This document shows, one piece after another, positions 1-49,758 of a stretch of 49,758 nucleotides of DNA. The translations under genes were made by a program, and so were the position numbers. The notes beneath the pieces were generated by a model. That model searched no databases and was not told where the DNA came from. It saw only the letters and a program-made list of their open reading frames with translations. Each line of letters starts with the position of its first letter. Positions within the stretch are counted from its first letter, which is position 1. Source of the stretch: Candidatus Moraniibacteriota bacterium (GTDB lineage Bacteria; Patescibacteriota; Minisyncoccia; Moranbacterales; UBA9337); NCBI GenBank assembly GCA_023229615.1, contig JALNYX010000003.1, forward strand, positions 1 to 49,758, given 5' to 3'.

Positions 1-789
1 TTCACTCCAAGCACTGCGACGTTTTCACTGAAAACTGCATCAGAAACCACCACCATCCAATTTGGAACATCAACCGATAAACCAATCATCGGTGATTGGG
101 ATGGAAACGGAACTGATGAAATTGGTGTTTTTCGTCCGAGCACGGCTACATTCTACTTAAGGAATGCTGCCGGAACCGGATATACCACCGTTATATTCGG
201 GGCGTCTACTGATTTGCCAATTGGATGGAAATTAAGCACGCAAACCGGTACTATATATGAATTTGAGAATGTATCAAATAATCACACTATAAATGTTACA
301 TTTTCAAGTACGACTCTCACGACCTACTCCATTACCGCTTCAGCTGGAACTAGCGGAACAATTTCTTGTTCTCCATTAACCGTAGAATATGGAGAAAGTT
401 CAACTTGCACAGCAATTGCAAATACTGGATATAACTTAACAGATTTAACTGTTGATGGGACCGCGGTTAGCATATCCACAAATCCGTATACATTTTCAAA
501 TGTCACAACAAATCACACCATAACCGCAACATTCAGTGAAATTGTATTATCAGATACTCAATCAAACATCGGAACCTTCACTCCAAGTACTGCGACTTTT
601 TCACTGAAAACTGCATCAGAAACCACCACCATCCAATTTGGAACATCAACCGATAAACCAATCATCGGTGATTGGGATGGAAACGGAACAGATGAGATTG
701 GTGTTTTTCGTCCGAGCACGGCTACGTTCTACTTAAGGAATGCTGCCGGAACCGGATATACCACCGTTGTATTCGGGGCGTCTACTGAT
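1..789 (+). repeat. Intragenic segmental duplication: 1-213 and 577-789 are about 97% identical
   Basis: Hand alignment shows only about 7 substitutions, mostly at third codon positions (agc/agt, acg/act, act/aca, gaa/gag, aca/acg, ata/gta, ttg/tta). Confidence 0.85.
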
Positions 790-1206
790 TTACCAATCAT
801 CGGTGATTGGGATGGAAATGGAACAGATGACATCGGTGTTTTTCGTCCGAGTACAGCAACGTTCCTTTTAAAGAATGGAACAGAAACCACCTCTATTCAA
901 TTTGGATCATCCACAGACAAGCCCATGATCGGCGATTGGGATGAGGATGGGATTGATGAAATTGGTGTTTTTCGTCCGAGTACTGCAACATTTTATCAAA
1001 GAAATGATTCGGGTGGATATGCCACAATTGTATTCGGAACATCTACTGATTTGTCGATAATCGGCGATTGGGATGAGGATGGGATTGATGAAATTGGTGT
1101 TTTTCGTCCGAGTACTGCAACATTTTATCAAAGAAATGATTCGGGTGGATATGCCACAACTCAGTTTGGATCAGTTGGCGATTTACCTATAATCGGAAAC
1201 TGGTAG
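1..1206 (+). CDS. Surface/secreted repeat protein, 5'-truncated by the window edge: FG-GAP/VCBS-like repeats plus an InlB-B-repeat-like beta domain
   Basis: Frame 1 is open from base 1; the ORF-track Met at 214 is internal. Five GDWD(G/E)(N/D)G..D(E/D)IGVFRPSTATF motifs. The middle segment YSITASAGTSGTISCSPLTVEYGESSTCTAIANTGYNLTDLTVDG resembles B-repeat domains. A terminator follows. Confidence 0.8.
   Translation, partial: FTPSTATFSLKTASETTTIQFGTSTDKPIIGDWDGNGTDEIGVFRPSTATFYLRNAAGTGYTTVIFGASTDLPIGWKLSTQTGTIYEFENVSNNHTINVTFSSTTLTTYSITASAGTSGTISCSPLTVEYGESSTCTAIANTGYNLTDLTVDGTAVSISTNPYTFSNVTTNHTITATFSEIVLSDTQSNIGTFTPSTATFSLKTASETTTIQFGTSTDKPIIGDWDGNGTDEIGVFRPSTATFYLRNAAGTGYTTVVFGASTDLPIIGDWDGNGTDDIGVFRPSTATFLLKNGTETTSIQFGSSTDKPMIGDWDEDGIDEIGVFRPSTATFYQRNDSGGYATIVFGTSTDLSIIGDWDEDGIDEIGVFRPSTATFYQRNDSGGYATTQFGSVGDLPIIGNW
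928..1159 (+). repeat. 100-bp perfect direct repeat (928-1027 = 1060-1159), period 132 nt = one 44-aa protein repeat
   Basis: atcggcgattgggatgaggatgggattgatgaaattggtgtttttcgtccgagtactgcaacattttatcaaagaaatgattcgggtggatatgccacaa occurs twice without mismatch. Confidence 0.9.
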
Positions 1207-1223
1207 CCCAACAAAAGAACCGG

Positions 1224-1257
1224 GGCATTTTCTCGCAATGAGAAAATGCCTTTTTTA
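1224..1257 (+). terminator. Rho-independent terminator after the repeat-protein gene
   Basis: 11-bp perfect stem ggcattttctc / gagaaaatgcc with loop gcaat, followed by tttttta. Confidence 0.8.
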
Positions 1258-1273
1258 TTTCAAATATGAGATC

Positions 1274-1302
1274 TTTACTCTCCTGCTATATATTGCTATA
1301 AT
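1274..1302 (+). promoter_or_regulatory. Sigma70-like promoter of the + strand glycosylation operon
   Basis: TTTACT-N17-TATAAT with an extended -10 (TGcTATAAT at 1294-1302), 29 nt upstream of the ATG at 1331. Confidence 0.5.
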
Positions 1303-1330
1303 TACATAAAATTAAACACAATCTAATTCA

Positions 1331-2032
1331 ATGATTTTAGAACACCAAAATAAAAAAATATTCCTTCTTATTCCTGCATACAATGAAGAAAGAAAAATAG
1401 GTCAAGTAATAGATTCCCTTAAAAAATCAGGCTATCATGATATTTTAGTTATTGACGATGGAAGCAAAGATAAAACAGCGGAATATGCTAAAAATTCCGG
1501 AGCGGAAATTTTACGTCATATAATTAATCGTGGCCAAGGGGCTTCACTCAGGACAGGAATTGAATATTTGCGAGAAGAATACAATCCCGATATCATCGTC
1601 ACCTTTGATGCAGATGGGCAACATCGAGTAGAAGATATTGCATTATTATTAAAACCGGTTATTGATAATGAATTTGATATCGCACTGGGATCAAGATTTT
1701 TGTGCAAAAAATGCCACATGACTCCGATGCGTAAACTTATCTTAAAGGCTGGAATAATTTTTACCAGACTCATTTCAAGAATAAACCTAACTGATACCCA
1801 TAATGGATTTCGAGCTCTTGGAAGAAAAGCGATTGATTCTATAAAAATTTCCCACCGAGGAATGGAGCATGCTTCTGATATTATTGATGAAATATCCGTA
1901 AAAAAACTTAAATACAAGGAAGTTCCAACGGAAATAATTTATTCCAAATATTCTATTCAAAAGGGAACTAATAAAAATATTGACTTCATTAAAATGGGAA
2001 TTAAAATAATTTTAAATAAAATTTTATCATGA
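1331..2032 (+). CDS. GT2 glycosyltransferase (polyprenol-phosphate sugar transferase-like)
   Basis: IPAYNEE...VIDDGSKDKT...FDADGQH motifs (GT-A fold with DxD). ATGA overlap with the next gene. Confidence 0.85.
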   Translation: MILEHQNKKIFLLIPAYNEERKIGQVIDSLKKSGYHDILVIDDGSKDKTAEYAKNSGAEILRHIINRGQGASLRTGIEYLREEYNPDIIVTFDADGQHRVEDIALLLKPVIDNEFDIALGSRFLCKKCHMTPMRKLILKAGIIFTRLISRINLTDTHNGFRALGRKAIDSIKISHRGMEHASDIIDEISVKKLKYKEVPTEIIYSKYSIQKGTNKNIDFIKMGIKIILNKILS

Positions 2033-2370
2033 ACATATTAACACTTATTATCGCTATTTTTGTTATATTTGCCATTTCAAGGGTATTTTTAAGGTATAAG
2101 GGAAAAGAAATTTCCTTACGAGAAATGATTTTTTGGAATTTTATATGGATGATTGTACTAATTGTTGTTTTATTTCCCAATCTAACGACAAATATTGCAA
2201 AAATAATCGGAATAGGAAGAGGGGTTGATACGGCGTTTTTTATTTCAATACTTTTATTATTTTATTTAATTTTTAGATTATATGTAAAAATCGATAAAAT
2301 AGACAAAGATATTACGGAGTTAACGATACAGACATCAAAAATAATTCACAAACAAGAAAGAAAAAGATAA
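2029..2370 (+). CDS. Small 3-4 TM membrane protein (DUF2304-like partner of the preceding GT2)
   Basis: 113 aa, hydrophobic helices followed by a charged tail. Translationally coupled (ATGA) to the GT2 gene. Confidence 0.65.
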   Translation: MNILTLIIAIFVIFAISRVFLRYKGKEISLREMIFWNFIWMIVLIVVLFPNLTTNIAKIIGIGRGVDTAFFISILLLFYLIFRLYVKIDKIDKDITELTIQTSKIIHKQERKR

Positions 2371-2385
2371 AACCAGAAAAAGAAT

Positions 2386-3507
2386 ATGAAAATTTGCCTA
2401 GTAACAGAACACTTTCCTCCCCACATTGGAGGAGTAGAGATTGCATTCCACGAATATGCCAAAATACTTTCACAAAAAGGACACACTGTTCGAGTAATTA
2501 CAAGCAACTCTGGAGGAATAACAGGAAAAATAAATTCTACAAATAATCTTGAAATTTACCATCTAAAATGCAAGTCTTTTTTTGGTCATCCTATTATTTC
2601 AAAAAAAGAATTAAAAAAACATATCGAATGGGCGGACATAGTCCATACCACAACATTCACAGCCGCCTTGCCCGCAGTTAATCTTTCTTGTGCATACAAA
2701 AAACCTTGCGTCATTATGGTGCATGAAGTTTTGAAGGAAAAATGGTTTCAAATTGAAAAAAATCCAGTAAAGGCTCTTGCATTTTTAATTTTCGAAAAAT
2801 TTGTACTTAGCAAAAAATACACTGCGTGGCACACAATTTCTCAAGCTACAAGAAACGACCTGGAAAAATACAAGATACCAAAAGAAAAAATAAAATTAAT
2901 TTATCATGGAATAGATTACAACATCTGGAACAATCACATAAAAGAAAAAAGCCTGAATGAATTATTTAATATAGACAAGGATGATTTAATATTTTTTTAC
3001 AGTGGTCGTCCTGGAAAAACAAAGGGAACATTTCTGCTTCTTGAGGCAATTAACAAGATAAGAAATGACATCCCAAAAAATTTCAAATTTGGATTCATGC
3101 TCAGCAAAGACCCAGAGGAAGAAAGAATTTCATTTGAAAAAATAGTAAGAACACACAAACTTAATAATCTTATTAAAATAAGCGATTCTCTTCCCTATCA
3201 AGAAATACCAGCATATAGAAAAAATTCATTTGCATTCATTGTTCCATCCTTAACAGAAGGATTTGGTTTTTCCGCCGCTGAAGCTTCGGCACTCAATATC
3301 CCTATCATATCAAGCGACACTGGATCACTTCCTGAAGTAACTAGTGGGAAATTATTAATATTCAAAAGCGGAGATTCAAATGATTTATCAAGAAAAATAT
3401 TGATGGCTACTCAAAATAAATTCAACATTATTCCGGAAAAAAAGTTTTATTGGAACGACTCAATAATTAAAATTGAAAAGTTATACAATGAACTATTAAA
3501 AAAATGA
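2386..3507 (+). CDS. GT4 (GT-B fold) glycosyltransferase
   Basis: MKICLVTEHFPPHIGGVE N-terminus. PSLTEGFGFSAAEASALNIPIISSDTGSLPEV (E-x7-E region). Confidence 0.85.
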   Translation: MKICLVTEHFPPHIGGVEIAFHEYAKILSQKGHTVRVITSNSGGITGKINSTNNLEIYHLKCKSFFGHPIISKKELKKHIEWADIVHTTTFTAALPAVNLSCAYKKPCVIMVHEVLKEKWFQIEKNPVKALAFLIFEKFVLSKKYTAWHTISQATRNDLEKYKIPKEKIKLIYHGIDYNIWNNHIKEKSLNELFNIDKDDLIFFYSGRPGKTKGTFLLLEAINKIRNDIPKNFKFGFMLSKDPEEERISFEKIVRTHKLNNLIKISDSLPYQEIPAYRKNSFAFIVPSLTEGFGFSAAEASALNIPIISSDTGSLPEVTSGKLLIFKSGDSNDLSRKILMATQNKFNIIPEKKFYWNDSIIKIEKLYNELLKK

Positions 3508-4436
3508 ATAAAGTAATAATTTGCATACCAACCTATAATCGAACTGAGCAGATAAATAGCCTTTTTAAGGATCTATCAAAACAAGAAGATCAAAAATTTT
3601 CAGTTGTCATCTTGAATGACGGCGCGAATGCAGACACCAAAAAAATTCTACAAAATAAAAATCCTGCCTTCAAATTCTACCTTTTCGAGTCGTCAAGACC
3701 AAGTGGACTCCCTTGCGCAAGGAACAAAATACTTGATTTTATTAAAAGAAATAAAATCGACAACAATGGAACATTTGTAGCTTTTCTTGATGATGACCTG
3801 ATTATTGATAAAAATTTTATTTCACAAATAAAAAAATATTCCGAAAAATTTGATGGGTTTTGTTTTAGAATTATTCAAAGGGGATCTGCTACTACTTTCG
3901 ATTTTACTAAAAATGAAGCATTGAAAAAAATATTCTCTCCTTTAATCGGAACCATTTCTCCGTTTTTTGGATTTTTCTTCGGGGGCTACTACATAAAAAC
4001 GAATAAGATAGTAAAAATAGACCATTTGAACGGAGGATGTTTAATTTATAATTTTTCAAAAAATAAAAACGAACGGTTTGATTTAAGTTTAAACGAGGGA
4101 AACTTTGTCGCTGAAGACACTTGTTTTTCATATGGACTCAAACTTAAAGGAAATGACCTCAGATTTATTGGAAACTACAGCTATATACATAATCCGCCCG
4201 ATACCGGAGGTTGCAGGATAGAAGATAAAAAAGAAAGCTTTTATTGGTATTGGAAACACAAGTTATATATTTTCAAAAAATATCATGGCTTCCCTATTCT
4301 ACTACTAGCTCTATTTTTTTCTTTCCTGGAAAGCATTATACTGTCTATAATATTTAAAACAAATCTCATTGAAAAATACATTAAAGCTACAAAAACATAT
4401 GCCAAAAATTTCAGTCATAATGGCTGCTTGGAATGA
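3504..4436 (+). CDS. GT2 glycosyltransferase with C-terminal membrane segment
   Basis: ICIPTYNRTEQ...VVILNDGANADT...FLDDDL. C-terminal ILLLALFFSFLESIILSIIF helix. Confidence 0.8.
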   Translation: MNKVIICIPTYNRTEQINSLFKDLSKQEDQKFSVVILNDGANADTKKILQNKNPAFKFYLFESSRPSGLPCARNKILDFIKRNKIDNNGTFVAFLDDDLIIDKNFISQIKKYSEKFDGFCFRIIQRGSATTFDFTKNEALKKIFSPLIGTISPFFGFFFGGYYIKTNKIVKIDHLNGGCLIYNFSKNKNERFDLSLNEGNFVAEDTCFSYGLKLKGNDLRFIGNYSYIHNPPDTGGCRIEDKKESFYWYWKHKLYIFKKYHGFPILLLALFFSFLESIILSIIFKTNLIEKYIKATKTYAKNFSHNGCLE

Positions 4437-5193
4437 ACAAAAAATCTTTCTGAAAAAATCCATCGAAAGCATTTTAAATCAAACATTTACTGATCTTGAG
4501 TTTATTATAATAGACAATAACAGCCCAGAGGAAAACTCTGCCCTATTGGATAGTTACGCAAAAAAAGATAATCGCATTATTATCATAAGAAACAAAACCA
4601 ATATAGGACTGACAAAATCACTAAATATAGCAATAAAAAAATCCCAGGGAGAATTTATCGCAAGAATGGATGGTGATGACATATCGCTTCCAGATAGACT
4701 CTCCGAACAACTATCATTTCTCAAAAAAAATCCAACCATTGATATCATTGGAGCTAATTGCAATTTTATAAACAAAAACGATGAAATAATTAAGAAAAAA
4801 ACGATCAAGCGACCATCTAATATAAAAACTAAACTATTTAAGGGAAATTTTTTTACCCACAGCACATTTTTTGGCAAAAGAAAAGCTTTCGAGGAATTGT
4901 ATAATGAAAACTTCAAAAGAGCCCAGGATTATGAATTCCTCCTTAGGTTGGCCGGAAAAGGGTACGAGATAGATTATCTAGAAGACATTTTGTTAAATTA
5001 CCGCATAAATAAAGATGGAGTATCATTTGTTAATTCAAAAGAACAGGAGCTATTCTCCCTAAAAGCAAGAATTATTGCTATACTTAATTATAATTATAAT
5101 CCACTCTTATTTCCTTATATACTAAAAGGAGCATTAAGCTTTTTACTTCCATGTAAATTAAAACATCTTATTAATTTTAAGGCACTGCTATGA
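4399..5193 (+). CDS. GT2 glycosyltransferase
   Basis: MPKISVIMAAWNE...IIIDNNSPEEN...RMDGDDISLPDRL. The ORF track starts at 4369, but Met 4399 or 4420 gives a normal overlap with the upstream gene. Confidence 0.8.
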   Translation: MPKISVIMAAWNEQKIFLKKSIESILNQTFTDLEFIIIDNNSPEENSALLDSYAKKDNRIIIIRNKTNIGLTKSLNIAIKKSQGEFIARMDGDDISLPDRLSEQLSFLKKNPTIDIIGANCNFINKNDEIIKKKTIKRPSNIKTKLFKGNFFTHSTFFGKRKAFEELYNENFKRAQDYEFLLRLAGKGYEIDYLEDILLNYRINKDGVSFVNSKEQELFSLKARIIAILNYNYNPLLFPYILKGALSFLLPCKLKHLINFKALL

Positions 5194-6296
5194 AAAATAA
5201 ATTAATTCTATTTTTTACACTCGGGACATCCTTGGACGATTGGAATAAAAATGGAAGCATCGATCGCGAAATAAATATATATAAAAAACTCCTAATATAT
5301 TTTGATGAAATATATTTTTTGACATACGGAAAAAATGACCGCAAATATTCTTACATGCTTCCAGAAAATATAAAAATACTGCCTAAAAAAATAAGTGTCA
5401 ATAATTTTCTATATTCGCTACTTATTCCATATTTATATAAAAAAGAAATAAAAGAATCAAACTGGCTGAAAACCAATCAAATGATCGGGGGTTGGAGTGC
5501 CATAATCTCAAAATATGTTTTCAATAAAAAAATAAACATGAGAACTGGATACACCCAAAGTCTTTTCCTTTTAGATTCAAGCATATTTAAAAAAATTTTA
5601 ATATACTTAATAGAACTATTGTCATATAGATTTGCAAATTTTTCAACCGTTACCAGCGAACATCAAAGAAGATATATCTCCAATAGATACAATGCTAAAA
5701 ATATGCATATTATTCCAAATGGAATAGATATTAATCTATTTAAGCCACTTAAAAATACAACCATTCAAAACAAAACAAAGCTTCTTTTTATCGGGAGATT
5801 GCATCCAGAAAAAAACATCATTAATTTAGTAAATGCAATACAAAATATTCCAAATATATCATTGGAAATAATTGGAAACAGCGGTATATTAAAAAACAAC
5901 ATATTGAAATTACGTAAAAAATATAAATTAAGTATCTCCCTAAGCGCCAACATTCCTAATTCTTCCCTTCCGAAAATATATTCAGAAGCTGATATATATA
6001 TTCAACCTTCCTTATATGAAGGCAATCCAAAAACAATCCTAGAGGCAATGAGCTGTGGATTGCCCGTAATTGCTTCAAATATTGATGGGACAAAAAATAT
6101 AATAAAACATAAGGAAAATGGCTTTTTATGTGAAACATGTTCAAATTCAATAAAAAATGCCATACTAACACTGAAAAATAATAATAAACTTAGAGATATT
6201 ATTGGATCAAAAGCAAGGAAATACATCAAAAAAAATTACGCGCTGGATAAATGCATCGAAAAAGAAATAAAATTATATGAAAGATATTCCCAATGA
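5190..6296 (+). CDS. GT4 glycosyltransferase
   Basis: PSLYEGNPKTILEAMSCGLPVIASNIDG motif. ATGA coupling to the upstream gene. Confidence 0.85.
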   Translation: MKNKLILFFTLGTSLDDWNKNGSIDREINIYKKLLIYFDEIYFLTYGKNDRKYSYMLPENIKILPKKISVNNFLYSLLIPYLYKKEIKESNWLKTNQMIGGWSAIISKYVFNKKINMRTGYTQSLFLLDSSIFKKILIYLIELLSYRFANFSTVTSEHQRRYISNRYNAKNMHIIPNGIDINLFKPLKNTTIQNKTKLLFIGRLHPEKNIINLVNAIQNIPNISLEIIGNSGILKNNILKLRKKYKLSISLSANIPNSSLPKIYSEADIYIQPSLYEGNPKTILEAMSCGLPVIASNIDGTKNIIKHKENGFLCETCSNSIKNAILTLKNNNKLRDIIGSKARKYIKKNYALDKCIEKEIKLYERYSQ

Positions 6297-7914
6297 TAAA
6301 GTAAGAAATTTCATATTCGAAAACAGATGGATAATATTAGCTTCCATTTTTTTTATTATCTGGAAATTTTTTTTAATTGGCGTCCTATGGAATGACCGAA
6401 ACATTCCTCCCGAACCAGATGATGCATATATTTACATTGGAAATATAAATTCAGTAGCGCAGTGCGACAAAATATTATGCAACTATCCATACATATCATT
6501 AAAAAACTATACCGGGTACACATATTTATCCTATCGGGTTTTTTTTGGATTAATTTCTAAAATATCGAGGATTGATCCGACTACAATTTTTTATTTAAGT
6601 TTTTATTTTGGAATATTAATATTATTGCCTGTTCTTATTTACTTTCTTAAATCATTAACTCGCAATAAAAATATAATTGCTCTTTCGATTTTTTTCCTCT
6701 CCTTGTATAACGGCAGTGGCGCATATCATGGTTTTTTTTGGGTTGTTCCGAGTTTTTTTTCAGTACTTCTGTTCATGCTTATATTTTCTACATTAATGCA
6801 AAATATTAAACATTGGAAATTGATATTTCTAATACTACTACCTATTTTTATATACATGCATCCTTCGAGCATATTTTCATTAACAGCATTTATCATATTC
6901 TTCATTATCTATAGCTATCTCGAAAAAAAAATGGATAAAACTATCCTCAAAAAAATTATCTTTCTATTATTAATCGCATCTATATCTTATTCATTGCCAG
7001 CACTTTTTATAGATAAAAATCCACTGGGAGTGAAAAATACAATAGAATCAATTGTACAAAAAAAACAATCCATAAAATCCATTACGAGCGTTGTTCCAGT
7101 TTCAACAACAACAAAAGAAGAAGAAAAGAAAATAACAACTATACCAAAATTAAAAAATGATGAAATTTTTCCTGGATTAAAATCTATAACAAAGAATTAT
7201 TTAAGATGGATATTCCCTCATTATATACTCATAGCTCCATTCATATTAACTATTTTTATGCTTATTTTCTATAAAGAAATAAAATTAATTTCCCTATATT
7301 TATCACTCTTTTTATTTGTATTATTTTCATCGCTAAACATTTACGGGTCCAGATCCCTTGCTTTTATTTGGCCCATAACATTCATACTATACTCTTTCGG
7401 TTTTTGGCACTCTATTGAATTCATAAATAAACACATAAAAAACAAGGTTATCTCAAGATTAATAAAAATAATTGCATACGCATCTGTGTCATTTTTTATA
7501 ATAATAAATATTTTGTATTCTTTTTTATGGAATCAGTATACCAATAATAGAAATGACATACATATAGATAAAAACTTTTCAAGATATCTTTTGGATAATG
7601 GAGAAAAAAATGATCAGTTTATATATCTTGAAAAAGTTCTCTTCTCATATTCACTTTCAACTCCGCTAATTAATAGAATCCACACGGAGATACCCGATTC
7701 CGCTAAATATCTAGTAGCATTAGACACTCAAAGCAATGCATCCGGACAAGTAGCTAACATCGACAAATTCTATGGTATAATTTCAAAAGTACTAAAACGT
7801 GAAAGAAAAAACATTCAACTGCCGCAAAAAAAGGAAATCCCTGCTAATTTTAAATTGGATAAAGAATTTGAATCAATAAAAATATACATAAACACACTAA
7901 AATATACTCAATGA
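6277..7914 (+). CDS. Polytopic membrane protein (possible GT-C glycosyltransferase or polymerase)
   Basis: 545 aa with more than 10 hydrophobic segments and a central Thr/Lys/Glu-rich loop. Embedded in the GT operon. Confidence 0.6.
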   Translation: MKDIPNDKVRNFIFENRWIILASIFFIIWKFFLIGVLWNDRNIPPEPDDAYIYIGNINSVAQCDKILCNYPYISLKNYTGYTYLSYRVFFGLISKISRIDPTTIFYLSFYFGILILLPVLIYFLKSLTRNKNIIALSIFFLSLYNGSGAYHGFFWVVPSFFSVLLFMLIFSTLMQNIKHWKLIFLILLPIFIYMHPSSIFSLTAFIIFFIIYSYLEKKMDKTILKKIIFLLLIASISYSLPALFIDKNPLGVKNTIESIVQKKQSIKSITSVVPVSTTTKEEEKKITTIPKLKNDEIFPGLKSITKNYLRWIFPHYILIAPFILTIFMLIFYKEIKLISLYLSLFLFVLFSSLNIYGSRSLAFIWPITFILYSFGFWHSIEFINKHIKNKVISRLIKIIAYASVSFFIIINILYSFLWNQYTNNRNDIHIDKNFSRYLLDNGEKNDQFIYLEKVLFSYSLSTPLINRIHTEIPDSAKYLVALDTQSNASGQVANIDKFYGIISKVLKRERKNIQLPQKKEIPANFKLDKEFESIKIYINTLKYTQ

Positions 7915-8714
7915 AATATTTTGATAAAATAAACAATCAACTCATTTTTATAAAGAAAAAATCTACCCCGATGTTTTGGGACAAACACTGGGAAAATTTC
8001 GATATTTCCAATGAAATAAAAAAAGGGTCCAGAGATCAATTTATATCAAGAATAACAAAACGATACATTACGCCATCAACTACTAAAAAAATATTAGAAG
8101 GAGGGTGCGGAATGGGGCAATTCGTTTATTCATTGGAAATTAATGGGTACAATGCCTATGGAATAGATTATGCGAAAAAGACCATCAAAAAAATAAATGA
8201 ATCGATGCCAAGTCTAAAAATATCATTTGGGAATGTACAAAATACCCAATTTCCTGATAATTTTTTCCATGGATACTGGTCACTAGGAGTAATCGAACAT
8301 TTTTTTGAAGGATATGACAATATAATCAGTGAGATGAGTAGGATAATAAAACCCAAGGGCTATCTCTTTATCACATTTCCATACATGTCGCCTATACGAA
8401 AAATAAAATCCAGATTTGGATTATATACCATCTTTTCAAGAAAAAAATTTCAAAAAAATGATTTCTATCAATTTGCTCTTGACTATAAAAAAGTACAACG
8501 AGATATAGAAAAAAAAGGATTTAGTCTAGTCAAAAAAATGCCTTTTGATGGTATAAAGGGCTTAAAGGATGAAATAACTATCATAAAACCATTATTGCAA
8601 AAAATATATGACAGTCAGAATATTTTCATACGTATCTTAAAAATAACCATTTCAGCATTATTCTCCCCCCTAACTAGCCACTCCATTCTATTAGTATTTA
8701 AAAAAAATGATTAA
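7911..8714 (+). CDS. Class I SAM-dependent methyltransferase
   Basis: Motif I ILEGGCGMGQF. Post-I GIDYA. Confidence 0.8.
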   Translation: MKYFDKINNQLIFIKKKSTPMFWDKHWENFDISNEIKKGSRDQFISRITKRYITPSTTKKILEGGCGMGQFVYSLEINGYNAYGIDYAKKTIKKINESMPSLKISFGNVQNTQFPDNFFHGYWSLGVIEHFFEGYDNIISEMSRIIKPKGYLFITFPYMSPIRKIKSRFGLYTIFSRKKFQKNDFYQFALDYKKVQRDIEKKGFSLVKKMPFDGIKGLKDEITIIKPLLQKIYDSQNIFIRILKITISALFSPLTSHSILLVFKKND

Positions 8715-9333
8715 ATTATTAATTCAATTCTTTGTCCATATAAACAATTTCTCTTATAAAGTGATTAGTGTTTTGGTTGTAAAAGAAGGGAAAGGAATTC
8801 ACCCAAAACACACAATAATAAAGTATCACGACTTTTTTATAGAAAATACATCAAACAATGATAAGGTACTCGATATTGGTTGCGGGAATGGATCCGTTGC
8901 TTTCGATTTATCAAAAAAAGCAATGTCTGTTATAGCCATCGACATCGTAAGAAACAACATCAATACGGCCAAAAAAAAGTTTACTAACAATAATCTTAAA
9001 TATATACTAGGAGATGCAACGACTTATAATTTTAATAGAAAATTTGATATCGTTATTCTTTCAAATGTTTTAGAACACATTGAAAAAAGAATTGAATTTC
9101 TTTCAAAAATAAGCATTCTGGCTCCGAAAATTCTTATTCGCGTTCCCCTACTTACCCGCGAGTGGCTCTCCGTGTACAAAAAAGAAATCGGGATGGAATA
9201 TAGACTTGATAGCACTCATTTCATTGAATACACAGAAGAAAATTTCGCCAGTGAAATAAGCGCATCTGGGATGAGAATAGTCAGCTACTATGTAAAATTT
9301 GGAGAATTATATGCTATTGTAGAAAAAAAATGA
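8707..9333 (+). CDS. Class I SAM-dependent methyltransferase
   Basis: VLDIGCGNGSVAFDL, AIDI, ILSNVLEHI motifs. Confidence 0.8.
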   Translation: MIKLLIQFFVHINNFSYKVISVLVVKEGKGIHPKHTIIKYHDFFIENTSNNDKVLDIGCGNGSVAFDLSKKAMSVIAIDIVRNNINTAKKKFTNNNLKYILGDATTYNFNRKFDIVILSNVLEHIEKRIEFLSKISILAPKILIRVPLLTREWLSVYKKEIGMEYRLDSTHFIEYTEENFASEISASGMRIVSYYVKFGELYAIVEKK

Positions 9334-10391
9334 TATTAAACACATATCTTACATTTATAAAAGATTCTTTTCTAAATATTTTTCTTAGTAAAAACTATGA
9401 TCTTTTTTATGTTGTGGAAAATGCAAACTGGTCAACGGACTGGGATGGAAAATATATAGTAGATAATTTAAACAAACAAAAACTAATCAGAAGCAGAATT
9501 ACAACGACAACATTTGGGTTGAGGAATAAAATACTGCATTTTGGCTCAGTAAATACATTTATTTCTGAGAATGGTCCGAAAATAATTCATCCATCAAACA
9601 AAATAATCCTCACTTGGTTTCACGTATCTCCAAATGATCCAAGAATAAAATACATTCCAGAATTAAATACCAAGGCACAAGCAATTCACACATCTTGCAA
9701 TTTAACAAAAAATAAGCTCATCCAGTTAGGTCTAGAAGAAGAAAAAATCATTGTTATTCCATTAGGCGTTGATTTGAGCATATTTCAACCATGCACATCT
9801 TCCGAAAAATTAAAAATAAGAAAAGAACTTGGACTTCCTCAAAATAAAATAATCATTGGGTCATTTCAAAAAGACGGCAACGGATGGAAGGAAGGACTAA
9901 CACCAAAAATGATCAAAGGTCCGGATATTTTCTGCGATATCATCGAAAGATTAGCGGAAAGATTGCCAATCTATGCTTTATTAACCGGTCCCGCAAGAGG
10001 CTATGTAAAAAAAAGGCTCGAAAATGCACACATTCCCTATAAACATAAGTTTTTAAAAAATTATCCCGATATCATAAATTTTTATAAAGCATTGGATCTT
10101 TATTTGGTAACATCTAGGGCGGAAGGCGGCCCAAAAGCCCTTCTAGAGTCAATGGCATGCGGAATTCCCATCATTTCCACTTCCGTCGGAATGACTCCTG
10201 ACATAATAATTGATTTACAAAATGGAATAATAATTGACACTGATATAAAAAATTCAACTGAAAAAATTATTTCTCTTATTGAGGACAATGAGAAGCTGGA
10301 AAAAATATTAAAGAAAGAAATTGAGGCCATAAAAAAATTTAATTGGGAAAAAATAGCAATAGAATATTTTGAAAAAATATATGAAAAATAA
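9330..10391 (+). CDS. GT4 glycosyltransferase
   Basis: TSRAEGGPKALLESMACGIPIISTSVGMTPD motif. Confidence 0.85.
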   Translation: MILNTYLTFIKDSFLNIFLSKNYDLFYVVENANWSTDWDGKYIVDNLNKQKLIRSRITTTTFGLRNKILHFGSVNTFISENGPKIIHPSNKIILTWFHVSPNDPRIKYIPELNTKAQAIHTSCNLTKNKLIQLGLEEEKIIVIPLGVDLSIFQPCTSSEKLKIRKELGLPQNKIIIGSFQKDGNGWKEGLTPKMIKGPDIFCDIIERLAERLPIYALLTGPARGYVKKRLENAHIPYKHKFLKNYPDIINFYKALDLYLVTSRAEGGPKALLESMACGIPIISTSVGMTPDIIIDLQNGIIIDTDIKNSTEKIISLIEDNEKLEKILKKEIEAIKKFNWEKIAIEYFEKIYEK

Positions 10392-11196
10392 ACAACAGAC
10401 ATTACACACTAATCAAGAAAACATCGCCGCGTTTAAGAAGGAAATAAAAAAAGCGTCCAATAGTAGCAATGAATCATTTTTGACCTGGTTTAATGATAAT
10501 GAAAATATTGATTCAATGATATCTTCTGGGTATAAAAATTTCTTTTGCTCCATATTAAATAAAAATATATATAACCTAACAAAAAATAATTCTTCGCAAT
10601 TAACTGCGGTTGAAATAGGTTGTGGAAGCGGAAGAGTACTCAATGCTGCTGCGAAATACTTTAAATATGTCATAGGATTAGATATACACGAAAATCTCAA
10701 CATGACGAAGGAATTTCTAATTCAATTAGGAAATAAAAATTTTGAATTGAAAAAGATCCAAGATAAAAAATTTCCGTTAGAAAATAATAGCATTGATTTT
10801 ATTTATTCCTTTATTGTTTTTCAGCATTTATTAAAATTAGAAACCTTTGAAGAATATTCCAGAGAAATATCAATAAAAATGAAAAAAAATGGATTAGCAA
10901 TGATTTATTTCGGAAGGCCACGTTTTTTTTCTAAAATAATTTTAAGGTACAAAACAGTGAATTATTTTTTAATGATTTTGGATAAAATATTATTTGAAAA
11001 TTTATACATCAATTTATTTAAAAATGGATATTTAGAATATCCGAATGCTGAAGCAAATGATATAAACCTCGTTGTTTCTTTAAAAAAAGCCCGGGAAATA
11101 TTTTTATCGAATAAATTAATCATCATAGACAAGGGAACATCACCAAGGGATAATTATTTCGGCACTCAATATTTCATGGCACTCAAAAAAAAATAA
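10369..11196 (+). CDS. SAM-dependent methyltransferase
   Basis: AVEIGCGSGRVLN, GLDIH, IYSFIVFQHL motifs. The start may be Met 10381. Confidence 0.75.
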   Translation: MKKYMKNKQQTLHTNQENIAAFKKEIKKASNSSNESFLTWFNDNENIDSMISSGYKNFFCSILNKNIYNLTKNNSSQLTAVEIGCGSGRVLNAAAKYFKYVIGLDIHENLNMTKEFLIQLGNKNFELKKIQDKKFPLENNSIDFIYSFIVFQHLLKLETFEEYSREISIKMKKNGLAMIYFGRPRFFSKIILRYKTVNYFLMILDKILFENLYINLFKNGYLEYPNAEANDINLVVSLKKAREIFLSNKLIIIDKGTSPRDNYFGTQYFMALKKK

Positions 11197-11203
11197 ATCG
11201 CAT

Positions 11204-12097
11204 ATGGATACATTGTTATCAAAAAAAATTGAATGGTTACATACCCTTAAAAAAAATATTCCATTTTTTTTAAAAAAAATCCAAAGCAAAAAATATGGTT
11301 TTTTTTCCTACTCCCTATCTGGAGATATTTATGATGAAAAAAATAAATGGGGACTTGGAAATACCGTTTTTGCAATCAAAATATATTATACTCTTGGATT
11401 ATTAGATAATCTACCTAAAAAAGAAAAACGCATTCTATCTGATTTCATTAAATCATTTCAAAACACGGATGGTTCTTTTCATGACCCTATAATAAAAAAT
11501 GGTTTATTCCTTGCAAACATAATATCATCATTTAAAGGCCTTGAATCATACAAAAATCAAATCATACGAGCTGAAACAAGGCAAAGTTTATCGGCATTAA
11601 AGCTACTCAACGAAAAACCTATTTTAGAGTATCAAAATTTTCCGCAAACAGAAAAAGATATCTTAAACTACATAGAGAAACTCGACTGGAAAAAACCATG
11701 GGGCGCAGGAAGTCACTTCAGTCACCTGCTTTTCTTTTTGCATAATAGTAATTTAAAAAACAAAAATAAATTGATTGATTTTTCAATAAACCAAATAAAC
11801 CGCATACAAAATTCCCGGGATGGATCATGGTACAAAGGAAAACCGAATCCGCAACAAAAAATAAATGGAGCGATGAAGATAATAACAGGACTTGTCGCTG
11901 CAGAAAAATACAGTTTCAACTATTCAAAAAAATTAATAGATCTATGCCTATCTGAAAAAAACAATCGACACGCCTGCGATAATTTCAATATCGTATATGT
12001 TCTTAAATATGCAAATGCAATAAACAAATCTAATTATAGATATGACGAAATAGTAGATTTTTGCTATAATAGACTAGAAACCTATCATAACTATTAG
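11204..12097 (+). CDS. Prenyltransferase/terpene-cyclase-like (alpha/alpha toroid) repeat protein, ended by an in-frame TAG; the same frame stays open to 12286
   Basis: Repeated DGSFHD / DGSWY / WG.G motifs. After TAG (12095-12097) come 62 more sense codons (HPKHGGFSFYKNK...HGTVMFLWGISII...) ending 5 nt before the next gene. Confidence 0.6.
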   Translation: MDTLLSKKIEWLHTLKKNIPFFLKKIQSKKYGFFSYSLSGDIYDEKNKWGLGNTVFAIKIYYTLGLLDNLPKKEKRILSDFIKSFQNTDGSFHDPIIKNGLFLANIISSFKGLESYKNQIIRAETRQSLSALKLLNEKPILEYQNFPQTEKDILNYIEKLDWKKPWGAGSHFSHLLFFLHNSNLKNKNKLIDFSINQINRIQNSRDGSWYKGKPNPQQKINGAMKIITGLVAAEKYSFNYSKKLIDLCLSEKNNRHACDNFNIVYVLKYANAINKSNYRYDEIVDFCYNRLETYHNY

Positions 12098-12291
12098 CAT
12101 CCTAAACATGGAGGATTTTCTTTTTATAAAAATAAAGCAAATGACATCTATTATGGCACAAAAATAACCAAAGGATTAAATGAGCCCGATATTCATGGCA
12201 CTGTAATGTTTTTATGGGGAATTTCGATAATAGCTCAAGTAACAGGAATGAATAAAGAATTGCAACTAAAAGAATTTATAACATAAACCCA

Positions 12292-13401
12292 ATGAAAGTT
12301 AGCTTAAATACAAGATTTATTGATGGACCAGCGGGTGGAGGAATGCAGTTCGCTAATTATCTCAAAACATATCTTAAAAAAAAGGATGTGCAGGTCATCA
12401 ATCACCTGAAAGACAAGGATATTGACATAATCTTGCACATTTCACCATTCCCCCACCTTATGTCAGTTGCCTCATACTCATATTTTGATGCGGCTATTTA
12501 CAAAATCAACCACCCTTCCACAATCATAGTTCAACGCATAAATGAATGCGATGAAAGAAAGGGGACGAATTACATAAATACCTTACTGGTTGATGTCAGT
12601 AGATATTCCGATTTTGTTGTGTATATAGCCAGTTGGCTCAAGCCCTTAATGGAAAAAAATGGGCTTAGCAAAGAAATTCCATCAAGAATAATATTAAACG
12701 GTGCGGACTCCAACATCTTTAATCAAAACAACAAACTAATTTGGAACAACAAGGGTAAGCTTAGAATAGTTACCCATCACTGGGGTGGTAATTATTTCAA
12801 AGGACATGACATTTATAAAAGACTAGATGAGCTCCTTGAAAATCCAAACTATAAAAATATTTTTGAATTCACTTTCATAGGTAATTACCCAAAAGATATT
12901 TCATACAAAAACACGAATATCATTCCGCCTTTATCTGGCGCAATACTGGCTGACGAATTGAAGAAACACCACATCTATTTAACCGCTTCAAGAAACGAGC
13001 CGGCTGGCATGCATCATATCGAAGGCACTCTCTGTGGGCTTCCACTGCTTTATGTAAATTCCGGCGCGCTTCCGGAATATTGTTCGGGATTTGGAATTGA
13101 ATTTAACGAGAAAAATTTTGAAGAAAAGTTATTGCAAATACATAAAGAATATGATATCTGGGAAGAAAAAATAAAAGCCTACAAAAATACTTCTGATAAA
13201 ATGTGCGAGGAATTCCATGAGCTATTCATTAAATTACATGCTAAAAAAAATACATCCGCTAAAATAAATAGCATAACAAAATTGGCAAAAATATTCTCTA
13301 TACAATTAAATCGCCTTATTTACCTGTTAAAAATAATTTATATAAAATTTAACTTATTCATAAAAAATGAACGAACAAAAATATCTAATTCAACAAAATA
13401 G
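12292..13401 (+). CDS. GT4-like (GT-B) glycosyltransferase
   Basis: ASRNEPAGMHHIEGTLCGLPLLYVNSGALPEY motif. Confidence 0.75.
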   Translation: MKVSLNTRFIDGPAGGGMQFANYLKTYLKKKDVQVINHLKDKDIDIILHISPFPHLMSVASYSYFDAAIYKINHPSTIIVQRINECDERKGTNYINTLLVDVSRYSDFVVYIASWLKPLMEKNGLSKEIPSRIILNGADSNIFNQNNKLIWNNKGKLRIVTHHWGGNYFKGHDIYKRLDELLENPNYKNIFEFTFIGNYPKDISYKNTNIIPPLSGAILADELKKHHIYLTASRNEPAGMHHIEGTLCGLPLLYVNSGALPEYCSGFGIEFNEKNFEEKLLQIHKEYDIWEEKIKAYKNTSDKMCEEFHELFIKLHAKKNTSAKINSITKLAKIFSIQLNRLIYLLKIIYIKFNLFIKNERTKISNSTK

Positions 13402-13475
13402 CACTATCTATGAGCAAGAAGCATACATGACCGTCCCGCGCTGGTCAACTTATAGTATGGTCATAAAAAGAGGTT

Positions 13476-14018
13476 ATGCGCTTGAAGCCGAAAACCATAC
13501 TCGAACTAGGTCCAGGAAATAACATCGTAACAAACATTCTCAAAACAATGAATTATGATGTTAAAACTCTTGATTTTGACAATTCCACTAAGCCAGATTA
13601 CAATTTGAGCATAACTGACGAAAAAATAGATAGCATAGGAACATTTGATTTAATTATAGCCTCGCAAGTCTTAGAACACATACAATACAAAGATTTCACT
13701 AAGGCGCTGAAAAATTTAAGTAAAATTTCAACGAATTTAATTTTAACTCTGCCCCACACAACAATAAATTCATTTACCATTTCCCTATCCCTTAAAATAC
13801 CTACGCTTAAAAAAATTACATTTTCAAAGAAATTTTTCTATAAAAAAGTTAACCACAAATTCAATGGTCTGCATTACTGGGAAATTGGAAAGAAGGATTT
13901 TCCAGTAAAAAAAATATCTAGCGACATCCAAAAATCAGGATGGATTATTCAGGCAGAATTTTTGAATGACGAAAATCCATTCCATTATTTTTTCATATTA
14001 AAAAAAACCTATGTTTAG
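13476..14018 (+). CDS. SAM-dependent methyltransferase, possibly frameshifted at its 5' end
   Basis: Motif I ILELGPGNN lies only about 8 aa from the Met. IASQVLEHI is present. A 51-codon ORF (13367-13522) in another frame looks like the missing N-terminus. Confidence 0.65.
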   Translation: MRLKPKTILELGPGNNIVTNILKTMNYDVKTLDFDNSTKPDYNLSITDEKIDSIGTFDLIIASQVLEHIQYKDFTKALKNLSKISTNLILTLPHTTINSFTISLSLKIPTLKKITFSKKFFYKKVNHKFNGLHYWEIGKKDFPVKKISSDIQKSGWIIQAEFLNDENPFHYFFILKKTYV

Positions 14019-14667
14019 TAATATACAATATTATTTTTGGGCTAGCTATAGACGAAAAATAATTGATAAACTCTCGGAAAAAAATAAATCTTTGTATACG
14101 GGAGTAGTTTTAGATATCGGAGGAAGAGACCGCGGTAAATTCAAAAAACCCAAAAAAAAAGTCGAAAACTGGATATTTGCCGATATTGAAGAAAAACATA
14201 ATCCAGACATGGTTTTGGATGTCATGGATATGCATGCTATTGCTAATAACAGCATTGATATAATCAGCGCCCTGGAACTCTTTGAGCACGTTAGCGTTCC
14301 CGAAAAAGGTATCGCTGAATGTTCTCGGGTGTTAAAAAATGGAGGTCTGCTTATTATTTCCATGCCATTTATGTATGGAACACATGCTGATCCATATGAT
14401 TTTCAGAGATGGACGAAAGCTAAGTGGGAATTAGTTCTTAATGAAAATAATTTAAATGTATTGAAAATTGAAGAAATGGGTTTTTTCTTTACCGTACTGA
14501 TGGATGCAATAAAAAATTTTTTAAAAAAATCCCATCGTATTTTTCGATACATTTCATATTGCTTTTACCCGATTTTCGATATAATCGCATCGCTTGATAA
14601 CATCAACAGCAAAAACCCCATCCTCAAATCATATGTAGGTGGTTATTTTATTATTGCAAAAAAATAA
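14011..14667 (+). CDS. SAM-dependent methyltransferase (Methyltransf_11-like)
   Basis: VLDIGGRDRG, ISALELFEHV, LKNGGLLIISMPF motifs. Confidence 0.8.
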   Translation: MFSNIQYYFWASYRRKIIDKLSEKNKSLYTGVVLDIGGRDRGKFKKPKKKVENWIFADIEEKHNPDMVLDVMDMHAIANNSIDIISALELFEHVSVPEKGIAECSRVLKNGGLLIISMPFMYGTHADPYDFQRWTKAKWELVLNENNLNVLKIEEMGFFFTVLMDAIKNFLKKSHRIFRYISYCFYPIFDIIASLDNINSKNPILKSYVGGYFIIAKK

Positions 14668-14678
14668 AATCACAATTT

Positions 14679-15995
14679 TCAGCCATCTTCCGTAGATTCT
14701 TCATACAAAATAGTTGCGAAGTTCAAAAAAAATAATACCAAAATCAATAAATTATACGAAATCACCGCACCAATTAACTTGAATTTATAAATTAGAAACA
14801 AACTCATTCCCAATCTAATTACCTGGAAAATCGGCCCCGAAACAAGTATTGTTAATCTTTTTTTACTTGCTTGCGCATAATAGCCAAAAAAAATTGTTGG
14901 GATGATAAACAAAATCGCCAAGGCATAATATCTAGAAATATCGTAATATTCAACATATACATCTCCAAATAAGAATTTATTCACAATTGGCACCAAAACA
15001 AAATAAACCGAAGCCATTAGTGCTGAAATAAGCATCATCACAATAAACAGTTTTTTATATATAAAAACAATGCTTTTTATTCCATAATTCATTACAGACA
15101 TTTTAGGAATTGCAACTGAAACAAAGACTTTCGCTATATCTTTATATTTATTTGCCAATAAAGAAATTATGACATATGCCGCCAATGTACTTGGACCCAA
15201 TAATATTCCAACCAACACATTGTCAATATTGTTAGCAATAATTCCCAAAAAATTTATTTTTGTCAAAAACCATCCATATTTAATAGTGCCAGAGTCTGTT
15301 TTCTCGTTTTCAATATATTTCAAACTCTTGAAATAATAATAACCATTGAAAAAAGTATAGGAAGCCAAATACATTACTACAATCGGAATCAACTTATCTC
15401 TATTTAAAAAAACAACCACTATAGTCGTGACGGCATTCAGTGTCATTTGCACTGAAGAATATTTCGTCGAAATATCAAACCTACTTTTGCCTTGTAAAAA
15501 AGCATCCCAAGTATTGGGAGCATAAAAAAATGGAAAGAATACCGATGCAATCATAAAAGCAACTCCCAATGAATGGCTTTGATAAATATAGTAATAACCC
15601 CCAATAAACAATAAAATAGGAGTCCCAAGCAAGCTCCAAAAAAAACTCATCCGAACAACCTTTTTATAATCTCCGTCATATCCCCTCGCAACAGATTGAG
15701 TAATTGCAGTATTTAAACCAGGAATTGATAAGATAGAAACAATTGACAGAACAGACAAAACAAATTGGTATTGACCGAAAATTTCCTGTGAAGCGAGGCG
15801 AGCGAAAGATATAGAAATAGACAATCCTGCAATCATACCTATTATCTGTCTAACGGCCACCCAGAATCCATTCTTAACAAAATAGGTCAAATCCAAACCA
15901 ATTATTTTTCCCCATTTTTTAGTCAATTTGAATATTTTATCTTGCAAATTCTTAATCATAGTATTTTTCCAATTTGTTTGAATGCCTGCTTTCAC
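14679..15995 (-). CDS. Polysaccharide flippase (MOP/Wzx-like)
   Basis: 438 aa with about 12-14 TM helices. Convergent with the GT operon. Met at 15959 is an alternative start. Confidence 0.75.
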   Translation of the reverse strand: MKAGIQTNWKNTMIKNLQDKIFKLTKKWGKIIGLDLTYFVKNGFWVAVRQIIGMIAGLSISISFARLASQEIFGQYQFVLSVLSIVSILSIPGLNTAITQSVARGYDGDYKKVVRMSFFWSLLGTPILLFIGGYYYIYQSHSLGVAFMIASVFFPFFYAPNTWDAFLQGKSRFDISTKYSSVQMTLNAVTTIVVVFLNRDKLIPIVVMYLASYTFFNGYYYFKSLKYIENEKTDSGTIKYGWFLTKINFLGIIANNIDNVLVGILLGPSTLAAYVIISLLANKYKDIAKVFVSVAIPKMSVMNYGIKSIVFIYKKLFIVMMLISALMASVYFVLVPIVNKFLFGDVYVEYYDISRYYALAILFIIPTIFFGYYAQASKKRLTILVSGPIFQVIRLGMSLFLIYKFKLIGAVISYNLLILVLFFLNFATILYEESTEDG

Positions 15996-16148
15996 TTATT
16001 AGTTATCATTTTTGATTACCTTTTAATGATATTTTTAAACAAAAAAAGTATTCCGCTTTCATCTTTCAAACCCTTTCAGATATTCCGGTAGTTTCAAAAT
16101 CCATTGGGCTTGCTGGGGGTAAAAAAGAAATCTTTCCACATCTTTCAT

Positions 16149-17117
16149 CTACACCTCGCTAATTATATCAAAACCCTTGAAACTTCCCGTAATTGAAAGT
16201 CCGATAACTTTCTTTGCCGTTCCTCTTTCTTTTATTTTTCCGGCAGTTTCATTCAGCGTCGCCCCCGAACCAACAGCATCATCAATAAGTAAGATATTTT
16301 TATACTTGCCGAATTCATTGATTACGATAGTTTTTTGAGCGTTTTCAATTCTATCTTTTAATTTATTCAAAGTCTTTTGTGGTACAGCAATATCAGTTTT
16401 CACCTTTACAATTGAGATTTTTCTAATATCCAAATGAAGATTTTTTTCCAGCTCCTTCATAAATTGCACTTCGCGCTTCACCGTGGGAGGAATAAATCCT
16501 ACGGCATCAATTTTATATCGCTTGATTAGCTTATTAACCGAATCACGAATATCTTCCGCCAATTCTTTCATAAGTTTTTTGTTTTGACTTTGTTTTGCAT
16601 ATAAAAGCAACTGACCGAGTTTTGTTTTTCCAAACCTTTCAATACTGTAAAATTCAAGATAAAAAACTTCATCTAAATTTACTTCATCGAAAGTAGATTT
16701 GAATTTTAACATTCCATTAAAAAAGCCGTTCTTCCTGAAAGATTGATATTTTTCCAACGTTTTTACATACTCATTTGCAGTTTTCTCAATGGAAAGATTA
16801 TTATTCTTACACCAATAAATAAAACCTTCCACTCCCTGTTTTCGCTCCCCGAAAGGAGTAATAATTAAATACTTTTTTTCAATAACCGATCTTGCGCTTC
16901 CAATTATTCCATCCGCCTGAATTTCTTCCTTTTCTCCTTTGGGCAAATAAAATACTTTCGGGGGTTTTCCAATTTTATAGACTTTATCTTCCGCCAGAAG
17001 ATTGCTGAGCTGTTTTGAAACCGCCATCCTGCTTATATTCAAATAATCCACCAACTCATTTACAGTTGCCTGCTTATTCATTCCGAGATATTCCAATATT
17101 TTTTCAGAGGTTTTCAT
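16149..17117 (-). CDS. Winged-helix DNA-binding domain fused to a ComF-like phosphoribosyltransferase domain
   Basis: N-terminal NELVDYLNISRMAVSKQLSNL (HTH). C-terminal PRPP loop ILLIDDAVGSGATLNE. Confidence 0.7.
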   Translation of the reverse strand: MKTSEKILEYLGMNKQATVNELVDYLNISRMAVSKQLSNLLAEDKVYKIGKPPKVFYLPKGEKEEIQADGIIGSARSVIEKKYLIITPFGERKQGVEGFIYWCKNNNLSIEKTANEYVKTLEKYQSFRKNGFFNGMLKFKSTFDEVNLDEVFYLEFYSIERFGKTKLGQLLLYAKQSQNKKLMKELAEDIRDSVNKLIKRYKIDAVGFIPPTVKREVQFMKELEKNLHLDIRKISIVKVKTDIAVPQKTLNKLKDRIENAQKTIVINEFGKYKNILLIDDAVGSGATLNETAGKIKERGTAKKVIGLSITGSFKGFDIISEV

Positions 17118-17120
17118 AAA

Positions 17121-17147
17121 GTTTACAGTTTACAGTATATTGTAAAC
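17121..17147. promoter_or_regulatory. Candidate operator: GTTTACA direct half-site plus the perfect palindrome GTTTACA-N6-TGTAAAC
   Basis: gtttacaGTTTACAgtatatTGTAAAC starts 4 nt upstream of the HTH-PRTase start codon. Confidence 0.4.
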
Positions 17148-17208
17148 TATTACATAATAATATTATATTTTGTCAAATTTATTTCAAAAGATTTTTTTTT
17201 TACATTTT

Positions 17209-17250
17209 ACGTTTCCGTAAAACATAAAATATTATGAATTGCGGAAACGT
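17209..17250. promoter_or_regulatory. 9-bp inverted repeat ACGTTTCCG-N24-CGGAAACGT in the divergent intergenic region
   Basis: Perfect 9-bp arms at 17209-17217 and 17242-17250. Confidence 0.35.
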
Positions 17251-17281
17251 GTTTAATGTGTCACATTTGCATTGAGTCGCC

Positions 17282-17301
17282 TGACAATTGTCATTATACC
17301 A
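17282..17301 (-). promoter_or_regulatory. Extended -10 promoter (TGGTATAAT, minus strand) overlapping the perfect 12-bp palindrome TGACAATTGTCA
   Basis: The reverse complement of 17293-17301 is TGGTATAAT. The palindrome lies at 17282-17293. The same TGGTATAAT occurs at three other minus-strand promoters in this window. Confidence 0.4.
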
Positions 17302-17338
17302 CTTTTACTAAATCGGAAAAAGCGGTATACTGAATAAT

Positions 17339-18796
17339 ATGAAATTCACTCAATTCAACAAAGATTTTTGGAAAAAACCGGGATTTGTCCTGTTTTTGAT
17401 TTTATTTTCTTTCTTTCTCAGGGAGGTTTTTTTGGCTTCGGTTTTCCCTATTTTCTCTGGTCAAGATGAAGCTCGGCATTACAACTCCATTCAATATCTC
17501 GCCGAACCAAAAGAAAAAACCTGGGAAATCACCAAAAACAAAGACTCCAGGAGCAAAAAAGATTTTTCAACATATAATTTCTCTGAAGAAATCCAAAACA
17601 CCGGAAACACCTCCGGCATCAGCAATACTCGCCGAACATTCGACCGAATGAATTTTCCCGCCGGAAGCGTTGGGGAGAATGAAAATCAAATAACCTCAAA
17701 AATATGGAGTCAAAACAATCTGAATTCCCCTCCTGACATCGTAAAAGGATCTTTCTATCACGCATTAAACACTCCTATTGAAAAATTATTCGGGAATAAA
17801 AGCATCTTAGTCAGATTTTACTTAATCCGCATTTTTTCAGCATTGCTTGGCACACTTTTCATCCTCATTTCCTATTTTATTTTCAAAAATAGCGGATTTT
17901 CCACGAAACACTCCTTAATTATATCTACTGTTATCTCTTTTCAACCAAAATTATCCGCCTATTTTACCAACATAAACTACGATACTCTGCAGATACTTAT
18001 GTTTGCTCTTTTCACTCTCGGTGGCGTACTTTTTCTGAAAAAAGGACTCGGCTGGAAAAATTCAATATTATTAGTTGCATCACTCGCCATCGGAGTTATG
18101 AATAAAGGAACCGCGCTGATGATGTTTCCTGTCCTAGTTGGACTTACCATTTTCTGGTTTGTTCAGAAATACCAATCAGGAGAAATAAAGAAAAAATATA
18201 TCATTCCCGTTGTTCTTCTTTTTCTCGTGGCGATTTCCGCACTCAATTGGAAATTTGAATTGCGCGGATTTGCCCCCAAAACCGAACATGGGACAATTTC
18301 GGAAATTACCGCCTCTCTTTCTGAATATCTTTCCAAAAGCCTGCCGAAAATTGACTCTTCTGCTAAAAATTATTGGGGGAATTTGGATTGGAACCGCAAT
18401 GATTATTCAGAAGTTTTCATTCGCGTCATTTGGCTTGTGGAATTATTTTCTGCTATTGGGGTCATTTGGCTTTTGTTTTCCAAAAAACCTCTGCCATTTC
18501 TGCCAGAAAAAAAGTACGTTTGGTTTTTTCTGGGAATGATTGCCGCTTTGCAATTCGGAATCCGATTTTATGACTGGAAAATTTTCTCAATATTGGGAAC
18601 GCTGGATTTGGGAACTCCGGGAAGATATTTCCTTCCGACAATCACCTCGCATATGGCGCTGGTTTTTGCGGGATTGGGAATGATTTTGCGCAAAGAAAAA
18701 TATTTGAATTTTGCTTTGCTTTTCTGGCTTCTTCTGATGTTTGCTTTTTCAATGTATCTGACATTTGATGTTATCGTTCCGAGATTCTACTTATAA
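17339..18796 (+). CDS. Polytopic membrane protein, DUF2142/ArnT-like (GT-C-type glycosyltransferase candidate)
   Basis: N-terminal TM followed by GQDEARHY. About 11 hydrophobic segments. Confidence 0.65.
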   Translation: MKFTQFNKDFWKKPGFVLFLILFSFFLREVFLASVFPIFSGQDEARHYNSIQYLAEPKEKTWEITKNKDSRSKKDFSTYNFSEEIQNTGNTSGISNTRRTFDRMNFPAGSVGENENQITSKIWSQNNLNSPPDIVKGSFYHALNTPIEKLFGNKSILVRFYLIRIFSALLGTLFILISYFIFKNSGFSTKHSLIISTVISFQPKLSAYFTNINYDTLQILMFALFTLGGVLFLKKGLGWKNSILLVASLAIGVMNKGTALMMFPVLVGLTIFWFVQKYQSGEIKKKYIIPVVLLFLVAISALNWKFELRGFAPKTEHGTISEITASLSEYLSKSLPKIDSSAKNYWGNLDWNRNDYSEVFIRVIWLVELFSAIGVIWLLFSKKPLPFLPEKKYVWFFLGMIAALQFGIRFYDWKIFSILGTLDLGTPGRYFLPTITSHMALVFAGLGMILRKEKYLNFALLFWLLLMFAFSMYLTFDVIVPRFYL

Positions 18797-18807
18797 AAAA
18801 ATATTTT

Positions 18808-19512
18808 ATGAAAAATTTTGATTTTGAAAAATTACTTGTCCCAAAAAATGCGTTCCTTTTGGCAACTATTGTCATCTTACTTTTGGTTTTTGGTCGAATG
18901 ACCAACGAATGGGCATTTCCGGACACCGATTGGACATTGGAAAAAGGAGACAAAATCGGAGTTGATAGCAAAAAATCCGCCGAACAAAAATTTATTGCCA
19001 CCGAGAGTAATCTGACGCGCATTGATATGCTTCTGGGAAATTCCGACATTGGCGACGGAGGCACACTAAATTTGCAAATTATGGACGAATCCTGTCAAAA
19101 AGAAATCCGCCAAATCCAAGTCAAAACATCAAAAATCGACTCGGACAAGGAATTCAAATTCACTTTTTCAAAAATCAAAGACTCGAAAGGAAAAACCCTC
19201 TGCCTGAAACTTTCCTTTCTTTCAATCAAAGAAAAAGACGCGCAACTGTTTGCCGTCAACAATATTCTTCCAGAAAACATTTCTCTTATTGCAGATCAAA
19301 AAGAATATCCCGGAAAATCCCTTTCAATGCGCCCAGCCTATCAAAAAGACAACTGGGGACAAAACATCTGGCGCCTCACAGAAGAAATATCGCAATACAA
19401 ACCTTGGTTTTTGAAAGACATTTTCCTGCTTTTAATTGCGCTATTTTCAATAATCTTTTCGATCGGAACAGTCATTCTTCTGATTTCATTTCCTACTGAA
19501 GAAAAAAAATAA
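18808..19512 (+). CDS. Membrane-anchored protein of unknown function (N- and C-terminal TM helices)
   Basis: 234 aa, 12 nt downstream of the previous gene. Hydrophobic segments at both ends. Confidence 0.55.
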   Translation: MKNFDFEKLLVPKNAFLLATIVILLLVFGRMTNEWAFPDTDWTLEKGDKIGVDSKKSAEQKFIATESNLTRIDMLLGNSDIGDGGTLNLQIMDESCQKEIRQIQVKTSKIDSDKEFKFTFSKIKDSKGKTLCLKLSFLSIKEKDAQLFAVNNILPENISLIADQKEYPGKSLSMRPAYQKDNWGQNIWRLTEEISQYKPWFLKDIFLLLIALFSIIFSIGTVILLISFPTEEKK

Positions 19513-19521
19513 CCGCATATG

Positions 19522-20520
19522 TTAATCCAAAGAAATTACTTTCTCAATTTCCTTCTCTAGAAAAATACTTAATGCCTTTGCTCCGCGATAATTGAGGTGA
19601 TCGGAATCGGATAAATAACCGGGATTATCAAAAAATTCATCCTGATAATCCAGCATCTGGATGCCCTCCCCTTTTTTCTTTGTCTTACTGATGATATCGT
19701 CAAAATTTGCATAATATTTTTCCGCATCAATATATTTTTCGGCTCCCGCAAGATATTCCTTTGAAACAGGGAATTTTATTAAAAATACTTCCACACCATT
19801 CTCTTGTGCTAAATCAATAATCTTGGAAAATTTCTCAACCAACAATTCGTCGAAATCTTCGGCATTTCTAAAATGAAATCTCGCTCTTTTTTCTCCTGTT
19901 TTCTTGCGATTTTCCGCCTTTTCAAAATCTTCATTCAAAGCCCGGTATCCCAATGTAACGTTGGCTTTGTTAGATTGCAAAAACAATTCAACAAAGCCAG
20001 TTCCCTTTCCGATAACCGGAACATATGTTTGCATCCACCGTTGCGTTTTGTTTTCCTCTTCAAATCGAACCATTTCTTCAAAAGGAACATATTTTTTCCA
20101 GTACCACAAATTTCCAAAATCTTTAACCCGAGTAGAAGAAAAAGAATGCAAATCAATCGAAAGCGCAATCGCTTTCGGCTTCTCTCCGTCACTTTCCAAT
20201 ATTTTTTTCACTTTGTAATATGTTTGAAAATAATTTTCTCCCGTAGATGCAAAATTAAAAGACCCGTTAATATATTGCGGATCAATCCCGGAAAGAACAT
20301 GCGAGTCTCCGAAAAAAATAATATCAAAATTTCCATCCCGATCCTCGAATTGCTTATCAGTTTTTCCTATAACCGTTTCAGGAACGACCCAGGCAAAATA
20401 CAAAGCATTCGAAACAAGCAAAAAAAGAGCCACGAAAAAACCAAGCACTGCAGCTTTTTTAAAAAAAACATATTTTGTATTTTCCGTGTTTTTCATATTA
20501 TCGGTTTTATTCCTGCGCAC
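19522..20520 (-). CDS. DltD/AlgJ-like SGNH-type acyl-transfer partner protein
   Basis: N-terminal TM, then IIFFGDSHVLSGIDP (GDS block). Immediately downstream of an MBOAT gene on the same strand. Confidence 0.6.
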   Translation of the reverse strand: MRRNKTDNMKNTENTKYVFFKKAAVLGFFVALFLLVSNALYFAWVVPETVIGKTDKQFEDRDGNFDIIFFGDSHVLSGIDPQYINGSFNFASTGENYFQTYYKVKKILESDGEKPKAIALSIDLHSFSSTRVKDFGNLWYWKKYVPFEEMVRFEEENKTQRWMQTYVPVIGKGTGFVELFLQSNKANVTLGYRALNEDFEKAENRKKTGEKRARFHFRNAEDFDELLVEKFSKIIDLAQENGVEVFLIKFPVSKEYLAGAEKYIDAEKYYANFDDIISKTKKKGEGIQMLDYQDEFFDNPGYLSDSDHLNYRGAKALSIFLEKEIEKVISLD

Positions 20521-20552
20521 GCATTCCGATGAAGCGAACAGGAATCCGGAAA

Positions 20553-21998
20553 TTAAAATTGAAAATATATAAAATCAGTTTCTTCAAATACTCCGAATAA
20601 CAATATAACTGCCAGAATAATAATATAAACTGGATACCTGAAAAAAATCGATCTTTCTGAGAAAAATTTCCTGATTTTTATGTGCTCTTGCATCAGATGC
20701 ACCGATTCCATAAAAAAGATGGATAAAATAGCGACAATAAATTCAGCTTGTGAAAATCCCATATAAAATCTTTCGATGGATAATTCCGCTCCGGAAAAGA
20801 TATGCGAAATTATGTACCACGCGTCCGCCACATTGTCGGTTCTGAAAAATATCCATCCAAGTGCAACCAGATGAAAAGTGATAAAAATTTTCACAAAAGA
20901 ATGAACTTTGGGAATTTTCGACAAACCTATGATTTTGACAAAACTATTTCTAATATTTTCCGTAACTATTGAACCGACCAGATAGATTCCATGCAGACCG
21001 CCCCAAATCACAAAATTCCAATTGGCGCCGTGCCAAAGCCCGCTCACCAAAAAAACCACAAACAAATTGAAAAGCCACCTTGATTTCGCCACTCGATTTC
21101 CTCCCAGCGGAATATACAAATAATCGCGAAACCACGTCGAAAGAGATATGTGCCATCTTTTCCAAAACTCAGCAATGGACTTGGAAAAATACGGACGGCG
21201 GAAATTATCCATCAAATTATAACCCATTATTTGAGCCGATCCGATAGCGATGAGAGAATATCCGGCAAAATCACAATATATCTGAAATGAGAAAAAATAA
21301 GTCGCCAATAGCAACGGTAAGCCGGAATATTGCTCCGGATTGCCATATGCCTGCTCAACCGCCATTCCCAATCTGTCTGCAATCACCACTTTCAAAAAAA
21401 ATCCCCAAAGCATTATTTTCAATCCATCCGTAATTCGCTTGTAATCAAAGTCGAATTTTTTCCGAAATTGTGGCAAAAGATTGTCCGCTCTTTCAATCGG
21501 TCCGGCAACTAACTGAGGAAAGAAAGAAACATAGAGCGCGAAAATTCCAAAATGCCTCTCCGGTTTTATTCTTTCTCGGTAAACATCAATAGTATAGCTG
21601 AGCGATTGGAAAGTATAGAAAGATATTCCGACTGGGAGCAAGAGCTTGAGATGAATTGGATCAAACTGTAAGGAAAATTGATCAACAAACAAACGGAATG
21701 AATCGCTGAAAAAATTGAAGTATTTGAAAGTAAACAAAAGACCCAGGTTGAAAACAAAACTTGCAAACAAATATTTCTTTTTTTCATTCTTATCCTTTGC
21801 ATCCCCCATTTTAATGCCGGCATAATAATCAACTGCCGTAGACAGCAAAATCAAAACAGCATATTCCGGCTTCCAGCTCATATAAAAATAATAGCTGGCG
21901 ATCAGAAGCAAAATCCATCGGTACCTGTAAGGAATCCAAAAATACAACAGAATAACTGTCGGAAAAAATATCAAAAATTGAATAGAATTAAAAAGCAT
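20553..21998 (-). CDS. MBOAT family O-acyltransferase (AlgI/DltB-like)
   Basis: WHISLSTWFRDYLYIPLGGNR and SGLWHGANWNF (catalytic His region). Polytopic. Confidence 0.9.
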   Translation of the reverse strand: MLFNSIQFLIFFPTVILLYFWIPYRYRWILLLIASYYFYMSWKPEYAVLILLSTAVDYYAGIKMGDAKDKNEKKKYLFASFVFNLGLLFTFKYFNFFSDSFRLFVDQFSLQFDPIHLKLLLPVGISFYTFQSLSYTIDVYRERIKPERHFGIFALYVSFFPQLVAGPIERADNLLPQFRKKFDFDYKRITDGLKIMLWGFFLKVVIADRLGMAVEQAYGNPEQYSGLPLLLATYFFSFQIYCDFAGYSLIAIGSAQIMGYNLMDNFRRPYFSKSIAEFWKRWHISLSTWFRDYLYIPLGGNRVAKSRWLFNLFVVFLVSGLWHGANWNFVIWGGLHGIYLVGSIVTENIRNSFVKIIGLSKIPKVHSFVKIFITFHLVALGWIFFRTDNVADAWYIISHIFSGAELSIERFYMGFSQAEFIVAILSIFFMESVHLMQEHIKIRKFFSERSIFFRYPVYIIILAVILLFGVFEETDFIYFQF

Positions 21999-22097
21999 AT
22001 TTCAACTTACGTTTTCGTTTAATTATTGCCTGCATTAATATTTATCGTCTTTTGCAATATCAATAATAACATCGAAAAACCAAGACTGCAATTCGGA

Positions 22098-24830
22098 CTA
22101 TCTCAAGCTGTCAAATCCTTCAACCAAAAGAGATCCTGCTTCTTTTGTGATTTTTCCCTTTCGAACTTTTCCCTCAATGTATACAATAATTTGATTGATA
22201 TACATATCCCCGTTCGCTTCCATCCTTTTTAACAGTTTTTTTCTGATTACATCCGGAACTCCTTTTTGAGTTTGAATTCTCTCTATCACGCGATGGTAAT
22301 GCTCCAAAACTTTCGTGCACTGAACCAATCTATCCGCAATTGATTTTTGCAAAATCATTTTTAAGCCAAAATAATGGTTGATGTTATCCCTGAGAGCAGC
22401 CGGGCTTGTTTCTGTTTGAAAAATAATTTCTTTTTCACTCTTATTTTGTGCCTCATCATTAGCAGAAATTTTAAGGCTATGTTTTCCAAGATGCATCAAT
22501 GACAAATCCAGACTGTTTTCATCAAACTGATTTTCATCAAGCAAAATTTTCTTTTGAATATTTTCTTGACTTGTTTGATTATCAGTAATCTCATATTTCA
22601 AATCAAGCATCTGATTGTTGAGATATTCCTTTTCTTCAGGGGAGCTGATTTGAATTACCGGCGGGATAGTATCAATATTTCCCATAACGATCTCTCCTTC
22701 GGCAAGATTCATTTCTATTTCCTTTTCTTCTCCATTTTTGGCAATTCCCTTCTTGGAGGAGGAAATCTCAGAAACTTCCCCCGTTTCACTATCCTCTTGA
22801 ATTTTCACCGCCTGAATTTCATATTCTCCATCGCCCGTCCCCTGAGTCAAAATTTTATATTCACCATCTTGAGGATTAGGGATTATTGCAAATTCCACTT
22901 CTTCTCCAATATTTTCCCCATCTCCATTTTCAATATGATAGTTGAAATATATTGCGCCATCTCCAGTTTCATTGGCAATACCACTGCCAATCTCTCTTTT
23001 AATTCCATCCTTATCAGTATAAGAAACCTGAATATCAATCGGAGAAAAAACCAAAATCATCAGCCTGCCATCTTCCGGATATGGCATTGACAGCACCTCT
23101 GATTTCTTTCCGGAAATATATTCATAGGCAAAAGAAGATGCTTTGTTTGGCAAATCACCGTGCGTATAATTAGTTTTTATTTCTTCATCCGCAGGAATGA
23201 ACGTTGCGGAAGTGATAGGAACAGTTTGATCTCCCTCTCCCGTTTCCAATCCATGATCTCCGGGGAAAATTGAATCATAATTTTCCGGATAACCGTCTGG
23301 CCAAAAAGGACTTTTGTTTTCTGGCGTATCTTCAACTCGAATTGCAGTAATAGTCGAATCGTCTTTGGTTTTTCCAAAAATATTTATCATTTCTATGTTT
23401 TCAAGCTTGGCAATATTTTCTGTCTTATTCAAGTTTTCCAAAAATTCATTGCGGGGATAGTTTTCGTGATACTCTTTCATCTCTCCGGTTTCAGCGTCCT
23501 TGAGATAATCATAAACAGGAAGAAGTTCTTGCACGGATTTCATCGGAAGATTTTGAACATAATCAAAAATATTATCAAATCCATTTTCATGAGCCTCTAG
23601 GCTAATAATTTTTTCATCTATAAAATCTCCAATTTTAACCCCTACTTCTCCGGCTTCCCACATCAAATAATCTTTTGGTGCCCCCTGGTTAGGAGTTCCC
23701 AATGTCAACAATTGATCGACATCTTCGTCATAATACGCTGATTCAATGTATTCTCTTGCCACCAAACCGCCCATTGAATGAGCCACAACATCCACCCTTG
23801 GCCAATTTGCTTCCTTCTTCACTTCAAATATTTTCTGCTTCAATAATTCTGCCGTATCAACATTGCTGGCGCGCCAATTATATGGAAATTCAAACAAATC
23901 CTTCCCTTTTTCATATCCATTGCCTTCAAATTCTTCTATCAATCCTTCATATGAATGTTTAATTGGATCAAGTTTTAATTTGCTAATATCAGTCCATCGC
24001 CATGATCCAAGTATTCCTGGAATAATAATTACCGGATCATGAAAATCTTCTTTCTTCGCCCAATTGGAAAAATCAATATCGCCTTTTATTTTCACGTAAT
24101 TCAACACCATATCCAGCACAACAATCTTTTCCGGACCATCTTCGCTTCCCCACCAATTATATTGAAAATTCTGTTTTGGTACCGCAGAAAAAACATCCAG
24201 CTCTGAATTATTTTGAAACTTTGACCGATTAACTCTAATATCAAAAGAAGAATGTCCGTCAACATTATTATTCGACATTCCGACCGCTACGATATTGTCG
24301 TGAAAATTGCAATTTTCCAAATCCAGAACTCCTCCTGAAACAATATGCACAGCTCCAAGATACATTTTTTCGGCGGCTGTAGCAGAATTATATATTATTT
24401 TCTCATTCTGACCGATCAATATCGGCGGACCGAAAGCATCTCCTCCATCGCGGATATCGACATTTCGCATTCTAATTTCCCCTCCCGTGCTTGTATTAAT
24501 TGAATATTTTGCTGGAGAAACTTCTCCTTTAATTTTAACTGGATTTTTAGCTGTTCCGTCAACATTCAATTTCCCGTACACATTTAATGTCATCCATTTT
24601 TTGAATGTCACGGTGGATCCTTTCCCAATCGTAAGCGTCACCCCTTCTTTAACCACTACGGGTTTTTCTATTAATATTTCCCCTGTCCAGGTAATATCAC
24701 TGCTTATTTCCTCAAATTCAACTCCTTGCGCATCAGAAATACTGCTTCTTGAAATTGCACTGAAATCAAAAGGAGAAAAAATTATCAAAAAAATCAAACC
24801 CAACAAAGACAACTTTTTAACATTCTTCAT
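22098..24830 (-). CDS. 910-aa secreted multidomain protein: signal peptide, right-handed beta-helix-like region, alpha/beta-hydrolase (lipase-like) domain, Glu/Gly-rich beta region, helical C-terminus
   Basis: MKNVKKLSLLGLIFLIIFSPFDFSA signal peptide. IIIPGILGSW and VVAHSMGGLVA (GxSxG nucleophile elbow). Repeats typical of pectate-lyase-like folds. Confidence 0.75.
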   Translation of the reverse strand: MKNVKKLSLLGLIFLIIFSPFDFSAISRSSISDAQGVEFEEISSDITWTGEILIEKPVVVKEGVTLTIGKGSTVTFKKWMTLNVYGKLNVDGTAKNPVKIKGEVSPAKYSINTSTGGEIRMRNVDIRDGGDAFGPPILIGQNEKIIYNSATAAEKMYLGAVHIVSGGVLDLENCNFHDNIVAVGMSNNNVDGHSSFDIRVNRSKFQNNSELDVFSAVPKQNFQYNWWGSEDGPEKIVVLDMVLNYVKIKGDIDFSNWAKKEDFHDPVIIIPGILGSWRWTDISKLKLDPIKHSYEGLIEEFEGNGYEKGKDLFEFPYNWRASNVDTAELLKQKIFEVKKEANWPRVDVVAHSMGGLVAREYIESAYYDEDVDQLLTLGTPNQGAPKDYLMWEAGEVGVKIGDFIDEKIISLEAHENGFDNIFDYVQNLPMKSVQELLPVYDYLKDAETGEMKEYHENYPRNEFLENLNKTENIAKLENIEMINIFGKTKDDSTITAIRVEDTPENKSPFWPDGYPENYDSIFPGDHGLETGEGDQTVPITSATFIPADEEIKTNYTHGDLPNKASSFAYEYISGKKSEVLSMPYPEDGRLMILVFSPIDIQVSYTDKDGIKREIGSGIANETGDGAIYFNYHIENGDGENIGEEVEFAIIPNPQDGEYKILTQGTGDGEYEIQAVKIQEDSETGEVSEISSSKKGIAKNGEEKEIEMNLAEGEIVMGNIDTIPPVIQISSPEEKEYLNNQMLDLKYEITDNQTSQENIQKKILLDENQFDENSLDLSLMHLGKHSLKISANDEAQNKSEKEIIFQTETSPAALRDNINHYFGLKMILQKSIADRLVQCTKVLEHYHRVIERIQTQKGVPDVIRKKLLKRMEANGDMYINQIIVYIEGKVRKGKITKEAGSLLVEGFDSLR

Positions 24831-24863
24831 CTTGATTTTTTTCCATTAATAATTAATTATCTA

Positions 24864-25151
24864 TCAATTTTTAGGTTTATTACTTTTAAAGTATTTAACT
24901 ATTAAAATAATATTTATAATTGGCCAAATTAAAACATTAAAAATAAAAACAGCATAAGATGATGTTCCTATAAAATAAAAATAAGACAATATATTAAGAA
25001 AAATAGATCCAATCAATAGACCTTTAAATTTATTTTTTTTATAAAAAATAAATACACTAACAAAAATAACAACCAATAATATTACTGCCACCCAATTAGC
25101 AATAAATTCTCCCAGCCCAATAGAATCAATCATAACGTTTTCACTTCCCAA
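24864..25151 (-). CDS. Small 3-TM membrane protein
   Basis: 95 aa, hydrophobic. 33 nt upstream of the 910-aa gene. A promoter lies upstream. Confidence 0.5.
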   Translation of the reverse strand: MGSENVMIDSIGLGEFIANWVAVILLVVIFVSVFIFYKKNKFKGLLIGSIFLNILSYFYFIGTSSYAVFIFNVLIWPIINIILIVKYFKSNKPKN

Positions 25152-25228
25152 TCCCCACTCTCAATAAAAATATCTAAAGCGGAATTGGAATTTTTTTATT
25201 TTAATTTTTATCTGTTATTACTCCTTAA

Positions 25229-25258
25229 ATTATACCACTATCCGCTTCATTTTTTCAA
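25229..25258 (-). promoter_or_regulatory. Sigma70-like promoter for 25151->22098
   Basis: Minus strand reads TTGAAA-N18-TATAAT with extended -10 TGGTATAAT. Confidence 0.55.
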
Positions 25259-25359
25259 CACTCAATCCATTTTGTCTTTTTTACCGCTGAAATATTCAGC
25301 ATCAAACCAACCGCAAAACCGGACATTTTCATTTCCTTTTGACACCGCACAACCTCCTC

Positions 25360-25388
25360 TTGCGCTATTTTTCAATAAATGCTATATT
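25360..25388 (+). promoter_or_regulatory. Sigma70-like promoter for the small secreted protein gene
   Basis: TTGCGC-N17-TATATT with TGc extended -10. The predicted start near 25395 excludes the ATG at 25392. Confidence 0.5.
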
Positions 25389-25430
25389 TAGATGTATAAA
25401 TTTATAAGCTCAATATTTAGATTTAACCAA

Positions 25431-25784
25431 ATGAATATCTTAACAAAAAAAATCATAGGAACTTCCGTTCTTTTTTCAATTCTCCTTGCTGGAACAGCCT
25501 TTTCCGCCACATCAGCAGAAGCGAAAAAAGAAATCATTGAAAAAATTGTTGCGAAAACATATAACGGAACAGTGATTGAATTCGGTAAAAATGAAATAAA
25601 AATCGAAACTTCTAGCGACAAATCCGTCACTATCAACATAACAGAAGAAACGGAATTCACCGAAGACGTGCTGGTTGGAGATGATGTTACAATAGCAACA
25701 GTGCAGACCGATGATAACAAAATTGCAGCCAAAACTGTCAGAGTAAAAAACAGACACCGCTACGGACATGGAAATGGAAATTAA
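25431..25784 (+). CDS. Small secreted protein (117 aa)
   Basis: Starts MNILTKKIIGTSVLFSILLAGTAFSATSAEA (signal peptide). The longer ORF-track start at 25392 lies at or before the predicted transcription start. Confidence 0.6.
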   Translation: MNILTKKIIGTSVLFSILLAGTAFSATSAEAKKEIIEKIVAKTYNGTVIEFGKNEIKIETSSDKSVTINITEETEFTEDVLVGDDVTIATVQTDDNKIAAKTVRVKNRHRYGHGNGN

Positions 25785-25811
25785 AAAATAACACAACTTT
25801 GTATAACACAT

Positions 25812-25840
25812 AAAAAGCCCGGAAAATGGGCTTTTTATTT
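25812..25840. terminator. Bidirectional intrinsic terminator between convergent genes
   Basis: aaaaagccc-ggaaaat-gggcttttt, with A-tract and T-tract on both sides. Confidence 0.7.
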
Positions 25841-25866
25841 TGCGCTATCTGGAGAATTTATTCTCA

Positions 25867-27516
25867 CTATTTAATCTTAAAGACTGTCATCGACTCAGAA
25901 TCATATTCTTTTTCGAAATAATCCGACGAATAAAGAGCGGAAAATTTCTCCCAATCATCCGTCTTAGCAACAACGAAATGAGACACTCCGGCACTCTTCC
26001 AAAATTCCCGGTCATCCGGAATTATCTCCCCTGAAAGCAACAAAACATGTTCATCCCAAATACTTTTTTCCGCTTCCAACAAAAGTCGGTTATCCATATT
26101 TTTTCCAGTAATCATTGTTTCCAGAAAAAAGGCATTAGCCGGATTAGCAACCATCGCTCTGTCGGCGAAATTCAATTCACAATACATATGCCAAGGCAAA
26201 AAAAGCACTTCATTTGTTTTAATATCCGCCTGAAGAACCGCCTCTGCCTCATACCAGCCCCGAGGATAATCATATGGCGCTATCTGACCATATGCCCCAA
26301 AAAGCAACGTACCCGCCCAGAGAAATGGAATAACTGCAACTGAAGCAGATGAGAAAAATCGCAAATAATTCTCTTTCTGAATATGCGCTATTTTCCCCAA
26401 ATACAAAACAACATAGGATATTCCCAATGGTGTCAAAAAAGCATAACTAAAGGCAATTATACCGGAGATTTTCTCCGTATCGCGCAATCCGCGAAAAAAA
26501 GGCAGCGTAGCGAAAAGAAAATCAATAATTGGACGAGTAAACGAATCGCCATAGCCAACAGAAAGCAAAAGAGCTGGAACAAAAACAACAGCTACTGCCC
26601 TAGCCAAAACATTTCTTCGACGAATTTCCATCAACGCCCCAATAAAAGAAAAAAACATTACCGCTAAAGCAACCATCCACCACCAAGAAAAGAAATCCTT
26701 AAATTCCAAAAAATTACTACTCCAAAATCCATACAACGCCAGCACATTGAAATAGATTCCAAAATTCGGATCAGGCAAAGTGGAAAAAGCTTCAAAATCG
26801 CCAAGAGTAATATTGGAGAAAGTCTGGGAAGAATCAAAAAATCCTGCCAGCCAGAAACCATTGACCGCAAAAAATATTGCCACTAATATAGTCATTTTCA
26901 AAAAAACATTCCTCCATCCTCCCGACTCAAAATTTTCAACACTATCAACTTTTGACTTTTCAGATTTTATAGACTTAACAATCCCATAAACCAGCAAAAA
27001 CCCAGAGGCGATATATGCCCAATGGATACTGACAATCGGATAAACAGAAAAAACCAAAGCGAAAGCGACGAATCGCCGCCAAGTCCGAAGTTCGAAATAA
27101 CGATCAAGAAAAAACACGCTTACAGGGAAAAAACCATATCCCAACATCACTATCCAATGTCCAGCCATCAAGCGCTCACAAACATATAGATTGAGCATAT
27201 ACAGCAATCCCGCTCCTGTGGCAAGCGAACGACTCATATATCGCAAAGAAAGTCGATACATTGCAATCCCAGGCAAAAACAAAACCCCTGCCAAAACTAT
27301 TTTTTGCAAAACTTCCGCTGAAAAAAAATGATGCAACAAGAGCAACACCATTTGAAGTGGAAACCCTGAATCAATTCCTTTTCGCGCGATATCAGAAAAA
27401 TCCATTCCTGGACCCCAAACCATATCAATCAAAAACACAAAACCCGACCCAAAAAAAGGAGCTACGATCGCCGCAGTCAAACCGGAGAATATTAAAATAG
27501 GATAATACTTTTTCAT
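25867..27516 (-). CDS. Polytopic membrane protein (GT-C/polymerase-like), unknown specificity
   Basis: 549 aa with more than 12 hydrophobic segments and a soluble C-terminal approx. 120 aa. ATGA-type overlap with the upstream 137-aa gene. Confidence 0.65.
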   Translation of the reverse strand: MKKYYPILIFSGLTAAIVAPFFGSGFVFLIDMVWGPGMDFSDIARKGIDSGFPLQMVLLLLHHFFSAEVLQKIVLAGVLFLPGIAMYRLSLRYMSRSLATGAGLLYMLNLYVCERLMAGHWIVMLGYGFFPVSVFFLDRYFELRTWRRFVAFALVFSVYPIVSIHWAYIASGFLLVYGIVKSIKSEKSKVDSVENFESGGWRNVFLKMTILVAIFFAVNGFWLAGFFDSSQTFSNITLGDFEAFSTLPDPNFGIYFNVLALYGFWSSNFLEFKDFFSWWWMVALAVMFFSFIGALMEIRRRNVLARAVAVVFVPALLLSVGYGDSFTRPIIDFLFATLPFFRGLRDTEKISGIIAFSYAFLTPLGISYVVLYLGKIAHIQKENYLRFFSSASVAVIPFLWAGTLLFGAYGQIAPYDYPRGWYEAEAVLQADIKTNEVLFLPWHMYCELNFADRAMVANPANAFFLETMITGKNMDNRLLLEAEKSIWDEHVLLLSGEIIPDDREFWKSAGVSHFVVAKTDDWEKFSALYSSDYFEKEYDSESMTVFKIK

Positions 27517-27926
27517 TTTTTCGACTTTCGATTTTCAATTTTAAACTCTATTATCTGCTTGACTACTCCGATAACTAAAAAGAAATATACCCAAACTGCC
27601 ACCTGTTCCGCCCAAGCCTCGCCGACCGGAAGAATGTTTCGATTAGCCAATGCCAGCAATATAGGAATAATCACCAATCCAACCAAAGCCGCTCCGATAG
27701 AAATTCGCGAATCCAAATTCCAAAAAACCAGCACGAAAAAAAACAGCCAGAAAAAAATTCCTTCCAAAGTAAAATTGGCAAAATAAAAAAGACCAAGAGC
27801 AATAATGAAAAAAAACGCTCCGCCCACTTTGTCCCGCCGGGTAGAATTTTTCACCGACAAAAAAAGTTTGCGAAAGAAATTCCCCGCATCTTCCGGCATA
27901 AAAATATAATCTTTCAATTTGAACAT
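27513..27926 (-). CDS. Small membrane protein (3-4 TM)
   Basis: 137 aa, hydrophobic. Coupled to the 549-aa gene. Confidence 0.55.
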   Translation of the reverse strand: MFKLKDYIFMPEDAGNFFRKLFLSVKNSTRRDKVGGAFFFIIALGLFYFANFTLEGIFFWLFFFVLVFWNLDSRISIGAALVGLVIIPILLALANRNILPVGEAWAEQVAVWVYFFLVIGVVKQIIEFKIENRKSKK

Positions 27927-27939
27927 AAATTTATTTATA

Positions 27940-27967
27940 ATTATAACTTACACAACCAACCTTACAA
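27940..27967 (-). promoter_or_regulatory. Sigma70-like promoter for 27926->25867
   Basis: Minus strand reads TTGTAA-N16-TATAAT. The -10 ends 13 nt before the ATG, implying a very short leader. Confidence 0.45.
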
Positions 27968-27997
27968 CGCACGCCTCTTTATTATTGGATTATTAAA

Positions 27998-28033
27998 TGT
28001 GTCATTTAAATACGGCCGACGTAAGATGACACA
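27998..28033 (+). repeat. 36-bp composite palindrome, copy 1 (A.C type)
   Basis: TGTGTCATTTAAATACGGCCGACGTAAGATGACACA. It abuts the stop codon (28034-28036) of the PaaX-like gene. Confidence 0.9.
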
Positions 28034-28594
28034 TTAAATCAATTTGGAGAAATGCTTTTTCAAGACCGCTTCATTATCAATCTTTGTTGCCGTAATCACT
28101 CGGACATATCGTTCAGCACCATAAAGCGCTGTCAATTCCAAAATGGATTTTTCGCAAGGGTACGGCGACACAAACACACTATGTTGCAATTTGCGAAATT
28201 TGAGATTATGCAAATGTTCGCGCAATATATCTCGAAAAAGCCGATCTTTTTCAGGAACATCAAAAAGCACCACTCGCCACTTGCTATCCCAACGTTTCGG
28301 TTTTTTAAACATTATAGATCCACCGAGAAAATCCAACTTCCTGGCTTGTATTTTTCCCCTTGCAGTAAGAACCAACTCAAAAGATCCATCAGGAAGCTCA
28401 TTTTCTTTGATTAGTTTTTCTCTGGAAAGGGTGCGAATTGAACGGTTAAAATTTCGCTGATCAATATTTTTCCACTCACGTCGCACTTGACGCAATGTTT
28501 TGAAGTATTGCCTGGGAGATGAAGCACAACCAAGCGCCACTCCGCCCATAAGCGTAAGAAGGATTTTTTGCTGTACTGATCCGAATTTATACAT
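28034..28594 (-). CDS. PaaX-like small regulator (winged-helix N-terminus plus Cas2/VapD-like ferredoxin-fold domain)
   Basis: WRVVLFDVPEKDRLFRDILREHLHNLKFRKLQHSVFVSP matches the PaaX middle-domain pattern (W..V.FD.PE..R..R..LR..L...F..LQ.SV). N-terminal helix-rich segment. Confidence 0.55.
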   Translation of the reverse strand: MYKFGSVQQKILLTLMGGVALGCASSPRQYFKTLRQVRREWKNIDQRNFNRSIRTLSREKLIKENELPDGSFELVLTARGKIQARKLDFLGGSIMFKKPKRWDSKWRVVLFDVPEKDRLFRDILREHLHNLKFRKLQHSVFVSPYPCEKSILELTALYGAERYVRVITATKIDNEAVLKKHFSKLI

Positions 28595-28602
28595 ATTAAC
28601 AA

Positions 28603-28713
28603 TGTATCATAATTCCACGACCGACGGAAGATGACACAAAAAACAGGGATTACATACTATACTATTGGATTAAAAAATGTGTCATTTAGATACGGCCGAC
28701 GGTAGATGACACA
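28603..28713 (+). repeat. Two 36-bp palindromes: copy 2 (28603-28638, hybrid B.C type) and copy 3 (28678-28713, A.C type), separated by a 39-nt linker
   Basis: TGTATCATAATTCCACGACCGACGGAAGATGACACA and TGTGTCATTTAGATACGGCCGACGGTAGATGACACA. The linker is homologous to 32503-32541. Confidence 0.9.
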
Positions 28714-28714
28714 A

Positions 28715-28750
28715 ATAGAAGATTCTGTGAAGACTTCTATTTTAATTTTA
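28715..28750 (+). terminator. Hairpin plus T-tract (terminator-like), copy 1
   Basis: atagaag-N12-cttctat followed by tttaatttta. A near-identical copy lies at 32715-32750. Confidence 0.4.
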
Positions 28751-28795
28751 TCGCATCCTCCACTGCCCTTGCTAATTTCCTTGCCTTCCTTCTTT

Positions 28796-29011
28796 TCACA
28801 AAATTTTACCCTGTTTAATTTTTCTTTTATTTAACATGGCATAACCCAAATACCCAAGACAGCCAAACAATGTTGTTCCACTTATTAGCAAGCCTAAATA
28901 GAACCATCTTTGGGGGAAGAATTCGATGGTCATTTCTTCAATGTCATAACTACCGTCATCATTCAAAATACAGCCCGTACTTTCAACTCTATAACTTTCT
29001 ACTTTATACAC
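28796..29011 (-). pseudogene. Displaced paralogous copy of the C-terminal membrane-anchor segment of the 1044-aa protein
   Basis: Encodes ...NDDGSYDIEEMTIEFFPQRWFYLGLLISGTTLFGCLGYLGY..., compared with LNADGSYDIEMTIEFFPQRWFYLGLLISGTTLAGCLGYLGY at 32816-33010. A 29-nt identical core lies at 28896-28924 = 32940-32968. Confidence 0.7.
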
Positions 29012-29014
29012 TTT

Positions 29015-30046
29015 TCAACTTTTTCTTTTATTTTTTCTTCCTTCCAAATATTTTTTCACTTCCCGATCAAAATCAGAAATATAATTTTTATCTTGCTCAA
29101 TCCTAAATTTTTCATACTCTCCCAACGCAAGCGCTTTTGCAACATCATGACTAATTTTCCCGGCGTTCATCAAAATTTCATATTCACTGAATTTGAGAAA
29201 TGCATTAAGTTTCTGAACCCAATCCTTCATAAACATGGCTCGACCACGTGCCGCTTGCATTTCAGCATAATCCAAATACATATTACCGATGCGGTTTAAA
29301 TGCATCAATTCTTTTTTATCCAAATAATTTTTAGCGATGATTGTATCACTCGGCATGATTTTTCCATTCGGCGATCTCTGCCATGAAGTTAATCCCATTT
29401 TTTCTTTTTCACTATTAGCCCGATCTGAAATGATTTCTGCTGCAGTTTTGCCAGTGATAGCAAAATGAAGCTTATTCTGTACGGTAGCAAAAAATTCTTT
29501 ACTCTCACGCGCTTTTGGAGAATAATCAATAGCGGTTACATAAATATCAGTGATTTTTTGATAAATTCTGCGCTCGCTGGTGCGAATATCCCTAATTTCC
29601 TCATAAAGATCATCAAAATATCTGGCGCTAAAACGAGACCCATATTTCATTCGGTTAGAATCCAACGCATAACCTTTGTGAATATAATTTTTTAAAACTC
29701 CGGTTGCCCATTGGCGAAATTCCGTACCTCGCTCGGAATTTACGCGATAGCCGACAGCGATAATCACTTCAAGGCTATAAAAAGCAAGTTTTCTGGAAAT
29801 TTCTCGTTTTCCTTCTTTTTGAACTGCCGAGAATTCCTCGGTAGTTGAATTTTTATCAAGCTCATTTTCTTTGTAGATATTTTTCAAATGAAGTGATATG
29901 TTATCACTTGTGCAATCAAAAAGCTCGGCCATTTTCTTTTGCGTAAGCCAAATATTTTCTTCTGCGTAAAGCACCTCAATATTCACCGAACCTTCGGATG
30001 ATTGATAAAATGCGATTTGATTGTCAGGTATTTTTTTTATTGCCAT
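29015..30046 (-). CDS. rhuM: RhuM family protein (Fic/DOC-related virulence-associated family)
   Basis: ENIWLTQKKMAELF...YSLEVIIAVGYRVNSERGTEFRQWATGVLKNYIHKGYA are characteristic RhuM N-terminal and central motifs. 343 aa. Confidence 0.85.
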   Translation of the reverse strand: MAIKKIPDNQIAFYQSSEGSVNIEVLYAEENIWLTQKKMAELFDCTSDNISLHLKNIYKENELDKNSTTEEFSAVQKEGKREISRKLAFYSLEVIIAVGYRVNSERGTEFRQWATGVLKNYIHKGYALDSNRMKYGSRFSARYFDDLYEEIRDIRTSERRIYQKITDIYVTAIDYSPKARESKEFFATVQNKLHFAITGKTAAEIISDRANSEKEKMGLTSWQRSPNGKIMPSDTIIAKNYLDKKELMHLNRIGNMYLDYAEMQAARGRAMFMKDWVQKLNAFLKFSEYEILMNAGKISHDVAKALALGEYEKFRIEQDKNYISDFDREVKKYLEGRKNKRKS

Positions 30047-30200
30047 ATATTTAAAAATGTTTACAACTATGCCTTAATTATATACAAACAATACATGAAT
30101 ATCAATTTGTTTTAATTACTTCTTTATTACACTAAATCCATGTCAGAATAGTTACCTACTAACATAAGGATTACCGCTCTCTAACACACTCCCCTTTAAA

Positions 30201-30307
30201 TTTTTTGTTTTCAATTTTGATTACACTGATATTATACCACTGGATGTTTTTGCGTCAAATATTTCGTGTTTTATTCGGTGGAGTCAGATTATTGTTGGAT
30301 TAAAAGA
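30201..30307 (-). repeat. 107-bp promoter module, copy 1 (96% identical to 31955-32061)
   Basis: 4 mismatches in 107 nt by hand alignment. Ends in the TTGTTGGATTAAAA linker that precedes palindrome copy 4. Confidence 0.85.
30231..30258 (-). promoter_or_regulatory. Near-consensus promoter driving rhuM
   Basis: Minus strand reads TTGACG-N16-TATAAT with extended -10 TGGTATAAT. Confidence 0.6.
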
Positions 30308-30343
30308 TGTGTCATTTAGATACGGTCGACGGGAGATGACACA
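30308..30343 (+). repeat. 36-bp composite palindrome, copy 4 (A.C type)
   Basis: TGTGTCATTTAGATACGGTCGACGGGAGATGACACA, located between the divergent rhuM and zeta-toxin promoters. Confidence 0.9.
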
Positions 30344-30382
30344 TTTTCCGAGGAAGTGTTAATGGGAGGGGGTTAATACAAA

Positions 30383-30411
30383 TTGTCATCTTAATAAAAA
30401 AATGCTAAAAT
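30383..30411 (+). promoter_or_regulatory. Promoter of the zeta-toxin gene; predicts a leaderless mRNA
   Basis: TTGTCA-N17-TAAAAT with TGc extended -10. The -10 ends 6 nt before the ATG at 30418. Confidence 0.55.
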
Positions 30412-30417
30412 GCAAGC

Positions 30418-31128
30418 ATGAAACAAGCTGAAAACACCAAAATAGCTGAGGATGCTAAAGCTTTCATCAAAAAGAAAAAACGCGACCTCATAGATAAATT
30501 TGCCGACCTTGAAAAATTTCCTCCATCAGAAAAGCCATTTTCGTTTTTTATGGCTGGTTCTCCTGGCGCGGGAAAAACTGAATTCTCAAAAAGGCTCATA
30601 GAATCAATGATGCCTACGCCCATCGTAAGAATAGACGCCGACGAGATAAAAGAATTCATTCCTCAATATACAGGCAAAAACTCTGACATCGTACAGGGAG
30701 CGGCTTCAATTGCGGTGGATAATTTAAATTACTACGCCCTAAAACACAACCAAAATTTAATCATGGATGGCACGTTTGCACATTACGGGGTGGCACGCAA
30801 AAATATAATGAATTGTCTGAATAAAAAAAGGCAGATTAGCGTATTTTATATATACCAAGATCCTGTCGTCGCTTGGGATTTCACCCGGAAGCGCGAGAAG
30901 CTTGAGGGTCGCTATGTTCCAAAAGAAGCCTTTATCGAAGCATTTTTTAAGGCGAAAGAAAACGTACAGTTGATCAAGGAGGAGTTTGGCGAAAAAATAG
31001 AGCTCAACCTGATCATAAAAAATGACAAGAATGAAGACGAAGAAATCAAATCTAATATTAGCTCGAATATTGACGATTTTGCAATAATCGCATATAATAA
31101 GGAATCTCTAAATACAATCCTATGCTGA
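30418..31128 (+). CDS. Zeta-toxin family P-loop kinase
   Basis: Walker A FFMAGSPGAGKTEF followed by VRIDADE. 236 aa, typical zeta/PezT size and layout. Confidence 0.8.
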   Translation: MKQAENTKIAEDAKAFIKKKKRDLIDKFADLEKFPPSEKPFSFFMAGSPGAGKTEFSKRLIESMMPTPIVRIDADEIKEFIPQYTGKNSDIVQGAASIAVDNLNYYALKHNQNLIMDGTFAHYGVARKNIMNCLNKKRQISVFYIYQDPVVAWDFTRKREKLEGRYVPKEAFIEAFFKAKENVQLIKEEFGEKIELNLIIKNDKNEDEEIKSNISSNIDDFAIIAYNKESLNTILC

Positions 31129-31319
31129 AAAAAATAATTTCAAAATTTTCTCATAATAAAAAATCTCCAAAAAAAGAGGTCAATTTTTTCGATTTGTCCC
31201 AAGTTGAAAAAGAGCAGCTCATAAAAAAAGCTGCCAGACTTTCGTCCCAAGATCAAAAAGACCTTTTGAAAGAATACGATCGCAAATTCGGCGATCTGCA
31301 AACCAACTCTTGCAAATAA
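31122..31319 (+). CDS. Small Lys-rich protein overlapping the toxin stop (ATGCTGA); possible cognate partner
   Basis: 65 aa. 7-nt overlap with the toxin gene. A strong terminator follows. Confidence 0.45.
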   Translation: MLKKIISKFSHNKKSPKKEVNFFDLSQVEKEQLIKKAARLSSQDQKDLLKEYDRKFGDLQTNSCK

Positions 31320-31350
31320 ACAAGCGCGCGCCGCATTATCTCCCTTTCAA

Positions 31351-31380
31351 AAAATCCTGCCATAGTGGCAGGATTTTTAT
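31351..31380 (+). terminator. Rho-independent terminator of the toxin operon
   Basis: aaaatcctgcca-tag-tggcaggatttttatt. Confidence 0.75.
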
Positions 31381-31411
31381 TGTACCATTCTGAATTTGCG
31401 CTTATCGATAA

Positions 31412-31513
31412 TGTATCATAATTCCACGGCCGACGGTAGATGACACAAAAGATAGGGATTGTGTTTGTTGGGTTGAATGTGTCATTTAGATACGGTCGAC
31501 GTAAGATGACACA
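31412..31513 (+). repeat. Two 36-bp palindromes: copy 5 (31412-31447, hybrid B.C type) and copy 6 (31478-31513, A.C type)
   Basis: TGTATCATAATTCCACGGCCGACGGTAGATGACACA and TGTGTCATTTAGATACGGTCGACGTAAGATGACACA, with the 30-nt linker aaagatagggattgtgtttgttgggttgaa. Confidence 0.9.
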
Positions 31514-31547
31514 AATAGAGATGATGGGTAGTTTGATTGTGGGGTTG

Positions 31548-31664
31548 CTATGTTGTTTCTATCTTCCGCTTTTCCTCGCCCTGCCGAAGCCTTTGGCGAA
31601 GGCGGGTGCGGCGGTTAATGAGGTCGTATCCGAGATAACTTAGACAGCCAAATAATGTTGTGTC
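31548..31664 (-). pseudogene. Third remnant of the membrane-anchor/tail coding segment
   Basis: Hand translation gives DTTLFGCLSYLGYDLINRRTRLRQRLRQGEEKRKIETT*, compared with GTTLAGCLGYLGYDFVKRRKRRAGERERERVGDME* (intact gene) and GTTLFGCLGYLGYAMLNKRKIKQGKIL* (28796 copy). Confidence 0.6.
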
Positions 31665-31954
31665 TCAGTTAAAATTGCATCTAGATTATAGTGTTTTATA
31701 TCACGAGCAACTTCCCTTGAAGATTCCTTTTGAACTATCCGGAAATTCCGGATAGTTGAATTTTCATCCAATTCTTGCTCTAAATAAATATTAACCAGAT
31801 GCTCATTGACTGTGCGAACATTAACATTAAATAGTTCGGCGATTAATTTTTGCGTCAACCAAACATTCTCATCTTCAATTCTAACGTGGATTTTTTGTTT
31901 ATCGCCAAAAGATTGATAAATGGTAATTTGCTGTTTTTTTGAGTGCTTTTTCAT
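31640..31954 (-). pseudogene. Truncated RhuM-like gene (N-terminal approx. 95 aa only), running out of frame into the anchor remnant
   Basis: ENVWLTQKLIAELF...KHYNLDAIL aligns with the first third of the 343-aa RhuM protein, then ends TETQHYLAV*. Confidence 0.65.
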
Positions 31955-32061
31955 TTTTTTGTATTCAATTTTGATTACACTGATATTATACCACTGGATG
32001 TTTTAGCGTCAAATATTTCGTGTTTTATTCGGTGGAGTCAGATTATTGTTGAATTAAAAAA
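31955..32061 (-). repeat. 107-bp promoter module, copy 2
   Basis: 96% identical to 30201-30307. Here it directly abuts the start codon at 31954. Confidence 0.85.
31985..32012 (-). promoter_or_regulatory. Near-consensus promoter (duplicate of 30231-30258)
   Basis: Minus strand reads TTGACG-N16-TATAAT with TGGTATAAT. Confidence 0.55.
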
Positions 32062-32713
32062 TGTGTCATTTAGATACGGCCGACGTAGGATGACACAAAT
32101 TATAGATGGGCCGGGATTGAGTGTTGATAAAATACAGGGATTGTGTTTGTTAAATTGAGAATGTGTCATTTAGATACGGCCGACGGTAGATGACACAAAT
32201 GTTGAATGTGTCATTTAGATACGGCCGACGTAGGATGACACAAATTATAGGGATTGTGTTTGTTGGATTAAAATAGGCTTGTTGTGTCATTTAGATACGG
32301 CCGACGTAGGATGACACAAATTATAGATGGGCCAGGATTGAGTGTTGATAAAATACAGGGATTGTGTTTGTTGGATTAAAATAGGCTTGTTGTGTCATTT
32401 AGATACGGTCGACGTAGGATGACACAAAAGATAGAGATTGTGTTTGTTGGATTAAAATAGGCTTGTTGTGTCATTTAGATACGGCCGACGTAGGATGACA
32501 CAAAAAACAGGGATTACATACTATACTGTTGGATTACAAAATGTGTCATTTAGATACGGCCGACGGGAGATGACACAAAAGATAGAGATAGTGTTTGTTG
32601 AATTGAGAATGTGTCATTTAGATACGGCCGTGGAATTATGACACAAAAAATAGGGATTGTGTTTGTTGAATTGAGAATGTGTCATTTAGATACGGTCGAC
32701 GGGAGATGACACA
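32062..32713 (+). repeat. Array of nine 36-bp composite palindromes (copies 7-15) with recurrent linkers
   Basis: Copies at 32062, 32162, 32207, 32283, 32391, 32467, 32542, 32610 (hybrid A.B' type) and 32678. Linkers are 64, 9, 40, 72, 40, 39, 32 and 32 nt and share ...GGGATTGTGTTTGTTGGATTAAAA.... Confidence 0.9.
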
Positions 32714-32714
32714 A

Positions 32715-32750
32715 ATAGAAGTTTTTGTGAAGACTTCTATTTTAATTTTA
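32715..32750 (+). terminator. Hairpin plus T-tract (terminator-like), copy 2
   Basis: atagaagt-N10-acttctat followed by tttaatttta. It lies 65 nt beyond the stop of the 1044-aa gene, so it may act bidirectionally. Confidence 0.4.
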
Positions 32751-32815
32751 TCACCAACCCTTTCGAGAAGCAAAAAAACTTTTTTTTATTTCTACTTCTG
32801 TTTCTGTTTCTGTTC

Positions 32816-35800
32816 CTATTCCATATCACCCACCCGCTCTCGCTCCCGTTCTCCCGCCCTGCGCTTTCTTCGTTTTACAAAGTCATAACCCAAATAGCCA
32901 AGACAACCTGCGAGAGTTGTGCCGGAAATTAACAATCCCAAATAGAACCATCTTTGGGGGAAGAATTCTATGGTCATTTCGATGTCATAACTTCCATCAG
33001 CATTCAGCTTGCAGGCACTATTCAATTCATCACTTTCCGACTTTTGACTTTTGACTTTTGACTCACACAATTGTTCCGGTTCAACAAACCAGCCATTCAA
33101 AAATCCATTCAATTCAAAATGCTTGTCATCCGAAATCCGATCAGGCTTTACCCAAGGAATCCACGACGCGATAAATCGCGAGTATAAAGTCGAAAGTCGA
33201 AAGTTAAAAGCATTTGAGTCAACGATGCCAATCTTATTATTAGTAAGTTGTGCCTGCCACTGCGGATGAAAACTCTCACTCATCGCCAAATAAAACGGCG
33301 TAGTCGCCCCCTTGATATGAACTAATTTTTTGGTAGGATTCAATAAATCAAATGTTACTTCCTTAGGATCGACAAAATTAGTCTGAGGATCACTCACGAG
33401 ATAGTAATGATTTTGAATGTCAGGAAGCTCAATTAAATGAAAATTATCGTAAAGTGTCCTAATATTGGTCTTTTCATCTTGACTGAAAGAATAAACTGCA
33501 AGTGATGCTTCTTCCACACCATTTGGAATTGAGATGATTTTAGAAAAATGATGCCACTCATTATTTGTTATTGGAAGTCGTTTACTGATGTAGTTATTCT
33601 TACCAAAACCCAAGTAAAATGCTGCGATTTTTCCATCATCACTCTTATAATCAAAAGATAATAAATATGAAGCGTTACTTTTTAAATAAATTTTTCCCGT
33701 AGAAGTACACGCATTATGACGAATCGAGGATAATTCTAAAGAATTTAGACCATCCGTCCTATCGCTTGATAATTTCATTGAAATTAAGGGATTGTCATCG
33801 TAAGCATTGCAATCACTCACTGCTTTCTGCCACATTCCATCTTCAAAAGAAAAATTTAAAATATCATTTTTATAACTAAAATTATCATGTTTGTATGTAA
33901 TTCCCAATGAACTACCTGATAAAACATCAATAGCACTGTAATAATCCCTAATAATATCATCATCTTTTTCTAAAATTTTAATTTGAGATTGCAGTATCTC
34001 TATTTCTGCTGTTATATTATTAGAATATAAATAAGTTTTTCCATTTGTTGGAATATCCCTAAGAACAATTTCTTTATTTTGTATTTCTTCTGGTGTTAGA
34101 AATTCAAATAATCTAGTTATTTTTTGTGTTGGAAATTCAAATTTTTTTTCGGAAACAATAAAATCTTCTTTATCGCTAATGGTATCTAAAACAAATTCAA
34201 ATTTTTTATTAATATTTAAATATGAATCATATTGTGTCAAATCTAAAAATGACCTAAAATAATTTTTATAATTACTATTCTCATACACAACCAATTCCGT
34301 GGTTCCAATATCAATTCGCTTTAAATATGATAATTTGTCAAGATTATCAATATACCATTGACGGATATTAGGATTTTCCCTACCTCCATAATCTATAAAA
34401 AAATTATCATCATTACTATAATCGCTCAACGGCACTACGATATACTTAATAGACCCTGCATCCAAAAGATGATCTGAAAAATATTTATTAAATGGATCAA
34501 TGATTTTTAAAAATCTATCTCTCGGATGAATATCACCATCAACAAAATTTTTCCACATTTTGTCAGCTATATTAACACCAACTAATCGTGGGTGTTTGTC
34601 TGTATATGTGGCCCATTTACTTGTATGCGGAACCCAATATGTTCGAAAAAAATATGACTGAGAGTTTATAAATTCATTGTAGATTTTATAATCATCTGGT
34701 ATTTGCCTTGGAACAAACAATGTTTCAACACCTCCAGAAAAAAATGACCTTGTGTTTCCTAAAAATATAAATACCACTATAATAGTTAATATAATTCCGA
34801 CATTCTTTATAACTTTATTTTTATTCAATGTTACATAATAAACAAAACTACTAATTAAAACTGAGTAGCCAATGGCTATAAGAAAATAAAACTTACTTGC
34901 CTCTCTAAAAACTTGAAATCCTGGAATATGGGTAAATAGCCATTTATACAGCTCTGGAAAAGGGCTTACAGCTTGTTTAGATAATAAAATCCCAAAAATT
35001 GATATGATGGAGAAAAAAAGAACAAGACGATTTTTTTTCCCCAAAATTAAACCACAAAAAGATATTACAGGAACCAAGAAAAAATAAATTGGGATATGTT
35101 GTGTTTCAAAAACTGCAATTTTACCTCCTGTCCACCAAGGATGAAATAACGCAATAGACCTTGTAAGATTATAAAAACTACTCCCCCATAATTCTCTGCT
35201 AAGTATGGCATTTTCTTGACCACCACCGCTCATAATCATGCCCAGTATCCAGTAAATACTCAAAAAAAGAAATACCGAAAAAGAAACTATTGAATAAATA
35301 ATTATTGAAAAATCAAAATTTTCAAATAATTTAAAAATTGTATAGATAGCTAGTACCACTGAGACAATTAAGGCAACCCTAGGTTCATAAGAACTCAAAC
35401 CAAATAAGGTTAAGGCAGATACAATACAAAATAAAATTTTCTTTTCGTTTAACGCTTTTATAAAAAATAATATTGCAAATGGTGCTAATGCAAATGCAGT
35501 TGCTAATGTTATGTGTCCTGTTTGAAGTGTGAGTATGTAGCTATTAAAAGAATATACACCAGCACCAATGCAAGCAGCTAATACATTTTTAAATATATAT
35601 CTGTTTAAAAAATATGCCGAGAGTGGTGTAAATATAACGATTGGGAAAAAATATTGTATTCTTTCGATTATCTCCCATCTTAAAAAATTATTTAATGCTA
35701 AAACACCAGATAATGCATACGTTGGAGCTTGCCCGACATCAGAAAGATGCCTACCAAAATTTTGATCAGATAACCATAGCGAAAAATAGTTTATCCTTAG

Positions 35801-35950
35801 TGAATACAAAGTCTCATTGAAAAAATAAGTCCAATCACCATGAGTTATAATGGCATCACTAAATAGCCATCTATGATAAATTAACATAGTGACCATGCAT
35901 AAAATTATAATTGGCCATTTCTCTTTTGCTTTTTTAAAAAGATAATTCAT
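32816..35950 (-). CDS. 1044-aa membrane protein: polytopic N-terminal approx. 400 aa (GT-C-like), large extracytoplasmic domain, C-terminal TM anchor with Arg/Glu tail
   Basis: More than 12 N-terminal hydrophobic segments. C-terminal FFPQRWFYLGLLISGTTLAGCLGYLGY helix. First gene after the four downstream GT genes of the minus-strand operon. Confidence 0.8.
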   Translation of the reverse strand: MNYLFKKAKEKWPIIILCMVTMLIYHRWLFSDAIITHGDWTYFFNETLYSLRINYFSLWLSDQNFGRHLSDVGQAPTYALSGVLALNNFLRWEIIERIQYFFPIVIFTPLSAYFLNRYIFKNVLAACIGAGVYSFNSYILTLQTGHITLATAFALAPFAILFFIKALNEKKILFCIVSALTLFGLSSYEPRVALIVSVVLAIYTIFKLFENFDFSIIIYSIVSFSVFLFLSIYWILGMIMSGGGQENAILSRELWGSSFYNLTRSIALFHPWWTGGKIAVFETQHIPIYFFLVPVISFCGLILGKKNRLVLFFSIISIFGILLSKQAVSPFPELYKWLFTHIPGFQVFREASKFYFLIAIGYSVLISSFVYYVTLNKNKVIKNVGIILTIIVVFIFLGNTRSFFSGGVETLFVPRQIPDDYKIYNEFINSQSYFFRTYWVPHTSKWATYTDKHPRLVGVNIADKMWKNFVDGDIHPRDRFLKIIDPFNKYFSDHLLDAGSIKYIVVPLSDYSNDDNFFIDYGGRENPNIRQWYIDNLDKLSYLKRIDIGTTELVVYENSNYKNYFRSFLDLTQYDSYLNINKKFEFVLDTISDKEDFIVSEKKFEFPTQKITRLFEFLTPEEIQNKEIVLRDIPTNGKTYLYSNNITAEIEILQSQIKILEKDDDIIRDYYSAIDVLSGSSLGITYKHDNFSYKNDILNFSFEDGMWQKAVSDCNAYDDNPLISMKLSSDRTDGLNSLELSSIRHNACTSTGKIYLKSNASYLLSFDYKSDDGKIAAFYLGFGKNNYISKRLPITNNEWHHFSKIISIPNGVEEASLAVYSFSQDEKTNIRTLYDNFHLIELPDIQNHYYLVSDPQTNFVDPKEVTFDLLNPTKKLVHIKGATTPFYLAMSESFHPQWQAQLTNNKIGIVDSNAFNFRLSTLYSRFIASWIPWVKPDRISDDKHFELNGFLNGWFVEPEQLCESKVKSQKSESDELNSACKLNADGSYDIEMTIEFFPQRWFYLGLLISGTTLAGCLGYLGYDFVKRRKRRAGERERERVGDME
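33039..33063. repeat. 7-bp tandem repeat (GACTTTT)x3.6 inside the CDS; inverted partner (AAAGTCG)x2.9 at 33186-33205
   Basis: gacttttgacttttgacttttgact, and aaagtcgaaagtcgaaagtt about 125 nt away in opposite orientation. Confidence 0.85.
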
Positions 35951-35955
35951 CTAAA

Positions 35956-37128
35956 TTATTTTCCAACAATTCTTTTTGCTAATTTTGGATATATATTTGA
36001 AGATTTAAATCGTTCAAAAATTAAACTAGCATCAGATCTTATCACAAATCCGTTAATAACTAAATTCTTTATTGACTTAACAAACTCATCAATAGTTTCA
36101 GGAAGAAACCCCCAATAATTATCTGCTATAACATCCTTTGGCCCCGGGGCAGGAAAAGCAATAACTGGTACATTTACAGACAATGCCTCTAAAATCGTAT
36201 AACCAAAAGTTTCATTTTTACTTGTTAATACCAACAAATTACATTGCGACAACAACGAAGGAATATATTCATTATTAACATATCCGTGAATTGTGATATT
36301 TATCCCCTCGTTTGACATTTTATCAAAAATACATTTATCAGGACCCTCCCCGATAATGTGCCACATAATTTTATTTTCAATATCCTTATTGCATTTTTCA
36401 ATAATTTCCTTTAGATAAAGAACGCCCTTGTCTTTAGACAGTCTACCAATCCAAGCTATATGATAAAAATCATCCACAGATTGCATCCCAAATTTATATG
36501 TTTGTAAATTTTTTAAAAAAATATCATGCTGGAATGAATTTGGTATAAGAAAAACATTATCCGAAAATCCGTATTTACATAAAATTTCCTTGTCATAAGT
36601 ATTCAATACATGAAACTGCCTGACTCCTTTAGTTAAAAATTTATAAAAAAACTTTCCATATAAAAAATTATGTATTTTTTCATGCATTGATATGCAACTT
36701 TTAAAATGTAGCTGGGTATGGCATCCAAATGTTATAGGTGGGATATTTTTATATCCAATAAAAAATTTTAAAAAGAATGCTTCTACTATTTCATTTTTTG
36801 TATAAATCACATCATACTCCTTTAATATTTCCCTTAAATTAATAAAAGACGTTGCCCTTCTGTATAAAATTCCATTTAATTTTTTTTCTATTTCTTCATT
36901 ATTAAAATAATTACTGACTTTATTTTTTTTTCTCAAATAATAAAAATTTAAAAGATTACTAAATTTTCTAGAAAAATTTTCATCCATTGTTATGATGTCG
37001 ACATGTGCTAATTCATGTTTTTTAACGAATAGAGCAAACTCTAGAAAAAATTTTTCTAGACCACCACGATAACCGAACCCTGTTAACTTGAATAATGCAA
37101 TTTTTTTCTTTCTATATAACTTTTTCAT
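35956..37128 (-). CDS. GT4 glycosyltransferase
   Basis: TSKNETFGYTILEALSVNVPVIAFPAPGPKDVI motif. Confidence 0.8.
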   Translation of the reverse strand: MKKLYRKKKIALFKLTGFGYRGGLEKFFLEFALFVKKHELAHVDIITMDENFSRKFSNLLNFYYLRKKNKVSNYFNNEEIEKKLNGILYRRATSFINLREILKEYDVIYTKNEIVEAFFLKFFIGYKNIPPITFGCHTQLHFKSCISMHEKIHNFLYGKFFYKFLTKGVRQFHVLNTYDKEILCKYGFSDNVFLIPNSFQHDIFLKNLQTYKFGMQSVDDFYHIAWIGRLSKDKGVLYLKEIIEKCNKDIENKIMWHIIGEGPDKCIFDKMSNEGINITIHGYVNNEYIPSLLSQCNLLVLTSKNETFGYTILEALSVNVPVIAFPAPGPKDVIADNYWGFLPETIDEFVKSIKNLVINGFVIRSDASLIFERFKSSNIYPKLAKRIVGK

Positions 37129-38191
37129 ATAAATAATCCCTGTTAAATTTTAAATAAAAATCTCTTGCTTTAAAATAAAAATTATCTGTGCGAAAGTTTT
37201 TAATTTTCATCTTTAATACACTAATTTCCATTTTATCAAAAACAATGCCCAATGAATTATCTTTAATAAACTTAGCTATCTCTGGTACATTTGACATAAA
37301 AACAGGAATTCCACAAGCAACATATTCACCCACCTTTGATGGAGAACAATAATAAGTCCATTTTGATTGAAGATTATAAGGAGCTAGCCCGATTCCATCG
37401 AATTTTTTTAAATATTCTAGCACAAATTCATGGGACTTTTGATAATGAGTTTCAACATTGATATTTTTATCTTTACACAAATCCAGCACTCGCTCCCAAT
37501 CATCACCTTGGCCTATAATAACAAGTTTTTTGATTTCAGAATGTAAAACATTAAGCAAATCAAATAATCCATGCTCCTTAGTAACACTACCAACATAAAT
37601 AAATTTATCTTTTTTAATATCTTTTTTAATAAATTCTGGCTCATCAATAAATATACCATTTGGAATAACCATACTCTTCTCCTTTTTTAATCCAAGTTTG
37701 ATCCTAGCCCGCTCTGCACGCTTTGTATTTGAAATTACAATATCACTATATTTCAAAGCTACTATTTCTATTAAATAATATACCTGATTCAATGCCCAAT
37801 TTTTATGAAATCTATCCTCAGAATAATCAGATGCAAAAAATATGATTTTCTTTACTCTTTTTCTTAATATATATTTTACTAAAATTCCGCTAAGAGTATC
37901 GAAATTATTAGCTCCAATAAAAACATCGAACTTAGTTTTTTTCAAATATTTTAAGGAAATATAAATATCTTTTATAAAATTATAAATACTCATCTTCCTC
38001 CTTTGTATTCTCGTAATTTCCTTTAAATTTTCATAAAAAAATGTTGATTCATTTTCATATTTATCCAGAGGATGCGAAAGCCTGCTAACAAAGTATCCTT
38101 TACGAAGCAAATATGCCTCAAGATAGTTAACCGATCCACTCTTTTTGTTTGCATGATTTAAGATAAAAATCTTCAATTCTCTATTTTTCAT
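37112..38191 (-). CDS. GT4-like glycosyltransferase
   Basis: YCSPSKVGEYVACGIPVFMSNVPEI. GT-B layout. Overlaps both neighbouring genes. Confidence 0.7.
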   Translation of the reverse strand: MKNRELKIFILNHANKKSGSVNYLEAYLLRKGYFVSRLSHPLDKYENESTFFYENLKEITRIQRRKMSIYNFIKDIYISLKYLKKTKFDVFIGANNFDTLSGILVKYILRKRVKKIIFFASDYSEDRFHKNWALNQVYYLIEIVALKYSDIVISNTKRAERARIKLGLKKEKSMVIPNGIFIDEPEFIKKDIKKDKFIYVGSVTKEHGLFDLLNVLHSEIKKLVIIGQGDDWERVLDLCKDKNINVETHYQKSHEFVLEYLKKFDGIGLAPYNLQSKWTYYCSPSKVGEYVACGIPVFMSNVPEIAKFIKDNSLGIVFDKMEISVLKMKIKNFRTDNFYFKARDFYLKFNRDYLYEKVI

Positions 38192-39020
38192 ACTTCGATA
38201 TATTTATCAAATACCCAACTCCTCCAAACCCAAACTCACAAGTCTTCATAAACAACATACCAAGACCCACAAGCGGATGGCGAAACAGTTTTTTTGGATT
38301 ACTTAAAAATAATTTATAACGTGAAACGATTCCCGTCTGATGACCAACATTTTCCCTATGCTTGGAATTTTTTGCATATTTCGCAAACTCTCCGGCATAA
38401 TAATATTTTTTCTTCACCGTTTTCCACAAATCAATCCTCCCCTCATTATGATCCAAAAATTCATCCGTCCTCACAATCTTTCCCAATTCCCCAATCCTCT
38501 GCGACAAATCCCAATCCTCCCCGCTCGTCATCTTTTCATTATAGCCTCCAACCCGCAAAAAGTCATCCCGATAGAAAAATCTCGCCGCCTCCATCCAATC
38601 AATCCCCACATAGAAACTCTTCTCCAATGATTTGCACTTTGCCCAAAAACCTTCTCCGATCGAACGCTCTGGAATAATCACCGCCCTCACTTCTTCATCC
38701 TTTTCCATTCTTTCCACACAACCCTCAATAACCTTCGGAGTCAGCTCCATATCAGAATCAATCACCAAAACATATTTCCCACTGGCATTTTTCACTCCCA
38801 AATTTCTTTGCGCGCAACGATGATCTCCAATTTTATCAAAAACAAAAACCTTGTCCGTATATTCCTTTGCAATTTGAACATCATCCAATTTGCTATTTCC
38901 ATCAACCACAATAATTTCAATATTTGGATAAGTTTGCTTTTTCAAACAATCCAAACATCGACGCAAAAGTTCTGAACGATCACGAGTAGGAATGATAATT
39001 GAAACTAAATCTTTTTCCAT
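38181..39020 (-). CDS. GT2 glycosyltransferase
   Basis: VSIIIPTRDRSELLRRCLDCL...IIVVDGNS...VIDSDMEL motifs. Confidence 0.85.
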   Translation of the reverse strand: MEKDLVSIIIPTRDRSELLRRCLDCLKKQTYPNIEIIVVDGNSKLDDVQIAKEYTDKVFVFDKIGDHRCAQRNLGVKNASGKYVLVIDSDMELTPKVIEGCVERMEKDEEVRAVIIPERSIGEGFWAKCKSLEKSFYVGIDWMEAARFFYRDDFLRVGGYNEKMTSGEDWDLSQRIGELGKIVRTDEFLDHNEGRIDLWKTVKKKYYYAGEFAKYAKNSKHRENVGHQTGIVSRYKLFLSNPKKLFRHPLVGLGMLFMKTCEFGFGGVGYLINISKYEK

Positions 39021-39030
39021 AATAATGAAT

Positions 39031-39142
39031 AGTCTATAATGTCTTAATGTCTATAAAGTCAAAAGTCGGAATATAGTCGAAAGTCTATAATGTCGTAATG
39101 TCGACTTTACGGACTCGATAACTTTACGGACTCGATAACTTT
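39031..39142. repeat. Cryptic GTC-periodic simple repeat, followed by a perfect 17-bp tandem duplication spanning the stop codon of the GT4 gene
   Basis: The words tataatgtc, ttaatgtc, tataaagtc, aaaagtc, gaaagtc, tataatgtc and gtaatgtc fill 39031-39103. actttacggactcgata occurs at 39104-39120 and 39121-39137, plus a partial third copy. Confidence 0.8.
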
Positions 39143-40282
39143 CTTGAAATCTTCATAACTTTTATCAAAATTAACATCCTTACTCCAAGCATGAGCGGCT
39201 CTTCTATTTTTTTCATATTCATCTCCATCAGAAAGCAACTTCACGATATTTTCTGCTAAATTTTCCGGAGTATTTTCCCGACATATCAAACCCGTTTCCC
39301 CATCCCGCACACTATCACGCAAACCATCCACATCATATACCACTGCCGGAGTACCCTGACTATTGGCTTCCGTCACCACCAACCCCCAACCCTCCTTTAT
39401 CGAAGTCGCACAAATCAAATGCGATTTTCGCATCAACTCCTCCCGCTCCTCATCAGAAGTCCTACCCAGCACACTGATAGAATCTTTGAATTCAGATTTT
39501 TCTATCATTGCCAGCACCTTTTTTCCAAAACTATCACTAGCATCGCCGGAAACCAACAACCTCAAATCCTTGATCTTTCCCTTGGCGATTTCAAAAGCCC
39601 TCACGATTTGATCCGTCCGCTTCATCGCCCGCACCGCACCCAGAGAAAGAACAGTCGGCATTTCATACTTCGCGGACTTTTGACTTTCAAATTCCAACTC
39701 ATCTATCGGCGCAATAATAGTTCCCTCACTGATAATATGAATATTCTCTTTTTTAAATCCGTATTTCAACAAATCCTTTTTCGTACTTTCCGAAACCGTA
39801 ATCACCTGCGGTGAGTCAAAAGTCTTGAAAGTCCATAAAGTCGAAAGTTGGAATCCGGAACTCAGTAACCACAAATACACAGGCTCCAATAAATATCCCA
39901 TCAAACTAAACGGAAAAAACAACTGATAAAACCAAATCTCCCGGCACAACTGATGAATAAAAATAATATTCCTTTCTTTAACATAAAATCTGGCAAAAAA
40001 AGGAGCTGTATTGATTTCATCAATTACCAAATCCGCTTGCCCTCTCAAATTTTTCAAATAATATATCATCGCCCATAAATATACCGTGTAGCGATTTCCC
40101 ATACGGATTATTTTATAACCATCCACCATTTCCACCTCCTTGCACCCGACAAAACTACCCACCAAAAAAGTAAGCGTATGACCATCCGCCACCAAGCGTT
40201 TCGCCAACTCCTCATTCACCACTTCCGCCCCGCCAGCCAAAGGGTTTTTCAAATCTTTCCATGTGAACCACAAAATTTTCAT
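39107..40282 (-). CDS. GT4 glycosyltransferase
   Basis: MKILWFTWKDLKNPLAGGAE N-terminus. SIKEGWGLVVTEANSQGTPAVVYDVDGLRDSV. The ORF-track start at 40297 runs into the inverted repeat, so Met 40282 is preferred. Confidence 0.85.
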   Translation of the reverse strand: MKILWFTWKDLKNPLAGGAEVVNEELAKRLVADGHTLTFLVGSFVGCKEVEMVDGYKIIRMGNRYTVYLWAMIYYLKNLRGQADLVIDEINTAPFFARFYVKERNIIFIHQLCREIWFYQLFFPFSLMGYLLEPVYLWLLSSGFQLSTLWTFKTFDSPQVITVSESTKKDLLKYGFKKENIHIISEGTIIAPIDELEFESQKSAKYEMPTVLSLGAVRAMKRTDQIVRAFEIAKGKIKDLRLLVSGDASDSFGKKVLAMIEKSEFKDSISVLGRTSDEEREELMRKSHLICATSIKEGWGLVVTEANSQGTPAVVYDVDGLRDSVRDGETGLICRENTPENLAENIVKLLSDGDEYEKNRRAAHAWSKDVNFDKSYEDFKKVIESVKLSSP

Positions 40283-40290
40283 AAATGTCT

Positions 40291-40774
40291 GAACCACTGA
40301 TTCTCACGTGATTTTATTGATTGCACGTGATTAGAGTTTCGTTATTTTACATATCTCTTAACTTCTAAACTTCTAGCACCAAAATTTATCAGCAAACCCA
40401 GCTTAACCTTATAGGCTTCGATGTAGTTTATTAGCTGAGCGATGTTCACATCTTCTAGTTTTGTTATCGCCTTCAACTCAACCATAACATCTCTGTCAAC
40501 CAAAAAATCAACTCTTCTAGTGCCGACCAATTGTTCTTCGTAGAAAATATCCATTTCTTTTTCACGTTCAAACTTCAATCCCTCTTTTTCAAATTCAATC
40601 GCCAATGATCTTTGATAGATAACCTCCTGAAAACCATTGCCCAGGGTACGATGCACCTTCTGCGCGCATTTGATAATCTTTCCCGTCACATCTGACTTAT
40701 AATATTTTTCATCTATATAATTATCCATAAAAATCATGTGTACTTATGTGTAAATCAGTGAGAATCAGTGGTTC
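40291..40774 (-). mobile_element. 484-bp cassette: GxxExxY gene bounded by 17-bp perfect inverted repeats
   Basis: GAACCACTGATTCTCAC at 40291-40307 and its exact reverse complement at 40758-40774. The match extends to 23 of 24 positions with one gap. Confidence 0.45.
40342..40737 (-). CDS. GxxExxY family protein (PD-(D/E)XK nuclease-like fold)
   Basis: LGNGFQEVIYQRSL (GxxExxY), RVDFLVDRDVMVELKA (D...ExK) and LINFG motifs. 131 aa. Confidence 0.8.
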   Translation of the reverse strand: MIFMDNYIDEKYYKSDVTGKIIKCAQKVHRTLGNGFQEVIYQRSLAIEFEKEGLKFEREKEMDIFYEEQLVGTRRVDFLVDRDVMVELKAITKLEDVNIAQLINYIEAYKVKLGLLINFGARSLEVKRYVK

Positions 40775-40779
40775 TGACT

Positions 40780-42135
40780 TTATCTGTGGTTCACGATCTC
40801 CCAATGCCCGCCTTTGTCTGGACCGATTCTTTTGATGAGTCCTTTCTCTTTCAACCTTGCAATATCTCTCTTGATGGTTTTTTCATTTACCTGCAACTCT
40901 TTCGCAATTTCAGAAATAGCAATATCATTTTTGCTTTCTACTAAACGCATAATCAGATCAGCCCTTTCAGGGACATTTTCAGGGACATTTTCAGGGACAT
41001 TTTCAGGGACATTTTCAGGGACATTTTTCCTGCGTTTCCAAAAAACAATCACAAAAGCCCCTGATCTTTCAGAAAAATCAGGCATCTCATTGCCATTCTT
41101 TTCACACTCTTCAATTATCCGTTGGAAGCCTGCTCCCCAATTTTCTACCAATTCAATTTGATGAAAAATTTCCACCAACTTTTTGTTTCTCGGGATAGAT
41201 CTGTTTTCAGTGAGAATACTTTTTATATTAATCTCTTTAGGTAAAAGCCCTGGACTCCAAATTTCAAGAGAATTATCAAAAATTCTAATTTGAATATTCC
41301 CCGGATCATTATAGTCCCGATGAATAAGCGCATTAATGACTGCTTCGCGCAGAGCTAAGAGTGGATAATCCCAAACTTCATCTCTTTTTGGCTTTCCAGT
41401 CATGACAAATTCCGTATTGATGTGTCGCTTGATGAAATCCATCGTTTCGTCAACGGCGCGAATAATGTTTCCGTCAAATTCTTTTTCGTCCAAAAATTTG
41501 GCAACACTTTCCCCTTTAAACCTTGCCGCCTTCACAATGACATTGTGCATCTCAGTATTGTTTTTTACAAAACAAAGATAGCCAGCATTGGTAATTTTAT
41601 TTTTTACTATCAACCCAATCTTTTTCAAAAAATCAATTGAGGAAACGACCTTAAGCTTGTAATATTCTTTGTTTACCCTCTCAATAAGTCTATCATCAAA
41701 TTCGACTTTTTTAGAATCTTTTTCCAAATACATTTTGTCGAAATCCGATAAGGCATATCTTTTTATTAACTCCCTCACTTCCGTTTGAGACATTTTTTGG
41801 TTGGTTTTTCCGACTCTCATATATGCCCTATCAAAAGCAAACACGGGCTTATTGTCAGATTCCGAGACTTCAATCTCCACGATTTCACCCAAGCCGAAAG
41901 TTTTAACATTTATGGATGGGTACAGAATTGGATCAGTATGATTTTTTATTTTATTGGCGAAATCTTCAATAGTGCTTTTTCCGAGCTGAATTTCACTAGC
42001 CACGCCATCATCTTTCATACCGATAACAACCTTTCCGCCTTTTCTATTGGCAAAGGCGCAAAGAGCAACGATCGCCTCTTTCCATTCAGAAAATGAAGTT
42101 TTTAATTCAATTTTTTCAGATTCTTTTAATTTCAT
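40780..42135 (-). CDS. AlbA_2 (Schlafen-like) plus HATPase_c_4 plus C-terminal wHTH protein (family often annotated as a RecG-like putative DNA-binding/ATP-binding regulator)
   Basis: ESEKIELKTSFSEWKEAIVALCAFANRKGGKVVIGMKDDG (AlbA_2). LREAVINALIHRDY. C-terminal ISEIAKELQVNEKTIKRDIARLKEKGLIKR. Confidence 0.8.
   Translation of the reverse strand: MKLKESEKIELKTSFSEWKEAIVALCAFANRKGGKVVIGMKDDGVASEIQLGKSTIEDFANKIKNHTDPILYPSINVKTFGLGEIVEIEVSESDNKPVFAFDRAYMRVGKTNQKMSQTEVRELIKRYALSDFDKMYLEKDSKKVEFDDRLIERVNKEYYKLKVVSSIDFLKKIGLIVKNKITNAGYLCFVKNNTEMHNVIVKAARFKGESVAKFLDEKEFDGNIIRAVDETMDFIKRHINTEFVMTGKPKRDEVWDYPLLALREAVINALIHRDYNDPGNIQIRIFDNSLEIWSPGLLPKEINIKSILTENRSIPRNKKLVEIFHQIELVENWGAGFQRIIEECEKNGNEMPDFSERSGAFVIVFWKRRKNVPENVPENVPENVPENVPERADLIMRLVESKNDIAISEIAKELQVNEKTIKRDIARLKEKGLIKRIGPDKGGHWEIVNHR
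40968..41027. repeat. Perfect 12-bp tandem repeat x5 (cagggacatttt) encoding (ENVP)5 in the linker before the wHTH
   Basis: Five identical units counted base by base. In-frame (12 nt). Confidence 0.95.
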
Positions 42136-42146
42136 AGTAAATTATA

Positions 42147-43079
42147 TTACTTTTTATTCCTAACTATATATATCGGACGGTTGATTGCTTCGCTGTGAAT
42201 ATGACCGATGTAAAAAGCCAGCAAACCGATAGATATCAACACTCCTCCGATAAGAAACAACGTTATGTTTGCCAAAATCGCCGTACCGGAAAAATTCATC
42301 CCCCAATCAACAATATACCGGTCGACAAACATTATCACTCCCAATGTGCCTGCCGCAAAAACAATAAAAATTCCCATATATCCGGCAATTCGCAGTGGCA
42401 ACATACTCAAAGAAATAATACTCGTAAAAGCCAACTGGCATAACTTGAAAGTACTATAACTCGCCTCTCCCTCCACCCGCTCATTCGCCTCAAACAACAA
42501 CACCTCCCGCTTGAATCCCAACCAATCAATCAACCCCCGCGTCATCCGATTGTGTTCCGGCAAATCATTGAAAGCATCAATCACAATCCTATCCAACAAA
42601 CGATAATCCGTTGCCTGAGGAATAACCGGCACATCAGAAATCAACTTGATAATTTTATAAAAAATCCTTCCGCCCAATTTCTTGCACATCGAATCGCTCT
42701 TGCTCGCTTTGCGCACCCCAATAACCACTTCCGCCCCATTCTCCCATCTTGCTATAAATTCCGGAAAAAGTTCAATCGGATGTTGCAAATCAGCATCCAC
42801 CATAATACACGCGTCACCATTGCAATTGTTGATTCCTGCCGTCGTCGCCATTTCCTTGCCAAAATTGCGAGAAAAATCAATGAACTTGACCACCGGGTCG
42901 ACACTCGCCAACTTTTCAATCTCACCAGCAGTATCATCCACACTTCCGTCGTTTATGAAAATAATCTCAAAAGCATATCTGTCAGAAAGCTTCTGAAAAA
43001 TCTTTTTCAACTCAGCATACACCAGCGGAACGTTTTTTTCCTCATTGTAAGTTGGGATAATAATAGAAATCAGTTTCAT
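42147..43079 (-). CDS. GT2 polyprenol-phosphate glycosyltransferase (GtrB/ArnC-like) with two C-terminal TM helices
   Basis: ISIIIPTYNEEKNV...FINDGSVDDT...VDADLQHP. C-terminal hydrophobic pair. Confidence 0.85.
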   Translation of the reverse strand: MKLISIIIPTYNEEKNVPLVYAELKKIFQKLSDRYAFEIIFINDGSVDDTAGEIEKLASVDPVVKFIDFSRNFGKEMATTAGINNCNGDACIMVDADLQHPIELFPEFIARWENGAEVVIGVRKASKSDSMCKKLGGRIFYKIIKLISDVPVIPQATDYRLLDRIVIDAFNDLPEHNRMTRGLIDWLGFKREVLLFEANERVEGEASYSTFKLCQLAFTSIISLSMLPLRIAGYMGIFIVFAAGTLGVIMFVDRYIVDWGMNFSGTAILANITLFLIGGVLISIGLLAFYIGHIHSEAINRPIYIVRNKK

Positions 43080-43095
43080 ATGTTTTATAGAGTCA

Positions 43096-44382
43096 TTAAG
43101 ACTTTCGACTCTGTGTCTGAATTATTAAAAAATATATTCCAGCGAGAATGGCAACAGCTTGGGCGACGATATTGATCACCAACATTGAAATTATGCTCTT
43201 ACCGAAAAATATGAACGATGCCAGCGCGACAAGTGCGATTACCAAGAACACATAGGATATTTTTGTTTTATGCAGGGAAAGCAAATATTGGTAAATAATA
43301 TTGGAAACGGAAAACAAAGCCACCACAACCGCAAACCAACCGAGAAGAGGCGCTGTTTCTTGATATTTTCCGCCGAAAAGAATATTCAAAATAACGCCGG
43401 GATAGAAAAAATAAACAGCCGTGACAAAAGAAGAAGCCAAGACAACCAACGCCAACGCAGTCTGAAAAATGTGGCGGGAGGACGCGCCCTTGTGACTGTT
43501 TTCAGACGACATCGAAAAAAGCACACTCGCCATCACTCCGGTGGCAAAAAATATTATCTTGGAAGCCACCGTCAACGCGCCATATTGCCCGGCAACGGAC
43601 GCATCCAAACTATGTTTTGCCAGTACCATATCCGCATAACCGAGAATATTCACCGCCAGGCTACCGGCAAAAACCGGCATCACATAATGCTTGAGCGCTT
43701 TCAAATCAACTGATTTTTCGCATTGAATTTCTTGGGAAGATTTTTTCATCACGCTCGATTTGAGAAACATCAAAGTTGCCACATATCCGGACAAAGTCGC
43801 CAACACCAAACTGCCGACAATTCCATTCAAAGCAAATCCAAAACCCACCAACGCAACACCAAAAACAAATTTGACTCCGGTCGAAATCACACTCGCCAAA
43901 CTCGTCTGCGTGAATTTTTGCCAGCCACTCAAAAGACCGCTATTGACGGCATTGAAAAATGAAACATACATTGAGATCCAAATCAAAATAAGAGCGAAAC
44001 TGCTGTTCACATTCAAAAATTTTCCGATAAAAGGCGTTGCAATTACTGCCAAAAGAAAAATGGGAAATCCGTATTTGAAAACTTTTTTGTTGAGATATCC
44101 GAGAATTTCTCCGCTACCGCCGGCATTGTCTTCCGCTTTGCAAGAGGCGGCATATTTGGTTGCCACCATCGTGAGCGTGGCGGCCGGAACAGAAATAATC
44201 GCAATGAGAGAAATCAAAGACTCCGCTTCACCATATACCTCGGCGCTCACCTGTCGTCCGATTATCAAGTGAAAAACGTAATTGAACACATTTACCATCA
44301 AACCGCCCGCAAACAAAACAGCGCTGTTTTTCGCGAATGCGCCTTGTGAAGAAAATTTTATCTTAATATCCTGCCAATTCAT
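43096..44382 (-). CDS. Oligo/polysaccharide flippase (MOP/Wzx-like)
   Basis: 428 aa with about 12 TM helices, upstream of the GT2 gene. Confidence 0.75.
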   Translation of the reverse strand: MNWQDIKIKFSSQGAFAKNSAVLFAGGLMVNVFNYVFHLIIGRQVSAEVYGEAESLISLIAIISVPAATLTMVATKYAASCKAEDNAGGSGEILGYLNKKVFKYGFPIFLLAVIATPFIGKFLNVNSSFALILIWISMYVSFFNAVNSGLLSGWQKFTQTSLASVISTGVKFVFGVALVGFGFALNGIVGSLVLATLSGYVATLMFLKSSVMKKSSQEIQCEKSVDLKALKHYVMPVFAGSLAVNILGYADMVLAKHSLDASVAGQYGALTVASKIIFFATGVMASVLFSMSSENSHKGASSRHIFQTALALVVLASSFVTAVYFFYPGVILNILFGGKYQETAPLLGWFAVVVALFSVSNIIYQYLLSLHKTKISYVFLVIALVALASFIFFGKSIISMLVINIVAQAVAILAGIYFLIIQTQSRKS

Positions 44383-44417
44383 TTTTTCTTTGCTAAAAAT
44401 ATTAAAACCGCTAAATT

Positions 44418-44467
44418 AAAAACGAAAAAAACCGAACCAAACCAAGAAAGCCCGCAAGCTTCTTTGG
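44418..44467 (-). terminator. Probable intrinsic terminator, 190 nt downstream of the epimerase gene
   Basis: 10-bp stem ccaagaaagc/gcttctttgg (one mismatch, one G-T pair) with loop ccgcaa. On the minus strand it is followed by tttggttcggtttttttcgttttt. Confidence 0.4.
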
Positions 44468-44658
44468 TCTAAGTCGGTTTTGCCATTCGGCTCATCATGT
44501 TTCATCAGCAACCAATTATTTCAGAAAAGGATACAAGAATTTCTCGCATGGATCACAGCCACTTATTATTTTTTACTTTTTTCAGATTACAAGAAAAAAC
44601 CAAAAATGTCAAATCGGCATCCCTACATTCTAATCTGAATTGCAACATTATTTATTTT

Positions 44659-45642
44659 TTATTTTATCTTGTAATATTCTTTGTACCAATCCACAAAATT
44701 TTTGATTCCTTCTTCAATCCTGGTGGTTGGTTCCCAGCCGAGCTTTCGCAACTTGCTAATATCTGCCACAGTCGTCGGAACATCTCCCGGTTGCATCGGC
44801 ATCAAGTTTTTCTTGGATTTCTTTCCCACATTTTCTTCCAACACCTCAATATATCGCATCAAAGTATCCTCCCTATCCCCTCCAATATTCATCACATCAT
44901 AACCACTACAATTATCCATAACCGCAATTGTTCCAGAAACAATATCATCAATATAAGTAAAATTGCGACTCATCTTTCCCCGATTATACACATCAATCGC
45001 CTTGCCTTCAAACATATTTTTTGTAAACTTGAAAAGCGCCATATCCGGCCGCCCCCACGGTCCGTACACCGTGAAATAACGCAAAGCAGTCACATTCAAA
45101 CCATAAATATGATTATATACGTGCGCCAAAAGTTCTGTGGCCTTCTTGGTTGCCGCATAAGGAGAAATCGGAGTATCTACACTATCAGTTTCGGAGAATG
45201 GTTGCTTGGTATTGTTTCCATAAACAGAAGATGAAGACGCGAAAACAAAATTTTTAATCTTATGCTTCACACTTGCCTCCAAAAGATTCATCGTTCCGCG
45301 AATATTCACTTCTTCATATAACATTGGATCAAGTAAAGAACTGCGCACTCCCGCCATCGCCGCCAAATGAATAACCTTGTCAATTTTTTCCTTCTTGAAA
45401 ATTCTCTCCAACGCTTTCGCATCCCGAATATCCGCCTTGTACAATTTGAAATCATAACCTTTGAGCAATTTTTTCACACGGTCTTTTTTCAAATTCACAT
45501 CATAATAATCATTGAAATTATCAATCAAAACCACATTATCCCCCCTGTCCATCAAAGACTTTGCCAACGCGCTTCCAATAAATCCAGCTCCTCCCGTAAT
45601 AAACACTTTGATTTTTTTTCGTTTCTTTTTCGCAGTTTCCAT
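44659..45642 (-). CDS. NAD-dependent nucleotide-sugar epimerase (extended SDR; UDP-glucuronate 4-epimerase-like)
   Basis: VFITGGAGFIGSALA Rossmann motif. SPYAATKKATE (YxxxK). Confidence 0.85.
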   Translation of the reverse strand: METAKKKRKKIKVFITGGAGFIGSALAKSLMDRGDNVVLIDNFNDYYDVNLKKDRVKKLLKGYDFKLYKADIRDAKALERIFKKEKIDKVIHLAAMAGVRSSLLDPMLYEEVNIRGTMNLLEASVKHKIKNFVFASSSSVYGNNTKQPFSETDSVDTPISPYAATKKATELLAHVYNHIYGLNVTALRYFTVYGPWGRPDMALFKFTKNMFEGKAIDVYNRGKMSRNFTYIDDIVSGTIAVMDNCSGYDVMNIGGDREDTLMRYIEVLEENVGKKSKKNLMPMQPGDVPTTVADISKLRKLGWEPTTRIEEGIKNFVDWYKEYYKIK

Positions 45643-45664
45643 TTTTTTTATATTCTTAAATTGA

Positions 45665-47554
45665 TTATTTATTCATCCTATTTTCCCAATACCACTGGTA
45701 CACATCCTGCACAATCGGAACCGCATTATAACTCTCCTCCCCCTGCCCCTCAACCAACACCACCAAAACAATCTCCGGATTTTCATATGGAGCATAAGAA
45801 ACAAACCAACCGTGCGTCTTCCCCTCACCGCCATATTGCGCCGTTCCGGTTTTTCCGGCAATTTCAATCGGCAAACTATTCAAACTCATCGCCGTTCCTT
45901 CCGTCACTGTCATCCTCATCCCTTCTTGCACCACTTTCAAAATCTGCGGACTGACCAATTGCTTTCTGATTGCCTGAGGAGGATAATTGTCCGTTTCCCC
46001 CCTAAGATTGCGCGCTTGAGAAACAACCCTTGGCTGATACAAAGTACCGCCATTGGCAACCGCTGAAATATATGCGGCAATCTGCAAAGGAGTTGCCGTA
46101 ATATATCCCTGCCCAATAGACGCATGATAACTATTTCCAATATACCATTTTTCACCAAACGTATCCAACTTCCACTTTTCATCCGGAATAAACCCCTCCG
46201 CCTCTCCCGGAATATCAATTCCACTTGCACTTCCAAACCCGAACAAATTGTAATACTGCTTCATCTTTTCCATCCCCAAACCTTTCACATTTCCATATCC
46301 TCCTCCAACACTATAGAAAAAAACATCACTCGAAACCGCAATCGCCCGCCTGACATCCGTGAACCCATGCGCTTTCCAATCGCCAAAAGAATAACCTCCA
46401 ACACTAATCCCTCCCCGACTTTCAACTTGAGTTTGAGGAGTGATCGTTCCCTCTGTAAGTGCGGCGCTGGCAAGCAAAGGCTTGATAGTTGAACCGGGAG
46501 CATATTCACCGGAAATTGACCGATCAAACATTGGACGAAGAGGATCATTCATTAAATTTTGATATTGCTCCGAAGAAATTCCGCTGGCAAAAAGATTATT
46601 GTCAAAACTCGGAATACTCACCATCGCCAATATTCCTCCGTCATTCGGATTAATCGCCACGGCCGTTGCCGTTTTCAATTGCTTTTCCTCCAAGACATTG
46701 TTCATACTATCAAACAATTTCTTCTGCAACTGAGCATCAATATTCAAAATCAAATCACTTCCCGGCTCCGGACTCACAACTCCCACCTCGCGCTTGGCTC
46801 TGCCTATTGAATCCACTTCAATTCTCTTGATTCCATTTTTTCCGCGCAATTTGTTTTCATATGATTTTTCAATTCCCTGTTTTCCAATATAATCAGTCAG
46901 AACGTAATCAGGATTTTCCTTCAATTCTTCCGGACGAATTTTTCCTTCATAACCGAGAATATGCGAAAAAATCAACCCATCCTCATACCGGCGCACTGCA
47001 TTTTTTTCAACGCTAAACCCGGGGAAATTTTCTTTTTTTCCTTCAATTGTGAGCGCCTCTTCCTGGGATATATTCTCCTTAACCAAAATCGGGGACAACG
47101 ACGAAAGTTTCACGTTTTCCAAAATCCCCCAAACCTCCCCCTTGTTCATCCCGAGAATACCTGCCAATTTTTCAGCAATATTTTCCCGCTCGCTTGAATC
47201 GGCCGGAAGATCCGCCGGAACAGCCACCACATCCATACTCGGCATATTGTTTACTAAAACTTGTCCGTAACGATCATATATTTTTCCCCGCGGAGCTTTG
47301 ATACTCACAGAGCGAATGCTGTTTTCCTTGGCAACCTCGCGATAATATTCCCCCTTTACAACTCCTAAATAAAAAATTCTTCCGCCCATCACAAACAAAG
47401 ATGCCAAAGAAAAAAACCAAAAAATATTCAACAATTTTTTGTTAAAAGGATTCTCCACTCTTGAGGCTTCTTGCTCCGTAACTGTCATCAAAGAATCTTC
47501 CACTTCGTAGCGGTCAATCAATTCTCTTTTTATTTGATATTTTCCATCTATCAT
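45665..47554 (-). CDS. mrdA: Penicillin-binding protein 2 (elongasome transpeptidase)
   Basis: GSTIKP (SxxK) and KTGTAQ (KTG). N-terminal TM. Position immediately after mreBCD. Confidence 0.9.
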   Translation of the reverse strand: MIDGKYQIKRELIDRYEVEDSLMTVTEQEASRVENPFNKKLLNIFWFFSLASLFVMGGRIFYLGVVKGEYYREVAKENSIRSVSIKAPRGKIYDRYGQVLVNNMPSMDVVAVPADLPADSSERENIAEKLAGILGMNKGEVWGILENVKLSSLSPILVKENISQEEALTIEGKKENFPGFSVEKNAVRRYEDGLIFSHILGYEGKIRPEELKENPDYVLTDYIGKQGIEKSYENKLRGKNGIKRIEVDSIGRAKREVGVVSPEPGSDLILNIDAQLQKKLFDSMNNVLEEKQLKTATAVAINPNDGGILAMVSIPSFDNNLFASGISSEQYQNLMNDPLRPMFDRSISGEYAPGSTIKPLLASAALTEGTITPQTQVESRGGISVGGYSFGDWKAHGFTDVRRAIAVSSDVFFYSVGGGYGNVKGLGMEKMKQYYNLFGFGSASGIDIPGEAEGFIPDEKWKLDTFGEKWYIGNSYHASIGQGYITATPLQIAAYISAVANGGTLYQPRVVSQARNLRGETDNYPPQAIRKQLVSPQILKVVQEGMRMTVTEGTAMSLNSLPIEIAGKTGTAQYGGEGKTHGWFVSYAPYENPEIVLVVLVEGQGEESYNAVPIVQDVYQWYWENRMNK

Positions 47555-47565
47555 AAATATCTTTT

Positions 47566-48102
47566 CTATTTAATATTCACTGCGCTTTCATAAAAAGCCA
47601 AACGTTTTTCCATCCGACCTATCGCCCAATAAAGAAAATAGAAAGTTATAATATTGCAGAATGATCCAGTCAACACTCCTTTGAAAAAACTTGCCATCCC
47701 TCCGCTAAAAAATTCCACCGCTCCTCCCTGCCAGGAAAAAAAATTAATTACCAAAAAATTATTGAAAAATGTCACCGAAATAATAAGCAAGAATACCAAC
47801 AGAAAACTCCACCCCTGACTCTCAATCAAAAGTCGCCGAGAAATAAAACTCACAATATATACTGCAAAAATGAAAAGTATCGCATTTTTTCCCACCGCAT
47901 CAAAAGCTAGCAGGTCAACAAGAATACCGAGTGAAATTGCATACACCCAAGCTTTTTCAAATCCGGAAATAATCGTCCAAGCCACCGCCGCCATCAAAGC
48001 GAAACTCACGACACACCCTTGGAACGAAAAAGAAGCGAAAAAATATGCCTGCAAAAAAACAATCGTTGCGATAGCTGCTAACCTGAAAAAAAATTTCTCC
48101 AT
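47566..48102 (-). CDS. mreD: Rod shape-determining protein MreD
   Basis: 178-aa protein with 5-6 TM helices, between mreC and mrdA. Confidence 0.7.
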   Translation of the reverse strand: MEKFFFRLAAIATIVFLQAYFFASFSFQGCVVSFALMAAVAWTIISGFEKAWVYAISLGILVDLLAFDAVGKNAILFIFAVYIVSFISRRLLIESQGWSFLLVFLLIISVTFFNNFLVINFFSWQGGAVEFFSGGMASFFKGVLTGSFCNIITFYFLYWAIGRMEKRLAFYESAVNIK

Positions 48103-48108
48103 TATCTC

Positions 48109-48921
48109 CTACTGACCGCTCTTGATCACGGAAACAAACCGCAAATCAATGGGTGCGATTAATTGAAAAACAGTTGCGCGTTGAAACAAATGATCCGGAG
48201 AAGCATACACATCGTTTATTTTTCCAATCAACAATCCTCTTGGCATATCTGCGCCAATTCCGGAAGTTGTCACCTCGTCGCCAACATTAATTCTGTCCGT
48301 TTGCAAAACATCATCCAAAATCAATCCCAATCCATGCTCCCCCTTCACAATTCCCTTCGCCTCATTTGAACCTGCCTGCGCGTTGATTGAACTTTCCGGG
48401 TTTGACAAAAGCATTACCTGGGACGTGCCGGCATATGCGTTTTTTATGTAACCGACAAGATTTCTCCCGGACACGACAACCGGCATTCCCTCGGCAATTC
48501 CGTCATTACTACCCTTGTCAATCATAATCCAATTTCCCACCCCATGAACATCCCGCCCAATCACTTGCGCCGTCTGCGCCTCAAAACGATCCCGCAAAAA
48601 CAAATCATTTTGCTCTCTCAAAAGATCATTTTCTTTTTTCATATCCCGAAGCATTGCATTTTCCGCCGCCAAACGCAGATTCTCATCATTCAATTTCGCA
48701 TTCTCTGTTTTCAAATCGCCGATAGAAGAAAGAAAAATTCCCAATTGTTTGGTTCCATCAGAAGATATAAATAATACTTTTTGAAAAGGATATGCAACGC
48801 GGAATATAATCCCGCGGAAAAAATCAAAAAAGTTATTTGGATTCCAAAAAATCAAGAAACCAAAAACAATTGCCACAGCGATGACACGAAATATTTTTCG
48901 ACTGGAAAAACTCTTAAACAT
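48109..48921 (-). CDS. mreC: Rod shape-determining protein MreC
   Basis: N-terminal TM, coiled-coil (ENAKLNDENLRLAAENAMLRDMKKEND), and a beta-rich C-terminal domain with GMPVV...LVG. Confidence 0.85.
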   Translation of the reverse strand: MFKSFSSRKIFRVIAVAIVFGFLIFWNPNNFFDFFRGIIFRVAYPFQKVLFISSDGTKQLGIFLSSIGDLKTENAKLNDENLRLAAENAMLRDMKKENDLLREQNDLFLRDRFEAQTAQVIGRDVHGVGNWIMIDKGSNDGIAEGMPVVVSGRNLVGYIKNAYAGTSQVMLLSNPESSINAQAGSNEAKGIVKGEHGLGLILDDVLQTDRINVGDEVTTSGIGADMPRGLLIGKINDVYASPDHLFQRATVFQLIAPIDLRFVSVIKSGQ

Positions 48922-48948
48922 ATCGCGTTTTTATTATAAAGAAAATTT

Positions 48949-49758
48949 CTATCTCAATGGTCGATCGTCATATTGGTTGTCAATCAAAACCTCTCTCAAA
49001 TTATCCAAATCTTCCAAAACAATTCCTGTTCCTCGCACCACTGCTGTCAAAGGATCCTCCATCATTCGCACCGGCATTTCAGTGTGATTGGCAATCGCTT
49101 TGTCCAGCCCGCGAATCAAACTTCCTCCGCCTGCCAAGATTATTCCGCTTTGCATAATATCCGAAATAAGTTCCGGTGGGGTTTCTTCAATGATAGTTTT
49201 GATATTATTGATGATAATTCGAATTGAACGGGAAAGCGCCTCACGAATTTGCTCGTCATTGGCTTTGACTTCCTTGGGCAGTCCGCTCACCAAATCCCGC
49301 CCTCGAATCATCATTGTGAGAGGTTTTGGCTGAGGATGCGCGCTACCAATAGCAATCTTCGCCTCTTCGGCTGTCTTTTCCCCGATTAATAAATTGAATT
49401 CATCCCGGCAATATCTGATTATATCCTCATTCATTTCATCACCGGCAACTCGCAAACTGCGAGAAACCACCACTCCTCCCAAAGAAATTACCGCGATCTC
49501 CGATGTCCCTCCTCCGATGTCAACAATCATATTCCCAGCCGGAGTAGTTACCGGCAGACGCGCTCCGATAGCCGCCGCCATCGGCTCATCAATTACATAC
49601 GCCTCTCGCGCTCCCGCATTGAGAGATGCATCAATCACCGCCCGCTTCTCCACCTCAGTCACGCCAGAAGGAATTCCAATCAAAACACGCGGACGAGGAA
49701 GAAGCGAAAAAGAATCTTTGTGAATTTTATCAATAAAATATCGAAGCATTTGTTGCGT
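48949..49758 (-). CDS. mreB: Rod shape-determining protein MreB, N-terminus beyond the window
   Basis: DIGGGTSEIAVISLGG and ILAGGGSLIRGLDKAI actin-fold motifs. The frame is open to the window edge (..TQQMLRYF..). Confidence 0.9.
   Translation of the reverse strand, partial: TQQMLRYFIDKIHKDSFSLLPRPRVLIGIPSGVTEVEKRAVIDASLNAGAREAYVIDEPMAAAIGARLPVTTPAGNMIVDIGGGTSEIAVISLGGVVVSRSLRVAGDEMNEDIIRYCRDEFNLLIGEKTAEEAKIAIGSAHPQPKPLTMMIRGRDLVSGLPKEVKANDEQIREALSRSIRIIINNIKTIIEETPPELISDIMQSGIILAGGGSLIRGLDKAIANHTEMPVRMMEDPLTAVVRGTGIVLEDLDNLREVLIDNQYDDRPLR

Follow-up and report, generated by a model that had tools for sequence, protein, structure and literature searches.

Candidate operators of a mini-PaaX regulator, multiplied in an accessory patch of a Patescibacteria genome

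Operator pairs or arrays that act cooperatively or by looping are familiar from DeoR, GalR and LacI and from arrays of the ParR-parC type, all of which serve as analogies of mechanism only for the locus described here. The closest described system is PaaX of the phenylacetate catabolon of E. coli and Pseudomonas. The E. coli protein recognises TGATTC-N27-GAATCA and, by keeping RNA polymerase off, turns down the promoter of its own gene (PMC9493321). In the window (the whole 49,758-nt stretch of Candidatus Moraniibacteriota DNA that was analysed), 15 copies of a 36-bp palindrome occur around a gene for a short PaaX-like protein. Judging by sequence, these units are probably binding sites (operators) of the mini-PaaX encoded at 28034-28594.

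Thirty-six-bp palindromes and their accessory patch

A search of the window with TGTRTCAT-N7-CGNNCG-N7-ATGACACA recovered 15 sites, all of them already listed in the earlier note, against a chance expectation of 0.00 (100 shuffles). They start at 27998, 28603, 28678, 30308, 31412, 31478, 32062, 32162, 32207, 32283, 32391, 32467, 32542, 32610 and 32678, and every one matches both strands because the arms are palindromic. The rest of the window, 27998-32713 excepted, holds no further copy, as had been claimed, and no ATGACACA 8-mer. The modular conservation and single orientation described earlier hold for all 15 copies. The arms are TGTGTCAT, with 28603 and 31412 as exceptions (TGTATCAT); the centre is CGGCCG in ten copies, CGGTCG in four and CGACCG in one; the left N7 block is TTAGATA, TTAAATA or AATTCCA, and the right block ACG+KDRG or TGGAATT. 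Polarity is identical throughout, A-type copies are preceded by TTG(G/A)ATT(A/G)A(A/G)A, and the half-sites occur in three combinations, A/B', C/B' and A/C'. The features of the patch are as follows.

25867-27926, minus strand: orf137 and a 549-aa MmpA-like membrane protein, with their own promoter (27967>27940) downstream of S1
27998-28033: site S1, abutting the regulator stop codon, 71 bp upstream of the orf137/MmpA-like operon
28034-28594, minus strand: mini-PaaX gene (186 aa), N-terminal winged helix and Cas2-like PaaX_M, without PaaX_C
28603-28638: site S2 (C/B'), ending 8 bp from the regulator ATG, over the regulator's own promoter
28678-28713: site S3, 75 bp start-to-start from S2, adjoining the hairpin 28716-28746
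28796-30046, minus strand: cargo, rhuM (29015-30046) and orf71 (28796-29011)
30195-30307, minus strand: rhuM-cassette promoter module (TTGACG-16-TGgTATAAT), duplicated at 31949-32061 (family D5, 93%)
30258>30231, minus strand: rhuM promoter, with S4 beside it
30308-30343: site S4, flanked by the diverging promoters of rhuM and zeta
30383-30411, plus strand: zeta promoter, with S4 beside it
30418-31319, plus strand: cargo, zeta toxin (30418-31128) and a 65-aa ORF (31122-31319)
31374-31411, minus strand: remnant of a second mini-PaaX copy (first ~10 codons and 8-bp leader), from repeat family D7 and direct reading
31412-31447: site S5 (C/B'), a copy of the promoter-type site joined to the remnant
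31478-31513: site S6, pattern match
31640-31954, minus strand: cargo, rhuM cut down to its N-terminal 104 aa, driven from the second copy of the promoter module
32062-32713: nine-site array S7-S15 (starts 32062 to 32678)
32678-33000, minus strand: direct-repeat partner of 28678-29011 (family D6, 79%), comprising a site, a hairpin and the 3' end of the surface-protein gene

The positions of S1 at the PaaX-like stop codon and of S4 between the divergent promoters agree with the earlier note, which did not stress the 8-bp distance of S2 from the ATG. The cargo gave Pfam matches to RhuM (4e-104) and Zeta_toxin (1e-39); orf71 corresponds to a duplicated fragment, the C-terminal membrane anchor, of a 1044-aa surface protein, and a hairpin (31345-31372) follows the 65-aa ORF. 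Linkers within S7-S15 are 9-72 bp long and mutually related, with the form AAnnATAGrGATTGTGTTTGTTGrATTrArA, and the array copy at 32610 is an A/C' hybrid. Among the sites of the window only S2 falls on a mapped promoter; the others lie upstream of the mapped promoters, and S7-S15 are separated from the closest one by about 50-700 bp.

The mini-PaaX regulator and its associated sites across Patescibacteria

The mini-PaaX protein matched PF20803 PaaX_M (9e-22) and, weakly, Cas2 in Pfam, with weak PaaX and Cas2 matches in NCBIfam. The top Foldseek matches were PaaX (8a39) and Rv0674 (3kfw), followed by Cas2 proteins; the AF2 model is of moderate confidence (pLDDT 69.7). There are 331 homologues, and the best 120 of the 331 are 63-100% identical. 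Some orthologues are annotated 'Cas2' in public records.

The gene was followed through 74 distinct orthologues of Patescibacteria, chiefly Moranbacteria. As a rule it has a 30-36-bp palindrome with the centre ACG-RY-CGT in front of it (~8 bp from the ATG), behind it (0-3 bp from the stop codon) or on both sides. The upstream palindrome is present in 48 of the 74, the downstream one in 51 and both in 32; the gap to the ATG has its mode at 8 bp (19 of 48), and the downstream gap is 0-3 bp in 27 of 51. Palindromes centred on CGNNCG numbered 133 in 650 kb compared with 0 in shuffles and were concentrated at gene ends. The strict pattern found ~28 real loci in Patescibacteria genomes, eight of them adjoining the mini-PaaX gene, at 2-6 sites per genome. 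The element, considered in the earlier note to be confined to the accessory patch and not recognised there as any described repeat family, is a family-wide companion of the mini-PaaX gene across Patescibacteria. Most lineages carry only 2-4 sites, around the regulator gene; several have tandem sets of 2-4 near it, sites are also dispersed, single or clustered, in intergenic DNA, and the arms vary from lineage to lineage. The order site-orf137-MmpA is common to the window, L040, L041 and L103, and in L103 the orf137/MmpA-like operon is preceded by sites with the regulator 5 kb away. This operon, downstream of S1 in the window, is a probable regulated unit.

Arm sequence co-varies with the protein. 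Residue 48 lies at the start of the predicted helix 46-58, the predicted recognition helix, and arm base 5 is T with N in 40 of 42 loci, A with S in 10 of 13 and G with T or A in 8 of 8. This pair gave the highest mutual information (1.05 bits) of all protein columns and site positions, with ~15 independent changes on a UPGMA tree. The co-variation argues that mini-PaaX reads the 36-bp sites and would bind them; it supports recognition, not function, and would also be expected if the protein bound the ends of a mobile unit. Arm mismatches of the orthologue sites showed no bias for G-U over A-C (G-T versus A-C, 32/40 upstream and 45/33 downstream), and Rfam gave no match. Together with the co-variation, this bears out the earlier view of a protein-recognised DNA site rather than a structured RNA.

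The sites also overlap the regulator promoter. The proximal arm of S2 plus 2 nt reads TGATACATT, an extended -10 (28601-28609 in + strand coordinates) that lies 6 nt before the ATG at 28594. In 50 of 73 orthologues TAnnnT precedes the start codon by 4-9 nt (mode 6), 33 of those with TGn, compared with 10.7% and 0.9%, respectively, at random positions. An extended -10 in the gene-proximal arm, 6 nt from the ATG, implies a putatively leaderless gene that would be autorepressed.

The third alternative of the earlier note, in which the neighbouring wHTH regulator has the array as its operators, is the reading favoured by the association of sites and gene, the recognition code, the promoter overlap, the PaaX precedent, the double-stranded DNA signal and the recurrent orf137/MmpA-like operon. 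We propose that a mini-PaaX dimer joined by its Cas2-like domain would dock one winged helix on each outer arm, TGTRTCAT and ATGAYACA (20 bp apart), and contact the invariant centre ACG-RY-CGT near the dyad. Binding at S2, which holds the extended -10, would shut off the leaderless transcript. The remaining sites, placed behind the stop codon, upstream in tandem groups and at either end of accessory operons, may let mini-PaaX act cooperatively, by looping or roadblock, on rhuM, the zeta toxin and the orf137/MmpA-like operon, so that these accessory units would be repressed or insulated. The association of sites and gene, the co-variation, the promoter overlap and the duplications are observed, whereas we infer that mini-PaaX binds, with which sign it regulates and that it loops or insulates. 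Weighing against the operator reading are the sites away from promoters, the lack of synteny around the gene, the gene remnant, the hybrid half-sites, the strain-level indel described below, the moderate confidence of the AF2 model and the post-stop sites, which often have a convergent gene behind them and are therefore no operators for a downstream promoter.

The 15-copy state probably arose within this lineage as site-plus-flank units were duplicated and recombined through short homologies, concurrent with insertion of accessory cassettes into an ancestral 'surface-protein gene - site(s) - regulator' junction; the sites multiplied along with inserted or duplicated cassettes of the rhuM, zeta-toxin and Bro-N types. 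The segment 31374-31460 is 80% identical to 28565-28651 (family D7), and the ~300-bp direct repeat pair 28678-29011/32678-33000, typical of duplication, brackets the patch. Most likely the palindromes are a familiar kind of element, unusually multiplied, and nothing observed points to a new recombination system.

Recombination, dispersed palindromes and RNA as alternatives

The earlier note preferred dif-like, Xer-dependent module sites, which the results do not support. A wider form of this idea, in which a trans-acting Xer-like recombinase or the Cas2-fold protein itself crosses over at the CG-RY-CG core and shuffles site-gene-site units, is unlikely. It would account for the recombined half-site types (A/B', C/B', A/C'), for accessory operons flanked by sites on both sides (rhuM and zeta here, RhuM-Fic in L076, a DUF5674 pair in L019), for sites abutting the stop codon even before convergent genes, for second gene-copy remnants (31374-31411 and one in L074) and for the regulator gene being non-syntenic between lineages. 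We keep it as a rival because the two ends of one strain-level indel (2.3 kb) fall within sites: the related strain L040 has an orthologous array of at least four sites, and its s4 matches what S14 x S4 recombination would yield, with loss of 2.3 kb. However, the S14/S4 junction falls within an identical stretch of at least 18 bp, and ordinary short-homology recombination therefore explains it equally well. In L040 the rhuM promoter module drives a Bro-N/DinD-like gene, but this replacement ends in the promoter module and orf71, not at sites. No tyrosine or serine recombinase, integrase or transposase was found in the 49.7 kb, the mini-PaaX family has no known catalytic role, and the duplication-type repeat bracketing the patch and the restriction of most lineages to a few sites around the regulator also speak against recombination. 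For a dif/Xer module in particular, there is not one site per replicon, and sites pair around the regulator (32/74) and overlap its promoter.

REP/BIME-like selfish hairpins, which a REP-associated protein would have spread and in which the flanked gene would play the part of a domesticated RAYT, are very improbable. The earlier note saw no inner-loop pairing, which holds in this lineage but not elsewhere: in other genomes the palindrome often extends without mismatch over all 36 bp (e.g. TGTATCATAATTCCACGGCCGTGGAATTATGATACA). Palindromes of 30-36 bp, often perfect (-21.9 kcal/mol as a hairpin), flank one conserved gene and occur singly or clustered in intergenic DNA, and the solo-site-plus-flank units of the array look like gene-less derivatives. 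In the window, however, the inner blocks are unpaired: the folding of C/B' copies does not exceed that of shuffled sequence (z = 0.66 and -1.25), and that of A/B' copies is only moderate (z -1.2 to -4.3, varying by copy and strand). The low copy number and the second role of the arm, as a -10 box set at a constant spacing from the ATG, likewise argue against this reading, and the flanked protein is a wHTH and Cas2-like protein, not an HUH/Y1 transposase; because the gene is not a RAYT, the likeness is an analogy only.

An RNA-level role (intrinsic terminators, small RNAs or CRISPR-/TIGR-like guide arrays with a Cas2-like partner) has next to no probability, since, for all that the 36-bp unit has the length of CRISPR repeats and dual-repeat tigRNAs, TIGR arrays occur in CPR bacteria, some orthologues bear the name 'Cas2' and T-runs stand behind several copies on the gene-sense strand, the spacers are alike, cas1, effector and Nop/Tas genes are absent from the window, only 20 nt (with 32-72-bp linkers between units) separate the arms where TIGR needs two 14-nt box C-spacer-box D intervals, Rfam and mismatch bias gave nothing, and a T-run follows only 10 of 51 downstream sites.

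Comparison with known systems

Assignment of the 36-bp sites to dif/Xer, attC, REP/RAYT, CRISPR or TIGR fails in each case. Sites of dif/pdif (XerCD) type share the order arm, 6-bp centre, arm, and lie at edges of accessory modules with no local recombinase. The sites here, in contrast, are 36 bp with a bipartite half-site, in direct and not alternating orientation, paired around a regulator whose promoter they overlap and with whose recognition helix their arms co-vary. REP/BIME palindromes with RAYT also flank one conserved gene and have dispersed and clustered intergenic copies, but here that gene encodes no HUH-Y1 transposase, copies are few, those in clusters all share one orientation and the arm works as a promoter element. 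CRISPR and TIGR arrays resemble the locus in the 36-bp unit with terminal dyad symmetry, the intervals, which in places measure 32-40 bp, and the neighbouring Cas2-fold gene in a CPR bacterium; they differ in that the 'spacers' here are repeats of each other, Cas1, effector and Tas are missing, the internal geometry misfits tigRNA and the sites bracket a gene in most lineages.

With PaaX, mini-PaaX has in common the winged helix and Cas2-like core, and both operators (TGATTC-N27-GAATCA versus TGTRTCAT-N20-ATGAYACA) combine short inverted arms with a long spacer. The arm even contains TGATAC, a half-site that faces outward from the dyad and is thus reversed relative to E. coli. PaaX sits on its own promoter and thereby represses it (PMC9493321), as mini-PaaX would do from the placement of S2. 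In contrast to PaaX, mini-PaaX has 186 aa without the PaaX_C ligand domain and no paa genes, its sites have the extra invariant centre ACG-RY-CGT, they stand at both gene ends and in arrays of up to nine, and the neighbours are accessory or defence-type genes. As in the looping operator systems, the controlled unit is surrounded by multiple identical sites at spacings of tens to hundreds of bp.

The 36-bp sites and the gene that they flank

A search of the window with the pattern TGTRTCAT-N7-CGNNCG-N7-ATGACACA recovered exactly 15 sites (none expected in shuffled sequence), the same copies that had been listed by the earlier note at 27998-32713, and the rest of the window contains neither a further copy nor the 8-mer ATGACACA. 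The modular make-up proposed for them was confirmed: the arms, separated as 8-N20-8, read TGTGTCAT except in two copies with TGTATCAT; CGGCCG forms the centre of ten copies, CGGTCG of four and CGACCG of one; and both N7 blocks take discrete values. All 15 sites share a single polarity, with TTGrATTrArA preceding the A half-sites.

Half-sites and their combinations in the window
Half-site A: TGTGTCAT-TTAGATA-CGG
Half-site B': CCG-ACGKDRG-ATGACACA
Half-site C: TGTATCAT-AATTCCA-CGG
Half-site C': reverse complement of half-site C
Type A/B': twelve copies
Type C/B': copies 28603 and 31412
Type A/C': copy 32610

Variation of the centre, in the window sites and generally in the loci from other genomes and metagenomes, is confined to the middle two bases (CG-GC-CG, CG-GT-CG, CG-AC-CG, CG-AT-CG) and consists of transition-type changes within GGCC (C to T on one strand or the other), perhaps because these positions tolerate change or because cytosines are deaminated. 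Inspection of the site spacings by hand revealed no clear pattern of helical phasing. Restriction-site avoidance at CGGCCG was rejected, since the four copies outside the patch, against ~1.4 estimated by hand from composition, show no depletion.

Two of the sites enclose the regulator gene at 28034-28594 (-): site 28603-28638 ends 8 bp ahead of its ATG, and site 27998-28033 begins at the base directly after its stop codon. The 186-aa product carries a PaaX_M (Cas2-like) domain (PF20803, 9e-22) and is predicted to fold as a winged helix followed by a Cas2-like ferredoxin fold. The best Foldseek matches of the model in the PDB were E. coli PaaX (8a39) and Rv0674 (3kfw), then Cas2 proteins; a PDB sequence search with the protein gave no match. 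An N-terminal winged helix with a Cas2-like PaaX_M domain, the defining layout of the PaaX family, is therefore present in the regulator. No PaaX_C domain was matched in Pfam or NCBIfam, the protein stopping after the Cas2-like domain, and no paa genes were found among the window ORFs scanned with Pfam. Lacking both the C-terminal ligand domain and the paa context, the regulator is a member of a distinct short subfamily; we found no description of this subfamily or its sites in the literature on PaaX relatives. A protein search gave 331 homologues, the best 120 of the 331 being 63-100% identical, and an exact-protein look-up returned only a 1.2-kb contig. Some orthologues (P0023, P0079 and P0108) are named 'CRISPR-associated endonuclease Cas2' in public records. 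Locus L074 has a second, partial copy of the gene at 4769-4972 (61% identity) with its own upstream site. For viral contigs, the protein scan found one partial homologue, on the IMG/VR 'viral' contig L120, where a site follows it, and the pattern scan found one chance match in GC-rich DNA, with the same sequence as an Azospirillum match.

Other repeats and inserts were noted elsewhere in the window. The PD-(D/E)XK nuclease (PDDEXK_3) and Schlafen AlbA_2-HATPase_c_4-HTH protein genes at 40342-42135 form a second small accessory or defence-like insert, within a glycosyltransferase locus and without 36-bp sites. The latter gene, 40780-42135 (-), contains a perfect 12-bp tandem repeat (TTTCAGGGACAT x5.2, 40965-41027), which leaves the reading frame intact and may be either a tract of variable length or an effect of assembly. 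In the first ORF (214-1206), 132/264-bp repeats at 617-1196, 77-89% identical, encode GDWD..DEIGVFRPST.TFY units, for which Pfam gave only a divergent InlB B-repeat at the N-terminus. Among shorter repeats, the glycosyltransferase gene 39107-40297 has a perfect 17-bp unit x2.3 at its 3´ end (39104-39142), and GACTTTT x3.6 (33039-33063) lies near the 3´ end of the gene for a 1044-aa surface protein.

Association with the regulator gene and recognition of the arms

When 185,579 genomes were scanned with the pattern, 30 stretches came up, of which about 28 are real, mostly in Patescibacteria (Moranbacteria and relatives) along with several bins labelled Bdellovibrionales, one Parachlamydiales and one Nitrosospira bin. 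The strict pattern, which misses diverged copies, occurs 2-6 times per genome; the site is often the perfect palindrome TGTATCATAATTCCACGGCCGTGGAATTATGATACA (C/C'), and the regulator gene adjoins a site in 8 of the ~28 real loci. Using 80 metagenomic orthologue loci together with the genome and contig loci, we assembled 74 distinct regulator genes. A palindrome is located upstream in 48/74, with the gap to the ATG peaking at 8 bp (19 loci), and downstream in 51/74, with a gap of 0-3 bp after the stop codon in 27; 32/74 have palindromes at both ends. The 650 kb of orthologue loci contain 133 CG-RY-CG-centred palindromes, compared with 0 after shuffling, and these are concentrated at the ends of the regulator gene. 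In most lineages the gene is accompanied by 2-4 sites, and tandem sets of 2-4 are common on its upstream or downstream side; the window is the extreme in site number among the lineages compared. In another lineage (L037-L039, 1-12021), a ~10-kb block with two DNA methyltransferases, GmrSD, a MazE-like gene and NUDIX lies between scpA and scpB, the regulator gene is found at its edge, and the flanking sites have diverged to CACTCACTCAACGT-CGGCCG-TGGAAGAGTGATG.

Across lineages, the site centre ACG-RY-CGT is nearly invariant and the arms are lineage-specific (TGTATCAT, TTAGCAT, GACACC, CGACAT and others), the left arm changing with the right and the upstream site with the downstream site. After alignment of the proteins, mutual information was calculated for each combination of protein column and site position. 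The top pair, at 1.05 bits, was arm base 5 with residue 48; this residue is the N in QRNFNRS and stands at the start of a predicted helix (46-58).

Residue 48 of the regulator and arm base 5
Residue 48 N: arm base 5 T in 40/42 loci
Residue 48 S: arm base 5 A in 10/13 loci
Residue 48 T or A: arm base 5 G in 8/8 loci

Most S/A loci have N/T loci as nearest relatives, and on a UPGMA tree each of the two characters requires ~15 changes. Judged from sequence, this co-variation carries the hallmark of a recognition helix that reads the arms directly. It speaks for recognition and leaves aside the use to which recognition is put.

Promoter overlap and a proposed regulatory role

A TAnnnT hexamer with its end 4-9 nt (mode 6) ahead of the start codon is present in 50/73 orthologues, and in 33/73 it is preceded by TGn, giving an extended -10; the rates at random positions were 10.7% for TAnnnT and 0.9% for the TGn-extended form. 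This -10 hexamer is formed by the last bases of the proximal site arm plus two bases (ATGATACA+AT; TGATACATT in the window), so the regulator gene appears to be leaderless, with its promoter inside the site. A regulator bound to this site would cover its own extended -10 and could repress itself by promoter occupancy. The window sites other than 28603 lie upstream of the mapped promoters, not on them.

Promoters mapped in the window
30258 to 30231 (-), rhuM promoter
30383-30411 (+), zeta toxin promoter
27967 to 27940 (-), orf137 promoter

The ATGACA of a site arm together with TATAGT/AATAAT in the next linker also scores as a sigma-70-like promoter, in the same direction as the regulator gene.

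Sigma-70-like matches at site arms (consensus match only)
28656-28685 (-)
32520-32549 (-)
30288-30315 (-)
32042-32069 (-)

In four genomes, sites lie ahead of the orf137/MmpA-like operon, and in one of the four the regulator is 5 kb distant. Elsewhere they are beside or around genes for a Type ISP restriction enzyme, DNA methylase, Fic/DOC, DUF3800, reverse transcriptase, DUF5674 and RhuM-Fic, and in other loci they likewise adjoin housekeeping genes. A convergent gene often lies opposite the site that follows the stop codon. We infer that the sites may act cooperatively, by looping between those that bracket a unit or by roadblock and insulation, which is the weakest step of our account.

The sites are not an RNA element. 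An Rfam search at gathering thresholds gave no match for them, and inner-block pairing is weak in the window, C/B' folding no better than shuffled sequences and A/B' moderately. Arm mismatches in the orthologue loci, read on the sense strand, show no excess of G-T over A-C (32/40 upstream, 45/33 downstream). An intrinsic terminator was rejected, as a T-run follows just 10/51 downstream sites and there is no G-U bias.

Collectively, the co-variation of the arms with residue 48, the gene association and the promoter overlap support the third alternative offered by the earlier note, an operator array of the adjacent wHTH regulator. The finding is genuine and makes biological sense as a regulator with its probable binding sites. 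This would provide a concrete regulator-operator pair for Moranbacteria and relatives, where next to nothing is known of transcriptional regulation, together with a specificity code that can be read (N/S/T at residue 48 for T/A/G in the arm) and an indication of leaderless expression. Its place among toxin, RhuM/Fic, Bro-N and restriction-type genes makes the regulator a candidate for controlling or insulating the accessory and defence genes of reduced genomes.

History of the patch and comparison with known systems

The patch is bracketed by a ~300-bp direct repeat comprising a site, a hairpin and the 3´ end of the 1044-aa surface-protein gene. An order of surface-protein 3´ end, two sites and regulator at locus L118 looks like the uninterrupted state. 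The small gene orf71 is a duplicated C-terminal membrane anchor of the surface protein, with the shared motif DGSYDIE..TIEFFPQRWFYLGLLISGTTL, and probably remained as a gene fragment after the duplication that brackets the patch.

Membrane-anchor copies compared
Window 28796-29011 (-), orf71
Window 32816-33000
L118 3218-3688

Two copies of the promoter module TTGACG-16-TGgTATAAT are present within the patch, one ahead of rhuM and the other ahead of a truncated rhuM, and beside the C/B' site at 31412 are 38 bp left over from the 5´ end of a second regulator gene. Array linkers consist of the flank after the gene's 3´ site joined to the flank before its 5´ site, and the array units therefore look like site-plus-flank units that have lost the gene. 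The strain variant L040 shares 97.7% identity with the window across the regulator region; its array numbers at least four sites and is followed by the same promoter module, driving a Bro-N/DinD-like gene. The variant has no zeta cassette. The Bro-N/DinD-like gene (L040 367-1191) takes the place of the window rhuM (29015-30046), following the same promoter module and preceding the same orf71, a gene swap within a fixed expression slot; the ends of this replacement are the promoter module and orf71, not sites. Compared with L040, the window also has an extra 2.3 kb from site 32610 to site 30308, with the junction inside an identical stretch of at least 18 bp. The sites thus appear to serve as recombination substrates; nothing in the history of the patch requires a dedicated site-specific enzyme. 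Exact-protein look-ups of RhuM and the zeta toxin for other strain contexts returned nothing on record.

A reading that goes beyond a regulator with operators, in which the Cas2-fold regulator (mini-PaaX) would mark gene cassettes bounded by sites and perhaps assist in cutting or synapsing them, is improbable in our judgement, and we consider a cassette-shuffling role of the sites equally doubtful. If true, this minority reading would introduce a new cassette-shuffling system, with CPR bacteria exchanging defence and toxin cassettes and the regulator gene without an integrase, at a CG-RY-CG core; its footprints would be the hybrid half-sites, solo-site arrays, gene remnant, stop-abutting site and strain indel ending in two sites.

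Membership of the described repeat families fails in each case on a tested defining feature that was absent. The dif-like (Xer) module sites preferred by the earlier note were not supported: dif/pdif sites are laid out one per replicon or in alternating orientation, and here 15 direct-orientation copies lie in 4.7 kb, with pairs around one gene in 32/74 lineages. No XerC/D-type tyrosine recombinase is encoded in the 49.7-kb window, and of the rearrangements, endpoints at the central region being a dif/pdif feature, the 2.3-kb strain difference ends within two sites, in the identical stretch of at least 18 bp, and the other elsewhere. For integron attC (R''/L''-L'/R', 57-141 bp), the linkers have the GTTRRRY-like words GTTGGAT or GTTGAAT with no paired RYYYAAC, and the window has no IntI. 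REP/BIME with RAYT was rejected on the flanked gene, which is wHTH plus Cas2-like and not an HUH-Y1 (IS200/IS605-like) transposase. TIGR arrays do occur in CPR bacteria, with units of two 14-nt box C-9 nt spacer-box D intervals, 36-nt contiguous or stem-loop, and an adjacent Nop-domain Tas (TIGRFinder preprint); here only 20 nt separate the arms, related 9-72-bp linkers separate the units, and no window ORF has a Nop domain. A CRISPR array was dismissed on intervals of 9-72 bp that are mutually similar and on the lack of cas genes in the window save the Cas2-like domain. The Pfam scan of window ORFs found no Nop, Cas1, integrase, recombinase or transposase. A Cas2-fold gene, called 'Cas2' in some records, beside a 36-bp array that resembles CRISPR or TIGR, yet is neither, is an annotation trap that can easily lead to CRISPR being called wrongly in CPR genomes.

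Among known systems, PaaX with its operators comes closest, and the domain core, operator architecture and promoter overlap fit. The target of E. coli PaaX is TGATTC-N27-GAATCA, and the protein keeps its own promoter repressed by hindering RNA polymerase (PMC9493321). PaaX is further characterised by a C-terminal PaaX_C ligand domain and a response to phenylacetyl-CoA, whereas the regulator ends at 186 aa. The operator layouts, 8-N20-8 here versus 6-N27-6 for E. coli PaaX, both combine short inverted arms with a long spacer.

Follow-up and report, generated by a model that had tools for sequence, protein, structure and literature searches.

Regulators of the PaaX type (PaaX of E. coli and Pseudomonas, and Rv0674) carry an N-terminal winged helix followed by a Cas2-like domain in the centre (Pfam PF20803); the operator of PaaX measures about 15 bp. 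Chromosomal integrons and CALIN elements (attC sites, such as the Vibrio VCRs) contain imperfect palindromes that are arrayed in direct orientation and adjoin stop codons. Acinetobacter pdif sites and other Xer-dependent elements flank small modules, including toxin-antitoxin genes, with short recombinase-type palindromes; pdif sites are 28 bp long (11-6-11) and alternate in orientation. In the sopC centromere of the F plasmid, about 10 direct units, each with an inverted repeat, are arrayed beside sopB. The locus presented here lies in a 49,758-nucleotide stretch of DNA from a Candidatus Moraniibacteriota bacterium, analyzed as a whole and referred to as the window. It contains an array of 36-bp palindromes, a gene predicted to encode a PaaX-like protein, and toxin and candidate defense genes. 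The sites are best explained, with a probability of roughly 0.55, as operator/promoter modules of the PaaX-like regulator inside a recombination-prone, strain-variable toxin/defense-gene hotspot.

The array of palindromic sites

A degenerate pattern search recovered exactly 15 of the 36-bp palindromic sites in the window, all in the same orientation, where none were expected (100 shuffles). The array of direct copies spanning 27998 to 32713 that was reported in a preliminary description is therefore real, and its arm assignment stands: 12 copies are A.C, two are B.C (28603 and 31412), and one is A.B' (32610). Copies 1 to 8 start at 27998, 28603, 28678, 30308, 31412, 31478, 32062, and 32162, and copies 9 to 15 start at 32207, 32283, 32391, 32467, 32542, 32610, and 32678. 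Arm types in the window differ in a 7-nt inner patch and in G or A at position 4 of the outer box. The arm of copy 1 is an A variant, TTTAAATA, and position 19 is T in copies 4, 6, 11, and 15. Sites and gene-free units in the array included the following.

28639 to 28713, plus strand: gene-free unit alpha (39 bp) and copy 3 (A.C), 94% identical to 32481 to 32579 (repeat D4)
31478 to 31513, plus strand: copy 6 (A.C), from the pattern search
32162 to 32577, plus strand: copies 8 to 13, separated by gene-free units of 9 to 72 bp (types alpha, beta, and delta)
32610 to 32645, plus strand: copy 14 (A.B'), the sole site without a C arm
32678 to 32815, plus strand: copy 15 (A.C) and the hairpin block before the large gene, from repeat comparison

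The gene-free units among copies 8 to 13 resemble one another in sequence, and the A-arm motif ATGACA together with -10-like hexamers in these spacers scored as promoter-like on the minus strand. Coincident intervals of about 4.0 kb, also noted earlier, were reproduced: copies 2 and 14 are 4,007 bp apart, copies 3 and 15 are 4,000 bp apart, and the anchor duplicates are 4,044 bp apart. Arrays with gene-free units were also found in L044 and L030, and plain operators alone leave these arrays, of up to 15 sites in the window, unaccounted for.

A 36-bp repeat with several spacers of 30 to 40 bp, next to a gene for a protein with a Cas2-like domain, would fit a degenerate CRISPR-like array. The spacers are, however, mutually related, range from 9 bp to 1.6 kb, and in some cases contain genes; no site matched an Rfam CRISPR-DR model, cas1 and effector genes are absent from the window, and the whole protein matches a PaaX regulator. 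This candidate was effectively refuted.

The PaaX-like gene and its bracketing sites

Just left of the interval considered in the preliminary description, and missed there, a PaaX-like gene lies between copies 1 and 2.

27998 to 28033, plus strand: copy 1 (variant A.C), directly abutting the PaaX-like stop codon
28034 to 28594, minus strand: PaaX-like gene, 186 amino acids, winged helix-turn-helix and Cas2-like domains (Pfam PaaX_M, E = 9e-22)
28603 to 28638, plus strand: copy 2 (B.C), the site on the promoter side of the PaaX-like gene

The best Foldseek match of the predicted protein structure was E. coli PaaX (8a39), followed by Rv0674 and Cas2 proteins, and no recombinase fold was present among the structure matches of the modeled protein. 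Homologues included at least 331 sequences at 65 to 80% identity among the matches listed and 1,480 clusters at E ≤ 1e-10. Two sites tightly bracket the PaaX-like gene in every lineage examined. The upstream site ends 8 to 9 bp before the ATG in nine lineages (8 bp for copy 2), and the geometry of copy 2 recurs in L002, L003, L030, L033, L035, L038, L065, and L008. The downstream site begins 0 to 12 bp past the stop codon in at least 12 lineages; in the window and in at least 10 other lineages, the TAA stop codon is followed at once by the site.

A B-type arm is retained beside the PaaX-like start codon in most lineages. On the minus strand, copy 2 reads ...AATTATGATACAttgttaatATG, and the B arm and the two bases after it make up an extended -10 (TGaTACAAT) ending 6 nt before the ATG. 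The -10 element is GATACAAT, GATATAAT, or the canonical TATAAT, and its end is always 6 nt before the PaaX-like ATG; the gene is therefore probably leaderless and self-repressing. The site next to the gene would supply the promoter through its B arm, while the second site abuts the stop codon.

The PaaX-like gene was found in at least five different genomic contexts, and PaaX_M was the sole recurrent family among the 145 proteins neighboring sites (seven members), with no recurrent recombinase among them. Within a genome, sites change in step and yet stay linked to the PaaX-like gene: those of L054 have symmetrically altered outer boxes (CACTCA..TGAGTG type) around an unchanged centre, and those of L063 have the form GTACCAAAA..TTTTGGTAC beside a PaaX-like protein with 39% identity. 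Most likely, the sites are cognate binding sites, and putative operators, of the protein whose gene they bracket. Recognition-helix sequence tracks outer-box changes poorly, as in P0085, where the helix is nearly the same and the outer boxes are different.

Strain-variable cargo and its breakpoints

The array and its cargo occupy an insertion between two conserved membrane-protein genes.

25867 to 27926, minus strand: p549 (MmpA-like membrane protein, 25867 to 27516; NCBIfam MmpA match) and p137 (27513 to 27926), the left border of the insertion
32816 to 35950, minus strand: gene for a 1,044-amino-acid membrane protein ("big"), the right border, syntenic with large proteins of L035, L060, and L061

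In L060 and L061, big, p137, and p549 are contiguous with nothing between them, and no sites were found at these empty syntenic loci. The module is present at the same locus in L035/L036, with three B.C sites and neither an A arm nor B.B'. This presence or absence of a whole module (L035 and the window versus L060 and L061) is not explained by plain operators. As stated previously, island content differs between sister strains (L031/L042 versus the window). Within the window, the cargo and its flanking blocks were as follows.

28714 to 29011, minus strand: hairpin block and 3'-end stub of the large membrane-protein gene (ORF 28796 to 29011; repeat D6)
29015 to 30046, minus strand: RhuM-family gene (Pfam Virulence_RhuM, E = 4e-104; PADLOC PDC-S05, candidate defense, E = 6e-144)
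30195 to 30343, minus strand: promoter block P and copy 4 (A.C), with TTGACG-16-TATAAT and a TG, reading leftward (30258 to 30231)
30418 to 31319, plus strand: zeta-toxin-like gene (30418 to 31128; Pfam Zeta_toxin, E = 1e-39) and overlapping orf65 (31122 to 31319)
31374 to 31447, plus strand: decayed PaaX-like 5'-end stub (31374 to 31411) and copy 5 (B.C) (repeat D7, 80% over 87 nt)
31640 to 32097, minus strand: truncated RhuM N-terminal fragment (31640 to 31954), second block P, and copy 7 (repeat D5)

An unrelated Bro-N/PDC-S13 gene replaces RhuM in sister strain L031, with swap breakpoints at 28963 and 30195. Block P at copy 4 is 93% identical to 31949 to 32097 and 96% identical to the block preceding Bro-N in L031; the promoter of the second block P lies at 32012 to 31985, and the adjoining RhuM fragment is 47% identical to the RhuM N terminus at the protein level. 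Block P and its site are conserved at 93 to 96% next to cargo genes with 47% identity or no relationship. The large-gene stub encodes a protein 76% identical to residues 965 to 1022 of the 1,044-amino-acid protein (79% at the DNA level), and the zeta unit of L065 lies between comparable duplicates of site plus stub. Zeta homologues with 79 to 82% identity and the same small ORF adjoin a PaaX_M gene in L062 to L064 and in L065/L066; no site was found left of the zeta unit in L065 or L063. The 38-nt PaaX-like stub at copy 5 has 25 of 38 identities in register, is the best non-self match in the window, and also matches the PaaX 5' ends of L035 and L033, and the homologous zeta cassette of L065 likewise ends in a PaaX-like 5' stub. 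In the operator explanation, the second B.C (31412) is what remains of another regulator module joined to the zeta unit. Contig L067 contains a head-to-tail junction of the zeta unit, which could derive from a circle or a tandem copy and counts against the operator explanation.

None of the cargo breaks coincides with a site: those of the RhuM/Bro-N swap, of the gene stubs, and at the left end of the zeta unit all lie within genes or promoter blocks. These positions bear on the possibility that the units are integron-like or pdif-like cassettes, in which the sites would be core sites with arms of about 14 bp, ACGGCCGT would be the overlap region, and units bounded by half-sites would excise as circles and reinsert, swapping arms. 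The recombinase would act in trans or with the PaaX/Cas2-like protein as a site-binding subunit. Consistent with such cassettes are the direct orientation of 15/15 sites, a PaaX-like ORF bounded as tightly as an integron cassette, the gene-free units of the window, L044, and L030, the diversity of arm combinations, a module that is found or missing at a syntenic locus and has other contexts elsewhere, the differences in array content between strains, the L067 junction, and cargo across site loci that resembles that of chromosomal integrons (NUDIX, GNAT, Fic, and toxins). Cassette exchange is nevertheless unlikely, if still deserving of consideration. The absence of a recombinase from the interval highlighted earlier extends to the entire 49.7-kb window, and in eight other genomes none was found within 8 to 10 kb of the PaaX-like gene (precomputed Pfam listings), nor was any recurrent among site neighbors. 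Replacement and unit boundaries away from the sites, together with three kinds of gene stub, also argue against it. The centre is polymorphic (GGCC, GACC, and GGTC), which would mean heterology in the overlap region, and a B.C single strand does not fold, which makes attC-like recognition unlikely.

In a hotspot built around regulator modules, a module between the two conserved membrane-protein genes would have come to hold RhuM/PDC-S05 and the zeta toxin (Bro-N/PDC-S13 in the sister strain), each with its own promoter and flanked by copies of the site and short conserved blocks. The array may have grown by duplication, unequal crossing-over, homology-driven replacement, and short-patch conversion among the repeated modules, and such recombination would leave gene stubs.

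Arm types across the family and comparison with known systems

The site family is widespread in Patescibacteria and consists of an outer box (TGTRTCAT), a 7-nt variable patch, a centre (CGGCCG, within ACGGCCGT), a second patch, and an inverted outer box. Arms are modular, as proposed in the preliminary description, and are combined in many ways. Outside the window, B-type patches outnumber every other arm type (45 arms in the census), and the A patch was seen only in the sister strain and L041. B.C is the standard site type, with no A arm, in L035, L065, L004, L025, L026, and L044; sites in L065 are B.C and B.F'. One orthologous pair of sites, in L035 and L065, has kept both flanks and differs in the inner 7-nt patch alone, and an arm swap therefore needs no crossover at the centre.

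These arm types bear on the origin proposed for the B.C and A.B' copies, by which an A.C circle entered a chromosomal B.B' palindrome beside the large gene and generated B.C (28603, with a nested module at 31412) and A.B' (32610) as reciprocal products. The arm-exchange arithmetic works, true B.B' palindromes exist elsewhere in the family (L005, L015, L022, and L024), variable genes of both sister strains lie between copy 2 (B.C) and the A.B' site, and a degenerate B-like stretch is present in the 39-bp spacer of the empty L060 locus (p about 0.005 to 0.009). Circle integration is, even so, very improbable. B arms proved to be essentially ordinary variants among many copies, B.C occurs alone in L035/L036, and no B.B' was present at the orthologous position in four relatives. 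One integration cannot yield two B.C sites, the second of which comes with the PaaX-like stub and is part of the zeta unit in two genomes, and the "inserted" segment would itself hold a stub of the neighboring chromosomal gene. The arm types are distinguished by the 7-nt patch and the G/A at outer-box position 4, and a centre crossover is unnecessary. B' had been described as the exact reverse complement of B. Both B arms are TGTATCAT, and the reverse complement of B' is TGTGTCAT (17 of 18 positions match), so exactness holds only through the A/G degeneracy. The centre of copy 2 is CGACCG instead of CGGCCG, and the B.B' product predicted to be perfect would have one mismatched pair if derived from copy 5 and two if derived from copy 2.

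B.C is not a hybrid; in the operator explanation, it is the usual and ancestral type of site next to the regulator gene, and A is a lineage-specific patch. Copy 14 differs from neighboring A.C sites solely in the inner 7-nt patch, which is of the B type in this otherwise A.C-type site. A single A.B' site is present in the sister strain L031/L042 too, where it immediately follows the Bro-N unit. Regulation by a PaaX-like protein does not explain how copy 14 acquired its B' patch.

Many of the solitary sites follow a stop codon or fall between two convergent genes, flanked by A-runs and T-runs, and sites abut stop codons of other genes in L018 and L027, which plain operators do not account for. 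The solitary sites, a strong B.B' hairpin (-14.2 kcal/mol), and symmetric outer-box changes that preserve the palindrome would suit REP/BIME or bidirectional-terminator repeats unrelated to the PaaX-like protein and spread by a transposase encoded elsewhere. Such an origin is improbable given an invariant link to the PaaX-like gene at fixed spacing, conservation of sequence and not of structure alone (A.C and B.C form poor hairpins), copies that are all direct and not alternating, and the absence of RAYT or IS200-type genes from the window and from near the loci.

Like sopC, the array adjoins the gene of its likely binding protein; unlike sopC, it has no partition ATPase, genes are interleaved between units, and most related genomes have only two bracketing sites. 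With integrons and CALIN elements it shares short conserved blocks by each site, accessory and toxin cargo, gene-free units, strain differences, and arrays without a nearby recombinase. Here, in contrast, IntI and R''/L''/L'/R' boxes with GTTRRRY are absent, a conserved centre takes the place of a variable loop, B.C does not fold single-stranded, cargo has its own promoters and both orientations, and breakpoints are not at sites. Exchangeable arms and a recombinase encoded elsewhere recall pdif/Xer modules, but sites in the window are 36 bp long and all direct, with no local Xer gene and with the PaaX-like regulator gene as the sole constant partner. As in defense islands and hotspots, the position is fixed between conserved genes, PDC-S05 RhuM and PDC-S13 Bro-N alternate in sister strains, a zeta toxin is present, and replacement occurs via conserved flanking blocks; here, in place of core genes or tRNA genes, the flanking blocks consist of repeated operator-like palindromes and of a portable promoter block, tied to a dedicated small regulator. 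Compared to PaaX, the protein is only 186 amino acids long without the C-terminal PaaX domain, no phenylacetate pathway is near its gene, and its site, a composite palindrome with variable patches, is 36 bp long. The sites also occur at both ends of the gene and in arrays, with toxins and candidate defense genes as neighbors. The winged helix, the Cas2-like domain, and the best structural match are those of PaaX, and the palindromic site overlaps the -10 element of the gene's own promoter, as expected of an autoregulated repressor.

Palindromic sites in the window and in other genomes

A degenerate pattern search (TGTRTCAT-N7-CG-N2-CG-N7-ATGACACA) of the window recovered exactly 15 palindromic 36-bp sites between positions 27998 and 32713, all in one shared orientation, where chance would be expected to give none. 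Named by their two arms, these comprised 12 A.C copies, B.C copies at 28603 and 31412, and one A.B' copy at 32610, the same arm assignment as in the preliminary description. That description had also taken B' for the exact reverse complement of B and the joined B.B' product for a perfect palindrome. Both B arms read TGTATCAT and the reverse complement of B' reads TGTGTCAT; because of this mismatch, the CGACCG centre of copy 2, and a T at position 19 in four A.C copies, the product would be near-perfect only. The variable trinucleotide of the C arm followed neither flank and was uninformative on crossover location. The ATGACA of the A arm scored as a -35 element, with -10-like hexamers in the gene-free units, and these promoter-like signals would fit regulatory modules. 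Homologue names and locus titles placed the window in Patescibacteria, "Candidatus Moranbacteria."

Features of the site array and its borders, with copies numbered from left to right
25867-27926, minus strand: p549 and p137, membrane proteins; left border
27998-28033: copy 1 (A*.C), abutting the stop codon of the PaaX_M gene
28034-28594, minus strand: PaaX_M (PaaX-like) gene, 186 aa, winged helix plus Cas2-like domain
28603-28638: copy 2 (B.C), ending 8 bp before the ATG of the PaaX_M gene
28639-28713: gene-free unit (type alpha, 39 bp) and copy 3
28714-29011: hairpin and large-gene stub, 76% identical to the C terminus of the large protein
29015-30046, minus strand: RhuM gene, PADLOC candidate defence system PDC-S05
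30195-30343: promoter block P (TTGACG-16-TATAAT) and copy 4
30418-31319, plus strand: zeta toxin and orf65
31412-31447 and 31478-31513: copy 5 (B.C) and copy 6
31640-32061: RhuM N-terminal fragment and second block P
32062-32713: copies 7 to 15, with gene-free units of 9 to 72 bp between copies
32714-35950: hairpin and large gene (1044-aa membrane protein); right border

Short tandem repeats (ttctgtttctgtttctgtt; gacttttgacttttgacttttgac) were observed at 32796-32815 and 33040-33065, just past the stop codon of the large gene and within its 3' end, and "aaagtc"-type repeats occupied the equivalent place in a relative (locus L061, 9244-9362). Elsewhere in the window, positions 40342-42135 (minus strand), inside a glycosyltransferase cluster, held a PD-(D/E)XK_3 nuclease-family gene and a Schlafen/AlbA_2 plus HATPase_c_4 plus HTH gene, the latter carrying a VPEN x5 peptide repeat. 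This stretch showed weak PADLOC similarity to Argonaute-associated and CARF/Csa3-type regulators, and no 36-bp sites were found near it. A glycosyltransferase and methyltransferase block at 1331-15995 (GC content of 27 to 33%, versus 35 to 43% in the remaining window) looks like a horizontally acquired surface-glycan cluster. An InlB B-repeat-like domain in the ORF at 214-1206 (plus strand) was followed by at least four tandem copies of a ~45-aa repeat (GDWDGNGTDEIGVFRPSTATF...).

A family scan taking one genome per species found the site pattern in 30 stretches, mostly from MAGs of Moranbacteria and other Patescibacteria. Matches in three high-GC genomes, Nitrosospira and Azospirillum among them, appear to be chance hits, and a viral origin of the sites was rejected because the sole IMG/VR pattern match shares its site and flank with the Azospirillum match (L029); these matches were left out of the arm census of 87 unique sites. 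The general site consisted of an outer box (TGTRTCAT), a 7-nt variable patch, the centre CGGCCG (within ACGGCCGT), a second 7-nt patch, and the inverted outer box. B-type patches (AATTCCA, AATTCTA, and AATTATA) were the commonest arms outside the window in the census (45 arms), and the A patch was limited to the window, its sister strain, and one further locus (L041). Perfect B.B' palindromes were present in loci L005, L015, L022, and L024 and B.C-type sites in L004, L025, and L026, together with many further arm combinations.

Across the window array (27998-32713) and the loci of other genomes (L001 to L069), the central GGCC (site positions 18 and 19) varied only by symmetric transitions, with 57 GGCC, 13 GACC, 13 GGTC, and 3 GATC centres counted among the 87 unique sites. 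This is the pattern expected from 5-methylcytosine deamination at GGCC, which hints at a possible HaeIII-type methyltransferase in these genomes. Many contigs with PaaX-like or zeta genes start or stop within tens of bases of a site (L034, L037, L036, L032, and L067 to L069), which suggests that assemblies break at sites because of repeats or strain heterogeneity. An Rfam search of 27500-33300 gave no match to any family, CRISPR-DR included. A CRISPR array, in which repeats would be identical and spacers unique and uniform in length, with cas genes alongside, was rejected here, as the spacers are interrelated, range from 9 bp to 1.6 kb, and contain genes, and no cas genes were found in the window beyond the Cas2-like domain inside the PaaX-like protein.

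The PaaX-like gene and its bracketing sites

The PaaX-like gene, just left of the interval treated in the preliminary description, had been overlooked there. PaaX_M was the only recurrent family (7 members) among 145 site-neighbouring proteins in a Pfam survey, in which NUDIX, Fic, methyltransferase, GNAT, APH, and DUF3800 proteins were further neighbours. At least 331 homologues of the 186-aa protein, 65 to 80% identical to it, were found across many MAGs, and the wider PaaX-like family comprised 1,480 clusters at an E value of ≤1e-10. A winged helix and a Cas2-like central domain were present (Pfam PF20803, E = 9e-22). A structure model of moderate confidence (pLDDT 64) showed an H-H-H-strand-strand winged helix and, after it, a ferredoxin fold of the Cas2-like type, and the Foldseek ranking of this model against the PDB placed the Escherichia coli PaaX repressor (8a39) first, then Rv0674, and then Cas2 proteins. 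Whereas canonical PaaX has a C-terminal domain and controls phenylacetate genes, the 186-aa protein matched PaaX_M only and lacks the C-terminal domain; its TIGR02277 score was 23 bits versus a cutoff of 264, and no paa genes were found in the window.

The sites were tied in position to this gene. The upstream site ended 8 to 9 bp before the ATG in 9 lineages (the window, L002, L003, L008, L030, L033, L035, L038, and L065), and the downstream site started 0 to 12 bp past the stop codon, or overlapped it, in at least 12 lineages. The proximal arm was of the B type and, with the next two bases, read TGATACAAT (TGATACATT in the window). Arm and two bases together formed an extended -10 (TGaTACAAT) that stopped 6 nt short of the ATG in 9 lineages, and lineages with the site further upstream had a canonical TATAAT at equal distance from the ATG. 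This placement of the -10 points to a leaderless, self-regulated gene, whose predicted palindromic operator would overlap its own promoter, as in PaaX-family regulators.

The sites change within a genome yet stay linked to the PaaX-like gene. At locus L054, the outer boxes were symmetric and of the CACTCA..TGAGTG type, with the centre unchanged; at L063, where the PaaX_M protein was 39% identical, they were GTACCAAAA..TTTTGGTAC. Changes in the recognition helix showed no clean pattern against changes in the sites among the few lineages compared. The L063 site family (GTACCAAAA-N-AGACGACCGCAT-TTTTTGGTAC; approximately 7075-7112, 8275-8312, 8466-8503, and 9135-9172) likewise surrounded the PaaX-like gene and also occupied the right end of a zeta unit. 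At L033 (7695-7870 and 9817-9992), a 125-bp block ~99% identical between its copies, with an adjoining site, preceded not only the PaaX-like gene but also an unrelated unit of two genes and was another portable module.

Arm types and strain variation at the locus

The preliminary description had read the B.C copies (28603 and, nested, 31412) and the A.B' copy (32610) as reciprocal products of the integration of an A.C circle into a chromosomal B.B' site, and had predicted an empty B.B' site (TGTRTCATAATTCCACGGCCGTGGAATTATGAYACA), which would lie between 28602 and 32646; in integrase terms, this is attP x attB giving attL and attR. This scenario was not supported. No B.B' site was found at the orthologous position in four relatives. 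In L060 and L061, the large gene, p137, and p549 lay side by side, without a PaaX-like gene or any site (identity of L060 to the window, 62% for p549 and 72% for p137). In L035/L036, with a PaaX-like protein 80% identical to that of the window, the order ran from the large gene through two sites 18 bp apart to the PaaX-like gene, a third site, p193, and p546; all three sites were B.C, oriented as in the window, and neither an A arm nor B.B' was present. L065/L066, closely related to L035, carried two B.C sites and two B.F' sites. Nor are hybrid sites confined to two junctions, B.C being standard in several genomes without any A arm and B patches being the commonest arms. The 39-bp spacer of the empty L060 locus (9450-9488; GTAT-TTAATTCCACAGAC) resembles a decayed B arm (shuffle P of ~0.005 to 0.009).

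The 38 nt left of copy 5 corresponded to a decayed 5' end of the PaaX-like gene (25/38 in register, the best non-self match in the window), and this stub also matched the PaaX-like 5' ends of L035 and L033. Homologues of zeta plus orf65 (79 to 82% identical) adjoined a PaaX_M gene in two further genomes, and the L065 zeta unit ended with a PaaX-like stub and then a B arm, as at copy 5. Given this stub and the equal ending in L065, the B arm of copy 5 was inherited with the zeta unit and does not mark a new junction. The third sites of L035 and L065 are orthologous: they share their outer boxes (an unusual GTGATACA among them) and both flanks, and the inner patch changed from ACGGGAG to TGGTTTG; since a patch-only change occurs, a swapped arm is no proof of crossover at CGGCCG. 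Copy 14 showed the same kind of inner-patch difference from its A.C neighbours. Judged by their sequences, the arm types differ in little more than the 7-nt patch. The earlier interpretation is only partly supported: arm modularity and a variable island are real, and the attL/attR reading of B.C and A.B' is not supported.

The statement that no recombinase is encoded between the sites held for the element and for the whole window. Integrase, recombinase, and transposase domains were found in none of the 48 ORFs of the window (49.7 kb), which also contained no Xer gene. In eight genomes, precomputed Pfam lists extending 8 to 10 kb from the PaaX-like gene showed no recombinases, and none was recurrent among the 145 neighbouring proteins of the Pfam survey. 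REP/BIME elements, which alternate in orientation within clusters and go with an IS200-like RAYT gene in the genome, are a poor fit, the copies being all direct and no Y1 transposase being found in the window or recurrently among neighbours.

Contigs of the sister strain (L031 and L042) were 98% identical to the window over 26769-28963 and had copies 1 to 3 and the large-gene stub in common with it. Next came an unrelated Bro-N gene (PDC-S13), with the same promoter block in front of it, in a unit directly preceding one A.B' site and three A.C sites. The breakpoints of this RhuM/Bro-N swap were at 28963 (inside the stub) and 30195 (promoter block), neither of them at a site. Three kinds of gene stub were present in the window, namely, the large-gene 3' end, the PaaX-like 5' end, and the RhuM N terminus, the last 47% identical to the full gene with a promoter block 93% identical. 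In L065, copies of "site plus large-gene 3' end" flanked the zeta unit. Boundaries lay at sites for the PaaX-like ORF and away from sites for the RhuM/Bro-N swap, the left side of the zeta unit, and the gene stubs. The stubs fit homology-driven and illegitimate recombination, not clean exchange of site-bounded cassettes. An exact look-up of the window RhuM and zeta proteins found no other contig on record. A 1,475-bp contig (L067; ENA ERZ18640406; 1-150 and 1365-1475) started with a zeta-unit end, made up of a PaaX-like stub and a B.F' site; there, the zeta end was joined to the spacer and site normally found past the PaaX-proximal site, a head-to-tail junction of a ~1.36-kb unit that might reflect tandem duplication, a circular form, or an effect of assembly.

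Proposed regulation and comparison with known systems

The analysis shows that the sites are linked to the PaaX-like gene, with B as its proximal arm, and that the locus varies between strains as a hotspot of toxin and candidate defence genes. In the best explanation, the PaaX-like protein would bind the sites and repress its own gene and perhaps its neighbours. The repeated modules each consist of a site with conserved flanking blocks of 20 to 125 bp (block P and the 125-bp block in L033 are examples) and may supply portable homology by which units are duplicated, arrays cross over unequally, cargo is replaced, and short patches are converted. If the explanation is true, the PaaX/Cas2-like family of 1,480 clusters would acquire a DNA target, a predicted promoter that is leaderless and self-repressing, and a part in the control of toxin and candidate defence genes. 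Very little is known of gene regulation in Patescibacteria, which are difficult to culture, and the explanation would offer a testable regulon. The locus would show a repeated operator-plus-promoter module serving as portable homology for defence-gene swaps between strains, and modular palindromes can mimic attL/attR logic when arms differ in little beyond a 7-nt patch.

An integron-like mechanism is unlikely. In its favour are the direct orientation of the whole array, the units without genes, a locus at which the PaaX-like module is present in some genomes and absent from others, and the head-to-tail zeta junction in L067. Integrons have an IntI-type tyrosine recombinase gene with attI by the array, and no such gene was found in the window. 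The attC sites have R''/L''...L'/R' boxes with GTTRRRY, a variable centre, and a folded single strand, whereas the conserved parts of the sites here are TGTRTCAT and the centre ACGGCCGT. The B.C single strand had no stable fold (-0.7 kcal/mol, z = +1.4), folding was inconsistent between site types, and by direct reading the GTTGGAT left of the A arms had no complementary partner on the same strand. Somewhat less probable still is an undescribed, integron-analogous exchange of gene modules in Patescibacteria, in which the 36-bp sites would be recombination sites with an 8-bp conserved core, the PaaX/Cas2-like protein a site-recognition or catalytic subunit, and site-bounded toxin/defence units would be shuffled between arrays. 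The pdif sites are 28 bp long, with 11-bp arms and a 6-bp centre, and alternate in orientation; those here are 36 bp, and 15/15 are direct. The likeness of the locus to a chromosomal integron or to pdif modules is superficial.

No description of the 36-bp sites or of the gene-site architecture was found in the literature searched on Patescibacteria. The architecture is widespread and apparently undescribed, a variant of the regulator-operator module combined with a defence hotspot. In its predicted working, the system resembles a PaaX-type autoregulated repressor with its operators, set in a defence-island-like hotspot.

Follow-up and report, generated by a model that had tools for sequence, protein, structure and literature searches.

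Jackson et al. (2009; cited in PMC5361080) described C-terminal displacement arrays at rhs loci, and the sequential displacement seen at T6SS effector genes of Vibrio cholerae is a published precedent for the mechanism (PMC5361080). In these arrays, as at the locus described here, a conserved gene body is followed by a same-strand string of orphaned 3' regions, which are alleles of other strains rather than duplicates; insertions accrue one after another, the newest adjoining the gene, there is no integrase, and homology on one side with an illegitimate join on the other has been proposed. At rhs and T6SS loci the incoming 3' end supplies a new toxin tip together with an immunity gene, and tip diversity is the point, whereas here a glycosylation-type envelope protein receives an equivalent, conserved membrane anchor, and the hosts are CPR bacteria, the present one with a tiny genome.

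ICE and CIME elements accrete in tandem at fda in Streptococcus. Integrase-driven islands at gene ends (tRNA and tmRNA genes, dusA, fda) resemble the present locus in that the element supplies a replacement end, direct target repeats bracket the insert, insertions accumulate in tandem and relatives have empty sites. They rely, however, on a fixed crossover core and a dedicated tyrosine integrase, the sole universal feature of islands at the 5' end of dusA (PMC4482086), whereas at the present locus no integrase was found and the junctions vary. Defence-island hotspots of the E. coli pan-genome also occupy fixed positions between core genes, with cargo differing among strains of one species, but this cargo lies mostly on recognisable mobile elements (PMC10121019), in contrast to the single genes found here between repeated neighbour-gene ends and without mobility genes. 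In naturally transformable bacteria, foreign DNA is likewise trapped beside homology, without a site-specific enzyme, by insertion-duplication (Campbell-type) integration and by homology-facilitated illegitimate recombination (references in PMC5361080 and PMC3240628). These processes may leave a duplicated target segment; most of what is known of them comes from laboratory crosses, whereas here a recurrent natural route apparently builds multi-cassette arrays. Integron arrays, like our locus, consist of equally oriented single-gene cassettes with imperfect palindromes between them, downstream of a resident promoter module, but here there is no IntI, attC-type sites are absent and the repeated separators include a piece of host coding sequence.

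The target gene (32816-35950, minus strand, as are the following features unless stated) was delineated from its ORF, homologues and C-terminal anchor in the window, the whole 49,758-nt stretch of DNA analysed. It encodes a 1044-aa YfhO-like multi-pass membrane protein in which a domain profile search gave a weak, sub-threshold CBM_4_9-like region. Its homologues are CPR proteins, part of them named YfhO family, and the gene family is large, with several members in some genomes. The gene is a compositional chimera, with a GC content of 36-44% in its last ~0.5-0.7 kb against 22-31% elsewhere, and the break coincides with the start of long orphans. The anchor motif ...DGSYDIEMxIEFFPQRWFYLGLLISGTT... 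is conserved throughout the protein family, so that anchor similarity by itself does not define an att site.

Alignment, tblastn and translation delimited three copies of the anchor, whose translations were exactly those given by an earlier sequence-only reading of this DNA. Copy 1 (32816-33037) is the functional 3' end of the gene. Both other copies are orphans lying in series downstream on the same strand: copy 2 (31548-31664) is 5'-truncated, beginning within the TM segment, lies out of frame and lacks a start, and ends in a ...RKIETT tail resembling the native gene tail of the relative L001, while copy 3 (28796-29011), also characterised by pN/pS, has 71 codons and lies right behind a RhuM stop. 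Copies 1 (32865-33037) and 3 (28821-28999) are 76% identical over 179 nt (E 2e-30). A tblastn search of the window with the last 120 aa of the gene retrieved the orphans at 29104-28805 (E 1.7e-26) and 31661-31563 (E 2e-6) and no further copy with E < 0.9. Just upstream of the duplicated segment, TRF detected a heptamer repeat, (GACTTTT)3.6, in a coding linker (33039-33063), a candidate microhomology or junction zone; comparable 7-9-nt A-rich repeats mark the left edge of orphans in contigs L011 and L098.

The divergence between copies bears on their origin. The window anchors differ with pS 0.62 and pN 0.059 (pN/pS ~0.1), and similar values were obtained for the copies of L011 (0.51 and 0.063) and L099 (0.56 and 0.033). 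Because the differences are mostly synonymous, the copies are alleles from different lineages, neither local duplicates nor decayed paralogues, and on this pattern we regard them as diverged, foreign, functional alleles of the same orthologue end. The same pattern is expected if only the functional gene end was later replaced by allelic exchange. Local copying of the gene end by a long target-site duplication or unequal crossing-over, with divergence afterwards, would account for direct, same-strand repeats and for the greater likeness of copies within a locus (82.5% between window copies 1 and 3 against at most 78% to anchors of other contigs; 84-92% among L011 copies). However, a non-functional duplicate should gain both types of change, which argues against such an origin where synonymous sites are near saturation and replacement change is very low; moreover, an orphan in a sibling strain mixes two allele types, and the two RhuM genes of the window are only 47% identical, so that the units are not recent duplicates. 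In-situ duplication is thus strongly disfavoured, and we consider it very unlikely.

The size of the gene family, with its multiple members in some genomes, and additional upstream gene fragments in L098 would also suit decay of tandem full-length paralogues. For this window that origin is refuted: neither orphan has any trace of the upstream 850-970 codons beside it. Orphan starts coincide exactly with cargo gene ends, relatives combine a single gene with an empty site, and the orphans are allelic to the end of this orthologue rather than of a paralogue, all of which leave paralogue decay an extremely remote prospect. The data rather support displaced or imported 3' ends left behind by insertions. 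Retention of the orphans for a function, as short membrane peptides (46-71 aa with a single TM helix and a basic tail) co-expressed with the cargo toxins, for instance as antidotes or membrane partners, seems improbable to us. Open frames do persist (a 71-aa ORF in the window, 49-aa ORFs in L011), pN/pS is low and the orphans directly follow the cargo in the same orientation, but copy 2 is neither in frame nor provided with a start, an in-frame stop precedes L011 copy C, hairpin insertions and deletions break up the L098 copies, and the L070 fragment has just 22 codons. The low pN/pS of the orphans is explained by their history as part of a working gene.

As the sequence-only reading had noticed, each orphan is directly preceded by a RhuM gene and each of these by a shared promoter module. 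The full RhuM gene (30046-29015; PF13310, E 3.7e-104) precedes copy 3; a truncated one, RhuM' (31954-31640, first ~96 codons; E 5.9e-5 over the first 30 profile positions only), is joined out of frame to copy 2, its end being the exact point of fusion to the truncated anchor. The promoter modules (31949-32061 and 30195-30307, found by sequence comparison) carry TTGACG-16-TATAAT at 32012-31985 and 30258-30231 and are 95.5% identical over 111 nt (30195-30307 against 31949-32059). Again as previously read, a hairpin lies behind anchor 1 (32713-32752) and anchor 3 (28713-28752); the hairpins are 95% identical, and hairpin plus first palindrome 94-95%. A repeat search including TRF found nine 36-nt palindromes with related spacers, TGTGTCAT-N7-CGGCCG-N7-ATGACACA, at 32062-32713 (no strand, like those that follow), two behind anchor 2 (31412-31513), one upstream of promoter module 2 (30308-30343) and two between anchor 3 and a PaaX-like gene (28603-28713). 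Each consists of two 15-nt arms and a 6-nt centre; they flank every module, include hybrid arm combinations, and adjoin every anchor copy in the window and L011. The PaaX-like regulator gene (28594-28034; Cas2-like middle domain, PF20803, E 9e-22) and the palindrome right behind its stop (28033-27998) form the distal part of the inserted block (27998-28594), a layout also present in L009 and L094. Alignment identified, at 31374-31411 (80% repeat match), a remnant of the point where a second PaaX-like gene began, with a mutated ATG; the former place of that gene is occupied by a plus-strand cassette (30418-31319) comprising a zeta-toxin gene (30418-31128; PF06414, E 1e-39) and an overlapping 65-aa ORF.

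Comparison with relatives established an insertion polymorphism and bore out the earlier view that insertions had displaced the old 3' end. L001 and L105 have empty sites with a single anchor, the large gene being followed directly by homologues of p137 and p549; p137 (27513-27926), the first core gene past the island, is 72% identical in amino acids to its L001 neighbour and also found in L105. In the sibling strain L103, 98.3% identical to the window over 2.2 kb, the slot retains the promoter module and orphan anchor, and a 274-aa Bro-N/DinD-like gene replaces RhuM: cargo is swapped at strain level. The L103 orphan is mosaic, of anchor-1 type in its 5' part and of anchor-3 type in its 3' part, and the cargo-anchor junction differs from that of the window. 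Unrelated CPR contigs likewise have orphan 3' ends stacked amid defence or toxin cargo: L011/L012 (gene, AlbA_2, anchor, RhuM, anchor), L070 (gene, RhuM, anchor fragment, AbiEii), L098/L099 (three to four decaying 3' ends between AlbA_2, DUF3800 and AbiEi), and L010 and L094, with long orphans. The L011 copies are also mosaic. RhuM itself can move as a unit: a segment comprising its own promoter (30105-30077), the CDS and ~30 nt past the stop (28985-30106, delimited by nucleotide identity to L011 and called PDC-S05 by PADLOC) encodes a protein 94.5% identical to that of L011 (89.8% in nucleotides), whereas the host target genes are only 33-46% identical and the flanking anchors are local in type.

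The sequence-only reading had likened the insertions to integration at tRNA or tmRNA genes and pointed to a 29-nt identical core; an integrase-driven mechanism with a fixed att core found no support. We found no integrase, transposase or other recombinase gene in the 49.7-kb window or in related arrays (at least eight loci); given the short length and metagenomic origin of the contigs, a recombinase may be encoded elsewhere in these genomes. Orphans measure 52 to 184 codons, their left ends varying, and breakpoints differ among strains. The block shared by anchors 1 and 3 (28896-28924 = 32940-32968) is real, identical even at synonymous sites, but does not behave as a fixed att core: copy 2 is too short to contain it and the L103 breakpoint lies outside. 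It looks like a fixed crossover core, and a gene-conversion patch explains it equally well. Anchor-plus-RhuM units recur in distant hosts (L011/L012, L070). No anchor copy was found on phage, plasmid, viral or IMG/VR records.

A rival reading, essentially that earlier model, would have non-autonomous integrative cassettes moved by a site-specific recombinase encoded elsewhere (host Xer-type or unrecognised), with the 3' end of the gene forming part of attP and a core in the 29-nt block, the A-rich linker repeats or the CGGCCG-centred palindromes. Direct repeats of the target end on either side of the cargo, a gene that stays intact, tandem arrays, empty sites, the 29-nt block and the two-arm palindromes with their hybrids all accord with it, as do L011 copies B and C, which have identical boundaries, each closing in a palindrome, as from a site-specific system. 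Flanking repeats are also enriched at RhuM loci elsewhere (17/70 against 6/93 control ORFs, p 0.0025). A recombinase acting in trans could have its sites in the palindromes and in the short A-rich repeats that border orphans on the left. Against this stand the lack of an integrase at all loci, the variable junctions, the coreless copy 2 and the absence of anchors from viral, phage and plasmid records; palindromes of the same family also border PaaX-like genes at sites without a visible cassette (L009), so that operators are a better fit than att sites, and the RhuM'/anchor-2 fusion, more simply explained by an illegitimate junction, would require an additional deletion after integration. We judge such cassettes possible but rather unlikely.

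The best fit, and on balance a probable one, is integrase-free C-terminal displacement with later cassette swapping. The conserved last ~60-180 codons of the envelope gene would serve as a landing pad for recombination. Incoming DNA from related bacteria would bring a working 3'-end allele with its downstream palindromes, promoter module and RhuM, DinD-like, zeta-toxin or similar gene; its upstream side would pair homologously with the resident gene, and the other would be joined illegitimately at a microhomology of a few bases or within another anchor copy. The gene end would thus stay intact and the previous end move downstream as an orphan, no element-encoded integrase being involved. The two orphans behind the gene, each behind a RhuM gene with its module, agree with the earlier count of at least two tandem insertions. 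The older event probably brought anchor 2, a PaaX-like copy, module and RhuM, with its join in front of anchor 3. With the newer one would have come anchor 1, hairpin, palindrome array, module and, broken at the incoming end, RhuM', the join lying inside anchor 2. The zeta-toxin cassette would have replaced the second PaaX-like copy later. Repeated flanks, with module or palindromes on one side and anchor on the other, would permit cargo swaps between strains by ordinary homologous recombination, and anchor copies may trade patches through gene conversion. The enzymology would be RecA-type recombination plus illegitimate joining, probably following DNA uptake. Displacement is known from rhs and T6SS loci; what would be new here is its action at a non-toxin gene, together with the stand-alone, unrelated genes (RhuM, DinD-like, zeta toxin, AlbA_2, AbiE) that follow the anchor as cargo.

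The 1044-aa ORF of the YfhO-like envelope membrane protein (35950-32816, minus strand) ends in ...KLNADGSYDIEMTIEFFPQRWFYLGLLISGTTLAGCLGYLGYDFVKRRKRRAGERERERVGDME followed by the stop codon. A tblastn search of the window with its last 120 residues identified three places only, namely the gene itself, 29104-28805 (E 1.7e-26) and 31661-31563 (E 2e-6). The two downstream segments on the same strand, anchor 2 (31664-31548) and anchor 3 (29011-28796), translated exactly into the peptides that the sequence-only reading had assigned to them. Read 5' to 3' along the minus strand, the gene with its own end, anchor 1, is followed by a hairpin, nine 36-nt palindromes (TGTGTCAT-N7-CGGCCG-N7-ATGACACA), a promoter module, the truncated gene RhuM' (31954-31640, minus strand), cut after ~96 codons, and anchor 2, which lacks its 5' part and is fused out of frame to RhuM'. 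Two palindromes, 38 nt left from the beginning of a PaaX-like gene, a zeta-toxin gene and a 65-aa ORF on the opposite strand, a palindrome and a second promoter module then lead to a full RhuM gene with its own promoter (30046-29015, minus strand). Anchor 3 comes next, with a hairpin, two palindromes, a PaaX-like gene carrying a Cas2-like middle domain and a last palindrome, after which the core genes p137 and p549 follow. All 15 palindromes of the window (15/15) lie within 27998-32713. Scans of the window for tRNA/tmRNA genes and Rfam families gave no matches, so it contains no hidden RNA-gene target.

The modular composition proposed from the sequence was borne out. A RhuM-like gene directly precedes each remnant, anchor 3 starting after the stop codon of the full copy and anchor 2 being joined to the cut one, and the promoter module said to precede each RhuM gene is 95.5% identical over 111 nt between the two, with a near-consensus promoter in each. 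The hairpin and palindrome set reported behind two of the three anchors was found behind anchors 1 and 3 (94-95% identical). These non-coding modules are altogether 93-95% alike, compared to 76-82% nucleotide identity for the anchors that they flank and 47% protein identity between RhuM and RhuM'. Within the window, anchors 1 and 3 are 76% identical over 179 nt (E 2e-30). The 29-nt identical core described between them (28896-28924 = 32940-32968) is real, and its identity extends to synonymous positions, beyond what amino-acid conservation demands. The anchor motif is itself kept throughout the protein family, with homologues from CPR bacteria such as WWE3 and Saccharimonadia, and therefore similarity alone does not define an attachment site. 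An exact-protein look-up returned no record identical to the big protein or to RhuM.

Synonymous and replacement changes were compared between the copies. In a core of 38 codons, 62% of the synonymous sites (pS 0.62) and 5.9% of the replacement sites (pN 0.059) differ between anchors 1 and 3; the values of pS/pN for anchor copies on two other CPR contigs with orphan ends are 0.51/0.063 (L011) and 0.56/0.033 (L099). Both types of change are expected in a silent duplicate, and therefore the copies diverged as working gene ends in separate lineages. By this measure the orphans are alleles from other lineages and not local duplicates, an in-situ duplication of the gene end being disfavoured by the high pS and low pN. 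The same values speak against decayed tandem paralogues. At each event, either a foreign gene-end allele would have come in or the resident functional end would have been replaced later. The tail of orphan anchor 2 (...EEKRKIETT, 31548-31600) resembles the native tail ...KNRKIETTEIITQK of the homologous gene in a relative (L001:13715-13760); the tails of anchors 1 and 3 are unrelated to it.

Comparison with relatives lacking the island, which had been suggested as a check, located the unoccupied site in L001 (GCA_041583775.1) and L105. In L001, 39 nt separate the homologous gene from a p137 homologue (72% amino-acid identity), with a p549 homologue (62%) next; there is a single anchor and there are no palindromes. 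The closest full-length homologue, P0003 (on L105/L106), is likewise succeeded directly by the core genes; both relatives are distant, with 46-72% amino-acid identity in the flanking genes. From this direct succession the whole of 27927-32815 is therefore an insert relative to the ancestral order. A sibling strain, L103, is 98.3% identical to 28963-26769 over 2195 nt and carries other cargo: four palindromes, the promoter module (96%) and, in the place of RhuM, a 274-aa Bro-N/DinD-like gene. Behind that gene come an orphan anchor with the hairpin and palindromes, then the PaaX-like gene and p137. The orphan of L103 starts at another position than that of the window (...GSHDIEM...) and is a mosaic, with bases diagnostic of anchor 1 in its 5' part and of anchor 3 in its 3' part. 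The cargo therefore varies among strains of one species, and recombination occurred within the anchor. The strain-level exchange of RhuM for a DinD-like gene shows the site to be active at present.

Anchor-plus-RhuM modules were also found elsewhere; when the 71-aa orphan was used as a query, only short ORFs were returned. In L011/L012, a big gene 33-46% identical to that of the window is followed by an AlbA_2/Schlafen-HTH gene, an anchor copy, RhuM and another anchor copy. Between this RhuM and that of the window, identity is 94.5% in protein and 89.8% in DNA over 1123 nt, and the common stretch runs exactly from the gene's own -35 box (window 30105) to ~30 nt past its stop codon. The three L011 anchor copies are 84-92% alike in their core, mosaics of one another and unlike those of the window. 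In the L070 locus, which comes from a 558-kb contig, an 800-aa family member precedes RhuM, a 66-nt anchor fragment and an AbiEii gene. In L098/L099 the last 110-170 codons recur as three or four decaying copies among AlbA_2 fragments, DUF3800 and AbiEi; these copies have lost internal stretches and gained small hairpin insertions. L010 has an orphan of 170 codons and L094 one of 184, behind which lie palindromes of related type and a PaaX-like gene. The cargo at all these loci is toxin- or defence-like. Across these comparison sequences, all of them metagenomic contigs and many of them short, the pattern is documented in five or more CPR lineages, and one species is polymorphic for it.

Two further features were observed in and around the anchor copies. 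Immediately 5' of the anchor, the coding linker contains short A-rich tandem repeats with a 7-9-nt period (GTCAAAA, GTTATAAA), which lie on the left edges of orphans or close to them (window 33039-33063; L011:5830-5845, 7905-7925, 9310-9340; L098:1196-1240, 2403-2447, 3472-3516). Because this period is not divisible by three, the anchor would change frame if slippage altered the repeat copy number. Small hairpin elements rich in GC interrupt the linker or TM-coding part of anchor copies (L011:5843-5880 and its copies B and C; L098:1351-1430, 3626-3693), and their translations give motifs such as PAQGWSASGGES; similar PLSRGE-type motifs exist in the proteins P0124 and P0127.

The sequence-only reading had explained the island by elements that integrate into the end of a gene, as at tRNA or tmRNA genes. 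The insertion stands, as do the direct repeats of the target gene's end, which bracket the insert and leave the gene intact (E 2e-30 and 2e-6), and the unoccupied site in relatives (L001, L105). The integrase and the fixed core that such a model predicts were not found. No recombinase was detected by Pfam scans of the cargo ORFs of L010, L011, L070, L098 and L099 and of 45 window ORFs, which make up most of those with at least 110 aa, a set that leaves out a few plausible plus-strand ORFs such as 8707-9333, 10369-11196, 13476-14018 and 14011-14667. The candidate att core expected from aligning the three segments could not be defined: only copies 1 and 3 overlap the 29-nt block, copy 2 lacks it, the switch point in L103 lies 3' of it, and the repeat copies have no single constant crossover core. 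The 29-nt identity would be explained equally well by a gene-conversion patch as by a crossover core. Orphans start 52 to 184 codons before the stop, varying by event, and the junctions between cargo and anchor differ between the two sibling strains. Anchor copies outside chromosomes were absent from IMG/VR (single protein and alignment queries), INPHARED phages and PLSDB plasmids, and the palindrome was absent from IMG/VR. A site-specific enzyme supplied in trans and acting on the palindromes or on the A-rich linker repeats is a variant of such integration that we consider unlikely: repeats bracketing the insert and empty sites stand on its side, varying orphan starts and junctions on the other.

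The data fit an integrase-free C-terminal displacement. A series of orphaned 3' regions of one gene follows the intact gene in the same orientation (window, L011, L098, L099), and the orphans have the substitution pattern of acquired alleles (pS 0.62 and pN 0.059, with similar values in L011 and L099). A variable toxin domain with an immunity gene was not found in the 3' region; the repeated segment is a conserved TM anchor and the cargo consists of separate ORFs. We propose that the upstream side of the incoming DNA would be anchored by homology, while its other end would be joined illegitimately. The fusion of RhuM' to anchor 2 may be such an illegitimate junction, the incoming fragment having ended inside RhuM', so that no extra deletion is needed to account for it. 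The repeated flanks would later permit exchange of cargo by ordinary homologous recombination (window versus L103), and anchors may exchange patches by conversion (L011, L103). We infer the joining enzymology, and likewise the order of events and which anchor is native. C-terminal displacement is known from rhs genes and has been suggested for T6SS effector arrays of V. cholerae, in which the incoming DNA would pair by homology on its upstream side and undergo an illegitimate join at its other end (PMC5361080). The topology is the same and likewise involves no integrase, but there a variable toxin tip is displaced, whereas here it is the conserved anchor of a glycosylation-type envelope protein, with unrelated single-gene cargo. 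Also among the closest known systems are integrase-borne islands, which restore the end of the gene that they enter, as at dusA (PMC4482086), and defence hotspots between core genes (PMC10121019); the former are defined by an integrase and a constant core, both absent here.

Composition changes within the big gene itself. A low-GC block at 33500-38100 (22-31% versus 36-44% around it) extends over the first three quarters of the gene and over two GT4 glycosyltransferase genes upstream, while the final 0.5-0.7 kb of the gene has 36-44% GC, like the core genome. By its GC profile the 1044-aa gene is a compositional chimera. The homologous protein P0011 is 61% identical to the big protein over the last 350 residues and only 31% over the remainder, and the composition break coincides with the start of the long orphans at other loci. 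These observations suggest that the glycan-building part of the locus may have been swapped as a unit, with one breakpoint within the gene.

Among the cargo genes, RhuM (30046-29015) matches PF13310 over its full length (347.9 bits against a curated cut-off of 33.7) and the PADLOC candidate PDC-S05, while RhuM' covers only the first 30 positions of the profile, below the cut-off. RhuM has been predicted as a toxin domain of R-M loci (PMC3710099). Since it is often the sole gene between repeats, we considered RhuM as its own recombinase; this was rejected because the published analysis and PADLOC make it a toxin or defence candidate and no nuclease or recombinase motif is suggested. In the region 30418-31378, the zeta-toxin gene (PF06414, 136.6 bits) has no upstream epsilon-type partner; the 65-aa ORF, for which no family was matched, shares 7 nt with the 3' end of the toxin gene. 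Between the zeta cassette and the PaaX-like remnant is a hairpin flanked on either side by runs of T and A (~31349-31378). At 40342-42135, glycosyltransferase genes flank a Schlafen/AlbA_2-HATPase_c_4-HTH gene (451 aa) paired with a PD-(D/E)XK_3 gene (131 aa), and this AlbA_2 type is also cargo in the L011 and L098/L099 arrays; a second cassette at the pair was discarded, no flanking repeats being found.

RhuM genes carry flanking repeats more often (17/70) than control ORFs (6/93; Fisher p 0.0025, in one 80-locus set with a simple control). In many unrelated metagenomic loci, RhuM is bracketed by imperfect direct repeats of local sequence, 30-280 nt long (L023:2330-3641; L032:505-1648; L074:5760-7064; L038:1245-2571; L052:400-1641; L040, L057, L061, L069). 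The repeated sequence can be the 3'-terminal 84 nt of an 802-aa gene lying upstream, with mostly synonymous differences, the initial 39-60 nt of an adjacent gene, or a terminator hairpin, and the downstream copy often begins a few bases from the RhuM stop. Tandem pairs of diverged RhuM paralogues were also observed (L074:5760-8118; L068:6001-7400; L025); in L074 the same 60-nt 5' fragment of a neighbouring gene (MIKLSRSKIELLFDCPRCF...) precedes each RhuM, which mirrors the window.

Palindromes of 26-36 nt with a CG-rich 6-nt centre (CGGCCG or CGATCG) lie on both sides of PaaX-like genes (wHTH and Cas2-like domain) in three lineages, the sites being window 27998-32713, L009:60-890, L094:3750-4200 and L011:6075-6100, 8150-8175 and 9580-9605. 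Their sequence co-varies with the PaaX-like protein (homologues 71% and 62% identical), and they have three types of half-site in differing combinations. They are probably operators of the PaaX-like regulator. A palindrome-pattern scan of the genome collection gave single sites only, in 8 genomes; it provided the PaaX-like link (L009) and nothing on anchors. Expansion in the window has produced an array of nine palindromes repeating every 68 nt, with another copy number in L103. A CRISPR array was rejected for the 36-nt repeats, because the spacers are mutually related and TRF resolves the array into tandem units of 68 nt; the sole weak Cas2 match falls inside the PaaX_M domain, below the cut-off. 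An integron was rejected on two features: no integrase was found, and the separators are 36-nt palindromes and host coding sequence.

CPR/Patescibacteria have very small genomes with few recognisable mobile elements, so how they take up and exchange defence genes is poorly understood. The locus and its counterparts show a concrete route, in which a conserved gene end is reused as the entry point for toxin and defence cassettes. Each event leaves an orphan 3' end as a fossil, and stacked orphans give the relative order of acquisition. C-terminal displacement, so far known for polymorphic toxin genes, is thereby extended to an ordinary envelope gene, and RhuM, a candidate defence gene, is flagged as often bracketed by duplicated pieces of its neighbours. 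We advance as a tentative possibility, rather doubtful at present, that CPR bacteria spread single defence or toxin genes integrase-free on a short "portable homology arm", the strongly conserved end of a widespread envelope gene, a general cassette mobility by recombination only that would build defence arrays; in a more radical variant of this idea, the CGGCCG-centred palindromes and the PaaX/Cas2-like protein may form an integron-like platform. At other RhuM loci, the portable arm would be the first or last 30-280 nt of the adjoining gene, and after DNA uptake the cassette would recombine into distant hosts, restoring the interrupted gene and leaving a displaced end each time.

What the first reader, a model, noticed from the sequence alone, without database searches (positions are those of the whole stretch)
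32062..32713. Nine-copy array with higher-order repeat structure at the 3' flank of the 1044-aa gene
Within 652 bp the palindromes are separated by linkers of 64, 9, 40, 72, 40, 39, 32 and 32 nt. The linkers are themselves a small set of related sequences: aaagatagRgattgtgtttgttggattaaaataggcttgt; aattatagatgggccRggattgagtgttgataaaatacaggg...; and aaaaacagggattacatactatactRttggatta. Blocks recur with point differences (32098-32161 vs 32319-32382; 32243-32282 vs 32427-32466; 32578-32609 vs 32646-32677). This indicates repeated unequal recombination or tandem insertion of empty modules. The array ends at a hairpin with a T-tract (32715-32750), so it could also be made as a + strand multi-hairpin transcript antisense to nothing coding.
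Basis: seen in the sequence. Interest (0 to 1): 0.6.

Follow-up and report, generated by a model that had tools for sequence, protein, structure and literature searches.

The report
Tandem array of a regulator's palindromes
The nine repeats are real and are extra, gene-less copies of the 36-base palindrome that flanks a small DNA-binding protein gene 3.5 kb away, most likely that protein's binding site, piled up in a rearranging island of accessory genes in an ultra-small groundwater bacterium.

Summary
Nine copies of one 36-bp palindrome lie at 32062-32713, with linkers of 64, 9, 40, 72, 40, 39, 32 and 32 nt drawn from about four related sequences.

The array is not a stand-alone object. The 911-kb genome (Patescibacteria; close homologues of the regulator are labelled Moranbacteria) has 15 copies of this palindrome. 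All lie at 27998-32713 and all point the same way. The first two bracket a 186-aa winged-helix plus Cas2-like ("mini-PaaX", Pfam PaaX_M) gene at 28034-28594.

In 26 of 30 orthologue loci that gene is flanked the same way. The centre ACGGCCGT is conserved (CG..CG invariant), the arms co-vary, and distant paralogues carry other palindromes. The palindrome is therefore most likely the protein's cognate DNA site, and at its own gene it overlaps the -10 box.

The array most likely arose by unequal recombination among site-plus-linker units. A strain 97.7% identical nearby has a different gene and about four units in another order.

The array is not CRISPR (a true array with Cas1 lies on another contig). 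It is not an integron and not a REP system. The copy number rests on a short-read assembly. This scan has noted the gene-plus-palindromes module before on other genomes. Three literature searches found no description of it.

The parts
32062..32713 (+). Array of nine 36-bp palindromes (P1-P9) with eight linkers of 64, 9, 40, 72, 40, 39, 32 and 32 nt. P8 (32610-32645) has a different right arm (CCGTGGAATTATGACACA). P5 and P9 have the centre CGGTCG.
28034..28594 (-). Mini-PaaX gene: 186 aa, an N-terminal winged helix plus a Cas2-like PaaX_M domain, with no PaaX_C domain.
   Evidence: Pfam PaaX_M E 9.1e-22. AF2 model pLDDT 77.7. Best Foldseek matches are PaaX 8a39, Rv0674 3kfw and 3l09, then Cas2 chains. 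331 homologues, named hypothetical / PaaX / 'Cas2' by their sources.
28603..28638 (+). Palindrome upstream of the mini-PaaX gene, ending 8 nt before its ATG. Its gene-proximal arm carries TGATACATT (extended -10-like). It is one of the three best matches to the family model in the window.
27998..28033 (+). Palindrome abutting the stop codon of the mini-PaaX gene, 31 nt upstream of the -35-like hexamer of the next operon (137-aa and 549-aa genes).
28639..28713 (+). 39-nt linker (37/39 identical to array linker 6) plus a further palindrome at 28678-28713.
28715..28750 (+). Copy of the hairpin plus T-tract that closes the array at 32715-32750.
   Evidence: 28631-28752 vs 32638-32752, 84%
28796..29011 (-). 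Remnant of the 3' end of a 1044-aa-type gene (28821-28999 is 76% identical to 32865-33037).
29015..30046 (-). RhuM-family accessory gene. Its promoter-like site TTGACG-N16-TATAAT lies at 30258-30231.
30308..30343 (+). Palindrome between the divergent rhuM and zeta-toxin promoters. It overlaps neither.
30397..31320 (+). Zeta-toxin-family gene plus a 65-aa ORF. The pair is conserved as one unit in four other genomes, without these palindromes.
31375..31513 (+). Remnant of the 5' end of a second mini-PaaX gene (31375-31411), its upstream-type palindrome (31412-31447), a 30-nt linker and another palindrome (31478-31513).
   Evidence: 28560-28719 vs 31370-31519, 77%
31640..32061 (-). Truncated rhuM (104 aa) plus a copy of the rhuM promoter block (31949-32097 is 93% identical to 30195-30343), which leads into P1.
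32715..32750 (+). AT-rich hairpin with a T-rich tail between the array and the stop codon of the 1044-aa gene.
32816..35950 (-). 1044-aa membrane protein of the glycosylation cluster, converging on the array. Not found in the three same-genus genomes.

Best explanation
The 36-bp palindromes are the cognate double-stranded DNA sites of the small winged-helix/Cas2-like protein ('mini-PaaX') encoded at 28034-28594.

Inferred binding mode: a dimer reads the conserved centre ACGGCCGT and the CAT/ATG elements about one helical turn to either side of it. At its own gene the upstream site covers the -10 box of a near-leaderless promoter, which would give self-repression. A second site abuts the stop codon.

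Shown here: in this strain the site, with pieces of adjoining linker and promoter sequence, has been copied 15 times within a 4.7-kb island of accessory genes. The island holds RhuM, a zeta-toxin pair and a truncated RhuM, and sits at the 3' end of the 1044-aa glycosylation-cluster gene. Nine gene-less units form the array.

Inferred origin: the array was made and is being remodelled by unequal homologous recombination or slippage between the 68-112-bp site-plus-linker units, helped by the palindromes themselves.

Inferred function: the array is mostly a by-product, a pile of 'empty' site units. If the protein binds it, it would also act as a cluster of mostly sub-consensus binding sites, serving as a sink or roadblock between the convergent 1044-aa gene and the island's promoters.
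For: 1. All 15 copies in the 911-kb genome lie at 27998-32713, in one orientation, around the only close mini-PaaX gene.

2. In 26 of 30 loci (the window plus 29 orthologues at 60-73% identity from other genomes of the order) a CGRYCG-centred site lies both within 90 nt upstream and within about 130 nt downstream of the gene. Such centres occur 304 times in 911 kb of this genome.

3. Across 44 such sites C16, G17, C20 and G21 are invariant, while 15 of 16 arm pairs show changes on both sides. 83.5% of cells are paired against 60.4% in shuffles, and 27-52% when the partner is slid. These sites were picked for arm complementarity, which inflates the paired fraction.

4. Distant paralogues (25-45% identity) are flanked by other palindromes of about 36 bp or more with other centres. 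The centre is GCATATGC for the second paralogue of this genome, TTGCAATTGCAA on both sides in L071, and GCGRYCGC in L067 and L073. Flanking palindromes were detected in 8 of 16 such loci by a strict script.

5. TGnTAnnnT sits exactly 15 nt before the ATG, inside the gene-proximal arm, in 13 of 30 loci including the window.

6. Mismatches in the arms are strand-symmetric (G.T-type 34, A.C-type 34). This is as expected for duplex DNA, not for an RNA hairpin.

7. The fold is winged helix plus Cas2-like, with PaaX as the nearest structure.

8. Among 60 relatives, 23 of the 25 with a close orthologue have model matches, against 9 of the 35 without. The model was built partly from those orthologues' own flanks, and related genomes are not independent.

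9. Array dynamics: contig L064 (97.7% identical over 1413 bp) has a Bro-N gene in place of rhuM, lacks the zeta unit, and has four palindromes in another order before the contig ends. A contig from sample X2 shows the same re-ordering.
Against: Binding is not shown.

Outside its own gene the site does not overlap the promoter-like sites of rhuM, the zeta-toxin gene or the 137-aa operon. It lies 31-50 nt upstream of their -35 hexamers, so a simple repressor role for those genes is not evident.

Most array copies score poorly against the family model (17-26 bits, against 33-35 for 28603, 31412 and 32610), so they may be weak sites.

The palindrome-gene-palindrome unit behaves as a discrete block. 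Between two species of one genus the 82%-identical DNA is 647 bp, running from 5 nt outside one palindrome to the end of the other, with unrelated genes on both sides. This suits a mobile unit as well as a regulator.

The Cas2-like domain keeps an invariant Asp at the end of its first strand (D112), which leaves room for an enzymatic role.

The array's exact copy number is unverified.
Confidence: 0.6

Rival explanations
1. The palindromes are recombination or mobility sites of an integron-like cassette platform, and the nine gene-less units are empty cassettes left by excision or insertion. Mini-PaaX, or an unlinked recombinase, would act on the conserved centre.
For: Palindromes sit at gene boundaries here and in other genomes. 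L051 reads site-Mrr nuclease-site-two unknowns-site-unknown-site-mini-PaaX-site. L054 reads site-unknown-site-Macro-site-Fic-site-601-aa unknown-site. The cargo is of the accessory or defence type. Gene content differs between near-identical strains. The palindrome-gene-palindrome block ends at the palindromes in pairs from different species: L051/L052 at -52..+31, L028/L037 at -41..+36, L022/L024 at -44..+40. P8 and the 28603/31412 sites are mixtures of arm types. Asp112 of the Cas2-like domain is invariant.
Against: The window holds no integrase, transposase or Cas1. The two PF00589 genes lie on other contigs. A swap test for attL/attR-type hybrid arms was negative: swapped arms were more complementary in 4 of 26 loci, less in 8, and equal in 14. 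Zeta-toxin units elsewhere lack the sites: 1 weak model match in 13 loci, and homology ends at the gene pair. The breakpoints between the window and L064 lie inside a unit, not at a palindrome. No target-site duplication is visible. The conserved part is the centre, not the ends.
Confidence: 0.2
2. The palindromes act as RNA or single-strand hairpins, comparable to REP/BIME elements. They would be terminators, or 3'-end stabilisers of the convergent 1044-aa mRNA, or a + strand multi-hairpin transcript.
For: The hairpins are stable (-14.8 kcal/mol, z -4.4 on the + strand). The array lies in the 3' flank of a convergent gene and is closed by a hairpin plus T-tract. It has a BIME-like mix of palindromes and a few linker types. 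Some family members have A-runs before and T-runs after the palindrome.
Against: No strand bias of wobble-type mismatches (34 vs 34). None of the nine is followed by a T-tract, and the terminator scan flags none. No + strand promoter-like site of 10/12 or better lies between the zeta-gene 3' end and the array. The sites are not dispersed: 15 of 15 are in one locus. The invariant centre and the both-sides-of-the-gene layout are not explained. No Y1 transposase was found in a genome that is 86% complete.
Confidence: 0.1
3. The array is largely an assembly artefact: a short-read mis-join of fewer units or of several strains.
For: Logan contigs of the likely source run break at every repeat and none spans the array. 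Depth is uneven, and one contig in X1 joins 31876 to 32725. The related contig L064 ends inside its array. Two strains with different arrays exist in groundwater samples.
Against: The longest near-identical blocks (95 and 114 nt, 96-97%) are shorter than ordinary read lengths and carry distinguishing point differences. An independent contig also carries four tandem units. Tandem gene-less sites occur in other genomes, in L052 and L054-L057 and three in L063.
Confidence: 0.1

Closest known systems
PaaX, the phenylacetyl-CoA-responsive repressor of the paa operons, with its palindromic operators (E. coli W structure 8a39; PaaX-like 3l09, 3kfw). The ligand response and operators are recalled; the structures come.
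   Same: A winged helix followed by a Cas2-like middle domain (Pfam PaaX_M 77 bits; best fold matches). A dyad-symmetric site at the regulator's own promoter.
   Different: Only 186 aa and no C-terminal PaaX_C domain. No paa genes nearby. The site is 36 bp and present on both sides of the gene, with paralogue-specific sequences. Here it is amplified to 15 copies, including a nine-unit gene-less array.
REP elements and BIMEs of enterobacteria, with their RAYT transposases (recalled)
   Same: Clusters of imperfect palindromes separated by a small set of linker motifs, in extragenic DNA at the 3' ends of genes. The protein gene is flanked by its own palindromes.
   Different: All copies lie in one locus and one orientation. 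No Y1 transposase was found. The conserved element is the centre of the dyad. The associated protein has a winged-helix/Cas2-like fold.
Integron cassette arrays and attC clusters lacking an integrase (recalled)
   Same: Single-gene units of accessory cargo separated by similar palindromic sites in one orientation. Content varies between strains.
   Different: No IntI. The sites are 36 bp with a conserved centre and variable ends, the reverse of attC. The cargo does not carry the site elsewhere.
CRISPR arrays
   Same: A repeat of about 36 nt with dyad symmetry, interspersed with stretches of 32-40 nt. A Cas2-like domain is encoded nearby.
   Different: The 'spacers' are copies of each other and range from 9 to 72 nt. 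The genome's real CRISPR (about 42 copies of another 36-nt repeat with unique spacers, next to Cas1) lies on contig C36.

Membership tests
PaaX-family regulator with operator | Cas2-like middle domain (Pfam PaaX_M) | tested here: met
   E 9.1e-22, 77.4 bits against a cut-off of 24. All 120 listed homologues carry PF20803.
PaaX-family regulator with operator | N-terminal winged-helix DNA-binding domain | tested here: inconclusive
   No Pfam PaaX N-domain hit. The AF2 model shows three helices plus a two-strand wing. Profile matches to HxlR/MarR-type regulators are weak (QsrR E 0.007).
PaaX-family regulator with operator | C-terminal PaaX_C domain and a link to phenylacetate genes | tested here: not met
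   The protein ends after the Cas2-like domain at 186 aa. No paa genes in the window.
PaaX-family regulator with operator | Protein binds the palindrome | not testable with these tools
   Inferred from conserved flanking, co-variation and paralogue-specific centres.
CRISPR array | Regularly spaced repeats with unique spacers | tested here: not met
   Linkers of 9-72 nt that are 91-95% identical to each other.
CRISPR array | Adjacent cas genes or leader | tested here: not met
   No Cas family hit in 37 window ORFs scanned or 12 scanned. Cas1 and another array are on C36.
Integron / attC array | IntI-type tyrosine recombinase at the array | tested here: not met
   None in the window. Two PF00589 genes lie on contigs C51 and C30.
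Integron / attC array | attC architecture (conserved R boxes at the ends, variable centre, 55 nt or more) | tested here: not met
   The sites are 36 bp, the centre is invariant and the ends vary. The definition of attC is recalled.
REP/BIME with RAYT | Many copies dispersed through extragenic DNA | tested here: not met
   15 of 15 copies lie within 4.7 kb. Two other CGRYCG-centred dyads with different arms lie elsewhere.
REP/BIME with RAYT | Y1 (IS200-like) transposase flanked by the palindromes | tested here: not met
   No PF01797 match in the genome, which is 86% complete.
Intrinsic terminators | GC-rich hairpin followed by a T-tract | tested here: not met
   None of the nine is flagged by the scan. 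Only the AT-rich hairpin at 32715-32750 has a T-rich tail.

The most novel reading that the evidence does not exclude
Mini-PaaX is not only a repressor. It is the acting protein of an integrase-free cassette system. Its Cas2-like domain, with the invariant Asp112, would nick or otherwise process the extruded palindrome at the conserved ACGGCCGT centre. Units bounded by palindromes would then be duplicated, lost and moved. On this reading the nine-unit array is the footprint of that activity, an evolutionary cousin of both REP/RAYT amplification and CRISPR repeat handling by a Cas2-fold protein.
Probability: 0.12. Interest if true: 0.85.

Novelty: new variant of a known kind. Interest (0 to 1): 0.5.

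Why it matters
Ultra-small Patescibacteria have few regulators and few known mobile elements. A small winged-helix/Cas2-fold protein that carries its own palindromes on both sides of its gene is widespread in them: 85 of 201 genomes of this order, with up to 11 copies per genome. It is mislabelled 'Cas2' or 'PaaX' in databases.

This window shows what the sites can do beyond the gene. They spread locally, they mark the joints of an island of toxin-type and defence-type genes, and they form an array that differs between near-identical strains. That makes the locus a natural test case for two questions. Are such palindromes only operators, or also hot spots or substrates for genome rearrangement? 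And does a Cas2-fold domain outside CRISPR handle repeat DNA?

On the practical side, such arrays break short-read assemblies and can be miscalled as CRISPR.

Tried and rejected
- Rfam scan of 31000-33500 at E up to 1: only three chance-level matches, none on the palindromes.
- Exact-arm search in 60 relatives: only one 2-mismatch hit, no better than the control counts.
- Viral contigs: 0 matches to the degenerate palindrome.
- The 1044-aa protein was not found in the three same-genus genomes, so a filled-versus-empty site comparison of this locus was impossible.
- attL/attR-type arm-swap test: negative.
- Strand-specific wobble test for an RNA hairpin: negative.
- Target-site duplications beside the palindromes: none seen.
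- AF2 on the single sequence gave an unusable model (pLDDT 35.7).
- Foldseek gave only weak E-values (best 1e-3), although the ranking was consistent.
- Sequencing runs: no RNA holder was listed, and only Logan contigs were available, which fragment at the repeats. Neither expression nor copy number could be read from them.
- The X1 joint 31876 to 32725 (one contig, 33 nt on the shorter side) was left unexplained.
- A homodimer prediction for mini-PaaX could not be run because the queue was full at every attempt (and later), so there is no result.
- Three literature searches (listings and abstracts only) returned nothing on palindrome-flanked PaaX-like or Cas2-like genes in Patescibacteria. 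This is not proof that none is in print.
- The second accessory islet at 40345-42135 has no short-loop inverted repeats.

Full report
**What is there**

The region 32062-32713 holds nine copies of a 36-bp imperfect palindrome, TGTGTCATTTAGATA-CGGCCG-ACGTAGGATGACACA and point variants, all in one orientation.
- The linkers are about four related sequences. Linker 6 is 37/39 identical to the linker at 28639-28677.
- Larger super-units recur at 96-97%.
- Tandem Repeats Finder sees periods of 68 and 45.
- The left arm occurs 13 times in the window, against 0.03 expected by chance.
- An AT-rich hairpin with a T-rich tail follows the array.

**The array is part of a larger set**

The window is contig C44 of a 911-kb, 63-contig genome that is 86% complete. 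Close homologues of its proteins are labelled Moranbacteria/Patescibacteria.

A search for any TGTRTCAT-N20-ATGAYACA dyad finds 15 copies in the whole genome. All lie at 27998-32713 and all have the same polarity. Six lie outside the array:
- 27998 and 28603 bracket a 186-aa gene at 28034-28594 (- strand).
- 28678 follows 28603 after a 39-nt linker.
- 30308 lies between the divergent rhuM and zeta-toxin genes.
- 31412 and 31478 lie after the zeta-toxin unit.

The sites 28603 and 31412 have another left arm (TGTATCATAATTCCA). The array copy P8 has the mirror image of that arm on its right. So three arm types are combined in different ways.

**The bracketed gene**

- Its product matches Pfam PaaX_M, the Cas2-like middle domain of PaaX (E 9.1e-22), and nothing else above cut-off.
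- Foldseek ranks E. coli PaaX (8a39), Rv0674 (3kfw) and 3l09 first, then Cas2 chains, at weak E-values from 1e-3.
- The protein lacks the C-terminal domain of PaaX.
- Invariant residues in the alignment include W102, D103, W106, D112, P114, R121, R125, Q137, S139 and P144.
- Sources call its homologues hypothetical, PaaX or 'Cas2'.

**The palindrome belongs to that gene**

Homologues occur in 85 of 201 genomes sampled from the same order, with up to 11 copies per genome. I took the 29 best loci from other genomes (60-73% identity) plus the window.

- *Flanking.* In 26 of 30 loci a CGRYCG-centred site lies both within 90 nt upstream and within about 130 nt downstream of the gene. It typically ends 8-11 nt before the ATG and starts at the stop codon. 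Such centres number 304 in the whole 911-kb genome.
- *Co-variation.* In an alignment of 44 such sites, C16, G17, C20 and G21 are invariant. The arms differ between loci (TGTATCA, CCTCAT, GGTAAT, GTAACAT, ATCGTCAT, TTTACCAC and others) but stay complementary. 15 of 16 pairs change on both sides. 83.5% of cells are paired, against 60.4% in shuffles and 27-52% in slid controls. I chose these sites for complementarity, so the paired fraction is inflated. The variety of arm pairs is not affected by that choice.
- *Paralogue-specific centres.* Paralogues at 25-45% identity are flanked by other palindromes of about 36 bp or more with other centres, including this genome's second paralogue on C29. 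Flanking palindromes were detected in 8 of 16 such loci by a strict script, and by eye in one more.
- *Co-occurrence.* A covariance model of the site finds matches in 33 of 61 genomes, counting G000. Among the 60 relatives, 23 of the 25 with a close orthologue have matches, against 9 of the 35 without. There are three caveats. The model was partly trained on those orthologues' flanks. Related genomes are not independent. I also assume that unlisted handles were in the no-match group.

**Duplex DNA site or hairpin?**

- Arm mismatches of the G.T type and of the A.C type are equal, 34 each. Nothing therefore points to an RNA hairpin on one strand.
- The gene-proximal arm of the upstream site carries TGnTAnnnT exactly 15 nt before the ATG in 13 of 30 loci, here as TGATACATT. 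The site covers the -10 box of a near-leaderless promoter.

The simplest reading is a dimeric DNA-binding protein with its operator. This is inference. Binding was not and could not be tested here.

**What lies between the sites**

The interval 27.9-32.8 kb interrupts a 49-kb glycosylation and cell-envelope cluster. It carries:
- RhuM;
- a zeta-toxin gene with a 65-aa ORF;
- a truncated RhuM;
- two remnants of the 3' end of a 1044-aa-type gene (28796-29011 and about 31530-31643);
- a remnant of a second mini-PaaX 5' end (31375-31411);
- duplicated blocks, such as the rhuM promoter with its palindrome (30195-30343 vs 31949-32097, 93%) and the hairpin with its palindrome (28631-28752 vs 32638-32752, 84%).

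Outside its own gene, the palindrome does not overlap the promoter-like sites of neighbouring genes.

Two array linkers carry TCAACA-N17-TATAAT on the - strand, ending 1-2 nt before P1 and P4. Their meaning is open.

**Dynamics**

A 2596-bp metagenome contig (L064) is 97.7% identical to 27551-28963. After that stretch it differs in three ways:
- It carries a Bro-N gene instead of rhuM.
- It has the same promoter block but no zeta unit.
- It has four palindromes in another order (a P8-like copy first; linkers 32, 40 and 39). The contig ends on the six bases that follow P9 in the window.

A contig from a second groundwater sample (X2) carries the same point differences as L064 and the same re-ordering. 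So the array and the island differ between close strains.

The copy number in the window itself is unverified. The Logan contigs break at every repeat.

**Cassette-like layout elsewhere, and its limits**

Next to mini-PaaX genes in other genomes, the sites separate single genes. These include an Mrr-type nuclease, Macro, Fic, a MarR-nucleotidyltransferase and unknowns. Gene-less tandem sites occur too, but with no more than three in a row among the loci I held.

The palindrome-gene-palindrome unit is a discrete block. Between two species of one genus, the 82%-identical DNA is 647 bp and ends at the palindromes, with unrelated genes outside. Three further pairs behave alike.

Four results argue against an integron-like mechanism:
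- There is no recombinase in the window.
- The arm-swap test is negative.
- Zeta-toxin units elsewhere have no such sites.
- The breakpoints between the window and L064 do not fall at palindromes.

**Other rivals**

- *CRISPR.* The genome has a real CRISPR array on C36: about 42 copies of an unrelated 36-nt repeat with unique spacers of about 26 nt, next to Cas1. That makes a clean contrast with this array.
- *REP/RAYT.* No Y1 transposase was found.
- *Rfam.* Rfam has nothing on the region.

**Verdict**

The repeat is most likely the cognate site of the mini-PaaX protein, amplified locally by unequal recombination in a rearranging accessory island (confidence 0.6). A role of the sites or the protein in moving DNA stays open (0.2 for the cassette reading; 0.12 for an enzymatic Cas2-fold role).

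Earlier notes of this scan describe the same gene-plus-palindromes module in at least 71 other genomes. I re-derived it independently here. My three literature searches found no description of it (listings and abstracts only).

Noticed in passing
own genome, contig C36:500-4475 (outside the window): A true CRISPR array of about 42 copies of a 36-nt repeat (ATCTACAAAAGTAGAAATCTTATATTGATATTAGAC) with unique spacers of about 26 nt, next to a Cas1 gene (3702-4475).
   Followed up: partly
window 28796-29011 and about 31530-31643 (- strand): Two remnants of the C-terminal end of a 1044-aa-type gene (...FPQRWFYLGLLISGTTL.GCLGYLGY...). Each lies just upstream (in the - strand sense) of a palindrome, as at the intact gene's end. 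Accessory genes seem to have entered repeatedly near this gene's 3' end. In L064 the Bro-N gene abuts such a remnant.
   Followed up: partly
window 31375-31411: Remnant of the first ~8 codons of a second mini-PaaX gene next to its upstream-type palindrome (31412). It is cut off by the hairpin that follows the zeta-toxin unit.
   Followed up: partly
window 30397-31320: The zeta-toxin-family gene and an overlapping 65-aa ORF are conserved together at 69-78% DNA identity in four genomes of other genera and families, but are absent from the three same-genus genomes. The small ORF may be the partner of the toxin.
   Followed up: partly
window 40345-42135 (- strand): A second small accessory islet inside the glycosylation cluster: a PDDEXK_3 nuclease and a Schlafen AlbA_2 / HATPase_c_4 / HTH protein. 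No palindromes flank it.
   Followed up: partly
own genome C29:7467-8241, C1:652, C2:546: The second mini-PaaX paralogue (33% identical) has its own GTCAA...GCATATGC...TTGAC palindrome on both sides, plus two solo copies near contig ends. That gives four copies in all, against 15 for the first type.
   Followed up: partly
L063:5945-6075 (metagenome contig): Three different ACGGCCGT-centred palindromes stand in tandem with gaps of 5 and 24 nt and no gene between them.
   Followed up: no
L051:5002-5648 vs L052:3653-4297: Two species of one genus share exactly the palindrome-gene-palindrome block (647 bp, 82%), with unrelated neighbouring genes on both sides. The module changes place as a unit.
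   Followed up: partly
window 32099-32127 and 32320-32348 (- strand): The two long linkers carry a promoter-like TCAACA-N17-TATAAT that ends 1-2 nt before palindromes P1 and P4, so a start site would fall inside the palindrome.
   Followed up: no
window 31876 / 32725: One contig of run X1 joins these two places, skipping 848 nt that include the whole array. It could be a variant lacking the array or a chance join of A/T-rich ends.
   Followed up: no
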